In this document: in pieces, positions 1 to 64,000 of the stretch
Layout of the letters: every line of letters starts with the position of its first letter
Numbering within the stretch: the first letter of the stretch is position 1
DNA from: Marsupella aquatica
Taxonomy: Eukaryota > Plantae > Marchantiophyta
Assembly: GCA_973895155.1 (NCBI GenBank)
Contig: OZ316892.1
Span: 30,262,932-30,326,931 of the forward strand
Direction of reading: 5' to 3'
DNA length: 64,000 nucleotides
Translations under genes and position numbers: made by a program
Notes under the pieces: model-generated
What the model saw: only the letters and a program-made list of their open reading frames with translations
Told to the model about the DNA's origin: nothing
The model's database searches: none

Positions 1-2496
1 CTAGTCAAGACAAGCTTAAGGACATCAAAGAATGGGAGCGCCCGTCCAATGTAAGGCAAGTTAGGGCCTTCTTGGGTTTTACGGGGTTCTATCGGAGATA
101 CATGAAAGACTATGCGAGGATCGCAAGGCCCCTAAATGCGCTAACGTTGAAAAACAAAGTGTTTGTGTGAACACAGGATTGCGAGTTAGCATTCCTAGAA
201 CTTAAGCGGCTAATGATAATGCTGCCAGTTCTAAAGTTACCTGAGATGGGGAAACCGTTCGAGATTTGGACAGATGCAAGTGATTACGCCATTGGCGCCT
301 GTCTTCACCAAGATGGGCGCCCGGTGGCCTTCGAGTCATGTAAGTTGGAAAATCATTGGATCACGCCGGAAAGGGAAATGTATGCGGTGATCTATGCGTT
401 GAAGAAGTGGGAAATTTACCTTAAGAACGGTCCCAAGGTGATAATCCACACAGATAGCTCGCCGGCGGGGTACTTCAGGTGGAAAGCATGATTGAGGGGT
501 ACATAAAAAGGATCTCCAAAGTCTCCACCAAAAGGAGTGAGTCCTAGTGAATTTTGCAATAAATTGGGGGGTGTTACACTCAAGGGTTGTGATCTTATTT
601 TGGCACATCAAAGGCTATCATTTAACCTAGATCTTTGGAAGTGTGCCCCATCTTTGAGGAAGTGTACCAAACTTTTAGGAAGTGTGTCCAACTTTGAGGA
701 AGTATGTCCAACCTTTGAGGAAGTGTGTCAATCTTTAATTTACTCCTTGCTAACCTCCTTTTTTAATGAGGACTATGAGATCGTGGAGCAAATCCAAGTC
801 CTTTTTGCACTTTTTGGTACCCCTCAATCTTGCTTTCCACCTTCAGTTCTAAGCCAAGACTGAACCCCAAGGAAATGCGCTGGCAGATGTTCTTGGCGGA
901 TTTTGACTTTGAAGTCCGCCACGTTCGAGGGAAGACAAATACGGCAGCTGACGCGTTATTGCGTAAGGACCATCATCGGGTCAATGGGATCATAATGATT
1001 GAATCCGAGTGGCCTAAGGTTTTGGCCCAAGCGTATGAGGATGACAGGTTAGCCAAGGAATGGCAAAGCAATGGGGGTAGCCAAGGCAGGGTGAGGCACG
1101 TATCTTTGGGGTTGGATACGCATAATGTCCAGTTATGGCGGTACAAACAAAGGTGTGTGTACATCCCAGAGTCTCTAAGGTTAGAGGTTCTGCAAAAGTA
1201 CCACGACTCGCCCTGGGGAGGGCATGGCAGACAAGCTGCTACGTATCGCAGCATGTCTAGAGATGTGTATTGGCAGGACATGAAGCAATTGGTTCTTCAC
1301 CACGTGCAAAGTTGTTACTCATGCCAAAAAACCGAACGGTTTATAGGGCAAAAGGAGGACTTCTGCAACCCTTACCAGTCGCTGCGGCTCCATGGGAGTC
1401 AATCTCCATGGACTTCATTGTTGGGTTACCTGAGTCCCACGGCAGTAACTCCATCTTAACAATTGTGGATTGTTTTTCCAAGATGGCCTATTTCTTACCG
1501 ACTACAAAAATGGTGTCAGCCAAGGAAGTTGCCTGTCTAGTATTTGACAATGTCTTCCGACTATGGGGATTGCCGTTGCATATCCTGTCCGACCGCGATA
1601 CCAAGTTCACAGGTCATTTCTGGAAGGCGTTGTTCCGGTTATCCGGAACAGACCTGACAAGGGGATCAGCGTATCATCATGAAACAAATGGCCAAACGGA
1701 ACGGGTTAATGGTATCGTGGAGGACTACTTGCGTCACTTTGTGATGGCCAATCAAAAGGATTGGGCAAAACACTTAACAATGGCCGAGTTTAGGTATAAC
1801 TTGACCAAGCATTCGGCAACGGGGTTTGCCCCGTTTGTATTGGCCACCGGGAGGACGCCGAGGGCGCCCTCCTGGTTCATAAATCCGGAAGCTTGGCGGA
1901 CAGAAAGCAAGGTTCCTTCTGCGGACAATTTTATTCGAGAGCGGCGCCTAGTTGTGGAAGCGGCTACCAAGGGGATGACCCTTGCCCAAAGTCGGTACAA
2001 GGAACAAGGGGATAAACATCGACGCCAGGTAAGCTTTGAAATTGGGGAGAGCGTCTGGTTACAGTTGAGACCTGAGCAATACCACGGGAACATAAGTAGG
2101 AAGCTGGCTCCCAGATATGCAGGGCCCTATCGTATCATACGATGGGCCCACAAGGATAATCCGGTTTCGGTGGTGTTGGAGACACCCAAAGAAATGGGCG
2201 TGGGCAAGAGCTACCATGTTAGCCGACTCAAGAAGTTTGTCAAAGACGATGATCCCAACCGGGATCAAGTCTTGCGTCCGGACGCCATGCTGGTGGAGGA
2301 CGCAGAGGAGTTTGAGGTGGAGGCAATTCTGGACCACCGTTACAAACGCAAGTTGGGAAGGCAAATCTTAGAGTATTTGGTTAAGTGGGCTGGCTATGAT
2401 CAAGCCGAGAGTACTTGGGAACCGGAGGAAAATTTGAGTAATGCCTCTGAGATCCTTGGAAGCTATCGTAAGCGAAGCGGTTTACCGTCGTTGTGA
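1..2496 (+). pseudogene. pol: Ty3/gypsy chromovirus pol, 3' part (end of RT, RNase H, integrase, chromodomain), disrupted
   Basis: RNase H motif WTDASDYAIGACL; integrase HHCC (YHDSPWGGH...CYSCQK), DDE core (ISMDFI/ILSDRD/GQTERVN) and GPY; C-terminal chromodomain FEVEAILDHR...YLVKWAGYDQAESTWEPEENL. Broken by a TGA near 168, the MITE at 478-841 and a frameshift in an A-run near 1326-1331. Confidence 0.95.
478..841. mobile_element. MITE (364 bp) inserted in the chromovirus RNase H
   Basis: 25-bp TIRs with 1 mismatch (GGTGGAAAGCA[T/A]GATTGAGGGGTAC). TTCA duplicated at 474-477 and 842-845. Removing it restores the frame PAGYFSSKPRLN. About five internal ~20-bp tandem units (CTTTGAGGAAGTGTGTCCAA-like) at ~633-735. 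Confidence 0.9.
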
Positions 2497-2923
2497 ACTG
2501 GTACAGGCAGCTGTAGCTACCTTTGTGAGTTGTATCCTAGTTTCACTCCTCTCGGCCTCTTGAGAGTAAAGTTGGATTGCGTTGGAGCTAGAGGTTGTTG
2601 GGCGGCCGATTTGCTTTTTGCGAGTGGAAGTTGATGGTGCCCGCCTTACATCTGTGGGCGGGCTAGTTTGAACTAAAGGGGAGTACCCTAAGGGGAGAAC
2701 ATGGGGTCCAATGAGTTTGGAGTTAGCTTACCCGATTGGACTGGCATCCTACTTGGATAAGTGGGATAGGTTGGAATTTCCTAAGTTTGGAATGCGCACA
2801 CCAACCTGGTTTGCATCAGCCTAATGGGCAAACCAATGGTTATCTTATAAAAAAAAATCTAGACCTAAGTTGGTCTAGGCGTGCTCGAACATTTACTTAG
2901 GTCACGCAGACGTGACCATTTTT

Positions 2924-2935
2924 AAAGGGGGGGAG
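2924..2935 (+). promoter_or_regulatory. Polypurine tract of the chromovirus; 3' LTR lost or truncated
   Basis: AAAGGGGGGGAG about 430 bp after the pol stop, preceded by a small hairpin GGTCACG-CAGA-CGTGACC. No recognisable LTR follows. Confidence 0.65.
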
Positions 2936-2995
2936 CAAGTCGCGGAACTCGACTACCTCAACACTTACCTCCGGCGTCGCTGACTCCAAGGAGAA

Positions 2996-5785
2996 ATGGC
3001 AGAGGAGTTCGAACCTTTCCAAGAAGGCAGACTCAGACTTGAGGTCGAAGAACGAATCGAAACTTCAAGAACTCAAGATAAGGTCGAAGAAACCCTGGAA
3101 GAAGCCATGGAAAGACTTAAAACCCACCAAGGAGCTGGCAGTAGTTTGAGATCGGCTCCTACCAGAAGGGTTAAAATACCCATGTTCAAGGGAGCACCTG
3201 ATGAAGATGCCGATACCCACTTAGCACGTTTCGAAGAAATGCTCAGAGCTAACCACGAACATAATGACATAGCTCAATTAGAGCTGTTTCCCAGCTCACT
3301 GGACAAAGAGGCTTTTGTATGGTACACTCAATACCCAGCTGACCATTTCAAAACTTGGCCTGAGTTTTCAAAAGAATTCTTAGATCATTACAGAAGGGCT
3401 AAGGAAGAATCCGATTTGTATAGCATTATGCAGAACATGACTCAGAAGAAAGGAGAACCAGTACAGAACTATATTGGACGGTTAAAGGTAACAATGAGGC
3501 GATTAACTAACAAACCGTCCAACAGGCAGCGAATTAGCTGGATGAGAAAGGCTGTAAAGGGAAGTCTAGTCACAGTGGTAGAACAAAATCCCACTTCTAA
3601 TGCTGACGAATACGAGAAAAGATTAATACGACTAGAAGGCATTACTCAGATGCTTAACCAGGAAAAGAACGAAAGCAGTAAGGATGAAGAGAGGGTTAAC
3701 CGGAAAACAGAACCTTCTAAAGTAGAAGTCAAGGAAAACCGAGAGCGAAGCGAGCTTAGTACTCAAAAATTCTGTGAAATACATATGAGGCCTGGACATA
3801 CTACTCAGGAATGCAACCAGAATCCTTTTAAAAAGAAACCTAGCCTAGGTGTAAATCAGGTAGGAACAAGCAAACAAGATGGGGATAGGATGGAAAGTAG
3901 TCAGGGATATTACAATCCGGATCGTAATGCAAACCGAAGGCCCTATAAGGATGGTGGTACTAAATACCCACCGATTTGCTATTACTGCCGACTAACCGGT
4001 CACATCAGGGGGCCCGATTGTGAATTATGGATGAAGCACATGAAGGAAAAAGAAGAAATAGTGGGGAAAGCCCCAGCACCCGTGAATACTATGCAGGTAT
4101 CCACGAATGTGGTGACCAGATCTCAAGGGCAACCGGAGGTTTCAAATCTAGTAAATCCACCAGGAGCAGAAGTCGAGTTCAATTGGAGCCAGATGGACGC
4201 CACCACACGAGATACGGTGGAAGAGATTCGCCACCAACAACAAGACAAGATTCTGCCACGACCTGAACAATTAACGCGTTCAGAGCCATACGCAGAACCC
4301 GAGGCAGAGATCCTGGGACAAGGAGTGACAATGGGTGGTTTCGACCAAGAAACGGGGCAGCTTCCAGGGGAGGAAGAACCACCTATTACCCCAGCAGAAG
4401 CAAACAAGCGAATAGTGGATAAACTGGTGCAACTCATTTCAAAGACACGAGTTGACCTTACCATTGAAGAATTGTTCCAGTTAGCACCCCAGTGCAAGGA
4501 AGCGGTAATGAGGAAATTAGTGGGCAGAATCAGCCCCACCACACTTCCAGGGGTACCACTGTACCAGGCAGGTAAGATTCCATTAATTGATAAGGGGGCC
4601 GTAGTCCAGATAAGCATGAGGGGCATCAAGCTTAAAAACGTACTACTAGACAGAGGATCAGCCGTTAAGCTCATGAGCGAGCAGACTTATAGACAGTTGG
4701 GAAGGGTTAAGCTTTTACCTGCACTGTTTAACCTGGTGATGGCCGACCAGAGCAGCTGTCATCCACTGGGTTACGTACCAGACTTACCGATGCTGATTTC
4801 AGGTATCAAGTATAATTTAGGGGTAGTAGTCTTGAGAGAAGCAAACTCTACCAGAGGGCAACCGATGTTGTTGGGGCGACCTTGGCTAAGACAAGCCAAG
4901 GTGAAACAACATTGGGGGGAAGAGAAGGACTACATCAAGATCGAACACAAGGGGGAGACCTTCAAAATCAGGACGAAGGCGATCAAAGACGGGACACCAC
5001 CAAAGGCCCGGGTTTGCACTCTGAATTGGGCGGAAGGGTTGAACGAGGATGAAGAAGAAACTTATCTGAAATGCCGCCCAGACCTTGTACCGATTTCTGA
5101 TGTGGAAGTCGTCAAGTTGGATGAGATACAAGGGATGACCAGAGAGAAGATGAACCATGATTTGAGGAAGGACCTGTTCAAACATATAGACCCACAAGGA
5201 ATTCAAGAATGTCCTTTGAAGGAAGAAACAGCGCAAATCACCCTTGGCACCGTACCAGAGAAGGTAGTAGGGTGGGGAGCCACGGAAGAAGAACACATTC
5301 AGAGGATCGATTTGGGTGATACCGAACGGCCACGGGAAGTGAAAATTGGGAAGCACCTTTCCCCAGGGCATAAACAGGAATTGATTGCACTACTTACAGA
5401 TTTTCGGGATGTATTTGCCTGGGATTACACAGAGCTAAAAGGAGTACTAGAATCAATTGGTGTACACCGAATCCAACTCGTACCAGGATCGGTTCCGGTA
5501 CATACCCAACGATATCGGATGAACCCCAACTACGCAGAGAAGGTAAAAGAGGAGATACAGAGACTCCTCGACGCCAAATTTATTGAACCCGTTAATCGTT
5601 ACACATGGTTATCTCCGATAGTCGTAGTTCCAAAGAAAAACGGGAAGCTAAGAGTGTGTATTGATTTCAGAAAGTTAAATGTGGCCACTATAAAAGACCC
5701 TTTTCCTGTACCATTTCTAGAGGCAGTTCTAGACATCGTAGCAGGCAAGTCAGCATATTCCTTTGCCGTGAACCTTTACATGTGA
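2996..5785 (+). pseudogene. gag-pol: Ty3/gypsy (non-chromoviral) Gag-protease-RT polyprotein, 3'-truncated in RT (family A)
   Basis: Retrotransposon gag (FKGAPDEDADTHL, AFVWY), Zn knuckles CEIH...HTTQEC and CYYCRLTGH...C, protease LLDRGSA...LLGRPWL, RT start PKKNGKLRVCIDFRKLN. Homology stops at AGKSAYSFA. No stop or frameshift between PR and RT. Confidence 0.93.
5746..5770 (+). repeat. 25-bp perfect direct repeat, copy 1 (copy 2 at 17289-17313)
   Basis: CAAGTCAGCATATTCCTTTGCCGTG occurs identically at both places. Confidence 0.9.
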
Positions 5786-6352
5786 TTATGTTCACAAATA
5801 TTACAGCGTTTTTTAGATGATTCTCATCTTTTATTTAAGTTCAAACAATTATAAAATAAATATATTTGATGAAGCACTAAAATATAAAGATCTCAGTGTT
5901 TATTAATTATATATTAGTAAAGATCATTGTGTACAAACTCATGTTGATTATAATATAGTATAATTTATTTAAGTTATCTTAGTTATCCTGATATCAAAAT
6001 TTCTTTTGAAAATTTTGTTATTGTAGAATATAGAATATTATTACCTATTAGAAATGATTATTTATTTTCATTTCGTAATAACATTGTCTATGGAACAGGA
6101 TATAAAATTCCAACATCAAATCCTACATACGTAAGAGTTGTTATCGTAAACAAAAAATTAGATAGATTTTTACAAAAAAAACATTAATAAAAAGACCAAA
6201 AAATATTATTCATATCTATAATTTTTTAAATTTTAAATTTTACATTTCAATCTTTAAATATTATATTTTTTAAATTAAAACTTTATTATTTATTTATTTT
6301 AGTTTATCTGCTTCCAAAATTACGTCTTTGTATTCACTTATTCCAACATAAG

Positions 6353-6433
6353 ATCTAAAAACTTATATGAAATCAATTTCCAATAGCTTATAGGTTGACA
6401 CACACATTAGAATGCGCGACCAATGTAATGAAA
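6353..6433 (+). repeat. Dispersed ~80-bp repeat (second copy 10036-10116), probably from a decayed DNA transposon
   Basis: ATCTAAAAAC...ATGAAATCA.TTTC.AATAGCTT.TAGG...CACACACA.TAGA.TGCGCGACCAATG..ATGAAA at both sites. Confidence 0.7.
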
Positions 6434-9400
6434 GCTCACTCTAAACATATAAATTGTTTCACGCCACACTTTCACCAACCACCATAGCATCTCTAGAACC
6501 AATTTCAAGGTCAATGACTATCCTCTCAGCTTGAGACAAACATTTGACAATAGTCTTAGTTGTTACCTGAGGATCAAAGGACATAAATTTCATCCCATCA
6601 AATGTCATGGATATGAGAAATGTATCAATCTTTTTTTTCATATTCTGAGTGATAACATCTTCTTCATGGGACGTGCAACCTTTAGAGGACAACATCTTGT
6701 GCCAATTTGTCCTTTGCCACAATTACCTTAGGACACCAAAGTCTTCTGGTCCTTTGATTTCGAGCAAAAAAGTTAAAAATATCAGGCACTACATTTGAAT
6801 TTTTTGAAGTTTAATTTGTTTGGTTTTGTCAAGGTGTGCAACTCTAACTGTTTGAGGCATTTTGAAGATTGTGTTGCAACGCGCACTTGGGCTTGGATGC
6901 TTAGTTGTAGTATTTGGGAAGTTAAAAGTAATAGTTTTCCCTCAAAGATCACCCACGGTTCGTGTGGAGGGTAGATTGTTGTAGTTTTTGCTGCTATGAA
7001 ATTAAGTATTGTTGAATTCTCGTGCCTTTGGTGGATTGTATTGACTTACTCTGGTAGATTCCCTTTGGAGGATTGTATTGACTTGCCTCTAGTGGACCCT
7101 CCACTTGTAGCCAATGCAATCTCGCCCACCTCAGTGCCTCAAGCTGGCGACAACCTCAAAGTCTCACCCAAGCCCCGCACCTTCCACGCACTTCACGAAC
7201 AAGACAGAAAGAATAGAATACTACGAATGGCCTTGGGTTGATCGTCTTGTAAGGCAACACAACAATGGTGAGCTGATGGAAGTAAAGATCCAACTCAAGA
7301 GGAATCGAGACTCGAGAGCTTAGCAAGCGAGACCGGGAATCGATAGCACAATAAGCAAAATCAACTGAAGACAAAATGCAAAGAAGCAAAAGAGTGTCTC
7401 ATTCCTTCCTTCCGAGCAGCAATGGCAGCGATGGCAAACAAAGGAAGCAAAAAAATAAACTTTACACCTACAACCCGTTGTCGTGGTAACTTTGGTGCAC
7501 ACATTACACTTAAGTTACACGGGTATATTTTGGGGTTGCAACATCTCAACTTAAGATGACAAATAAGACCATAAGTTGGGTATCTATGCTTGTAGCGGGT
7601 TGCCAATTCATAAAGAGACAAGGAACGAGAGGAGGAAGCAACAACTCGAAGGCAAGAAAGCAGCAATGGACGGAGTGCACGGGGCGCCAATTGGATTTCC
7701 GAATCACGTTAAATTTTAGTTTCGGGTTATGAAGAAAATTCATTTTGGCAATTCATTGTCCATCATTTTGGTGTGCAACTCTTTCGGGAGGTTGAAGAAT
7801 CCGCACAACCTTTGTTCTTATCCACACTTACATATGCACATAAATGGGTTATATGTTTTTACGTTTTAACATAGTAACTAGTTTGGGTATAAAGGTTGGT
7901 GATTCATCATGCCTAGTTACAAAATTTAGGCATCCTATGATGGATTAGAGTGATGACAAAGCACTTCTAAATAAAGTATTGTGGGCTACAGGAATAAGTA
8001 TCATAAACTAGAGTATAAACCTACTAGGTGGTTTTACTTTTCCACTAGACTTGTGACATAGCAAAATATATAGGGATATATGACATGCATGTGTAAAAAG
8101 ACCTTGCATGGTTGCATGACCATTTAGAATCAAACACATGGCCAATTAGGTGTCGAAAGGAAGATAAAGCATGGAAACATGTCCAATAGCATCCAAACAT
8201 CTTATTGATTACATGTTCAAATATTATTGGACCGTGTGTACCAAAGAGGTGAGTCATTATCCCTCCAAAGCACTATAAATAAGAGGCCTAACCCTTGGGG
8301 AGCATGGTGATTTTTCTTCATTATTCCAATTCTATGTGCAAGAGTAGTGTGGAAAGTATGAGAATTCATAGAATGTGCTTAGAAACTAGAAATTTGATAT
8401 TGTTAGGAATTTAGTAAGTAGTGAAGGTTTTTCTATATAGAAAATCATTGTGGTCTATGTTTCTTGGAGAGATAGTATTATAACTTTGATCACCTTGATG
8501 AGCACACAAACTTTTCTTTTGGAATCACTTGATTTAGGTACAATGCTAGGAAGTTATGATGACTTAACAATTTAGATTATACTCAAATAGAACCATATTT
8601 TTTTGAGTTTGAATATCGTTTGTCATGTTTTTCTAGAATAAGATGCATAATTGAAATTTTTCTTGGAGATAGACAAGAAGCTATGTCATGCCTAGGAAAA
8701 AGTTTCAAGGGTGTATCTATTTTTATGTAAGATATATAATATGGTAATAGTGAAAGGATCTTCATAGCCTGCAATCTACATAGGTCTCACATTTCTCTTT
8801 ATAATTATTGATCAAGATAAAATTTTGACTCGAACCTTTGAGGGGTGATAGGATAACAAATACTTGATTTGCATGTTAGGATTCAAAGGAAGTCGATAAC
8901 CATAGGTGAATTTTTTATATTCAAAAAATCTGTACTGTGATTTTTAACCAGAAGATGGACCTTAATAGAGTTTCTAGGTCTGATTTTAGTATAGATTGTA
9001 ATGTTTGAGTGATGTGTCACTGAAAGACCGAGTTTTGAGCATTTATCATTAGAAACTTTGAGGAGTCAGCATACACCATGATCACTTCATCCCCGGTTCC
9101 ATTTGTTGTTCCCATGATAATTAAGCATTTTCGGGTAATGATCGTAGTATTTTATTAGCACATAGTACGCGCATTATTCTTCCGACAGACAGAAGCCCAA
9201 GCTTTCCCGACATCGCCCACGAACTTCATGACACCGCCGCCAAGGTCAATCCTCAATATTTTCTTGTGAAAACCCCTTAAGGACTTTTTAAAAAAATCTC
9301 GCAAAAACTTTGCAGATAAAATAAGTCAATCCCACATGATTGCTCCATAATAAATCTATTGGATACCGAAATGGTTCTCTGGTTTAGACAACAAATTCCT

Positions 9401-10298
9401 ACTTTTGCCTTTCTTGGCTGCCTGAAGAAGCCTTTTGCTTTGGCTTATTGCTTTTCTTCGGACAATTGCATCAACACCCTTCAACATCAGTAACCCAAGT
9501 GTACCCATTTCCGAAAATCATCTGAAAAGCTGGTTTTCAAAGTGGCCTCATAAAATCTGATCCAAAGCTCTCTTTCTGACTTGTCTTTGGATTGACAATC
9601 ATTAGGATGAGAAATATAATTTCTCTCAGACCGTCACTTTTCAATAAAAGAAAATTCACTTAAAGTCTCCATAACATTTGCTGGATCTTTTCTCTGCTTA
9701 ATGATATCTATAATTGAAGCATCAAATTCAGGAGAATTTTCATTATTTACCACAAATGCATCTAAAGCCTCCTCAACTATGTATTGCCAGAAATAACACT
9801 TTTACAACATTAGTCAATTCCTATGCACTCTTCATATCTTCATTTTCCTCAGTGGTTTCACACAAGAGATCTTCTGAAAGACAGTGTAAGCTATAAGCAA
9901 AAATCCCAAAAGGATAAATAGTCATCCAATTCTGAATAGTAGTTCCCTATCCATGCCCCAAATCTTTGGCTACTTCCAAAACGACGTCCGCAAATTGTAA
10001 AACAACTGCTTTCTAATCACTTGTTTCAGCATAAAATCTAAAAACCTCTATGAAATCAGTTTCTAATAGCTTTTAGGCTTCCACACACACTAGAGTGCGC
10101 GACCAATGCTATGAAACTAAGTTGTAGTATATTGAGCAATTTAACCCCCAAAATGGACCTTGATTTGGTCTAAAAAGCTATTAAACTACGCCCTTGACCG
10201 AGGGGGTTAGTCACAAAGGCTGAACTATTACATAGCTTCTAGGTGTGTTAAACAAGTTAAACCACAAATCAGGGTATAAGATGACCACCAGCCCTACC

Positions 10299-10880
10299 GA
10301 GATAAGTAATCTCATCAGTTATCAGTCACTTTTATCAGTCACTTTCATCAGTGTACCTGATATCAATTGCCACCTCATCTCAGAGAGGCCGCCAAGTTGC
10401 CATGCAAAAAAGAAAGAAATAAAGGAAAAAAAATTCTTGAATTTTTCTTTTCAATTTTTTTTTCGCCATGAGGCATCCGTACCGTACGGACACCTATCTC
10501 GGCGAGCCCAGCCGAGATGGGAAAAAAATTTCCGAATTTTTTTTTCAAAATTTTTTTTGGGAAAATTTTTGGTTTTTTTTTTTTTTTCAACACTTTTTTT
10601 CGGTCCGTACGCCCCATCTCGGCGAGGCCAGCTGAGATGGGGAAAACATTTTTTCGGGAAATTTTTTGGTTTTTTTTTTGGGGGATTTTTTTTCGGTCCA
10701 TACGCCCATCTCGGCGAGGTCAGCCGAGATTGAATCAACCTCGGCTGCCCAGCTGAGATGAGCGAAAGTTTGAAGGCCCCAACTCAACTCCTCAACTAAG
10801 ATTCTAAAATTTTTGAGATAACTGATATCAGCGACTGATATCAGTTATCAGTCACTGATAACTGATGATGTTGTGTACCC
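10299..10880. mobile_element. Mutator-like non-autonomous element / MITE with internal palindromic units
   Basis: Flanked by the direct repeat (C)CAGCCCTACC (10288-10298 and 10880-10890). Subterminal inverted TCATCAGTTATCAGT blocks. Three to four internal hairpins CCATCTCGGCGAG..CAGC.GAGATGG separated by poly-A/T tracts. Confidence 0.6.
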
Positions 10881-13250
10881 CAGCCCTACCAAGGTCTTGC
10901 AATCTTGTCTACAATTTGGTAACTCTACAACAATAGAGTGAAGTTGAACACAATTTATGCCCTCAATAGGTATTAATTTTATTTCATTATACAATATCCG
11001 AAAGTGAGAAGCTCCATTTTGAGCCCCAACTTTGTCAGGTCCTACTTGGTAGTTTTGATCAACATAATATAACTCTAGGCACAATTCAAATGATGTAAAC
11101 ATGGACTTTTGGGTCTTCTTTCATGAGCTTTTTTGGAGAGCTTTGCATCCCGCTGTTGATTTCATTGGTGCAAAAATAGAAAAATGTCAAAGAAACTCCC
11201 TCAAATTACAGTGTTCTCCCCCTCTCGCAAGAAAAAAGATAAAAACAAAGACCCTTTTTAACAAAGATTTATAAAACCAAAAGTTTATTATTATTATTTT
11301 TGAAATCCATCTCTAAAAGAGTAGTCCCTCTTCCAGCTGAAGAATACAATTTTTTAATTTTTTAACAATTATTTTTCCCCTCTTATTTACCCCCTTCAAA
11401 AGAGTCGTCCTTTTTCCAGGTGACCCATTTCAGCAAAAGGAAAAGAAATTAAAACAATAAAAATTAAAACTAGAATAAAATAAAGATACATATTCATATT
11501 TAATCTAGATAACTGAAGGAGAAATGTGGCCGTAGCTATAGCTTAAGTGTCGAGTTACTAATGATTGACCTTGAATGGATAATTCCAGAAGGCAGCGGAG
11601 CGATGGTAAAGAGATGGAATATGTTTGGTGACCTTGGGGAGAGATGGGATGGAGGAGAGTTGGGATGGTGGAGAGATGGTAGTGCATTGGAAAACGTCGA
11701 GCAAAGACAGGCAATATGAAGGAGCGGGGAGTGAGGCAATAAACATAGAAGTCAATAACAACACGACTGACTATTCAAGCATGTTCAGACTTGAGTCACA
11801 CACATCAAGCCAACAGACCCAATTCTTGGGCCACAGATAAGTACCCACACTCTATAAATAAAAAGTAGAATTCACCACTGAAATCTCTAAATTTGGATTT
11901 AGGTTTCTCTCGAGTAAAATGCACTGTAAATAGTATGCATCCATGAACTATCACTGCATGCTCAGATGGATCAAAGGACAATGCAATCTCCGACAATAGT
12001 AATTCGGAGGTGAAAATATTGACAAAGAAGTAGGTAAGGAGCACGCGGAGAATTCAGGCAATGAGAACGCATGAAACAGAAGCTACAATTCTAACACATG
12101 AAACAAGAAGGGTGGAGGGAAAGGAGCAATCAAGAAAAGATAAATAGAAACAAGAATACCGAAAAATGACCAGTAAACAGAAAAAGAATGATTATCCAAG
12201 AAACTGAAGCAAGTAGTATAAGACAGGTTGACAGACACACATACCAGAAATTCTAACCAAAGTGAAGTACGCCAATTGATGGAGGAACTCAGAAACAAGA
12301 GGATGCTCATAAGCACTAGGAACTCTGACTAAAGAGCAGTATGTCAAAGAAGGGTGATCAAGAAAAATAGTAAAGTATGTCAGTAAATAGTGCCCAAGCA
12401 TACAACAAGGGTGTCAGATTAGCCAGGAAGCACGAGGAAGTAGAGAAGAACATGAAAGGTAGAATTACAAATGCATAGGATCTCTCAAGAATAATGAAGA
12501 AACAAGAACATGATAGGATGAGAAGGAAAGAATCACTGACAAACAAAATGACAAAGACACGACGTAGCAGAAAGGTAAGTAGAAAGATACAAAACCAAGT
12601 AAAAAAGATTTTTAAAAAAGAGTGATAGTCAGAGTGAAAGTCATGAGCAAATTAAAAGATGCGAACAGAAAAATAACAGAAAGCGAAAGAAGGTACTAAC
12701 ATCAGACAAAAAGTGATCTAAAAAATAATGACAGATTTAAGGAATCATGTCCAAAAAACTTAAGAGTATACACATATCCCCGCACGTACCATACACTTAA
12801 GAACGTAAGTTCCTAAGGATAATAGAGCAAACAAGAAATCAATTGCAAACACGCAATAAGCACCAAGGGGGAAGGGTAGGACATGATACACACACATTCA
12901 TAAACTTCAACCCTATGATTTCTACATAGTTCAGCAAGTGTGAGAAAGAATAATTAGTCCATATCAAAAAATTGTGTAACACATACACAAATGGCCATGC
13001 TCAACAAAATTTTCAAGGCGGGAGGATTGGAGTGTGCGAGGAGAGATAACCAGCATAATTCAATTCTGGCAATGACAATGGATGTTGCGCAAAGGGAGCC
13101 CCGATTGGGGAAAGAACCATGGAGGGAAGTAGAGGAAGAAACAAACAATAAGAGAGTACGATGTCGTGAGGATTTTTTATTTAGTTAGATCCTCATAATT
13201 ATAGCTTATTAGTATAGGATATTAGTTTAAATTCTCGTATAATATGCATG

Positions 13251-13410
13251 TGTACAGTGTGCATGCTACAGTGTACGGTCTATAGTGTGCATGCTACAGT
13301 GCACGACCTACAATGTGCATGCTATAGTGTACGATCTATAGTATGCATGCTATAGTGTACGACCTACAGTGTGCATGCTACAGTATACGATCTACAGTAT
13401 GCATGCTACA
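13251..13410 (+). repeat. Tandem ~27-bp subrepeats in a probable LTR fragment (~13160-13940)
   Basis: About six units of TACAGTGTGCATGCTACAGTGTACGACC-like sequence, followed by CTATAAATA at ~13521 and a ~100-bp direct repeat (CTTATGAAGTAGACCCAC...) at ~13632 and ~13816. Confidence 0.7.
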
Positions 13411-16400
13411 TTTGCTTCACTCATATAACTACAGTACTAGCACACTTACTTGCCTTGGATATGTGACACATGGCTTCCATCCGTGTGCCATGCTTGATCC
13501 GTGTGCTTGAGGTGTGAGCACTATAAATAAAGAGGAGAGGGGCTCTTTTCCCTCACTCTCCATTTTCATCAACTAAGTTGTGAAACCTTAAGAATCCATT
13601 GGACTTGATGACCTCTTCTATGAATATAATCCTTATGAAGTAGACCCACTCATACACGCTTGCTTAGAGCTTCGGTTTGGTCAGAGATATTTTGTATGAG
13701 TTGGACCTTCAGAAAGTGTTATCATTTGATAGGAGATGGTTATTAAGTTCTAAAGAGTTGGAAAGTGCTCAACAATACCTTAACATCATATGCTCATTTT
13801 GGGTGAAACCCTAAGCTTATGAAGTAGACCCACACATGCACGTTGGTTTGGAGCTTAGCTCGGTCAGTGATAATTTGTATGCATTGGACCTTCAGATAGT
13901 GTTTTCATTCAAAATAAGATAAACCGATTAAGATAAACACCTGCATGTATGGACATAAAGTTAACTCAATACATGGTATTTGTTTGAATGAATGATCTTT
14001 TTCCTTGAATGATTCTATATCTTGTCATTAGAATGAATATTAGTTGGATGAAATATTTTATAGTACAAGAATGCCCAGACCAGTACCTGTTCTTCCTCTC
14101 CCTAATCCTTTCCTTATTAGAATTCATGTACTCCAAAAAGAGATAATGTGTCAGCATATGACTTTTTACTTTGGAGAAGCATTTGCAACTATAGTATTAA
14201 ATTCAATAGAGCCACTTGTATATCCTTATGTAGTTAATTTACGGGCAGGATTGGGCTTGCACAATCTTCATCTTATATTGAGATGGATCTCAACAAACTT
14301 CTCTCCGATGAACCTCCTATTTCTTTCTCATTGGAAGATATTTGTTTTGTAACTCGACCCAAGGTAGTTGCCAAAGAGGCAATAATCCATAAGTATGGAG
14401 AAAAGCGTTATGATGTTGTGCTTTCATTCACAGAACCATTCCTTGTGGTGTCTGCTACCCAGTCTAGGATAGTAATCATGATCTTAACTTACATTCTCTC
14501 TTGACACTAGCAGCCATATGCCAGATGCTTCCTCAAGAACCACATTTCCCCCCAGATAACACGAACAAGATCATTCAGCCTGAGTAGATCGGGTTACAAA
14601 CCACATGACTCAGTGGTCTATTTCTTCAAAATGTCATGTGTTAAGACATTTGAAGTAAAGGCTTGGTCAAGTCTGAAACTCATTGACACTTGGCTTAGTT
14701 ATCATATTTTGCTCTATGTAGATGCTACATAACGATATGAACATATTGGAAAATCCCAACATAACTGCTTTACTTAATGAGGATGGTCGGACACCTAATG
14801 CATACCTTGCACACTTGTTAGAGAGCGGTCACCATTGTGCTCTACTGCATATATTAGGCTCAACCCCCCGAATTGCTCTCCCCTGCCGTCCCTCAGCTAC
14901 GGCCACAAAAAGTCAATAGATGGTGCCTAAAGGGCACAGATGAAGCGTTGGCCCAGACTCCGCTGCTGCTTCAGCAGTCTATGATTCTCTTTTCGACTAC
15001 AAATTGACATCCTCTCCTACTGAGGATTGTGCTTAGTGGGTAGAAAGACTAGGGCCACGACCTTTTGACGAGTCCACCCGACAAGACGATTACAAAAGTG
15101 GAGCCTTAACAGCTGCATTACAAATTCAGTCCATCAATCATCTACTCACAGTATTTTCATTCACCCTATTTACCAAAAGAAAAGTTTGGGCTAGAGGGTC
15201 CTTTTGCTCCTCTAATTCATGTTGGCTGAGCAGCAAGATGTTGTAACTACTTTCTTGACTATAGAAGCATGAGTTAAAAGTCTCAATCATACAAAAAGAG
15301 ATCCTAAATTTAAGAGGGGCCTTCCGATGAAGGCTATTGGACCAAAACGACAAGAATAGAGAGTATTTCAGAATTAAGACTTCATGACTTTCAAATGTAC
15401 AAAAAGAAATGTACTGGGCATCAGTCCGTAGCCTACAAAGATAATGAAAATTCACTAGGTATTTAGGGCGTCAAAAAATACTAGACCTGTGGTCTGTTTG
15501 GCTCCCGAATATATTCAGCGATTGACATTTTATCAGGAAAAATTGTCCAATGAACAATGAATTCCACGTGCACATGGAATACTTAATCTGGCTGGTTAAA
15601 ACAACTTGTAGGGATGCTGAGGTCGACAAGCTATCTAAATTTACATTTGAAGATGAATGGACAGGGATAGTGGTATCATAAGTTTCCACAATGCTATTGG
15701 CAAATGGAAGTGAGCACGGGGATAGCCCCATGTGACAATCCAGGGGAATTGAGCATCCGCACAATTCACCTTTCGTATGACAATCGGGCCTAACGTGATT
15801 GTAACTTACGACCACTACAATTAAGAAGTCGCTCGAAGAAAACTCCAATAGCAAATGATGACAAGCTCTGAATGATTGCTGACAAGTATATGCCAGGTGT
15901 CATACAAGAAATATTTTGCCAGTCAACTCGTAATAGATTTTACGCTAACTTACAACTTGATAGCTCTAGAAGAGACAAAGCTTTGAGTTAAGAAGAGGGG
16001 GCACAAACACGTTTATGAACAAATAACACTCGCATCATCGGACCTGGGAGGGAAGGACTTTGCGATAGGCTTGGGAAGGCTCGCATCCAAACAACAAGAC
16101 AAAATTGTTTTCTCTTCACGATTCCAGAAGGTCAGTTCCAAGAAAAAGTTTGAGTCCTCTTGTTTATGTTTGTATGAAGGTCGGCAGAAGAGGAAGAAAC
16201 GCTCCGGACATCTTGCAGACTACAAAAATAGTAACATCAGGCCTGTGAGGGGAGGGGTTTGCATGAGGCTCACGAGGGATTTAGGTTGGAATCCTAAGCC
16301 ATTAAAGTCAGAATTGTGAGAGAGAAATCGGTCACACTGCGTAGTACAATGTCAGCAACAATGGGAATCACTCTCGCTCCTCCTAACCCTATTTAGGAAT

Positions 16401-17288
16401 CCTTTCCCATGAGACCCTACTCATCGAACCCCGTCACAAACACCACATTATTGTCCTCACCTGCCCACCCTCTTCCTTCCTCGCTCCGCCGCTTGCCATG
16501 GTCACCTCTTGAAAATTGAGGCGGTCCAGAAGCAGAAAACTTCAGCTTTGATGCCCTAAAGGCAAACTTCATCGTCGTAGCCATGCAGCTGCTCACTTCC
16601 TCCCGCTGTTGCAACCCCTACTCTACCTCCCGACCCATCACCCCCATCTCGTTCAACAGATCGTCGCCCATCGTGCTTCTTAGTCAATTTTGCACCAAAC
16701 GGCCTGCTCCGTTAGTCCCCACCCCTTTTGCCTCCTTCTCGTTTGCCAACACTTTGTCAAACACCCAGGTTCTTCCCCTCAACCGCACTAAATTTGAGCT
16801 CAAACAAAGTAGAAATAGTTCCGTAGTGGCCCTGCAATAGGGACTGATCTCGTGATAGTAGGGTCGAGGCTGACCCCGAGGCCAGCTATTCGCGTATTCA
16901 CAGCTCTCTCAACACCATGGCTCATTTTCAGGGTCTTATGTGCTTTCAAACAACTTAGTGAGTGCCTCAACAAGGTTAATATACAAAGCTCAGCCACAGA
17001 GAGTTTACAAAAGACCTAATCGTCAACAAGCGTAAAAGAATTTCAACATTTAGGATTCATATCTTTTCTCCACATAATAGTCCTTTTTCCAAAAAGGACT
17101 CTTCTTCTTCCTCTTTGTCCCCTTAGGAATGTAAATTCTTGGGGTTAGGACTCTTAGCTTCTTCATTTTCTTAAGCTCAGGTTGCATAGGACTTGCAGCC
17201 TCCTCTCCCTTCTCCACTTCTTCTTCCTCTCCTCCTCCTCCTCCTCCTTCCCCTCCCTCTGAACCTTGTGCCTCTGAATAATTTCCTT

Positions 17289-17313
17289 CAAGTCAGCATA
17301 TTCCTTTGCCGTG
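17289..17313 (+). repeat. 25-bp perfect direct repeat, copy 2
   Basis: Identical to 5746-5770. Confidence 0.9.
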
Positions 17314-18076
17314 GTCATGAATAGGAGTCACATGTCACAATCTGGGGAGGGAGATACAAATATAAAATGGAGGGATGTATTTTACGTTTCTCAGTCCCCT
17401 AAATTTGTTCTTGTTCCTGAAAAAGATTGTCGAAATTCTACCATACGTTGTTGCCTTACTACAAAATGTTGACCTCGCATCTCTGTACGAGCAATGCCCT
17501 CAGTTTGATCAACTTCATTCAGCCCGCTAAATTGTCATCACATCCAGCCAAGGACATTAAAAAATGAATTTCTCGTACCCCATTAGTGAGTCACCTAGCA
17601 TATTAAAGAGTTAAAAAGGTACCAACAAGACAACGAAGAAGGCATTTCTGGTTTAACAACAAAGTGGCCTTCTCTATGTTGTATGTCAACAATAAGTACA
17701 CATTTCAGGGCAAAAACCTGAATATGCCAGACTGACGAAATTGGCTTCATTAAAGTTGTATGAAGCGGTCCTGCCTCGATGCCAATTCTTCTGCGTAAAA
17801 AATATGTGGGACAATTATCCACTTGAAATGCCCTTCCCCCAAGATTTTGAGAAAACGAAGCATCCTACAGTAATCTGGTACACTAAACACCAAAAATCCC
17901 GGTGTAGGCACTAAGTACTCCTTAAAAGCTTGGAGTAACTTGCACATTTGGGACAGAGCACCTGATAGAAAAACTACATTTTCTGTCATTCAAAAGATCT
18001 CACGACTTTGGTATGAATCAGAACTCAAAAACTTCCGACTGTTCCAGATAAACTATAATCACGTTTGGATTACTAA

Positions 18077-18460
18077 TCCTTGGTGTCCATAGATTGTCCC
18101 CTTGCCGGTCTATCCGGTTTTGAATTGGTGGTCGGCTCCCCTTCCTGCCTTGGCCTGGATTGTGTCTGTCCATCTCATCCACCTCTTGCTCCTGAGAGTC
18201 AGGCCGCTGTGCTCTCCCAGCTTCTAATAGGGCCTCAATTTGTTCTGCCCTCGTAATCGGCTTGTATGCCAATCCCTAGGTATTTAATTCCTTGCCGATG
18301 ATCGATGGCGTTGTGAACCCTGTCGGCTCTGCCACAACGCCTACAGAAAATCCACTGTCCCTGCTACTGCTCCCCACTTAGCCGTTTCATCCAATTGGTC
18401 TACATCCTTTACTTCCTCCGGAATTGCAGCTAAAAAGGTGGATTCTATTGTAAAGCAGTC
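18077..18460 (-). mobile_element. Inverted fragment of the family B PR/RT linker
   Basis: Reverse complement aligns to ~25990-26373 (YKPITRAEQIEALLEA...). Confidence 0.92.
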
Positions 18461-21400
18461 AGTTAAGTGGGTAAAGCAGGAAGGCACCCTAGGAACACCT
18501 TAGTATAGGGACAAAACAAGGAAAATATAAACAATTAGGGGCAACCATGGAACCCGGGCCGAGGCCGGAGGTAAGGACGCTGAGGGTGAAAACTCGATTA
18601 GGGTTAGGGCGCGTTAAGCGTCGGCGGCTAGGAAGGATCAACGGGAAGAAGGACCGGCAGAGGAGAGGGGTAAGGAGCGCTTGCAGGAGATGGTGGCTCA
18701 TTTGCAAGCACGAACTAGGCAGATGACTACGGGAGGCCAACTACTGTCAGCTGCTTAGGCAAGCACTCGGGGAGAGAGTAGATACCGACGATCGACCTAA
18801 GGAGGGTATGAGCAACGTCAATCAAGCGGCACATTTCTGGGGATGCCTGTTCGAACGGGCAACTGAGTACATCAAGACTTACGAGGACGAGGAATCAAAA
18901 AGGGCAGCTCGAGAACGGCAGGAGCTCGCTCGATTGTGGGAGCTGCAGAAGACGGCTTTCTTAGGAGGCAAACTCATCAAGGACGAGTTCCTGTGGACGC
19001 CTACTTCCAATCAACTCGACGATCTTCTGTTTTGCAAAGACAGCGTCGTTGGCATCCGAGAGGCCATCAAGAACTGCAATGACATACATTGGGAATTAAA
19101 GGGTAGCACGGAAAGGTGGACCCAGGCAACGGTGCTAGGAGAAACCTCCATGGCAACAGAGATGAAGAGGAAGGGAGCCGTCAACGATGAAGCCACCCCG
19201 GCAAAAAGAACAAGGTCGGCGGCACCAAAGAAGCCAGCCGAGCAGTAGAGCAGGAGGCAGGGAGAAGCCGAAGAGGAGGAGGTTGATCCCATCAAGGCCA
19301 TTCCAACCAGGGATGACACCTGGAAGGGCTGGGCGGCAACCCTACCAGTGGAGGTGCAACTACATTTTGCACGGGAGGAGGATGCATGCTTTACGGCCAT
19401 GCAGACCAAGAAGTACCAAGGCTTCATGGCCGGATCCGGCTTAGAGGTCTTTGTAAGATTACCATGGCTGAAGCCGGAGGTACCGGAGTCAGACCTATTA
19501 GAATTCGTGGGGTTTAGGGTTTAGGGTTTTGAGGTACCGAGACCAATTGCATGAGGATATATGGGAAGGATTTCTATCTTACTCCCAAGGTAATTGCCGA
19601 AGTGTTTGGCTTGCCGATAGGCAATAAGACCAAAGTTGATACCAGGAAGACCTTGCCTGACAAGGAGTTCCGGTCGTTCCTCAGGCCATCAACGAAGAAT
19701 GGCTTCTTCTGGAACACCTGCACCAACCCGCACATAGGAGAGATGATCGACTTCTTGCGGGTGACCATGCATTGTAACTTGCCGAGGGCAGAGATCGGCA
19801 AGGCACAGGTCTATCTGGCAGAGAGGCCAGACCCAAGCCGGGACTACAACGGGTACCTCCTCAACCAATTGAAGAAGATCTTAAAGGAGGAGCAGCAGGT
19901 AATCGGCATGGGGACCGTGTCGCGGCTTGGCTATCACATGCCGCTGTTGTGCCGGTATGCCAGAGGTCAAACTTTTGCCCCAGTACTTCCCCTGCAGGTA
20001 AGGGCACCCGAGGAAGCTCCAACGCCGAGGCCGTTGACTGAGAAGCCTCAACCACCTGTTAGCCCTACGATCGAGCAGGTGTTTAGGCCCAAGAAGGAGG
20101 ACTTGCCGATGCAGCAACCAGGCATGCAGAGTCTGCTGAAACTACTGGAGAAAGAAAAGAGATCGGCATCGGCAACAACAACGGCAACGGCAACAATGCA
20201 GGACACTACTACAGAGGTAGGCCTACACCGGCTCACAAGAGAAAACCCCTTTGCTGGAGACAAGGAGAGAATCAGGCCGGAATCCAAGCCAGGTGTTCGA
20301 ATGTATGTGGGAATCTCAAGCTCCGAATCTGAGGCAGAATTGCCTGAAGCTCCTACCGACGAAGAGGAGAGGGAGAAGCCGGACGTCCAAGAAGTAGAGG
20401 AGGCAGTGGAGGACTGCAGCCATGATAATTCCGGCTATGGGTCGGACCATCATGTTCCAGGAGTAAGGACCTGTGGCCGGTTTGTCCCCACACTTCCAAG
20501 GGTAGTGCGAGGGGACCCCAACCAGCAGAGTAGCCCTGAGTCTCCCCCACCAGATGTTGCTCCCCCGAGCTTTGACGGCATAAAACAGACGGTGCAGGAA
20601 TTTTAGGAGCGAATCAGGCAGGAAGAGGAGGCAGCCCTGGCTAGGGAAAGGATTTACCAGGAGGAGATTGGCCGGAGGACATCAGGCGGCTAGCCAAAAA
20701 AGGAAGCAAACCTCTAGCCACGATTGAAGAGATCCGCAAGACGGCTTGGGAGCAGAGGCCGCGATGGGCGATGCCGATCACTTCTACTTACTCCACCTAC
20801 GCTAAGAATAGAGCCATGGAGTATGGTGAGATGTGTGGGGAACTTGCGCTCAGCATCTTTGGAGAGGAGTTGGAGGTAGGACCCTTTTTCCATAGGGAGC
20901 AATTGGAGAAGCACCAATTAGAAGAAGCGGTGGCTTTAGAGAGAAGCAAGAAGGACGAGGTCATTCGGCGGCTTAGGAGGATGGAAGCCGCGATTGAAGA
21001 TCTAAGGGCGGCCAAGAAAGCCCAAGATGAACTGCGGATTAAACGGCATGAGCTGAACATCATGCAGGGGCAGTTGGACACCGCGCAGGCTGATAATCAA
21101 AATATCAAGGATAAACTGACTCAGACGCAGGGAGAGTTGGCCGACACGATCAAAGAGAGGGAGAAGTGGAAGCGAGAGCTGAAGAATACAGAGGAGGCCC
21201 ACATAACAGCCAACAGTCGGGCCATGGCGGAGACCCAAAGAAAGGAATGGGCGTTGAAGGGGGAGCTCGAGAAAATCCGCGGAGCCCTTGAGCAGAAGGA
21301 GGCTGAGTTAGGGAAATCCTATCAAGGGATTATGGCGCTGCAGCAGGAGCTTGCGTCCCTGACGGCCAGCTTCAAGGCCGACCTAAGGGAGAAGGACGAA

Positions 21401-23104
21401 ATGCTCGATCAGACTTATGCCAAGATGAACCAGATGGAGTCTGTCATCATTGCAGAGCTCGACAAGGAGCTAAGAGCAACCCGGGAGGAGAGGACTACCT
21501 TGAAACAAGAACAGGAGGAAGCCCAGAAGGAACTAGAGGAGGCGCGCAAGGACCTGGATGAGACCCAGGAGGAGTTGGAGGAAATCACGAGGAAGATGGA
21601 GAACCTCCAGCGGCGGGCCGACAACCAAACGGAGCGGCTGAAGAAACAAGCCGCAGTATTTAAGTGCTTGTCTTCATCAGGCCCAACTCCAATTGGGGCA
21701 ACCAAGTTACCAGGAGTGGTACTGGCCGAAGAAAAAGCCGCGCCACCTGCACCAGTGCCAGAAGTAAGTGGGAAGGGGAAGGGACCAGTGCCGAACCAAA
21801 AAAGAAGAAGAAGCGGAAACCTTCAGGGTCAAGGAGTAATCCGACTCCACAAGCCGTGGTGACCAAGGAGGTAGAACCAGCACCATCCTCCGGCATGAAT
21901 ACGGCAATAGATCCCGCTATCATCACAGGTGGGGGTGGTGCGGCCCAAGCCGAACTACTCAGTAATGAGGCCGGTATCCCAGATCCGCCTCTTGAGCAGG
22001 CCGGGGAGATCGTAGCCGAGGCTGAGGCCGTAACCGATTCCCGAGCCGATGCCGACGCCGATGGTGGACCCAGTCAGGCCGATGGAGAGTTGACTCAGTC
22101 AAGGGCAGGTAATCTGTCAGAGAATGAACCTACGGCAGTGACTGAGGAGGAAGCATTGGGGGCGTCCATTAAGGATCCACCACCGGTGTCGTGACGGTGC
22201 AAGGGCGCCGTTCCTTTTAGGAAGGGCGGACGTGGAGGGAGGAGGCGTGAGTGGGCAGGGCGGGCGCTGATCTCCAAGTTTAGGATTAGGATCAGGACCA
22301 GGAGCGGCCCTGACACTTAGCTTAGTGGGATTGCGGTTCCACTGGTAGGAGCAACACTTGTGCTCCTGCCTTGCTGTACATAGGTAGATTCGGGCAAGTA
22401 GATTACTGTTAGGTAGATTAGGCTTACGATGCAAAGAATGGCGGATCCACTACCAGGATAAGTACCTGGGCAGCGGGGAGCTCAGGGCCTCTTCTTTAGC
22501 AAGTTTTTAGTTTGCACCAGCCGGGCTGGGATCAAGTAGTACGAGAAGCTCTCGGTTAGTCATACTGTGACCCTTGTGTATATTCATGTTTCCTCATGCC
22601 TAAGAGCTGAATAGAGTTGGCCTCACGGCTTAGTTCGCAGAGCTTGTGTATGAGATGTACTGTTTGTATGGCAAGCGCATGGTATGACTCAGTCAGAATG
22701 AGTCATTTTGCTATTTGTGTGTCGCATTAACTTGTGTGAAGAGTGCCCACATCAACAGAAGGAAGGAAAGTAAGCAGGGGAGTGAGAGTTGGATGTGTCG
22801 AGCTGAGAGAGGTCTTAGCGGCTTAACCAAGCCTATTGGGGATCATTCCGGCGGCGAAATCCAAACATACCTAACAAGACGGAGGGGAAGACAGAGGAAG
22901 GCCTAGATTAGGCCGGCTACGTATCTCATGACCCGATGAAGGATCTGTCCAGTATATGTGTGTAAAATGTTAATAGTAGTAGTAGAAGGTTAGCAGCGTC
23001 CCATGCCGCTAAGCCGCGGAAACGGCCTCGCCAAGCGCGAAACCTGCGGGAATCGGCTTGAGCTGGGGGTTTCTTGGGTTTAGGGAGCCATGGGACGCAC
23101 CACA
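18460..23104 (+). mobile_element. Family B giant 5' LTR (~4.67 kb; first 28 bp missing here) containing an accessory gene
   Basis: Ends GCACCACA immediately before the PBS and gag. The same sequence at 60756 extends 28 bp further to TGTGATGC (60728), a 7/8 inverted match to the GCACCACA end. Confidence 0.72.
18808..22194 (+). pseudogene. Family B accessory protein (~1100 aa when reconstructed): conserved domain, Pro/acidic linker and long coiled coil
   Basis: Pieces 18808-19248, 19249-~19510 (SGLEVFVRLPW...LLEFV), 19551-20606, ~20675-21800 (heptad-rich) and ~21800-22194, joined across two TAG stops and three frameshifts. Confidence 0.75.
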
Positions 23105-23108
23105 TTTT

Positions 23109-23126
23109 TGGCGCTAGATGGAGGGG
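23109..23126 (+). promoter_or_regulatory. Primer binding site of family B
   Basis: TGGCGCTAGATGGAGGGG, 4 nt after the LTR end and ~50 nt before the gag ATG. Resembles Tat-type PBSs. Confidence 0.8.
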
Positions 23127-23173
23127 GCATTTCTTAAGCCGTGAGATATGAAGTTAGAACAGAAGCGTAGGTA

Positions 23174-26167
23174 ATGACTGACCTTACGCCGAGGGAAGAA
23201 AGAGTGATTCAACGGGAGAGAGCTCGACTGCAGCAGCTCGCCGGGTGGCATGATACACAGCGACTGAGAAGGGCAGAAAGAGCTAGTAGCTCCAAAACTG
23301 GAAGTGGCGTCGAAGAAGACATACCAGAAGAAGAGTCGGTAAGGAGAAGTGAGTCTCCAACCGACATGGGGGAACCAGAGGCACGGCCAGACGAGAGGCC
23401 AGGGACCAGACTGAGCCAGCGGTCGCGCATACATTACAAGGCATTTCATGGGAGAGGAGATGAGGATCCGGACGAATGGTTGGATGATTTCGAGGGAACC
23501 GCTGCAGCAAATGGAGAATCGGCCATCAAGATGCAGATTCTTCCCGGCCTGTTCAAGGGTGAGGCTAGGCCTTGGTACAGAGCATTAGATGTGGAAGATC
23601 AAGCCATCTGGGATATCTTCAAAACACTCTTTGTTAAGGAGTTTCGACCCATTGGAACTTCAGAACTAGCAGTGCTGAAGTTGGGACGACTTCGGTTCAA
23701 GGAGAACAAATCCTTCAGGAAGTTCTTGCAACGCTTTCAGAAACTGGTAAGACGTACAAAGACCAATGCATCTGAAGGTATGCAACTTCAATGGTTGGTG
23801 AATGCTTTGCCACAGAAGATGAGTTTTGCAATTAGGAAGGAGAACCTGGAGACTTTAGCCGAAGCAATTAAGGATATTCAATTATACATTAATGCAGATA
23901 TCACAAGCCGGAAGAAACAACTTAAGTCTGAGAGTTCCTCATTAGAAGAGGGATCACCCCATAAGAAAAAAGATAAGAAGAAGAAACATTCTAAGAAGTC
24001 TAGAAGTGATAACTCAAGCTCGGATAGTGGAAGTAGCAAGAGTGAGTCATCTTCTAGTTCTGAAGAAGAAAAAACTACCAAAAGGAAGGGCAGAAGGAGA
24101 GGGAAGACGAAAGTCAAGCTGGAGGCTAAGCCACCAGATAACATCGTAGCCCTTACCGAGCAACTTAAGGCTATCATTGCAGAGATAAAACCGAAGAAGA
24201 AGGTAGTACAGGAGGATAGCTCTGTATGGTGTGCCTTATGTTATAAAACCGGACACCATAAAGATGCGTGTCCTAAGCTTAATACTAATCATGTTCGGCA
24301 TGTGGCCGAGATCAGACCATGTCAGGGAGAAGTAGAGTACTTTTTAGGAGATGCCGCTGATAGTGTTTTCGACATCAGTGAGACTGGAGCACGAGACCTA
24401 TCCAACAGACCTGCATCTCTATGGTCAGGGTTAAGGAACAATCCAGGAGAGATGTATCCTCGGATTATTCAGAACCCGTCAGTACCTCCTTGGCCGAATG
24501 TGCAAAGATTTGCGGCATGCTATAATTGTGGTCAACCTGGCCATTTTGCTAGAGAATGCCCGAATGCACGCAAACAGGGTGATGGACAACCAGCTCAGCT
24601 ATGTATGGGATGCCGATAGGAAGGTCATATGCTAGGGCAATGTCCTACTTGGTTGGCAGGCCTGGCCGCAAATCATAAACTTTTGCCGGTCAAGATCTTA
24701 CTGCCAGGTACTACCCCCGGAGGAGTTCAAATCAACCACATCGAACAAGGATGGCAAGAGGATGTTGAGGCAGAGTTCGTACCATCTGATGATGAGGCCG
24801 AAGCCCTATCAACCTTCTCAGAAGAGGATTTAGATCATGATTGCTACCGGGTCTCTACTCGATCTACCAGAAGGAAGGAAAGGTGGGATGGGCTGGCCAA
24901 AAATAAAGGGAAGGTTACGGAGGAAAAGATTGACTCTTTGTCAACATCAATGGAAGGAGAAGGGAGGGCTCCGGCAATACAGGTAAGCCATGAGCCCACC
25001 AGTGAACCCAATCCTTCACAAGATAGCGACTTCAATCGAGATCATCCTAAGTTGTTCTACCCCTCTGTTACGGCTAGTGTTAAGGAACAACTAAGAGAAT
25101 TAGAAACCCTAGAGAATACCAAAGCCATTGCCAAGGATGTAAAACGAGCAAAAGCATTGTTTGCTTCGGAGGACCCAACAGCTGTGGAGACTAGCGTGGC
25201 AAAACTGGCCGAATCCAAGACGGAGACACCACCAGAGGAGAAGCCGATTGTTCCCTATGACCTGGCTAAAGATGTACTAGAATCTAGAGTCTCGGCAACA
25301 GTAGGTCAACTATTGAAAAATAGCCCGTACTTCCGGAAGCAATTAAGGAAGGCTATTCTCGGCAAGCCGAGATTACCCAAGGTAGCAACCAGATCCGACG
25401 TACTAATGATAGAAGAAGATCAAGGAGCCCCAACATTACCATTAATGATTCAAGGAGAATTATTACTACGGGTACCCATCGATGGAGGATCAGGGGTATG
25501 TATTATGATTGATTCAACAGCAAAAGGGTGGGGTCTAACACCGGAGATGATTGGAAGAGTGTTGAACATGGCCAATGGATATCAGGTCATTCCCACGGGA
25601 GTGTTAACCGACATCAAGACAGAGATAGGAGGTACCTTCTTTAGCATTAACTATGTAGTAATGAAGCCAGTAAATCCTACGTCATTCCGGCTATTGATTG
25701 GTAGGCCATGGCTGTACCTAGCCGAGGTAATAGAAGATTGGGGTAAAAAGCAGTTCACTTTTGGGACCCCCTCTATCACGGTATCCTGGGACACTAAGGA
25801 TGACCGTAGGAAAAGCATAAGGGAAGTAGATGGGTACGACAGTGGACTGGAGTCAGCCGATGAAGTACGTTGGTTAGAATGCCTCACTGACCTAACCGAA
25901 GAAAGTGTCTTTGGACCAGAGGTACCCCCCAGTGGATTATGGCAAGAACCAATGGAAGGTGACTTGGAAGAAGAAGACGAAGAGGTCGAGGACTGCTTTA
26001 CAATAGAATCCACCTTTTTAGCTGCAATTCCGGAGGAAGTAAAGGATGTAGACCAATTGGATGAAACGGCTAAGTGGGGAGCAGTAGCAGGGACAGTGGG
26101 TTTTTTGCAGGCGTTGTGGCAAAGCCGGCAGGGTTCACAACGCCATCGATCATCGGCAAGGAATTAA
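23174..26167 (+). pseudogene. gag: Family B Gag-protease, with one in-frame TAG at 24617-24619
   Basis: Gag FHGRGDEDPDEWL; three CCHC knuckles, the last split by the stop (CMGCR*EGHMLGQC); protease PIDGGSG...LIGRPWL. ORFs 23174-24619 and 24629-26167 are in the same frame. Confidence 0.92.
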
Positions 26168-28089
26168 ATACCAAGGGATCGACATACAAGCCGATTACGA
26201 GGGCAGAACAAATTGAGGCCCTATTAGAAGCCGAGAGAGCACAGCGGCCTGACTCTCAGGAGCAAGAGGTGGATGAGATGGACAGACACAATCCAGAGCC
26301 AAGGCAGGAAGGGGAGCCGACCACCAATTCAAAACTGGATAGACCGGCAAGGGGACAATCTATGGACACCAAGGAAGGGACCGACTCGGCTAGTCCAGCC
26401 GAGATTCCAGTTTATGGAGGTATGAGATTGGAGAGACTGGAAGCCGAACTGGACCCGAATTTGAAGAAGCAGATTAATATGATCCAAGCACGGCAATATC
26501 GGAAGCTCGACTTAGGAGAGGGAAGAGAACTGAACTTAGGGAGAAACCTAGCACCTGAGCTCGAGAAAGAGATCAGTGACTTATTGATTGAATTTCAGGA
26601 TGTGTTTGCATGGAGTCACCAAGATCTAAAGGGAGTAGATCCAACACTAGGGGAACATCGAATTGATCTCATGTTAGGAGCCAAATCATTTCGACAACCA
26701 ATTCGAAGGATGAACCCGAAGTATTCCCTGCTGGTCAAAATGGAAATCGACAAACTAGTGGAAGCTGGATTCATCACTCCAGTCCTGCATTCAGACTGGG
26801 TGTCTCCAATTGTGATAGTTCCCAAGAAAGCTGGACCCGATGGTAAACCCAAGATCCGGGTTTGTCAGGATTACAGGAAGCTGAATGAAGCAACATTAAA
26901 AGACCATTTTCCTTTACCGTTTACTGATATGGTACTAGACATGGTAGCCAGTCATGAACTATATTCATTCATGGATGGGTACTCTGGTTATAACCAAATC
27001 AGGATTCGGCAGGAAGACCAAATCAAGACGGCCTTCATCACGGAATGGGGGATCTATGTCTTCAATCGTATACCGTTTGGACTCTGCAACGCACCAGCTA
27101 TGTTTCAACGATTAATGGTGAACATTTTTCATGATTACTTGAGAAAGTTCATGGAAATCTTCATTGATGACTTTGCAGTATTCGGGAAGGCATCGAAACA
27201 TGCTAAATACCTCAGGAAAACCTTCATGAGATGTAGAGAGGTGGGTCTCAAGTTACACCCAGATAAATGTTTCTTTGCAGTAACCGAGGGGGTGCTACTA
27301 GGTCACAAGGTATCAAGGAAGGGCATTGAGATTGACAAAGGTAAGCTAGCAGTATGGCTAGATATCATGCAACCTAAGAACATAAAGGATGTAAGATCCT
27401 TCTTGGGATGCATTGGTTACTATCGCCGGTTCATCAAGGATTTTGCCAAGCTAGCTTTACCATTAACCAACATGCTCAAGGCAGGAGCAGACTTCGAACC
27501 CACACCCGAACGAGTCACAACGGTGGTAGAATTGAAGCAGATGTTAGTAGAGGCCCCAATCATGATAGCACCGGACTGGAACAAAGATTTTCATGTTTTT
27601 GTAGATGTCTCGGGCTTCTGTATCGGCTCAGTACTAAGTCAGTTGGATGAGAAAGGAAGGGACCATCCCATATACTTCGCAAGCCGTCAGCTTGCCGATG
27701 CCGAACGGAACTACTCCACCACAGAGAGAGAAGCATTAGGAGTCATTTATTCTTGTAAAAAGTTTAGACATTATTTACTAGGGTACAAGGTAATCTTTCA
27801 TACCGATCATGAAAGTTTGAAGTACCTAGTCAATAAGTCGGACCTTACAGGCAGAGTAGCAAGATGGATTTTGCTATTACAGGAGTTTGACTATGAGCTG
27901 AGGATCAAGCCGGGAAAGTTACACGCCAATGCCGACTTCTTTTCAAGGATCACAGGTGAACCTGCCACGGATTGCATCGATGATCGATTCCCCGACGAGG
28001 AGCTATTCGTTGTGGAAATAGCTGATACATGGTACCCTGAGATTTTACAATTTCTCAGCACTTCCAGATTACAGCCAGGATTAAGCTGA
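26074..28089 (+). pseudogene. pol: Family B RT-RNase H, truncated before integrase
   Basis: RVCQDYRKLN, IFIDDF, FVDVSGFCIG, TEREAL, FHTDH motifs; ends at a rearrangement junction. Confidence 0.95.
26098..26144 (+). promoter_or_regulatory. Putative programmed -1 ribosomal frameshift signal
   Basis: G GGT TTT heptamer phased in the gag frame, 5-nt spacer, stem GGCGTTGTG(26110-26118)/CACAACGCC(26136-26144). Pol is in the -1 frame. Confidence 0.8.
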
Positions 28090-28695
28090 ATGGCTTCTTC
28101 TGGAACACCTGCACCAACCCGCACATAGGAGAGATGATCGACTTCTTGCGGGTGACCATGCATTGTAACTTGCCGAGGGCAGAGATCGGCAAGGCACAGG
28201 TCTATCTGGCAGAGAGGCCAGACCCAAGCCGGGACTACAACGGGTACCTCCTCAACCAATTGAAGAAGATCTTAAAGGAGGAGCAGCAGGTAATCGGCAT
28301 GGGGAGCGTGTCGCGGCTTGGCTATCACATGCCGCTGTTGTGCCGGTATGCCAGAGGTCAGACTTTTGCCCCAGTACTTCCCCTACAGGTAAGGGCACCC
28401 GAGGAAGCTCCAACGCCGAGGCCGTTGGCTGAGAAGCCTCAACCACCTGTTAGCCCTACGATCGAGCAGGTGTTTAGGCCCAGGAAGGAGGACTTGCCGA
28501 TGCAGCAACCAGGCATGCAGAGTCTGCTGAAACTACTGGAGAAAGAAAAGAGATCGGCATCGGCAACAACAACGGCAACGGCAACAATGCAGGACACTAC
28601 GACAGAGGTAGGCCTACACCGGCTCACAAGAGAAAACCCCTTTGCTGGAGACAAGGAGAGAATCAGGCCGGAATCCAAGCCAGGTGTTCGAATGT
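28089..28695 (+). repeat. Duplicate of part of the family B accessory gene (~19698-20304)
   Basis: Near-identical sequence (MIDFLRVTMHCNLPRAEIGKAQ...KPGVRM). Confidence 0.95.
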
Positions 28696-29048
28696 GCCTC
28701 CAGTTCCCCCATGTCGGTTGGAGACTCACTTCTCCTTGCCGACTCTTCTTCTGGTATGTCTTCTTCGATGCCACTTTCCGTTACGGAGCTACTAGCTCTT
28801 TCTGCCCCTCTCAGTCGCTGTGTATCATGCCACCCGACGAGCTGCTGTAGACGAGCTCTCTCGTTGAATCGCTCTTTCTTCCCTTGGTGTAGGTTAAGTC
28901 ATTACCTACACTTTCTTCCTATCTTCATATCTCATGGCTTAAGAAATGCCCCCTCCATCTAGCGCCAAAAATGTGGCGCGTCCCATGGCTCCCCAAACCC
29001 AAGAAACCCCCCTGCGCAGGCCGATTCCCGCAGGTTTCATCCTCGGCG
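28694..29048 (-). repeat. Inverted copy of the family B LTR end, PBS and gag start (~23030-23383), from a diverged copy
   Basis: Contains CCCCTCCATCTAGCGCCAAAAATGTGG, the reverse complement of the LTR-end/PBS. Confidence 0.92.
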
Positions 29049-29053
29049 GATGA

Positions 29054-29738
29054 AACCAGATCCGACGTGCTGATGATAGAAGAAGATCAAGGAGCCCCAG
29101 CATTGCCATTAATGATTCAAGGAGAAATATTACTGCGGGTACCTATTGATGGAGGATCTGGGGTATGTATTATGATTGATTCAACAGCAAAAGGATGGGA
29201 TCTAACACCGGAGATGACTGGAAGAGTGTTAAACATGGCCAATGGGTATCAGGTCATTCCCACGGGAGTGTTAACCGGCATCAAGACTGAGATAGGAGGA
29301 ATCTTCTTTAGCATTAACTATGTAGTAATGAAGCCAGTAAACCCTACGTCGTTCCGACTATTAATTGGCAGGCCATGGCTCTACCTAGCCAAGGTAATAG
29401 AAGATTGGGGTAAGAAGGAGTTCACTTTTGGGACCCCCTCTATCACAATATCCTGGGACACTAAGGATGACTGTAGGAAAAGCATCAGGGAAGTAGATGG
29501 GTACGAAAGTGGACTGGAGTCAGCCGATGAAGTACATTGGCTAGAATGTCTCACTGACCTAACCGAAGAAAGTGTGTTTGGACCGGAAGTGCTCCCCAGC
29601 GGACTATGGCACAAACCTATGGAGAGTAACCTGGAGGAAGGTGAAGAAGAGACCAAGGATTGCTTTGCCATAGAGTCAACATTTTTAGCTTCAATTCCGG
29701 AGGAGACACAGGAGGCGGATCGGCTACATGAAATGGCT
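29054..29738 (+). mobile_element. Diverged family B protease-region fragment; continues at 43287-43975 after element E
   Basis: Aligns to ~25386-26070 and resumes after the TGGCT TSD with the PR/RT linker and RT start (~26066-26747). Confidence 0.92.
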
Positions 29739-31128
29739 TGTCGTATAGTGCTAAGTATCAAAAGTGACTCTCCTCACCTAAAACCAGGGTTTTGATCCCT
29801 TTAAGAACAGATTTCAGAATGAATTGTATAACTTTTATCACTCCGAGTGATTTAGAGTCTTGAGCTCTATGTTGACTTCACTTCTCAATAAAAAAATCGA
29901 ATAAACAAACAACAAAGTAACTGAACTTCTGATTTATGAATTAGAGAAGAAATGAGTAAGGATTTAGAGACTACAAGCTGCTACTGCCACTCCTTCAGAA
30001 AGGATTTGGGCTTAGTATAGACATGAAATCTATCTCATAATTCATCCATCTCACTCTTCAAAACACAAAGGTTAATGATAATGGAATTCTCAATCTGATG
30101 AAGCAGAAGCTTTCTGATTGCAAATGAATGATATGATTTAAAATGCCGTCAACATGGTTTGACATCAGCGATACGCAATTCAGTCAAACTCTAAACCATA
30201 TTCCAGAATCAAAGCAACAGTACTAACTACTCTGAGAATCAGAATTTACTTCTCATTTATCATTAACTATTCTTGAATTGGCTAGCGAATCCCGACTCTG
30301 CAAGCAAGCCTAGCAGTGAATTCAATACGAGTTTCAGAAATCTGCAACTGAATTCAATCACCACAGGAATCTCTTGAATTCAATCTTAACTTCAATCAAT
30401 ATAGCTTTACTTCCATACAAAACACTCACAGCATGCCTTGTTACAATGGAAGGAGGAGAAAACTATTCAGAAGACTCAATTCTGAATACAGTATTAACTC
30501 TATTTCTCTCTACTTCAAATGAGCATTCTACTCTGTCTTATAAGTGCTGGAATCCTAAAATGGAGGAGGTAAGAACAGTCGTGCCTTTCCAAGCTTAAAA
30601 CTAAACAAGGGAGAAGCACAGCATAAGTACTTCAACAAGGGTGGTAGAATACTACTTTACTAGTAATCTACTTCAAAAACTAAGTGTTGAGCGGACGCTG
30701 CTAGAAGCGTCGGGAGAATCTGGACGCTGCTAGAAGCGTCTTAAGTAAAACCAACGGACGCTGCTCACACTGCTCACAGCGTCAATACTAGGGTGGACGC
30801 TGCTCACAGCGTCGTGTGTTGAAGCTGACGCTTTCCACAGCGTCGGTCGAAATCCTCATAGAGTCTTGGTGGCGGTCGGGCACTGCCAAAAGCGTCATGA
30901 GGAGGTTGGACGCTTCCGCAGCGTCTTGAGTAAAAGAAACGGGCGCAGGTCACAGCGTCGGGCAAAGTACACTAGGAATCGTCAGGAAAGCCGGAGATGT
31001 CAAATATTTCTATAAGTGTCCAGAACAAGTAAATGTTGGCCGGAAGGTGTCTAAAGTGTAAGTAAATCTTGTGATATGCTAAAAATAAACAAGTTTCCAG
31101 AAAAAATTGCAGGGACACCCATACCACA
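29739..31128 (-). repeat. 3' LTR of element E
   Basis: Direct repeat of 41897-43286; termini TGTGGTAT...ATACGACA on the minus strand. Confidence 0.97.
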
Positions 31129-31130
31129 TA

Positions 31131-31146
31131 GCCCTCCACTTAAATT
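31131..31146 (-). promoter_or_regulatory. PPT adjacent to the 3' LTR (PPT2)
   Basis: AATTTAAGTGGAGGGC on the minus strand, 2 nt before the LTR TG. Confidence 0.8.
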
Positions 31147-31205
31147 TCGCCGTGTCCCCACAAGACATGACCGAATTGAATCAGAAGCGAGTGACATGTT
31201 CTTCA

Positions 31206-31682
31206 TTAATAATATTCTGGCTTAATAATCCAAGTAGTGCTCAAAATCATTGACGGGAGTTGGGAGATATCCGAATCCAGAATATAAAAATCGAGGTCAT
31301 GGAATTCTTCTCCGATCTGTATTGGGACTCCTTTAACTCTTCCCCAAAGATTAATGATTCGTCCATCGATTGATATCTGAGCAGATATCGGTTGTACTTC
31401 TTGATGAACAAATTGCTGGCACAGTCTGTGGGAGAGGAAATTAATTCGAGAGCCTGGATCAATAACAAAGTGTTGAATAGCATGTCCTCCCAGTTTGATC
31501 TTGCCTTCAAAGGAATGTTGGAAAGCACGGGGTAAAGAATTCCAACAATCCATAGTAGCTTTGATGTCCCACATGAGCAGATAAATATCAATTCGAAGGA
31601 GAAAGAAGGAAACAATTGCAGGATGCTGCAAAAGTAACGGCTTATATACATATAAATGACAACACCGTTTGATATCTCTCAT
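31206..31682 (-). CDS. Second retropepsin-like aspartic protease domain
   Basis: FVIDPGSRINFLS...IDGRIINLWGRVKGVPIQIG...LDFYIL...MILSTTWI follows the retropepsin pattern (D-x-G-S, flap, ILG..W equivalent). Confidence 0.7.
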   Translation of the reverse strand: MRDIKRCCHLYVYKPLLLQHPAIVSFFLLRIDIYLLMWDIKATMDCWNSLPRAFQHSFEGKIKLGGHAIQHFVIDPGSRINFLSHRLCQQFVHQEVQPISAQISIDGRIINLWGRVKGVPIQIGEEFHDLDFYILDSDISQLPSMILSTTWIIKPEYY

Positions 31683-31694
31683 AAATGGTGTCCT

Positions 31695-34268
31695 TCAAAT
31701 CTGTGTCCTAGATAAAACACCTTGAATAATCACATCCGGATAAGAAGGAATAATAGGTAGGAACGCTAAACACCTAAGCGACTTGAACCCTTGGGAAGCC
31801 GGTAGCATACATTGTTTTGTAATCAACTGCTCCCTTAGCTTAACAAGCTTCTTCTCATATTTAATTGGAATAGCAAACCCACCAGGACAAACCCAAACAT
31901 AGTATGGATAGGGCCATGGAATTTCCGGCACAAGGGGCGGAAATGGAGCTTGAGCTCGTCGAAGCATATACACCCAACACCAAATTTCGAACTCCGAAAA
32001 CTTATGTCGTCTGTCCTTATCAATGGGAGGAACCGCCTTCCCAGGTTCATATGTGCGAATCAAACTACGAATCCTCGGATGGGATGTCATTGGCAAAATC
32101 TGCTGCTGCTGCAAAATGCTCTCCATCTCCAGATGTCGAAAAGCTACTCGAAAATGTTTCTTCTCCCACCTGTGAATTGAAGCCAAATTAGGGATAGGAT
32201 TTCGGGGTGGCAAATCCACTGTATGCCGAAGTCGAGGAGGTACTCTGATAATGCGAGGGTCTTCGTCTTCTTCTCCATCACTTGGTGCTCCTATCCAACG
32301 GAAAATTACATCTGGCATAGCGGAAGGAATCACTGACTCCTTAACTGGTCGAATTGGCAATGTAACAGGAGACGAAGGAGCAGAAGGTTCGGGCTCCAGT
32401 GGTTCAAATTCTTCTCTTGCAACAGTAGCTGGTTGATCTGCAATGGGATGCATTGGTACTAAAACAGGAAGTTCTTCTTTAAAATTATCGCTAGGTAAAG
32501 AGACTTCCTGGTTAGTTCGATCTGTCAAAAGTACAGGAAGGGGTAGCTCGTCTGTTCCGATAGGTGCTTCTCCCTGTTCAAAATCCTGGGAAGATGCTTC
32601 AGGAAAGATCTGTCGACTGATAGCATGGCGCAACCGTTTCCAAGATTTTCGAGTATACGTCACTGAAAACTCCTCCCGAATGTTTTTATCCTCGTTTGTA
32701 GCCAATGAAACTGGTGCTGAGCTGGTTGTCGAAGCGGGTGTCTCGGGTACCAATATGGGTACAGATATACCCATATTACCAGATACCTGATTGCGACTCG
32801 GAAAACCAGCAGAGCCTCCTTCAATCAACTCATCTTCAGGAGAAACCCATTTTACAGGCGGAAATGAAGGAGCTCCTATCGCGGCTATTGCCTCATCTAA
32901 TTCCTTAGTTATATCCAAAGGAATCGATATGAGTGAACCAGGTGTAGACCAGGCAGGGTATCTTGCGACAGATTGGGGAGAAGTCACTGGTTCACCTACT
33001 TCGTCTATATCCACAATTGCATCCTCCGAATCAACTTTAACCAGCTTCACAATTTCTGAGCTTAATATTTCTGACTCCTGGACCAGAGGGATTTCACCTA
33101 TATTTGGGCTAGAACTAAGAGAGTCGGACGAATCATACTCCTGTAAAGCCTGCAAAGCATCACTATTTGCCTCTATGGGAACCAAAACAGGGGTAGAAGT
33201 AAATCCATCATACTCGTCCTCAGCAGTAGAATGTTGAAGAGGTTCCCCTGAAAAACCTTCTTCATCCACCCTCACCTCATCTTCAACATTCATCCGAGAA
33301 GCAGAATTATCCTGATCAACATCATAAATAGGCTCGGCAGCACAAGGTGAACACGAGAGTCGAGGTGACATAGAATGCTCCAACCCTGTTGGCATTGCTG
33401 AAGGAACATCTTCGGCAACTTGAGCCTCTCTTGGTTGGTGAAGAATCGGATCGTCACTCCCTTCAGCTGATGCTCTTGTCTCTTTCAATTTCCGAACTTC
33501 ACCCACCAGTTCAGGTTCCTCACAGTCGAGTATTGCACATAGCTCTACCACTGTGGAATTGGCTCGGACTTCTCGTACTTCAGGCATATAATTTGCTTCA
33601 CCGGTAGATGCTCTCTGATTGTTGCGATAAAAATCTTTTTCCAAGACAAGCAGACAGTCATACTTATGGTAAATGTGAGCTAAATAAGGGGCCAAGTAGG
33701 TACACCTTATTTTCCCCGTTTTCAGCCTGCTACGAAAATTTTTGACCTGAGTATGAATTACTCGGTGCAAAACCTTCGTCCAATTGATAGACTGCGTCTG
33801 TTCTAATGAACAGATCACCGTTGCAGCGAACGAAAGAGTGATGCGCGTCTGGCTTTCTGGGTAGAAAATTGGTGCCAGAAATCGAAATAGACGCTGCAGA
33901 GAATTATCTAAGCAGTCCGCCGCTAGCCATCCATTCCGCCTCTTGAAAGATCCTGGAGCGAAGAAGGATTCTACATAAACCCGAGGCTCACAATCAACCC
34001 TCTGTAAATCCTCGCCCTCCATCGGCGTCGAATAGACCTTCGCTATGAGCGCTTCAGTCCAAACACTGGGACGCGAGCGCACACCAATCCTTTCTTCAGC
34101 GTCCCAGACACCTTGATCGATAAGGCTGAATTCGCAAATCTTCCAAGGAAGTTGAAGCAGCTTCTTCAAGCCCATTTTTGCCAGAGCCGTCTTCAACTGC
34201 CGCCTATGCACTGCATTCGATGGAATGTCTGCGAGTATTGGTCGCGTCGTCAGCTCAGTCTCCGCCAT
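31695..34268 (-). CDS. Element E accessory protein (857 aa) at the 'env-like' position
   Basis: Intact ORF after pol. Its N-terminal domain (GLKKLLQLPW...WTEALIAKVY...NGW...FLAPIFYP...INW...YLAHIY) aligns by eye to the family D protein. No obvious signal peptide or TM segment. Confidence 0.85.
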   Translation of the reverse strand: MAETELTTRPILADIPSNAVHRRQLKTALAKMGLKKLLQLPWKICEFSLIDQGVWDAEERIGVRSRPSVWTEALIAKVYSTPMEGEDLQRVDCEPRVYVESFFAPGSFKRRNGWLAADCLDNSLQRLFRFLAPIFYPESQTRITLSFAATVICSLEQTQSINWTKVLHRVIHTQVKNFRSRLKTGKIRCTYLAPYLAHIYHKYDCLLVLEKDFYRNNQRASTGEANYMPEVREVRANSTVVELCAILDCEEPELVGEVRKLKETRASAEGSDDPILHQPREAQVAEDVPSAMPTGLEHSMSPRLSCSPCAAEPIYDVDQDNSASRMNVEDEVRVDEEGFSGEPLQHSTAEDEYDGFTSTPVLVPIEANSDALQALQEYDSSDSLSSSPNIGEIPLVQESEILSSEIVKLVKVDSEDAIVDIDEVGEPVTSPQSVARYPAWSTPGSLISIPLDITKELDEAIAAIGAPSFPPVKWVSPEDELIEGGSAGFPSRNQVSGNMGISVPILVPETPASTTSSAPVSLATNEDKNIREEFSVTYTRKSWKRLRHAISRQIFPEASSQDFEQGEAPIGTDELPLPVLLTDRTNQEVSLPSDNFKEELPVLVPMHPIADQPATVAREEFEPLEPEPSAPSSPVTLPIRPVKESVIPSAMPDVIFRWIGAPSDGEEDEDPRIIRVPPRLRHTVDLPPRNPIPNLASIHRWEKKHFRVAFRHLEMESILQQQQILPMTSHPRIRSLIRTYEPGKAVPPIDKDRRHKFSEFEIWCWVYMLRRAQAPFPPLVPEIPWPYPYYVWVCPGGFAIPIKYEKKLVKLREQLITKQCMLPASQGFKSLRCLAFLPIIPSYPDVIIQGVLSRTQI

Positions 34269-34613
34269 CGCGTGACTTGTTAGCTCCGTAAGCTCAGTGA
34301 GAATCGTGTTCCATAGTGAACTAGGGCGAAGCGCGACTGCTTACTCCTCAGCGTCCCGTTGAGCTGTCGCAATCCGCCATTGTACAAGATGCCTAGTCAT
34401 CGGCTCACAGCGTCTCATGCAACTGAACTAATACAAAAGCGGACCTCTGCACAACGTCCTTTGTAAACTAAGTGGACGCTTCCCCAGCGTCGAGTTACAA
34501 TGGACGCTTTTCACAGCGTCCAATGTAAAAACTGAAAGTAACTAAAAAAAATTAAAAAAATATGCCGAATACTTACTAGGGAGGGTCACTAATTCTAACT
34601 AAGTATAACTACC

Positions 34614-34629
34614 GCCCTCCACTTAAATT
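34614..34629 (-). promoter_or_regulatory. Internal duplicate PPT (PPT1) just after the pol stop
   Basis: Identical 16-mer AATTTAAGTGGAGGGC to 31131-31146. Confidence 0.75.
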
Positions 34630-34651
34630 GCAACCTGTCCCAGGTGGAATT

Positions 34652-37624
34652 CTAAATGGAAGACTCATAGTACCGTTTAATCCTAAACCCATTGATTCTA
34701 GTGTTAAGTGGGTGACCATCTAAGGTAGTCAATGAAACTGAACCATTATCCCAGATGTGTGTAACTCGGTAAGGACCAATCCAATGAGTATGAAGTTTCC
34801 CAGGAAATAGCATATAACGAGAATCAAAGACTAATGCTAAATCACCAACATCTAACTGCACTACGCGCAGCTTCTTATCATAAGCAAGTTTACGCTGGTT
34901 CTGAATGGTGACTGTATGGTCTAATGCTAAAAGTCTAACTTCTTCTAATTTAACAATATTGGAAAACCGATGTGAGAGACTATCTGAAGGAGAGAGTCGG
35001 TGTGGTACCAAGATACGTTCCGTTGGTAACGAAAATTCTATTGGAATAATACTATTCAGGCCATAGGTCAGATAGAAGGGGGTGTGAAGAGTTGTAATCT
35101 TCTCAACGGTGCGGTAAGCCCATAATGCAGAATGGAGCTTCACATCCCAATCTGTCTTGTGAGATTCTACCATTTTATTCAGAATCTTGCCCATAATGCC
35201 ATTAGCTCTCTCGGTTAAGCCATTAGCTCGGGGGTTGTAAGGAGTAGTTTTGCGATGCTTGATAAGATAAAGGTCAGTGATTAACTCAATAGTTGAGTTA
35301 AGAAAATGCAAACCCCTATCGCTTACCAACTCCAAAGGACAACCAAACCGGGTGATAATGTGCTCAAAGAGAAATGCAGCTGCGGTTATAGCATCATTCT
35401 TGCGAGTAGCTTTCGCCTCTACCCATTTGGTGGCATAATCAGTGGCCAGAATAATATATTTGCTTCGGCTTTTCCGAGCTGCTGGAGAAATTGGGCCAAT
35501 AAAATCAATCCCCCATTTCTCAAATGGTGCCAACGGAAGGATAGGCGTAAGAGGCCATTTGGAACTAGCAGTGGGCTTCCCGATCCTTTGACAGGGATCA
35601 CAGGTCTTAATAAAATTGTAAGTATCTCGATGCATAGTAGGCCACCAGTATCCAGCATCCAAAATTTTCTTAACTGTGGTATTCACAGCATAATGCCCAC
35701 CGGTTTCTCCTGAATGTAAAGCTTCAATTACTTGGGGAAGTTCCCTATCCTCTAGACAACGTCGCAATTGTTGATCAGGACCTTGTTTAAACAAAGTGCC
35801 CCGAATAATGGTATAGGGACCCACCTTATGAGCAAAGACAGCTCGTTCTTCCGCATTAAAGCCTTCAGGGAACGTTCCATGAAGCAGCATGTGCACAATA
35901 TTAAAATATCGAGAAGACTCCCCTTCAATGTGCCACAAATGCTCGTCAGGAAATTCATCGGAGAGATTATGCTGATTCTCCGGACCAGGTAACCGAGATA
36001 GGAAGTCTGCATTCTCATGATGTTTGCCAGGTCGGACATGAACTTCATAATCAAATTCTTGGAGTAGTAAAACCCAGCGGGCTACTCGTCCTGAGAGATC
36101 CACTTGGTTAACCAAATATTTTAAGGAATTATGATCAGTGTGAAAAGTAACCTGATACCCCAACAAATAGTGACGAAATTTCTTACACGCAAAGACGATG
36201 GCCAAAGCTTCCCGTTCAGTGACGGAGTAGTTTTTCTCGGCTGCACTCATTTGGCGGCTGGCATAGTAAATTGGATGGTCACGGTTTTCCACATCCTTCT
36301 GACTGAGATTAGCTCCAATGCAGAACGCAGAAGAGTCAATGAAGACATGAAACTTCTTAGTCCAATCTGGGGGTGACAAAATAGGTGCAGAGATTAACCG
36401 ATCCTTGAGCAACTGGAATGCTTGCTGCCGCTCCTCATTCCATGTATATTCCACATCACTTTTTAACAGTTGGGTTAAGGGTAAGGCAATATTAGCATGT
36501 TTATAAATGAACCGACGATAATACCCCACATGTCCCAGAAAAGCACGAAGCTGCTTTAAATCGGTCGGTGGTTGCAACTCCATAATTACTCTAACCTTCT
36601 CTGTATCAACCTCAATGCCGCGTTGTGAAATAACATGGCCTAACAAAATTCCCTCCTTCATACCAATAAAGCACTTTTCTGGATGAAGACACAACTGAGC
36701 CTCTCTACACTTCTGAAATGTCTTCTCCAAATGGACGAGGTGTTCAGCCGCTGACCCGTAAACACAAAAGTCGTCAATAAAAATCTCCATGAAATGCCGC
36801 AAATATTCTTGAAAAATAATCATCATAATGCGCTGAAAAGTACCCGGGGCATTACACAGCCCAAAAGGCATCATGGTAAATGCATATGTACCCCAGTCGG
36901 TGGTGAACGTAGTCTTGTCGCGATCCTCCTTCCGAATGGACACCTGGTTATAACCAGAGTACCCATCTAAAAAACTGTATAACTCATGCAAGGCCACTGA
37001 ATCAAGTACCAGATCAATAAATGGCAAAGGATAATGATCTTTCCGAGTGGCAGCATTCAACTTCCGGAAGTCTTGACAAACGCGAATTTTCGTTTTACCA
37101 TCGGGTCCCGGCTTTTTGGGGACAATGACAATTGGTGAGACCCATTCACTACTCAAGACCGGGTAGATAAATCCAGCAGTCGTGAGCTTGTCCAACTCGT
37201 CTTTAACCAGGATGGAATATTTGGGATTCAAACGGTACTGTCTCTGTCGGACAGGTACTGCTCCTTCCATAAGGTCAATACGATGTTCGCCCAAATGTGG
37301 ATGGATACCTTTTAAATCAGAATGACTCCAGGCAAAGACATCTTTATACTGGGTTAATAAACTGATATACTGTTCCCGTAGCTCTCCTTCGATATGCTTA
37401 CCAATATTCAAAAACTTGCCTGGCTCAATTTCGATTTTCTGACAAGCTTTTGGATCCACAATTCCATCCGTGAGGTTTGCCGGCTGAAGTCCAAGTTTGG
37501 ATACTTCTGGTGCAAATGGCTCAAGGGTAGCTGACACTCCCATATCATGGTGTAAATCCCTATTAGCCTCAGTATTAGGAGGTTCGTCTGCTGCTGGGCC
37601 CACTTCCGATGATGAAGTTAATTG
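34652..37624 (-). CDS. pol: Element E Pol (RT, RNase H, integrase)
   Basis: RVCQDFRKLN, IFIDDF, FIDSSAFCIG, HHCC (LHSGETGGH...CDPCQ), WGIDFIG/LVSDRG/GLTERAN, GPY. Uninterrupted and in frame with gag-PR behind one TGA. Confidence 0.97.
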   Translation of the reverse strand, partial: QLTSSSEVGPAADEPPNTEANRDLHHDMGVSATLEPFAPEVSKLGLQPANLTDGIVDPKACQKIEIEPGKFLNIGKHIEGELREQYISLLTQYKDVFAWSHSDLKGIHPHLGEHRIDLMEGAVPVRQRQYRLNPKYSILVKDELDKLTTAGFIYPVLSSEWVSPIVIVPKKPGPDGKTKIRVCQDFRKLNAATRKDHYPLPFIDLVLDSVALHELYSFLDGYSGYNQVSIRKEDRDKTTFTTDWGTYAFTMMPFGLCNAPGTFQRIMMIIFQEYLRHFMEIFIDDFCVYGSAAEHLVHLEKTFQKCREAQLCLHPEKCFIGMKEGILLGHVISQRGIEVDTEKVRVIMELQPPTDLKQLRAFLGHVGYYRRFIYKHANIALPLTQLLKSDVEYTWNEERQQAFQLLKDRLISAPILSPPDWTKKFHVFIDSSAFCIGANLSQKDVENRDHPIYYASRQMSAAEKNYSVTEREALAIVFACKKFRHYLLGYQVTFHTDHNSLKYLVNQVDLSGRVARWVLLLQEFDYEVHVRPGKHHENADFLSRLPGPENQHNLSDEFPDEHLWHIEGESSRYFNIVHMLLHGTFPEGFNAEERAVFAHKVGPYTIIRGTLFKQGPDQQLRRCLEDRELPQVIEALHSGETGGHYAVNTTVKKILDAGYWWPTMHRDTYNFIKTCDPCQRIGKPTASSKWPLTPILPLAPFEKWGIDFIGPISPAARKSRSKYIILATDYATKWVEAKATRKNDAITAAAFLFEHIITRFGCPLELVSDRGLHFLNSTIELITDLYLIKHRKTTPYNPRANGLTERANGIMGKILNKMVESHKTDWDVKLHSALWAYRTVEKITTLHTPFYLTYGLNSIIPIEFSLPTERILVPHRLSPSDSLSHRFSNIVKLEEVRLLALDHTVTIQNQRKLAYDKKLRVVQLDVGDLALVFDSRYMLFPGKLHTHWIGPYRVTHIWDNGSVSLTTLDGHPLNTRINGFRIKRYYESSI

Positions 37625-37627
37625 TCA
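37619..37627 (-). promoter_or_regulatory. Putative stop-codon readthrough signal TGA-CAA-TTA
   Basis: Minus strand reads TCC TGA CAA TTA ACT TCA, matching stop-CARYYA. Confidence 0.85.
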
Positions 37628-40600
37628 GGAGGGCCTAGTTGGTTTTATGGGAGCATCAGACAGATAAACTTCCAAGTAACGAACTTCCTCCAGTTCAAAT
37701 TCCAATGGCTGCAGGACTAGCGAAGAGGTCGAAAAATCCGAGGTGTACCCATCATCTGTTTGTGTTTCTCCAAAATGTGGTTCCGGAACCCAACTAACAG
37801 TCACCTTAGGCTTCCCAAATGAAAGCTCTTGAGATTGCCAATTAACCTGAACTTGAGCCTTATACAACCATGGTCGGCCTAACAAAACAGGAAAGCTGGA
37901 TGGTATTTCCGGATTAATAACCACATAATCCAACAGAAAAGGGACACCAGCAATCAAAGTTTCTACTTTGGTCAGCTTCCCTATGGGTACCACACGAGAC
38001 TGATCCGCCATGCGCAAAATCTTGGGAGTGGGCTCAAACTTAGTGAAACCCAAATTAAATGCTGCTGACTGTGTAATCAGATTAACGCTGGCTCCTCCAT
38101 CCACAGGAACTCTCCGAATGACACACCCCTGGATTTGAACCTCAATTTCCATCGGTCCTTTGTCCTCCCACTCTGTTCGTAGCACATCCACAGAAGGTAA
38201 CTTCTTCTTCCTCCGTTTTCCTGCAAGGAGGCTCCTCAGCTGTCGCCTATAAACCGGATTGTCCTGTAATAATTCCCCAATGGTGATATGTGCAGGATGA
38301 TTCTTGACATCTTCAACAATATCATAACCTGGATTTTTCAGTGGCTCTTTAGCTTTGACTACTACTGGTGGGTTAGGAGATTGCACTTGCTCCTTAACTA
38401 GCTCTTCCAGATGGTCTTTCACTTCCAAAGAGATGTCGGGCAAGAAGTATTTTGGGTCATATCGGTCATAAGCAGGGTCGTCTTCTTTGTCGAGGCCTTC
38501 CTTACATGGCTTGCGCCCTTCATCCTTGGGAGCTTTCGCGACCTTCTGATGCTCGTGCTTCTTGGTCTCCTTTTTCTTCGAACGAGTAGTTGCGTAAATA
38601 TTAGTCAGAACTTTATCCCGATTCTGAACTCGATCATTCGGCATACCAACTACTTCAGGTTTCACTAAATGACTTACCAAGACATCAGGCACCACCCCGG
38701 ATACTGGTTGATGAAAAAGTGAATCTGGCTTTAATTCCACCCGATTTACATCCATATGTTGAATGAAGCTGCATTGCTCCATCTCTTCAGAATAAACCAT
38801 CCGAATCTTGGCTTCAGGTCGACTTGCTTCTTTAACTGGCTCTTGAGCAAATCGAACCATCAGCCTAGGCTTAGCCGGATTCGGGCATTCCACCGGTAAG
38901 TGTCCTTCTTTTCCACAGTTCCCACAGACAGGTGTATACCCCACCTCCTGTTTGGGATAAGGGCACTGGGGTGAATAATGATCAGGTTGGCCACAATTCC
39001 AACAAGCCCCTTTTTGACGCGGCATTCCTCGTGGTGGGTATCCTCCCGGGGGTCCCATGGGTGGTCTTGACGTTGGTTTATTGAAAGTGGGCTTAGGTGG
39101 TCCCCAAGTCGGTCTGGAAGCAGGAGGTGGTGGGAAATACTGTCCAGGGGGTGCTGTTTGGACGGTATACGTGGGATCGTACTCATACTCCTCAGCCTCT
39201 TCTTGACCATCTACATAATTCACCGGGGTTCGTAATGTGGGGCACTCATTCGGGTAATGGCCCTGCTGACTGCATCGGGTGCACCATACGTTCATTCTCA
39301 TGGGAGCAGGCAACCTTCGTACTGGTTTTACCGCGGCGATATTGACATTCAACTTGGACAATTGGCCAGAGAGTTCTTCCATCATGCGATCCATCTTCTT
39401 CTGGTTGGGAACTTTATTATTCCCTTTTACAGAGGATTTCTTCTTTTTAGGAGCAACGGATTCTGAGTCGGAACTTGAGCTTGAACTATCACTAGTGCTC
39501 GAATTTGTACTCTCGTCCTCCTCACTAGTGCTACTTTCACTTGATTCCGTCTCCGAGTCAGATTTAGACCTGGACGTTTTCTTCTTCTTTCTTTTGTCTT
39601 TCTTCAGGTCCTTCTTAACTCGTTTTCTCTCTGAAATCTCCGAGTCTACGTACTTCTGGGCTGCCTCTTGTACTTCTTCCAAAGTGGTGCCACCTTCTCG
39701 TCTCACGTAACGAGCAATCCTGGAGGGTAAACCGTTAATAAACCAGTCCTTGATAGTAGATTTCGAGGTAGCTGGATTATATTGATCTACCAAATCCAAT
39801 AATTTGTCGGCATATTTCCTCACAGACCCATGTTTCTTCATGTGCAGATGTGAGATTCGGGCAAAGGCACGCGCAGCTGCTCCTTCTTCTTTATATTTGG
39901 CCAAGAAAGCAGCCTTCAATTTCCCCCAATCCTGCTTGTCCGGAAAACGGTCATACCATTTCTGAGCACCCTTTTTCATTAGACCACCAAACAGATTGGC
40001 TTTTTCAGCGTCTTGACTCTGTCCATTGGATGCAGCTGCAGCTTCAAATTCTTTCAAATACACCTCTGCATCCTCCTTGGAAGTACCGAAGAACCGGTCG
40101 TACCTCACATTATTTCGAGCCATCGTGGTTGGAGCTAGGAGGGTAACGAAAGGAAGAGCTGATCGGGTAGCAAATGGGTTTGGGCTGCCCAAGCCTGAAC
40201 TGCTGCTTGTCTCACTAGAAGACGAACCACCGGCTTCACTCAGTGGTTCTGGATTATCCAATTGTGAAAGATCGACAGAATTATCTTGGGCCAGCGATTC
40301 TGCAACTGTATTCTCGGGCAAACCCAAATTTCTTCCTTCGGTATGAGATAAGGCCCTCTCAGTGGTACTATCCACACCAGAGTCAATTTGGTTCACCGAA
40401 CGTACTGTCTGCTGGCGGAGCTTGGTCTTTTGAGAACCAATAAGTTTTGGACCTGAACGAAGATTTACAAACAGGGGTCGGGTCGACGTGGGCCTTTCCA
40501 AAGAGCCACTTGCCTCTTGAATAGATCCCACTTGTTTCCACACACTACCCGGTGCAGGTGCTCCTGGTGACTGGAATTCGGGTAACAATGTGCGAGGGGT

Positions 40601-40678
40601 CACTACTAATTTTGCAGCATCCGAATTACTGGAGGTCTTGGTAGGTTTTCTTTTATTCGGTGGATCTCCCTCAGACAT
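37625..40678 (-). CDS. gag: Element E Gag-protease (1017 aa; the true start may be the internal MARNN)
   Basis: Gag FFGTSKEDAEVYL/AQKWY, three CCHC knuckles, protease PVDGGAS...LLGRPWL. Confidence 0.95.
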   Translation of the reverse strand: MSEGDPPNKRKPTKTSSNSDAAKLVVTPRTLLPEFQSPGAPAPGSVWKQVGSIQEASGSLERPTSTRPLFVNLRSGPKLIGSQKTKLRQQTVRSVNQIDSGVDSTTERALSHTEGRNLGLPENTVAESLAQDNSVDLSQLDNPEPLSEAGGSSSSETSSSSGLGSPNPFATRSALPFVTLLAPTTMARNNVRYDRFFGTSKEDAEVYLKEFEAAAASNGQSQDAEKANLFGGLMKKGAQKWYDRFPDKQDWGKLKAAFLAKYKEEGAAARAFARISHLHMKKHGSVRKYADKLLDLVDQYNPATSKSTIKDWFINGLPSRIARYVRREGGTTLEEVQEAAQKYVDSEISERKRVKKDLKKDKRKKKKTSRSKSDSETESSESSTSEEDESTNSSTSDSSSSSSDSESVAPKKKKSSVKGNNKVPNQKKMDRMMEELSGQLSKLNVNIAAVKPVRRLPAPMRMNVWCTRCSQQGHYPNECPTLRTPVNYVDGQEEAEEYEYDPTYTVQTAPPGQYFPPPPASRPTWGPPKPTFNKPTSRPPMGPPGGYPPRGMPRQKGACWNCGQPDHYSPQCPYPKQEVGYTPVCGNCGKEGHLPVECPNPAKPRLMVRFAQEPVKEASRPEAKIRMVYSEEMEQCSFIQHMDVNRVELKPDSLFHQPVSGVVPDVLVSHLVKPEVVGMPNDRVQNRDKVLTNIYATTRSKKKETKKHEHQKVAKAPKDEGRKPCKEGLDKEDDPAYDRYDPKYFLPDISLEVKDHLEELVKEQVQSPNPPVVVKAKEPLKNPGYDIVEDVKNHPAHITIGELLQDNPVYRRQLRSLLAGKRRKKKLPSVDVLRTEWEDKGPMEIEVQIQGCVIRRVPVDGGASVNLITQSAAFNLGFTKFEPTPKILRMADQSRVVPIGKLTKVETLIAGVPFLLDYVVINPEIPSSFPVLLGRPWLYKAQVQVNWQSQELSFGKPKVTVSWVPEPHFGETQTDDGYTSDFSTSSLVLQPLEFELEEVRYLEVYLSDAPIKPTRPS

Positions 40679-41872
40679 CCCTCATTCTCCAAGCACGGGT
40701 GATTTTGAGACACCAGACCCGCTCCTCAGGAGTCTTTATGCAAGGAGTCACCATTTAGGTGCGACGTTATCACCCCACTCCGGGAGATATGAACCTGCTT
40801 CCTCAAAGTGACTTCCCGTAGCGTCGTTCAACATCCCTTGCATGATTCCTCCCCCTTGCTATCCCGTAGCTAATACTTCCCTTCAGTGACCAGCCGAGAT
40901 TCTAAAACCTCATTTTCTCTGGTGCGTCCTTCAGGTTGAGACGCGGAAAGGCACACCAGAAGCGTCGCGCACGTTGGTTCGTCACAGATTCCACCGGACG
41001 CTGCTCACAGCGTCCACTGGGATCGGACGCTACTCGAAGCGTCCTGACTTGCGGAATCTTCTGGGACGAATCGCATTGGACGCTCTTCGCGGCGTCCTTC
41101 CTTATCTCCTTTACGGTGGCGATTACTGGAACCGGGCGTTCCCCATAATCTCCGACTTCCTTCACCCTGAAATTTCTTTACCACATGGTACGCTACACTA
41201 GGCCATCCTACTAATCAGACGTCTAACTCCTTCCTAATCTTCTACGCAATTCCTGGTGCATGATTCTTTCCGCTAACTCCCGAATGGAAATGACTAAATA
41301 TCACTCCTGTGTGATCCTACCATTCAGCCTTAATATTACTAAATGCAAACTTTCATCTTCCCACCAGGTGATAGTTAACCAATGTATGCCATTCCTCCCT
41401 CTCAGGCTCAGAACCCAAGAATTAACATAACGATTCCTCAAATTCCTAATTCTTAATGTTCCCAAAGATCGGATAGGTGGCATCGGTCACACGAACCAGG
41501 ATGGTTGGACAATTTTACAAATCATACGTCCCGAGCAACGTTAGAATAACTTCACTTGTCACTCAAAGTGTCTTTGGTGTCTTCGACTATCTCCAAAGCA
41601 ACTTGACGAGCAACAGCTCCTCTCTGTGAGGCCTTTTCTGGTGGGAGGGCGGTTTCTTCTCTTAAGTTTGGCACCACAAATTTTTCCAATACTCTTAAGA
41701 GAGCTTCCGGGGCGCTTTGGATAGAGTACGGCATCACCTCGAAATGGAAGCTCTTCATCTTTTTAACTGGAGTGATGACGCATCTTCACAATTATAGTAG
41801 AACGTGAATTCCTCTCCCGTCTAGCTCCTTCTGGCATACACTGCCTGTACGTCAATTCAATCTTAAATTCAT

Positions 41873-41890
41873 TCCCCGGCAGCGGCGCCA
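41873..41890 (-). promoter_or_regulatory. Primer binding site (Athila-type, tRNA-Asp-like)
   Basis: TGGCGCCGCTGCCGGGGA, 6 nt after the 5' LTR. Confidence 0.88.
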
Positions 41891-41896
41891 AAAAGA

Positions 41897-43286
41897 TGTC
41901 GTATAGTGCTAAGTATCAAAAGTGACTCTCCTCACCTAAAACTAGGGTTTCGATCCCTTTAAGAACAGATTTCAGAATGAATTGTATAACTTTTATCACT
42001 CCGAGTGATTTAGAGTCTTGAGCTCTATGTTGACTTCACTTCTCAATAAAAAAATCGAATAAACAAACAACAAAGTAACTGAACTTCTGATTTATGAATT
42101 AGAGAAGAAATGAGTAAGGATTTAGAGACTACAAGCTGCTACTGCCACTCCTTCAGAAAGGATTTGGGCTCAGTATAGACATGAAATCTATCTCATAATT
42201 CATCCATCTCACTCTTCAAAACACAAAGGTTAATGATAATGGAATTCTCAATCTGATGAAGCAGAAGCTTTCTGATTGCAAATGAATGATATGATTTAAA
42301 ATGCCGTCAACATGGTTTGACATCAGCGATACGCAATTCAGTCAAACTCTAAACCATATTCCAGAATCAAAGCAACAGTACTAACTACTCTGAGAATCAG
42401 AATTTACTTCTCATTTATCATTAACTATTCTTGAATTGGCTAGCGAATCCCGACTCTGCAAGCAAGCCTAGCAGTGAATTCAATACGAGTTTCAGAAATC
42501 TGCAACTGAATTCAATCACCACAGGAATCTCTTGAATTCAATCTTAACTTCAATCAATATAGCTTTACTTCCATACAAAACACTCACAGCATGCCTTGTT
42601 ACAATGGAAGGAGGAGAAAACTATTCAGAAGACTCAATTCTGAATACAGTATTAACTCTATTTCTCTCTACTTCAAATGAGCATTCTACTCTGTCTTATA
42701 AGTGCTGGAATCCTAAAATGGAGGAGGTAAGAACAGTCGTGCCTTTCCAAGCTTAAAACTAAACAAGGGAGAAGCACAGCATAAGTACTTCAACAAGGGT
42801 GGTAGAATACTACTTTACTAGTAATCTACTTCAAAAACTAAGTGTTGAGCGGACGCTGCTAGAAGCGTCGGGAGAATCTGGACGCTGCTAGAAGCGTCTT
42901 AAGTAAAACCAACGGACGCTGCTCACACTGCTCACAGCGTCAATACTAGGGTGGACGCTGCTCATAGCGTCGTGTGTTGAAGCTGACGCTTTCCACAGCG
43001 TCGGTCGAAATCCTCATAGAGTCTTGGTGGCGGTCGGGCGCTGCCAAAAGCGTCATGAGGAGGTTGGACGCTTCCGCAGCGTCTTGAGTAAAAGAAACGG
43101 GCGCTGGTCACAGCGTCGGGCAAAGTACACTAGGAATCGTCAGGAAAGCCGGAGATGTCAAATATTTCTATAAGTGTCCAGAACAAGTAAATGTTGGCCG
43201 GAAGGTGTCTAAAGTGTAAGTAAATCTTGTGATATGCTAAAAATAAACAAGTTTCCAGAAAAAATTGCAGGGACACCCATACCACA
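41897..43286 (-). repeat. 5' LTR of element E
   Basis: Direct repeat of 29739-31128. Confidence 0.97.
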
Positions 43287-44071
43287 TGGCTAGGTGGGGA
43301 GCTACACCAGAGATAGTGGATTTTCCTCGGGCGTTGTGGCAGAGCCGATAGGATCCACAACTCCGTCTATCATCGGCAACAAATTAAATACCAAAGGATC
43401 GGCTTACAAGCCGATCACAAGGGCAGAACAAATTGAGGCCCTGCTAGAAGCCGGAAGAGCACGACGGCCTGACCCTCAGGAAGCAAGAATAGATAAGATG
43501 CACGGGAAGAAACCAGAGCCGAGTCAAGAAAGGGAGTCGACAACCAATTCAAAACCAAGCAGAACGGCAAGGGAACAGTCTGTTAATAACCAGGGAGAAC
43601 CTAAGTCAACCAATTCGACTAGTTCTGCAGAGATTCCAGTCTATGGAGGTATGAGACTGGAGAGGCTGGAAGCCGAGTTGGACCCAAATTTGAAGAAGCA
43701 AATTAATATGATCCAAGCACGGCAACACCGGAAGCTAGACTTAGGAGAAAGAAGGGAACTGAACTTGGGGCAGGACCTAGCACCTGAGCTTGAGAAAGAG
43801 ATCAGTGAATTACTAATTGAATTTCAAGATGTGTTCGCATGGAGTCACCAAGATCTGAAGGGAGTAGACCCAAAACTAGGAGAACACCGAATCGATCTCA
43901 TGTTAGGGGCCAAATCATTTTGGCAACCCATTCAAAGGATGAACCCTAACTATTCCTTGATGGTCAAAAATGAAATGTGTCGAGCTGAGAGAGGTCTTAG
44001 CGGCTTAACCAAGCCTATTGGGGATCATTCCGGCGGCGGAATCCAAATATACCTAACCAACAGGAGGGGAA

Positions 44072-47000
44072 TGTAGTTTGCTATGAAGAACCAAAAACAC
44101 ATTTATAGGTCTTCAAACTCGGTATTCATTCCCGTAAAGAACAAGATGGGGGTGGTTTGATACATAAAAACACAAATGAGAGTTTAAGAACTCTCTTTAA
44201 CACATAGTAATCAGAATTGATTACTTTAATAAGGTATTTTGAAGATCGCTCCACAGCGGTGAGTAGTTTTCAATGATAACTCAGCATCAGGTAACCATAA
44301 ATTAATGAAAAGGAAATGATTAACAAAACACAAGAGAAAATAATCTCAAAGTACGCTAAGGGAGTCTGGAATAGACCAAGGTTACTCCTTAGACATAAGT
44401 CAAAATGAAAAGACTTAAGGACTCAAATCCACGTTTGCTTTTCAGATCTAAAATGCTTACTAGAGTACCTTTTAAAATGCCGTCAACATGTCTTATCCTT
44501 TCTTTCTAAGTGGTACTCAGATAAGATCTAAAAGGTAGCTACTTCAACATTTAGATGGTACTAAGCAACATGAAAGAAAATCCATCAATTTCAATGAGAC
44601 TTAAACTCAATGAGTTAACTTCAAGAACTCAAGAGATTGTAATGAGTCACCAATAAGGAATCTATCATTACAACTCAAAAGATTTGCACAAAAGGAATTT
44701 TACTTCCTGTGTTTATAATCATAGATAAAAACACAAGAAGGAGGTAAGTCTCTCCAAATGTTAAACCTGATCTCGAACTCATAGATTCATGATCAACTAG
44801 TTTAACACAAGGAAGAGGCAGAAATGCATAACTTAACCATAAACTACACTAGTGGTGGAGGGGTCTTATAGTAAAATCCTACAGGGTAAGAGGTCATAGA
44901 GTCGAAGAGACATGCCTCTTCATACTCCTCAAAAAGTCAAAACAGTGATTCAGTAAGTGAAAAGCCAAGAAATGGCTAAGTAAGAACCCGTAAAAGCGTA
45001 AAAGCGTAAAGACGTAAACTCGTAAAAGCATAAAAACGTAAAGGCGTAATCCGGTAAATGCGGTAGACTTAAAGACTTACCAAATTCAACTATTTTTAAC
45101 TTTCTACTCCTGGCTCGGAAAATTCTGAAATTTTTCCAGTGAGTTTCTCTACGTATAGACTATGTACTAAAGGAGTTTCATAGCTTTTAAAGCTCTAGAA
45201 CACATTTTGAAAAATAGGGAAAAATGCACTATTCTTAAAACTAATTAAAACACTTAGATTCTGCCTCAAGCTTGTTGTCGGATGTCGTCTGGTTCGAGTA
45301 GCTCCACTGCTGTGATAGTTCGATTCTGTGTAACTTCCATCAGCTCAGCTTGGCGTGAGGACCCTCGTGAGTAGGGTAGGCATCTCAATTGCCTTTCAGG
45401 ATACATCAGGGGCATTCTTCTCCTTAGATAACATATGTCTATTCGAAGAGCTTCTCTATATATCCCAATCACGTCATAATTATTGCAAGTAGCAGCATAT
45501 ACTTGGGGATAATGGTATAGAAATTCATCAGAGTTCAGCATCCTGGAATAGAAAGGGTGAAGCCTCCATTTGACATCTCTGAAATACCGGTTGAAGTTGG
45601 CTAGAGTTTGAGAGGTGACATTGTTCTAGATCCTCTGTTTCTCAGCTAATGAATTGGCTGAAACAAGGGTAACCTTGGGCTCTCGAGGAAGGTAAGCGTT
45701 CTGGGGAGAAGTAGATTTCTTACTCTGCATGAGAAAAGAAATCACAAAATCTAGGGCATAAGCTGCTAAATTTCCAAAATATGCTAGGGCTAAATCTGGA
45801 TCCTCCACTTCTACATCACCCTGAAGTAGCATCACAGCAAGAATGGGTCGGAAGTAGAGAGAGTCAGTCCAAAACTCGTCGAATTGTGCCATCTCCACTC
45901 TGGAAGTTCCACAACACCTGAGGTCGAAGATATAACTCGCCTCTGTCTTCTTGAGATAGTAGTATTTCCAAAATTCTCCAACCGGTGGTCTGTTGGCCTG
46001 CATAATCTTACAGGTCTCCACATACCTGTGCACTTGGGACTCTGGATGTCTCGGGTATCTACTCTCGATGGTGGCATTCCGAGGTGTTTGAGTAGATGAG
46101 GTGACAACTGCTACTAAGTTTGGATGGGATCTTAAGGCAGTATCAACATCTTCAAATCCCTACCTTGGGGATGACTCAAGAGAATTATCATAAGATCTAT
46201 AAGTTTCACCATCTGAGGGTGGATCGGAGTCTTCAGGTATATCTTCTCTGACGTAAGGGTGTTCATATTGTGTCCGATTGTAGGTGGGTCCTTCTGTGGG
46301 TTCATAGTTGGAATCAGGGCTGTAGGGTTGCGAACCTGGGCTAGGAGTGGGACTAGCAGTTGGACATTGTTGGATCAAGTTGCGGACCACAGATGCTATC
46401 TGTCGAGGTTCACACTGTAGTAGTTCTAACAAGTCATCCACAATGGCCACACAGCTGATACTATCTGTTACTGGAATAGGCTCACTTGTTTCTAGGGGAG
46501 GGGGGTGTACAGTGACAGGAGTACAGATCACAAACTCCATTGGTGCTGGTTCTCTTGGGGGAGAGGTTATTCTGACAGGGCTTAGCTGATCATGAAATGG
46601 TGATCCCAAACTAACAACCTCCATTCTCAAATTATTAACAGCATCATATAGTCCATCATCACTGCAACTGAGGAGAGATATCAACTTATCAATAAGCTGC
46701 TGATTCGACTCTGCCTTCGAAGGAGTGGACCTGGTGGTCTCATGAGGAGTAGCATCAGTTGGTGTAGCAACATCGTCTTGTTGATGAATGCTCCTTACTT
46801 CTTCAGCTTCTAGTGCATCTGCATCCATAGTTCGGCTAGGGAAATTCTCATTACTTATTGATTGGCAAACAACTTCCCTGCTATGCATAGGGGGATGTGT
46901 AGGGATTTCTAATGAAGTATCCTCCATAGGAACATCAGCATTCTCCTCAACGTTCTGATCATTCGAATTCAATGGGGTGACATGTACAATGTCCTCCATA

Positions 47001-48102
47001 TGAATTTCTTCTTCAATACCCAAGTCAATCAGGAGTAACCCCCTCTCTGTCTCTTCCTCCAGATATAAACAGTCATGAGTATAATAGAGCTGAGAGAGAT
47101 AATTCTGTAAACAAGTGGTCCTCCCTGCTTCCAAGCTCCTTACTTGATCCTTTATTACATTAAACAGAAGTAGGGCCCAATTTACTTTTATAGCTCCACT
47201 GTGAGCAGCTACAATGGTGTTAGCCAAGGCCACAGGACAGAGAGTTGGCTTTTTCGGATGAAGAATGGGTACCAGAAATTCCATGAGCACTCTCAATTCA
47301 GGATAAGTACACTGGGACAAGTTCCAACCATTCTTGGCATTTCGAGTTCCTGAGAAGTATGGAGCAGATAAGTCCTGCTTCTTGGAATATAACGCCTCTC
47401 CTTCTGACGGGCATCCAAAGGCGTAAGCAATTTGCTCAACAGTCCACAGGCTGGGGTGAGCTCGAATCGTTTGCCTGAATTCAATCGAGATGATAGTCCC
47501 CTTCACAAAATCCTGCAAGTAGGAGTCGAGCTCAACATTCCAGGGGATCCTGAGCAAGCGCTCCAATCCTAAGTGCTGTAAAGAGTCTTGTAAATTAGAA
47601 AGACTATCAGGCGCTCGTGGTATACGAGATGCCACTACTTTTAAGATTGCTAGAGCTTCAATTTGATACTGTTCCTTAGCACCCAGGTTCGCCATAGCTG
47701 CAACGGTGATTTGCGTGCTACGAAGGTTGCTTTCAAAGAGAAAGAGCAAGTGAATAGGGGTGGTGAAAATACAGGAGTGAGCGCCTGATCTCTGTGCTTG
47801 ATTCCTATCAAGGTATGAAGTCCCCAATCCATTTCTAAGTCCCGTTGCGAAGTTAGCCGTAGCGACGTAACGTGAACTTTCCTTAAACGCGTAAGGCATA
47901 AGCCATAATCCTGTATTGGCGTAAACTTGTAACAGCGTAAACCTGTAAACCCGTAACGTTCTTACGCGTAAATGCGTAATCCCGTTATAAAGTATACCCG
48001 TAGTTTACACTTGGCATTTTAACAGCAACAGCAGGCTTAAATACTGTAAAAAGTTTAAATTTTTCAGTAATTTCAGGTATTCGGTATTACCCAATACTCA
48101 CA
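44072..48102 (-). mobile_element. Family D giant solo LTR (4031 bp) carrying a protein gene, copy D1
   Basis: TG...CA termini, perfect 5-bp TSD GGGAA (44067-44071, 48103-48107), no terminal direct repeats, no gag/pol. Shares an exact 20-mer with the E LTR at the same offset. Confidence 0.88.
45266..47695 (-). pseudogene. Family D LTR-encoded protein, with two premature TAG stops
   Basis: Colinear with 61385-63946; stops at 46160 (CAG>TAG) and 45626 (TGG>TAG). Confidence 0.9.
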
Positions 48103-48326
48103 GGGAAGACAAGGGAAGGCCTAGATTAGGCCGGCTACGTATCTCATGACCCGATGAAGGATCTGTCCAGTATATGTGTGTAAAATGTTAATAGTAGTAG
48201 TAGAAGGAGGTTAGCAGCGTCCCATGCCGCCAAGCCACGAAAACGGCCTCGCCTAGGATGAAACCTGCGGGAATCGGCTTGCGTAGGGGGGTTTCTTGGG
48301 TTTGGGGAGCCATGGGACGAACCACA

Positions 48327-48586
48327 GGTATGAGCAACGTCAATCAAGCTGCTCATTTTTGGGGATGCCTATTAGAACGGACAACTGAGTACATTGGGAC
48401 CTACAAGGACAAAGAATCGGAGAGAGCCGCTCGAGAACGACAGGAGCTCGCTCGACTGTGGGAGCTGCAGAAGTCTGCCTTCTTAGGAGGAGAACTCATC
48501 ACGGCTGAATTCCTGTGGATGCGTACTGCCGACAAACTTGACAATCTTTTGTTTTGTGAGAACAGAATAGTCGGCATCCGGGAAGT
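48327..48586 (+). mobile_element. Diverged family B fragment (equivalent to ~18805-19064)
   Basis: Encodes MSNVNQAAHFWGCL...RLWELQK. Confidence 0.9.
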
Positions 48587-51500
48587 TGTCACGTCGTCAG
48601 CCTAGGCCTTAACCCGGGCTTTGGCTTAGACAGGCACATCCTTTGTCAAAATGAGGGTTCGGGCAGGGAGGGAGGCACGGAATGCACCTAACTCACGTAA
48701 ACTAGCGCTAAGTGCGCATATGGTCGTATACGGACACCTCCTAGGTATGGTTTGTGTTCCGCCGCCGGAATGTACCTCAGTCGATAGCAGGATCAACCCC
48801 GGCTTACGGGCTTCTAAGCCTTCGTGTTGTCCGCCTTCGATCCGGATTCAACAATATGGGTCCTCAACCCGGGCTTGCAACCACTTACCCGCAAGCTGCA
48901 CCCCGTGCACAACTTGGGTAGTGCGTTCGGCCAAGCGTTGGCACCTATACACGAGATTCACACATATACATACGCACAAGCATACAATCTCGATTTACAC
49001 GAAGGAAATAATGGGAAGGGATTTTACTACATAGGAGACATATGCGTACACTTAGTTGACCCGAAAGCTCTAGAATGTACAGGTCCAAGGCCGAGGGTGT
49101 ACACTACAACGGAGCCCGGCTCCGCACTCGCCCAGCGAGCTTAGTCCTACGCCCTCCCCTTGGTACTCTTTCACTCCCAGAGGTCGGGACTCCCCGCACA
49201 TACCGCGGATGTCCAACACTGAGACTAAAACCCCCCCCTTGCCTCTACCAAGGGGTGCACTAAATACTAAGGGCCGAGGAACAGAGTGCCCTCGTGCCCA
49301 AAGATTTGCTAACTAAGGTCCTAACTAAGCTGGCTGTCAGGCCGGAAAATGGCTTGTCTTATTAGAAGATCCTATTCTATGCAGGCTGGACAGCATGGTA
49401 GTGCTGCTTTAACTAGGGCAGGTGCTTATCCCTATAGCTTGATTTAGCTATTCCTAACTCTATTTTAATCCTACTCCACCGCTAATGCCTGGCACGCTTG
49501 CCAGAGCCGCCTGAGTGGGAGCGGCTATCCCGCTGCCTTCTGAGTCTGTCGGCATGCTGCTTGAGTAGCTGGACCTGGTCCAGCAGAGATTTGTTCTTTC
49601 GCTTTGCCGCGTCCGCCTCTTCCGCGGCCTCTTGGCATGCCTCTCCAGTTGCTGGGTGTCGCTCGTCAGCTTATCCACCAACTGGGCCTATTTCGTGGCT
49701 TCTCCTTGAAGCCGCACCACCTTTGTCTTCAGGGTGTCAATCTCGGCCGCGTCCCGTTGAGACCAAGAGTCAGCTTCCTCAAGATCCTTTTGCAAACTGA
49801 CGGATTGTCCCTTCAAACCGTCAATCTTGGTCCGGAGCCGTGCGATCTTGACGTCCTTTCCGAGCCCGGCCTGTTCTGCTAAAGCTGCCCAGTGTCCCGA
49901 GAGATCTGTTGAGAGAAATCTCCCAACAACCCGTTCAGAAATGTGCCCGACGCAAAGAGTTCTGGATGGTCTAGACTGTGTCCATCTGGATTTGGGCACG
50001 GGCAAACTCCAACCCGTGCGGGAGTAGGAGTGGACACATCCAGCCCTTGAGGTAAGTCGGTCAAAGGGGCTGGTTCCACTGGAGGTGGGCGGTTCTCCTG
50101 CACAACTACGGGGGGTGGCGGAATCTCCTCGACTACCTGGCATCTGCTTTGGGTATGGCTTCATCCGGCCCGGCTTTGATTGCATTGTCCCCATTGATCG
50201 CGTCTAAGGTTGCGATAACGTCTATGGGTATGCTTGGCGGGGCGGCAACGGCGGGTTGTGGGGCCGGGGTAGTAGGGCTTGCAGCTGCCAGACTTCGGGC
50301 CTCGGGCTGCGGTCGCCTTACCTGGGCTAGGAACACCCATTTTGACGGGGTCAGCTCGGGCTCGTTGATACACGGGAGGCTGCGGCGGTCAAAACGAGCG
50401 TACCACTTGATGATGATTTTGATGTGGCTAGCAAAGTACGCCCTTCCGCCAAGGTACAAAGTCTTTCTTCTTCGCTCCATCTCCTTGTGGAACTTCTTGA
50501 CGAAGAAGGACGTCCACTTCCTGGGCCGATAGTTCTCCACCTGGATGACCTGGGCGGCCGATATTTTGCCTCTGGGTTCCATCATGTGGAGGGCATACCG
50601 CTGGAACTCCAGGCGTTTTGCTACCTCTAGGATGAGGGATGTCCTCATTAAGAACCCATTGTCCACTACCCCCTCGGCCAGGAAGCTAGAGGACTGGTAT
50701 TTAGCTCCCTTGCCCCCAGGAGCCCGTGACTCTACTCGGTTTATCCCCTCGGGTAAGCCGAAAATCATTTTCAGACGTGCCTCATTGAGACACATCACTC
50801 TCCCGTGCGCTCGGGTTTGTTGACGGGCCTCGTCAAAGTTTTGAATGAACTCCGTCATATCCTGCCCGTAGTACCTGCTTCCGTTCCAAGGGAGAGAGGC
50901 GAGGTGCTCAAACCCTTGGGTCTTCAGATAGCATGCATGCTTGGGGTGGAGGATGTTCTTGTGAACATTGTCCCCATGCGATGTATGGTCAGCTTGGCTA
51001 CCGCAACCGTGGCCAAATGCAACCCGGATACGGTTGCGGGTTCCTTCCTCTTCCTACCCCGAGATTGATTCCTGGGGTGACTAGAAGAGGGGGACATCTC
51101 ACCTTCCTCTCGGTCAGGTGGTGGTAGCGCGATTGCCGTGAGTATTGGTGTTGGGGCCGCTAGAGTTACCGTGTTATCCCCTCAGGCTTGTTGGAGTGGT
51201 GCTGGGTTGTTCGGCGCTTGTTGAGTTGTACCCCGTGGCTGTCAATTCAGAGGAGGGTGAGCCTCCTCATCTTCGGAGCTAGTATTCACCGCATTCACCA
51301 TGGATCGTACTTGGAGAGGTGGTGGGACCGGTGGCAGGGACCGGCTTGGCTGAGGCCGAGGAGGTGTAGGTACGAGTATGGGCACGGGTTGGCCGGCCCT
51401 GGTCGTTGATGGTAGAGTTGCCATGAAGTTTTGCAGGTGCCGGTGGAGGTTTTCCGAAGCAAGTGCAGATGGCGATATCGACCGGGTAGTGTTGAACTTG

Positions 51501-52133
51501 CTGTTGATGATAGCCTAGACTCGAGCGGGGATGTGGTTGAAGTGGTGTCGCTGCAAGTCGATCGTGCCCGAGAGAGTGAAGACCGCGTCCGGGAGTCAAA
51601 GCAATGCTTCCCAGAAACCGATATATTTGCCTCCGTCGAAGAAGTACCCTGATACCTCTTCGGGTTGGTAAAGCTCGCTCTGGGACGGGTACTCAAAGTT
51701 AAGGAGATAGTGGTGGCGGCCTGCTAGGCGGATGGCTCTCTCGTATTCACGTTTGATCTCGTACCGGCACGGGTTGGCGTGTTTTAATGAGTCGGCCAAG
51801 TGCCCTCCGATAGACGGGAACTGTGTCCAGAATTGTATGGCCAAACTGGAAAGGATCATGTGCAACATTCAGAGGAGATAGTAGGTGACTAAGGATAAGC
51901 AAGGGAGGTGGGGTCGAAGTTGGCACGTGGACTGAAGAACTGGTGCATTGCAAAGGATTGGCCCCCTCTTATACCCTAAGAGCTCATCGATCGCCCGACG
52001 CCTCCTCGTTGCTTATAAGCCAAACCTTTCACGCTCGCAGTGTACCAGCCACTTCGCCGGTCCAGGTCAGCTCGTGTCAGTGGCCGCCTCCTGGAGTTTG
52101 TTATACGGTGTCCTGAGGATAAGCAAAGAGGTA
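48587..52133 (-). mobile_element. Family C giant LTR-like unit, copy C1 (one end truncated)
   Basis: Starts TGTCACG flush against B sequence; colinear with 52134-~55890. Confidence 0.75.
49482..51868 (-). pseudogene. Family C LTR-encoded protein, fragmented
   Basis: ORF pieces 51596-51868, 50133-50858 (EFIQNFD...IFGLPEG...NGF...LEFQRYAL) and a coiled-coil tail; homologous to the C2 pieces. Confidence 0.75.
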
Positions 52134-55100
52134 TGTCACGCCATCGGCTTCGGCCTTAACTCAGGCTTCAGCTTAGATAGGCACATCCTTCATAAATCTG
52201 AGGGTTTGGGCAGGAAGGGAAGCACGTAATGCACCTAATTCTCGTAAACTGGCTCTAAGTGCACATACTATTAAATACGGACACCTCCTAGGTATGGTTT
52301 GTGTTCCGCCGCCGGAACGTACCTTAGTCGATAGCAGGATCGACCCCAGCTTAAGGGCTTCTAAGCCTTCGTGCTGTCCGCCTTCAATCCGGATTCGATG
52401 ATACAGGTCCTCAACCCGTGCTCGCAACCACTTACCCGCAGGCTGCACCCTATGCACGTCTCGGGTAGTGCGTTCGGCCCCGGCGTTGCCACCCATATAC
52501 GAGAAACCCACACACATACACGCGCACATGCATACAATCTCGATTTACATGAAGGAAGTCATGGGAAAGGATTTTACTACAAAGGGGACATATGCGTACA
52601 CTTAGTTGACCGACAGCCCTGGAATGAACAGGTTCAAGGACGAGGGTGCACACTACAACGGAGCCCGGCTCCGCACTCGCCCGGCGAGCTTAGTCCTACC
52701 CCCTCTCCTTGGTACTCTTTCATTCCCAGAGGTCGGGACTCCCCGCACATACCGCGGACGTCCAACTTTGAAACTAAAAACCCCCCCTGCCTCTACCAAG
52801 GGGTGCACTAAATACTAAGGGCCGAGGGACGGGGTGTCCTCTCGCCCGAAGATTCGCTGACTAAGGTTCTAACTACGCTGACAGTCAGGCCGGAAAATGG
52901 TTGTGTCGTTATTAGAAGATCCTAATCTATGCAGGCCGGACAGCATGGCAACGCTGCTGTACCTAAGGCAGGTGCCTGTCCCAAGAGCCTGACTAAGCTA
53001 GTCCTAATCCTAATCTATTCCTACTCTGCCGCTAATGCCTGGCACGCTTGCCAGAGCCGCCTGAATGGGAGCGACCATCCCGCTGCCTTCGAAGCCTGTC
53101 ATTGTCCGCCTTGAGGAGCTGGACCTGGTCCAGCAGAGATTCGTTCTCCTGCCTCACCACGTCCGTCTCCTCTGCTGCCTCCTGACATGCCTCCTCCAGC
53201 TGCTGGGCGTCACTCGTCAGTTTACCCGCCAGCTGGTCCTGCTTCTCGGCCTCAGTTTGGAGCCGCACCACTTCGGCCTGCAGCGAGGCTATCTCCATCG
53301 TGTCCCGCTGGGCCCGTTCCTCGGCCTCCTCCAGGTCTTTCTGCCAGGTGACAGTTTGATTCTTCAAACTGTCAATCTGGTTCCGGAGTCGTGTAATCTC
53401 GGCCTCGTTCCCCGCTTTGGCCTGTTCGGCTAGGGCGGTAAGAGCGTGCGCCTTCGCTAACAACTCATCGGTGGCTGCAACCTTGGGTCGAAGTTGTAGA
53501 AGCTCAGCCTCTTGAACCGCAACTTTGTTCTTTAGGTACACGGACTCCACCCGGTACCGCTCTATCCTCTGAAGGGTCTCTGACTGGGCCCGACCTGCCT
53601 TTACTGCGGCGACCAACTCCTGATTGAAGAAACAGGCTACCTTCCTGGCCATGAACTCCCCGGTATCCCGGGCAATTTGACGGGAGAAATCCCCCAGAAG
53701 CCCGTTCAGAAACGTACCCGGTATGAAGAGTTCCGGATGGTCCAGGTTGTGCCTGTCCGGAGTGGGGCACGGGCAGACGTCAACACGTGCGGGGGCCGGG
53801 GCCGTGACATCCAACCCCGGGGAAGTATTGTTGGAAGGGGTTGGAGTGTCCTCCTGCAGCAGCATCTGATTCTCCGGATCAGCCGCCGGCGGGTCTTTGG
53901 GAGACCCGGGCTTGACTAAGACCTCCGCGGTACCGACCTCTGGATTTGGCCGGGTCGGTTGGATCGCATCTTCGGGTGCGGTTACCGACCCTTCCAGTAT
54001 TTCCTCGGTCACGGCTACCGCTACCTGTGGAGGTGGGGTGGGTGAAGCCTATGTGTCCGCTGGACTTCAGGCCTCGGGCTGAGGTCGTCGCTCCAAGGCC
54101 GGAAAAACCCACCGAGCCGGGACCAGCTTTGTAACGTTGACACGGGGGAGGGTTCGTCGATCAAACCGAGCGTACCACTCGAGGATGATCTCGATGTGGC
54201 TAGCAAAATATGCCTTCCCGCCTATGTACAGCGTCTTCCTTTGCCGCTCCATCTCTTCATGGAACTTCTTGGCGAAGTACGATGCCCACCTCCTAGGTCG
54301 ATAATTCTCGACCTGGATAACCTGGGCAGCGGAGATCTCACCCCGGGGTTCCATCAGGTGGAGGGCGTACCTTTGGAACTCCAGTCGTTCAGCTATCTTG
54401 GGGATGAGGCAGGACCTCATCACGAACCCGTTGTCCACTGCTCCCTCTGAGGGAAAACTTGAAGATTGGTACTTGGCTCCCTTGCCCCCGAGAGCCCGTG
54501 ATTTGACTCGATGGTCACCTTCGGGTAACCCGAAGATCATCTTGAGCCGTTCTTCCGTGAGGGACATACTCCTTCCCCGCAGCCAAGTATGTTGACGCGC
54601 GTCGTCATAATTCCTGACGAACTCCGTCATGTCCTCCCCGTAGTACTCAGGTCTTCAGGTACACCGCATGCTTGGGATGGAGGATGTTTTTGTGAACGTT
54701 TTCCCCCATGCGGTGCATCGTCACCTTGGCTACGGCTACCGTGGCCAACGGTAACCCGGATGTAGTGGCGGATTCCTTTCTCTTCTTCCCCCTTGACTGG
54801 CTCGGGGAAGGCGACACTTCCCCATCCTCCTGATCGGGCCTGGGTAGTGCCACTGCCGTTAGTAATGGGCCCGGGGTGGCCACGGTCACCATGTTGTCTG
54901 CCGGGGCCGCTCCTTGGGTCCGAGCAGGGGGCGGGGACGATATAGTGTCGGCCCCTGAGCGCTTGTTCCTCTGGGCCGCCTGGTCAAGGGTGGGGTAGCC
55001 TCGTCGTCATCGCTAAGATCCACAGCGTTGATGACGGAGCGTACTTGTGCTGGCTGGGCGATCGGTGGTGGGGTTTGGCTAGGCTACGGCTGAGGCTGAA

Positions 55101-56116
55101 GCTGAAGCTGAGCCTGCGGTTGAGCCTGAGGTTGCACGGGTACGGGTACGGGTACGGTCTCGGGTTCGGCTGAGTTGGCCATGTTGGTGGATGGTCGGGT
55201 TCCCATGAAGCTCTGTAGGTGCTGGTAGAAGTTCTCCAAAGCAAGTGCCGATGTCCTCGTCGAACGAGTAGTGCTGGACTCGCCGTTGATGATAGCTCGA
55301 ACCTGAGCAGGGATGTGGTCAAAGTGATGTTGTTGTAGGTCGATCGTACCCGGGATATTGAAGACCTCATCCGGAAGCCGCAGCAATGCCTCCCAGAAAC
55401 CGATGTATTTGTCTCCGTCGAAGAAGTACCCAAATACCTCCGCTGGTCGGTAAAGCTCGCTCTGAGACGGGTAGTTGAAGTTAAGAATATAGTGGTGACG
55501 TCCGGCTAGGCGGATAGCTCTCTCGTACTCGCGTTCAATTTCGAATCGGCGCGGGTTGGCGTATTTCAAGGAGTCGGCCAATTGTCTCCCGGTAGATAGG
55601 AACTGCGTCCAGAATCGAACGGCCGAACTGGAGAGGATCGTGTGCGACATTCACAGGAGATAGCAGCAGCTACAAAGAGTGAACGAGAGAGCTGGGGTCG
55701 AAGCTCGCGCGTGGACTGATGGACTGGTGCACTACAAAGGGTCGGCTCCCCTTTTATACCCTAAGGGCTTATCGATCCCCCGACGTTTCCTCAATGCCCA
55801 TAGGCTGAACCGCTCACGCTTGTGGTGTACCAGCCACTCCGCTGGTCTGAGTCAGCGCGTGTCAGTGGCCGCTTCCTTAAGTTTGTTATACGGACCCGAG
55901 GGAGGGGCCCCTCCACGCTCGTAACCCGGGTGTGCGAATAGCGACCTGCCGCCAGTCCAAGCCTGAATTCCCCTTATTGCCTAATGATGTCATACCCATA
56001 ATGATTACCTAAATACTATCGTTATGCTAATAATAGCGGCCTAAGACACCCCTAACGCACGTGCTAAGCGCAGTTAGATCGAATTACTCATTACCCGCCG
56101 TACCAGCGGCATCACA
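52134..56116 (-). mobile_element. Family C giant LTR-like unit, copy C2 (3983 bp)
   Basis: Termini TGTCACGCC...GGCATCACA (7/9 inverted repeat); minus-strand TATAAAAG at 55751-55758, about 100 nt upstream of the ORF; no matching TSD. Confidence 0.75.
53032..55650 (-). pseudogene. Family C LTR-encoded protein (N-terminal domain, shared domain, coiled coil), fragmented
   Basis: ORF pieces 55084-55650, 54647-54892, 54067-54630 and 53032-54012 on one strand, in order. Confidence 0.78.
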
Positions 56117-56138
56117 AGATGGGAAAAGAGGCTCAAGG

Positions 56139-59100
56139 CAGTAGTAGAAACCGGGGCAATTTAGACCATACCTTATAGGACTAAGCCCACTAAGTCCTTC
56201 TTCCATACTTTAAACGACTCGCATCCATTGCCAAGGTTTTGGTAAAGACTATGAAAGACTTTGAATGTGCACCCGGTTTAGTTAAAGACTATGAAAAGTA
56301 TACTTGCTATTTTGTGAAGGGTGAACACTCTATACATCATAGATTTTATTCTTGGAATCCACAATAAAGGTCCACACAAAGACTAGGACACTTGATAGTC
56401 TTACAAGGGTTCATCATAAGAGTGTACTTCAAAAGGACCGGTCGATGTGCTACATTTTGGCCGCAGTGCTTAAGGAACATGCCTTGTATATATCACCAAC
56501 GTTAACTAACATTGCACCATAAAGATCCATGTAGCGGGTACTTTTCATAACTTAGGGTACTTTTGATAAAGGTAATTCCATGAGGGGGGCCCGGAGGGGG
56601 GGGTTAGGGTGGGGCACAACTGATTAAGTGGCCTCATCTTTGTCACCAAAGGGATTTATTTAAAGTTATCCTTTACCCTCACCCAAATGTACTCATTTGT
56701 TGCCTAATTAACTCCACATTGTTCCCCTACATCAAGACTCTGGCCATGACTTATCAAGCCTAACGGCTCAACTCAACGGACATGGGCCCTGGATTAGCGT
56801 TTAGGGTCCTGTTTGCACTAAGTCTTGGGTTAGGGTGAGTATGCTTTGGTCATCGTATGAAACTGGGTTTTTGTGAAGGGAAGTATCGAGTGTCCGCGCC
56901 CCATGCGTTTGGGCCCCATCATTTGTGCTTTGCGACAGAACGACCTGCGGAATGTTTGTGAGTTTAGCATACGAGCAGAGTTTAGGGTAAGCATTTTGCG
57001 AGGGAAGATCGAAGCTCATTCACTTCACATTGCTGCGTCCACTACTGCGAGCGCTTTTGACAGTTCTGCCTCTGTTTGGACACAGTGTATTAGATTGCAA
57101 GGGGTTTGCATTGGTTTGGGAGAGTCAACCTTGAGAGTCGTTAGGTGGTAAGGACATTGTTGCGAGGCATCCCCGAGAAGCGCTTGGTGGTAAGGAGCTT
57201 TGTGTAACGCGCAAGGTCGGGTGGTGGAGGGTTTTTGATGCAGAGGATGACAAGCTCCGTCAATCGTAGAGCTAGGTCAACCGAGCTTTGAAGAGGGAGG
57301 CTCTTCAATCAACGGAGTAACGATCAGTGTTTGCAGAGCTACCAGCCGGGTGCTTGGACTGTAGAGAAGAGCAGCCACAGTCATTCAGTTCTTCTCCTAG
57401 CTCAGTTGCGCATTGTCAACCATCAAGCGCTGCTGCGCGCTAGCTATGAACCCCAAGAGGAGCTGCGACAAGGAGGAGATGCAACCAAGAGGAGATGCGA
57501 CAAAGAGGAGATGCGACCAAGAGAAGCTACTGCATCCCACATTGAGTTGAACATTGAGGTAGGGACATGAGCTGCGCACTTTCAACCATCAAGCAACCAC
57601 CAAGCTTGGCAACGCTCTGGGATTTGTCGGTCAGACAAAGCGGAAGACAAAGGTGAGTGTTCGTGCACTGTTAGAGTAACCGCAAGTACTCTATTACATG
57701 CCTCGTTGTTCTCTATTACATGCCTTGTTCTCCCGCCCACTGTTTCCTGCAATTTTCTTTCTTCCAGAAGAGAATGGTGATTTCTTCTTCTATCAAACAA
57801 AACCCCACCCAACCACCACCCAAGAACGTGGGGTGCGCGCTTCTTAATCCTCCTCAAACTGGCCCATTGTTCATTGAAACCCCACATATTACCCACCGGC
57901 ACCAAGGGTCCAGTCCCAACCCATCTTCCGCTCCCCACCATCTTCACTCTCTCGTGCATCTATCTCCTGAACGACGTCGCTGGCCCTTAGACGCAGAATG
58001 CTCCGCTGTGATATTGCCTCCAACTTTTCTAGTGCAATCTAGGCAATTAGACTGCTTTTGCGAAAACTGCCCTTCTTAAAAGTGAGCAATACTAATAAGC
58101 CCCGGTAGGGGCGGAGCTGGGCGGAGCATTCGTTACGATGGACGTGGACCTACCGTGGGCTATGGTGGAACACTCTATTGTCTATGATGATTCTGAATCT
58201 TCTTGAACTGCGAGTGGATGTGCTTTAAGGCAAACTTGTCGGAGAAATTAGAATGGGGGGACGGAGCTGTCAGTGCTTAGGTTGTGGCATTTTTGAGATT
58301 GTCAAGAGTAATCTGTGATCTCATTTCTAAACAGTTTGAGCTCCTCTGATGTGCATAGGAATCGGGCTGAGGAAAGCTTTTGGGAGCTATCATCGGAACT
58401 AGCTTTCGATCTATTTCTGGTACTTTTGAATTGGTACTTGGGAAGGCTTTGTATCGTTAAGCCCTACAAGATTCACAGGCCAGACCTGCTTGCTAGTATG
58501 AGGGGCTTTGAAGGAACGTGTGGCCAGGGCTGATTAAGTATGGATTAATTTTGCATTGCCTGAGATACTGAAACTGCCACCCGCTTTGTTTCAGTGCCTT
58601 TGACTGCTTGCTCTTGCAACTTTGGAGCTGGGAGGGTGAGACGGAGGGTGAGTTGTCTGTGTCGCTTACCTTTGCTGAAATTTCCCCTTTGTTGCCTCTC
58701 TGGCTGTGTTGCTACTGCGGTTGTTGATCTTCGTCCACCCACTTGCCTACTCAATCAAGTGAGTACAGCTTTGTCTCTGCGTATATTAACCCATATATTA
58801 CCCCCCAGCACCAAGGGTCCAGTCCCAACCTGTCTTCTGCTTGCCACCCTCTTCACTCTCTCGTGCATCTATCTCCCGATATTTCACACGTAGCCGAGCC
58901 CACCAAAAGCTCTCTCCCTACAATCCCTCCCAAATCAACTTTCTCGTTTCCTGCTGCTGCTGATGTATGTTTGTTCTCCCCTATTTTTGTTTACTGTTTG
59001 GTCTCTCCACACTTCTTGCTTGACATTACTGTTGTGCTCCTCCCTGGATCCGAACACAATCGGAAGTGTCAAATATGGATGCAGATTCTTTGAAGAAGAG

Positions 59101-60250
59101 TGTAGCCAATTCTCGATCACCAGCACAAAACACTCGTGCCAAAGTCATGACTCGCAACCAAGGTATGAATAATGTCATGTATAAGCCACCAAGGAAAGCC
59201 AAGAAAAACAGCCAGGGTAAGGTGGAGGTGATAGCCACAGCAGAGCCAGTCCATAATCTTCTATCATGGGAGGATGACTCGCAGGTATGTGTGGGTACAG
59301 GCATTTTGCGATCGGATCATGCTAAATTCCATGGCAAAGTGGTCCCCAATGACCATGTAGTAGTGTTGTTGACTACAGTGATTGTATCTGATTGTAATTT
59401 GCCATTTCTGAATAGAGATGATGATCCACCTCAGGAAATAATTGCAGATGCAGTAGGATCTCTTGTGCTCTGGCCATCAGAGTGTGTTAGTCTGCAGTGA
59501 CTGAATGCAAGTGTAGATAGAACCATGTGAATTGTGTTACATTTTGACATTGCCTAGGAAAGATCCAAGAAATATCTGTACCAATTTTTCCATTTGGTAA
59601 AGAGGATGAAGGATTCGTTATCATTATGTGTGACATGTATATATTTCTGAATTCTGTGTGTATGTATGAAACAAGTGATTGATGTCAAACTATGGCTGTA
59701 AGGTGACCATTGGATGATACTTGAATCTATTTTGTATCATTTCAATATTAGTGTGTATGGTAGTTTCATGCTTTGTGACCTTATAGAGTGAGTTCATTTA
59801 CAGTACACAAAAAAACATGAATGGAATGTCTTATTTGTGCACATTCCAAGTAGTATAGTGGGGTCTTCATCACTCATTTTGAGTTGACATGAAAGACTTA
59901 TATATACCCCACTAAGTGTCTCCTTTAGTTGTTTTATAAACCCACAAAGTAAACTTAAAGACTACCCTCCATAACCTGTTTAGTCCTTCCCAACGACTCA
60001 CCATCGCACCCCTTAAAAGACTGAAAATGACTCACCAAAGCTACCCAAACAAAGACTACAATAGACTGAAAATCCAGTCTATTAAACGACTCGTGAACCA
60101 GTTCTATAAAGGACTCAGTTGATTATAGTAACAAAACATACGACTCACAATCCTATAAAGGACTGGAGTCCTTCCCAATCATTTCCGAGTCCTATATGGT
60201 ACTACATAGTCGTTTAATGGGGTCTAAATACCCCCCGGTTTCTACTAGTG
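56139..60250. mobile_element. Non-autonomous CACTA (En/Spm) DNA transposon, 4112 bp
   Basis: TIRs CA[G]TAGTAGAAACCGGGG / CCCCGGTTTCTACTAGTG, 3-bp TSD AGG, subterminal AAAGACT/ACGACTC repeats, internal ~85-bp direct repeat (~57882 and ~58790). Confidence 0.9.
59066..59500 (+). CDS. Short ORF or exon resembling the C-terminal domain of CACTA TnpA-like proteins
   Basis: FHGKVVPNDHVVV...LPF...PQEIIADAVGSLVLWP pattern recalled from CACTA-associated proteins; lies inside the CACTA. Confidence 0.6.
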   Translation: MSNMDADSLKKSVANSRSPAQNTRAKVMTRNQGMNNVMYKPPRKAKKNSQGKVEVIATAEPVHNLLSWEDDSQVCVGTGILRSDHAKFHGKVVPNDHVVVLLTTVIVSDCNLPFLNRDDDPPQEIIADAVGSLVLWPSECVSLQ

Positions 60251-60727
60251 AGGACACACTGGGTGCATGGCTGCATAAGAAGATAACCAATTGTGAGAAC
60301 AATCCTTTATAGCTTTCAACATCCTAAGCATCAACATACTTTCGACTTTGCTCTGAATGGTTGCCTTGGTTTGGTCAACAAACTCCTTAACAAACATCAA
60401 GCAACCTTAAACTCATCACTCTAGCAACCCTCACAAGCTATAAGCAATCATAAGCTACTTTCTCATTCAAAGAGTCCTTCCAACTCAAGCACCTTACTTC
60501 TGAAAATGCCTTCACCAATCTACTTTCAAAAATGCCTTCAATCATCATCAAAAACGCCCATTACATCACATAGCTTTCACAAATGATCCATTCATCCTTC
60601 ATTCATACCCAAAACAATCTTCCTACACCATCTTTCAAAAACCAAGGAGTCCACTCCTCTAAATGCATGGCAAAAGGCACATGAAAAAGCATCATGGACT
60701 TTTCTAAGTCAAAATATGGGTCACAAG

Positions 60728-61110
60728 TGTGATGCCTAGCCAGGAATCACTCGGCCAGTTAAGTGGGTAAAGCAGGAATGCACCCAAGAAACACCTTAGT
60801 CTAGGGACAAAACAAGGAAAATATAAACAATTAGGGGCAACTATGGAACCCAGGCCGAGGCCGGAGGTAAGGACGCTGGGGGTGAAACACGATTAGGGTT
60901 AGGGCACGCTAAGCGTCGGCGGCTAGGAAGGATCAATGGGAGGAAGGACCAGAGGAGGAGAGGGGTAAGGAGCGCTTGCAGGGAATGGTGGCTCATTTGC
61001 GAGCACGAACTTAGCAGACGACTACGGGAGGCCAACTACTGTCAGCTGCTTAGGCAAGCACTCGGGGAGAGAGTAGATACCGACGATCGACCTAAAGAGG
61101 GTATGAGCAA
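60728..61110 (+). mobile_element. 5' end of a family B LTR
   Basis: Begins TGTGATGC; 60756-61110 aligns to 18460-18815; interrupted by D2. Confidence 0.8.
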
Positions 61111-64000
61111 TGTGAGTATTGGGTAATACCGAAAACCTGAAATTACTGAAAAATTTAAACTTTTTACAGTATTTAAGCCTGCTGTTGCTGTTAAAATGCC
61201 AAGTGTAAACTAGGGTATACTTTATAACGGGATTACGCATTTACGCGTAAGAACGTTACGGGTTTACGGGTTTACGCTGTTACAAGTTTACGCCAATACG
61301 GGATTATGGCTTACGCCTTACGCGTTTAAGGAAAGTTCACGTTACGTCGCTACGGCTAACTTCGCAACGGGACTTAGAAACGGATTGGGGACTTCATACC
61401 TTGATAGGAATCAAGCACAGAGATCAGGCGCTCACTCCTGTATTTTCACCACCCCTATTCACTTGCTCTTTCTCTTCGAAAGCAACCTTCGCAGCACGCA
61501 AATCACCGTTGCAGCTACGGCGAACCTGGGTGCTGAGGAACAGTATCAAATTGAAGCTCTAGCAGTCTCAAAAGTAGTGGCAGCTCGCATACCACGAGCG
61601 CCTGATAGTCTTTCTAATTTACAAGACTCTTTACAGCACTTAGGATTGGAGCGCTTGCTCAAGATCCCCTGGAATGTCGAGCTCGACTCCTACTTGCAGG
61701 ATTTTGTGAAGGGGACTATCATCCCGATTGAATTCAGGCAAACGATTCGAGCTCACCCCAGCCTGTGGACTGTTGAGCAAATTGCTTACGCCTTTGGATG
61801 CCCGTCAGAAGGAGAGGCGTTATATTCCAAGAAGCAGGACTTATCTGCTCCATACTTCTCAGGAACTCGAAATGCCAAGAATGGTTGGAACTTGTCCCAG
61901 TGTACTTATCCTGAATTGAGAGTGCTCATGGAATTCCTGGTACCCATTCTTCATCCGAAAAAGCCAACTCTCTGTCCTGTGGCCTTGGCTAACACCATTG
62001 TAGCTGCTCATAGTGGAGCTATAAAAGTAAATTGGGCCCTACTTCTGTTTAATGTAATGAAGGATCAAGTAAGGAGCTTGGAAGCAGGGAGGACCACTTG
62101 CTTACAGAATTATCTCTCTCAGCTCTATTATACTCATGACTGTTTATATCTGGAGGAAGAGACAGAGAGGGGGTTACTCCTGATTGACTTGGGTATTGAA
62201 GAAGAAATTCATATGGAGGACATTGTACATGTCACCCCATTGAATTCGAATGATCAGAACGTTGAGGTGAATGCTGATGTTCCTATGGAGGATACTTCAT
62301 TAGAAATCCCTACACATTCTCCTATGCATAGCAGGGAAGTTGTTTGCCAATCAATAAGTAATGAGAATTTCCCTAGCCGGACTATGGATGCAGATCCACT
62401 AGAAGCTGAAGAAGTAAGGAGCATTCATCAACAAGACGATGATGCTACACCAATTGATGCTGCTCCTCATGAGACCACCAGGTCCACTCCTTCGAAGGCA
62501 GAGTCGAATCAGCAGCTTATTGATAAGTTGATATCTCTCCTCAGTTGTAGTGATGATGGACTATATGATGCTGTTAATAATTTGAGAATGGAGGCTGTTA
62601 GTTTGGGATCACCATTTCATGATCAGCTAAGCCCTGTCATAATAACCTCTCCCCCAAGAGAACCAGCACCAATGGAGTTTGTGATCTGTACTCCTGTCAC
62701 TGTACACCCCCCTCCCCTAGAAACAAGTGAGCCTATTCCAGTAACAGATAGTATCAGCTGTGTGGCTATTGTGGATGACTTGTTAGAACTACTACAGTGT
62801 GAACCTCGACAGATAGCATCTGTGGTCCGCAACTTGGTCCAACAATGTCCAACTGCTAGTCCTACTTCTAGCCCAGGTTCACAACCTTACAACCCTGATT
62901 CCAACTACGAACCCACAGAAGGACCCACCTACAATCGGTCACAATATGAGCACCCTTTTGACAGAGAAGATCTACCTGAAGACTCTGATCCACCCTCAGA
63001 TGGTGAAACTTATAGATCTTATGATAATTCTCTTGAGTCATCCCCAAGGCAGGGATTTGAAGATGTTGATACTGCCTTAAGATCCAATCCAAACTTAGTA
63101 GCAGTTGTCACTTCATCTACTCAAACACCTCGGAATGCCACCATCGAGAGTAGATGCCCGAGACATCCCGAGTCCCAAGTGCACAGGTATGTGGAGACCT
63201 GTAAGATTATGCAGGCCAACAGACCACCGGTTGGAGAATTTTGGAAATACTACTATCTCAAGAAGACAGAGGCCAGTTATATCTTCGACCTCAGGTGTTT
63301 TGGAACTTCCAGACTGGAGATGGCACAATTCGATGAGTTTTGGACTGACTCTCTCTATTTCCGACCCATTCTTGCTGTGATGCTACTTCAAGGAGATGTG
63401 GAGGTGGAGGATTCAGATTTAGTTCTGACATATTTTGGAAATTTGGCAGCTTATGCCCTAGATTTTGTGGTTTCTTTTCTCATGCAGAGTAAGAAATCTA
63501 CTTCTCCCCAGAACGCTTACCTTCCTCGAGAGCCCAAGGTTACCCTTGTTTCAACCAGTTCATTAGCTGAGAAACAGAGAATCTGGAACAATGTCACCTC
63601 TCAAACTCTGGCCAACTTCAATCGGTATTTCAGAGATGTCAAATGGAGGCTTCACCCTTTCTATTCCAGGATGCTGAACTCTGATGAATTTCTATACCAT
63701 TATCCCCAAGTATATGCTGCTACTTGCAATAATTATGACGTGATTGGGATATATAGAGAAGCTCTTCGAATAGACATATGTTATCTAAGGAGAAGAATGC
63801 CCCTGATGTATCCTGAAAGGCAATTGAGATGCCTACCCTACTCTCGAGGATCCCCACGCCAGGCTGAGCTGATGGAAGTTACTCAAGCTCGGACTGTTAC
63901 CCTCGTGGAGCTACTCGAACCAGAAGACATCCGACAACAAGCTTGAGGCAGAATCTAAGTCTTTTTAGTTAAGTTTTAAGAATAGTGCATCTTTCCCTAT
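61111..64000 (+). mobile_element. Family D giant LTR, copy D2 (runs off the window)
   Basis: Begins TGTGAGTATTGGG, the reverse complement of the D1 end; colinear with D1. Confidence 0.9.
61385..63946 (+). CDS. Family D LTR-encoded protein, uninterrupted frame (853 codons)
   Basis: Open frame inside the LTR; N-terminal domain homologous to the E accessory protein. The codon matching D1's ATG is ACG (61517-61519). Confidence 0.85.
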   Translation: MGTSYLDRNQAQRSGAHSCIFTTPIHLLFLFESNLRSTQITVAATANLGAEEQYQIEALAVSKVVAARIPRAPDSLSNLQDSLQHLGLERLLKIPWNVELDSYLQDFVKGTIIPIEFRQTIRAHPSLWTVEQIAYAFGCPSEGEALYSKKQDLSAPYFSGTRNAKNGWNLSQCTYPELRVLMEFLVPILHPKKPTLCPVALANTIVAAHSGAIKVNWALLLFNVMKDQVRSLEAGRTTCLQNYLSQLYYTHDCLYLEEETERGLLLIDLGIEEEIHMEDIVHVTPLNSNDQNVEVNADVPMEDTSLEIPTHSPMHSREVVCQSISNENFPSRTMDADPLEAEEVRSIHQQDDDATPIDAAPHETTRSTPSKAESNQQLIDKLISLLSCSDDGLYDAVNNLRMEAVSLGSPFHDQLSPVIITSPPREPAPMEFVICTPVTVHPPPLETSEPIPVTDSISCVAIVDDLLELLQCEPRQIASVVRNLVQQCPTASPTSSPGSQPYNPDSNYEPTEGPTYNRSQYEHPFDREDLPEDSDPPSDGETYRSYDNSLESSPRQGFEDVDTALRSNPNLVAVVTSSTQTPRNATIESRCPRHPESQVHRYVETCKIMQANRPPVGEFWKYYYLKKTEASYIFDLRCFGTSRLEMAQFDEFWTDSLYFRPILAVMLLQGDVEVEDSDLVLTYFGNLAAYALDFVVSFLMQSKKSTSPQNAYLPREPKVTLVSTSSLAEKQRIWNNVTSQTLANFNRYFRDVKWRLHPFYSRMLNSDEFLYHYPQVYAATCNNYDVIGIYREALRIDICYLRRRMPLMYPERQLRCLPYSRGSPRQAELMEVTQARTVTLVELLEPEDIRQQA

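Follow-up and report, generated by a model that had tools for sequence, protein, structure and literature searches.

The 4031-bp unit that we call D1, at positions 44072 to 48102 of the window (the whole 64,000-nucleotide stretch of DNA analysed), is very probably a solo LTR that carries an accessory gene under selection. We favor this reading, already put forward in the preliminary description, because of its TSD, an empty insertion site, varied flanks, dN/dS values of 0.09-0.28 and the PBS and gag that lie right behind a comparable unit of another family. There is an even chance that D1 derives from an Athila-like Ty3/gypsy element encoding a protein of predicted VANC/PMD fold, a putative binder of the element's own CG-motif arrays that would counter silencing. 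We use D for the family of the finding and B, C and E for neighboring elements in the window, which consists of Ty3/gypsy LTR retrotransposons nested in one another (with Pfam gag, RT, RNase H, integrase and chromodomain) and has depleted CpG (observed/expected, 0.66). The Athila-like elements, the Streptophyta neighbors of the gene in the Atlas and this CpG depletion point to a land plant as host. The features of D are as follows.

44072..48102 (-): D1, probable 4031-bp solo LTR with TG...CA ends, TSD, no gag/pol, no internal terminal repeat and a sharp terminus at 44072
44067..44071 (strand not applicable): left TSD, GGGAA, adjoining D1
48103..48107 (strand not applicable): right TSD, GGGAA, adjoining D1
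45266..47695 (-): D1 accessory gene, 809 codons, premature stops at codons 512 and 690
47006..47695 (-): D1 N-terminal domain, predicted fold matching VANC21, distant kin of PF20167/PF03078
47870..47985 (-): D array 1, CpG-rich TTACG-motif cluster upstream of the gene
44989..45062 (-): D array 2, CpG-rich tandem cluster of TTTACG 8-mers downstream of the gene
61111..64000 (+): D2, second D copy in a family-B LTR, cut by the window end; predicted far end ~65141, beyond the window

Solo LTRs are recognized as multi-copy units that have TG...CA ends, lack an internal repeat and are flanked by a 5-bp TSD. D1 has TG at 44072, CA at 48102 and GGGAA on both sides, so the perfect duplication described earlier stands. 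Its flanks rejoin into a family-B LTR, matching 22793-22889 (93.8%) and 22885-23104 (92.0%), and this uninterrupted copy, B1, contains the empty D1 site as a single GGGAA (22885-22889). Additionally, 44066 is joined directly to 48103, without D1, in contigs of three of the four runs. Contigs aligned over the whole unit are dominated by matches to its B flanks. At 44072 the summed contig depth, which is no measure of copy number, rises ~10- to 17-fold in all four runs from two studies, and the loose contig ends there agree only 0.46-0.57, reflecting varied flanks; 44072 is therefore a real terminus at many insertion sites. Pfam and homology searches found neither gag nor pol inside D1, as first described, and Pfam found no transposase or integrase; no terminal direct repeat was found within the unit. 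Its ends form the imperfect inverted repeat usual for LTRs, and its strand was assigned from the direction of its gene, by analogy with B. The 64-kb window showed no element in which a pair of 4-kb LTRs encloses gag-pol, and neither PBS nor PPT adjoined D among the 24 loose ends listed, of 31, at the 44072 end, perhaps because contigs sharing only ~30 bases escape alignment. One contig in each of the four runs leaves D at 44109, 38 bp inside the end, into the same foreign sequence: an insertion common to the runs, or a family with the same terminus.

The D gene starts 408 bp from one end of the unit and stops 1.19 kb from the other. Its description as an ~810-codon gene uninterrupted in D2 survives in part: 61214-63946 is free of stops and the gene portion (61517-63946) is open, but the start ATG is missing, the first in-frame ATG being codon 138, within the conserved domain, and D1 has two stops. 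Read from a canonical start, neither of these two copies would yield an intact protein. Three relatives (P0001, P0024 and P0025; 808 aa, 67% identical over their full length) have a methionine at the position homologous to the D start. D2 is 96.7% identical to D1 over 2891 bp, and dN/dS between them is 0.28 (CI 0.18-0.43), compared to 0.89-1.25 in controls. Split by region, dN/dS stays clear of 1 just in the C-terminal third (0.19) and the linker (0.39); the N-domain value of 0.46 (CI 0.13-1.91) comes from too few changes. The gene is therefore under selection in the D family, but the D1 and D2 copies are damaged. Synonymous divergence between the two copies (45269-47695 versus 61517-63943) is 0.03 in the N-domain and reaches 0.13 in the C-terminal third, which suggests a recombinant LTR. 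For the C-terminal 309 residues, fold prediction gave a pLDDT of 34 (5 alignment rows) and Atlas matches stayed at chance level.

Two neighboring families have comparable units.

18460..23104 (+): B1, family-B LTR lacking its first 28 bp, with a broken gene from 18808; holds the empty D1 site at 22885-22889
23109..23126 (+): PBS-like sequence behind B1; gag (from 23171) and pol come next
60728..61110 (+): 5' terminus of another B LTR, host of D2; its start, TGTGATGCC, is common to C2
52134..56116 (-): C2, 3983-bp TG...CA unit with a broken gene and a TATA-like box ~105 bp before the ATG
48587..52108 (-): C1, diverged C copy without its 5' 223 bp

B1 provides the best evidence that such a unit may be a 5' LTR with a gene inside. 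Its terminal CA lies at 23104, and behind it come TTTT, the PBS-like sequence and gag-pol; the B1 gene runs from 18808 in the sense of gag. The B LTR, ~4.67 kb, was pieced together from two copies (the 60728 start; overlap 93% identical), and a paired copy around gag-pol was not seen in the window. C2 and B start with the same nine bases and have 38 bp in common close to the opposite end; neither a matching TSD nor a PBS was found at the ends of C. In both C1 and C2 the TATA-like box ~105 bp before the ATG is kept inside the unit. The preliminary description had assigned one layout to B (~4.7 kb) and C (~4.0 kb) and a single pattern to three families. Genes do occupy the same position in B (~4.67 kb) and C2 (3983 bp), and the case is good for D and for B, but C, which lacks TSD and PBS, follows by analogy only. 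Neutral evolution is not what the gene copies display: beside the 0.28 of D, dN/dS is 0.09 in the C domain, 0.26 in the first ORF of C and 0.16 in that of B, with 0.19 in B pol as control.

A fourth element, E, carries a related gene in the ordinary internal position.

29739..43286 (-): E, full-length Athila-like element with 1390-bp LTRs (6 differences), TSD TGGCT and gag-pol
31695..34268 (-): internal accessory gene of E (857 aa) between pol and the 3' LTR, with a homologous N-domain
34614..34629 (-): upstream copy of the E PPT 16-mer, directly behind the pol stop, ahead of the accessory gene
31131..31146 (-): terminal E PPT, the same 16-mer, before the 3' LTR

E has the traits of Athila: no aRH, no chromodomain, a sense 3' extra ORF and a 5-bp TSD, with Pfam RT, RH and INT contiguous. 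We take its PBS to be of the tRNA-Asp type. The motif array of the E LTR recurs before the accessory gene, and D has the same order within one repeat: array, gene, array and ~0.9 kb of AT-rich LTR. In the gap between pol and the gene, no old LTR start was found beyond the PPT and array. The layout of E is likely the ancestral one.

The arrays of the two families consist of different motifs. In D, TTACG reaches 20-23 per kb in two clusters versus 0.8 in the ORF, and in E, 41 of 44 GACGCT/AGCGTC sites are non-coding (both LTRs, the 5' leader and the pol-gene gap), 14 of them arranged as spaced palindromes, GACGCT-N5/6-AGCGTC; none of 400 shuffles reached either distribution. B and C have no clear array, only weak 5-mers (6 and 5 of 400 shuffles). 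CpG observed/expected is 1.07-1.32 in the arrays versus 0.34 in the rest of the LTR, much of it due to the motif itself, and CpG sites of the arrays vary between D1 and D2 no less than those of the ORF, leaving the array CpG content equivocal as a footprint of hypomethylation. A recent array-to-array deletion as the origin of D was not supported; the similarity within D is confined to the arrays.

All of these proteins had been said to share a domain. For D and E the homology is clear (tblastn E 5e-23), while the kinship of B and C with them has moderate support (profile-profile probability 65%, E 6e-5, 141 columns). The domain scored 16.9 bits in B and 10.2 bits in C2, each above 200 shuffles, but 1.1 bits in C1, where 3 shuffles scored as high; a protein search with C1 as query gave no matches. 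The genes of B and C have an additional selected N-terminal frame before the domain (18808-19248 and 55087-55650; ~145-190 aa) and a coiled coil after it. The proteins of D and E begin with the domain and finish in unrelated C-terminal domains.

The predicted fold of the D N-domain resembles VANC21 (PDB 9lnj/9lnk) over the whole domain, with 9% identity and a middling Z. The preliminary description mentions neither this fold nor the motif arrays nor the second PPT copy of E. VANC21, a DNA-bound anti-silencing protein, is its only whole-domain structural match, and on this model the D N-domain is probably a true homologue of the VANC/PMD fold. By sequence the D protein belongs to none of VANC, PMD and PF20167: no DUF1985 or PF10536 match was found for the D and E proteins or their relatives, Pfam assigned the D and E proteins to no family, and a PDB sequence search with alignment A3 returned only coiled-coil noise, with VANC21 absent among the matches listed (60 of 67). 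A library of viral folds gave no match (TM ≤0.18). The resemblance to a "putative plant transposon protein" suggested earlier (PF20167, Transposase_32) holds as distant kinship, with an Atlas score of 0.91, 163-165 features shared with PF20167 clusters and Streptophyta neighbors; only 2 of 70 relatives reach even 15.7 and 17.2 bits against a gathering score of 45, so the D gene falls far below the Pfam cut-off and is not a member. An envelope role was rejected, as there is no transmembrane stretch (maximum 19-residue Kyte-Doolittle mean, 1.44 in D2 and 1.48 in E). Scans for the context of relatives of the gene found none in viral contigs; of the metagenome scans, some were likewise negative and others gave a single 3-kb contig, L001, too short to place an LTR. 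Its positions 217-2103 encode a distant relative with the domain, a coiled coil and a basic tail, and the ~950 bp of non-coding DNA behind it show no motif array and no enrichment of the word TCCGG.

How might a gene come to lie inside an LTR? The PPT defines the 5' end of an LTR, and therefore priming at the upstream copy would turn the layout of E into that of D. An E-like ancestor would have had the order pol, PPT copy, motif array, gene, PPT and LTR with motif array. A shift of plus-strand priming to the upstream PPT would then have united array, gene and old LTR in a single 4-kb LTR whose U3 contains the gene, and LTR-LTR recombination would have left D1 as a solo. We put the chances of this PPT-shift origin at about one half; a search of D turned up, apart from the arrays, neither a decayed PPT nor the start of an old LTR, which counts against it.

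Sequence-specific anti-silencing has been shown for VANDAL DNA transposons. By analogy, the D protein might bind the arrays flanking its own gene and the LTR promoter, in a positive loop like that of VANC on VANDAL. VANC-like anti-silencing through motif binding seems to us a little short of an even bet. The LTR holds gene, upstream array and targets together, so that intact solos at other genomic sites could stay both source and target of the factor, in line with the action in trans suggested earlier. The TATA-like box of C and array 1 upstream of the D gene argue for expression from the solos themselves; a possible splice acceptor before the D start, the spliced RNA of ATHILA ORF2 and the damage to both copies in the window argue against it.

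The broader proposal is tentative, and we would not expect all of it to hold: that Athila-like elements encode a VANC-fold anti-silencer (the Transposase_32/ATHILA-like domain), that several families moved the gene into the LTR by a PPT shift, and that intact solos are self-contained switches (promoter array, gene, target array) keeping other copies unsilenced. Solo-LTR formation is the main route by which plants purge retrotransposons. If the proposal is true, a solo-LTR switch survives the very deletion that should have disarmed the element, and an LTR bearing its own regulator would blunt the purge.

Two other readings of the D unit itself are improbable. It could be the product of an internal deletion, in which a short 5' LTR start is joined via the arrays to an internal gene and a normal 1.2-kb 3' LTR. 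The 5' block of D does align with the block after the gene (score 92 versus a shuffle maximum of 70), and paired 4-kb LTRs, PBS and PPT are missing for D among the loose ends listed; however, the likeness resides only in the arrays, nothing matches the 115 bp ahead of array 1 (52 of 300 shuffles score no lower), the 5' end and gene junction are identical in D1 and D2, and a B unit with its gene is directly followed by PBS and gag. Even less probable is a complete non-autonomous, DNA-transposon-like element with short imperfect inverted ends, a 5-bp TSD and an accessory gene. Many insertion sites and the want of a PBS/PPT consensus among those loose ends would suit such an element, but its ends are merely those usual for an LTR, homologues of its gene sit in the LTR retrotransposons E and B, it has no transposase or integrase, and junction contigs with only ~30 shared bases may escape alignment.

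A more serious possibility, still unlikely, accepts the anatomy and assigns the protein another job, as a transcriptional trans-activator or an RNA-binding or particle-associated factor (Tat/Tas- or Athila-ORF-like). The arrays would then bind host factors, as proposed for Sirevirus motifs, the location in the LTR would be a by-product, expression would come from spliced genomic RNA and solos would be silent. The middling Z of the VANC21 match, the lack of arrays in B and C, and the pyrimidine tract and AG just before the D start codon, a possible splice acceptor, are all compatible with this, as are two precedents in the available text of their sources: ATHILA ORF2 is made from spliced RNA (PMC7197481), and MMTV sag is driven largely by promoters outside the LTR copy (PMC12789967). 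Against it stand the sole whole-domain structural match, to a DNA-bound anti-silencing protein, the difference between D and E motifs, as family-specific targets would have, and the TATA-like box of C1 and C2 within the unit.

The closest known system is VANC of the Mutator-like VANDAL elements. D resembles it in the predicted N-domain fold and in having an accessory gene encoded by a transposon, and, according to the portion of PMC5735166 at hand, VANC proteins bind short tandem motifs in the non-coding DNA of their own element that differ by family, as the short tandem motifs of D and E do. In contrast, the host of D is an LTR retrotransposon with the gene inside its LTR, identity is 9% with no DUF1985 match, and the D/E motifs, putative binding sites, contain CG. 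Two papers, in their available parts, place VANC and plant mobile domain proteins (MAIN/MAIL) in the same structural group. PMD-A of Ogre is retrotransposon-encoded, as here, and the MAIL2 motif is palindromic like that of E; however, D has no PF10536 match, its presumed likeness to PMD proteins goes via VANC, and the extra ORFs of Ogre are described as internal in the accessible text of PMC6317226.

Athila 3' "env-like" ORFs resemble E in layout, a sense ORF between pol and the 3' LTR with no extra RNase H found, and an extra PPT like that of E is published for Athila4 and Calypso (PMC2829016, in part). Their extra ORFs are a precedent, as far as the excerpts of PMC6317226, PMC11728184 and PMC11963269 go. 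The Atlas neighbors of D are PF20167 clusters, and Athila ORFs carry PF20167/PF03078 (PMC11728184, in part); D differs in lying below the Pfam cut-off with no transmembrane stretch, and the D, B and C genes lie within the repeat. Sirevirus elements (Bousios 2010) share the anatomy of E, with CG-rich palindromic arrays in U3 and before the accessory gene and extra PPTs, but they are Ty1/copia, their gene stays internal and the consulted portion of PMC2829016 proposes no element-encoded binder. In MMTV, as in D, a whole ORF (sag) lies in U3 (PMC12789967, in part); unlike D, MMTV sag, and likewise the HIV nef overlap, belongs to an animal retrovirus, and sag encodes an unrelated membrane superantigen.

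No plant paper in the literature searched describes an LTR that holds an entire accessory gene (the single hit, PMC1560396, deals with a host gene carried within an element), none describes the capture of a PPT copy and array into an LTR and, within the passages available, none links PF20167/ATHILA to VANC; structural clusters in the supplements of PMC13547354 may already group Athila-type domains with VANC/MAIN. The parts are known singly (MMTV sag, Athila extra ORFs, VANC), and a putative VANC-fold gene with candidate target arrays in a plant LTR was not among the reports searched. The function of extra ORFs in plant Ty3/gypsy elements and of CG-motif arrays in LTRs is a long-standing question (PMC6317226, PMC11963269 and PMC2829016, each in part), and a 2026 paper leaves anti-silencing by Athila-type ORFs undecided in its available text (PMC12844716). 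A candidate fold and candidate target words, TTACG for D and GACGCT-N5/6-AGCGTC for E, now come together.

Family-B DNA is heavily rearranged (18077-18460, 28088-29054, 43975). An inverted pol piece adjoins the B1 LTR; 28088-28695, a 99% copy of part of the B LTR gene, replaces the end of pol and is followed by an inverted piece of LTR end, PBS and gag; and a second pol joins an LTR end directly at 43975. Within the conserved domain of the B1 gene, three plant-telomere-like 7-mers (TTTAGGG, 19510-19529) mark the place where the frame breaks, possibly a healed break. D1, D2, C1 and one B end (44072, 61111, 48587 and 48327) are all inserted in family-B LTRs, and the D2, C1 and B-end insertions cluster close to where the B gene begins, in a homologous B stretch of ~260 bp, hinting at a target preference. 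Elsewhere in the window are the 3' half of a chromodomain-bearing element (1-2496), a gag-pro-RT fragment of another non-chromovirus family (2984-5785) and, in AT-rich DNA, a tandem array of period 14/28/56 (13253-13410).
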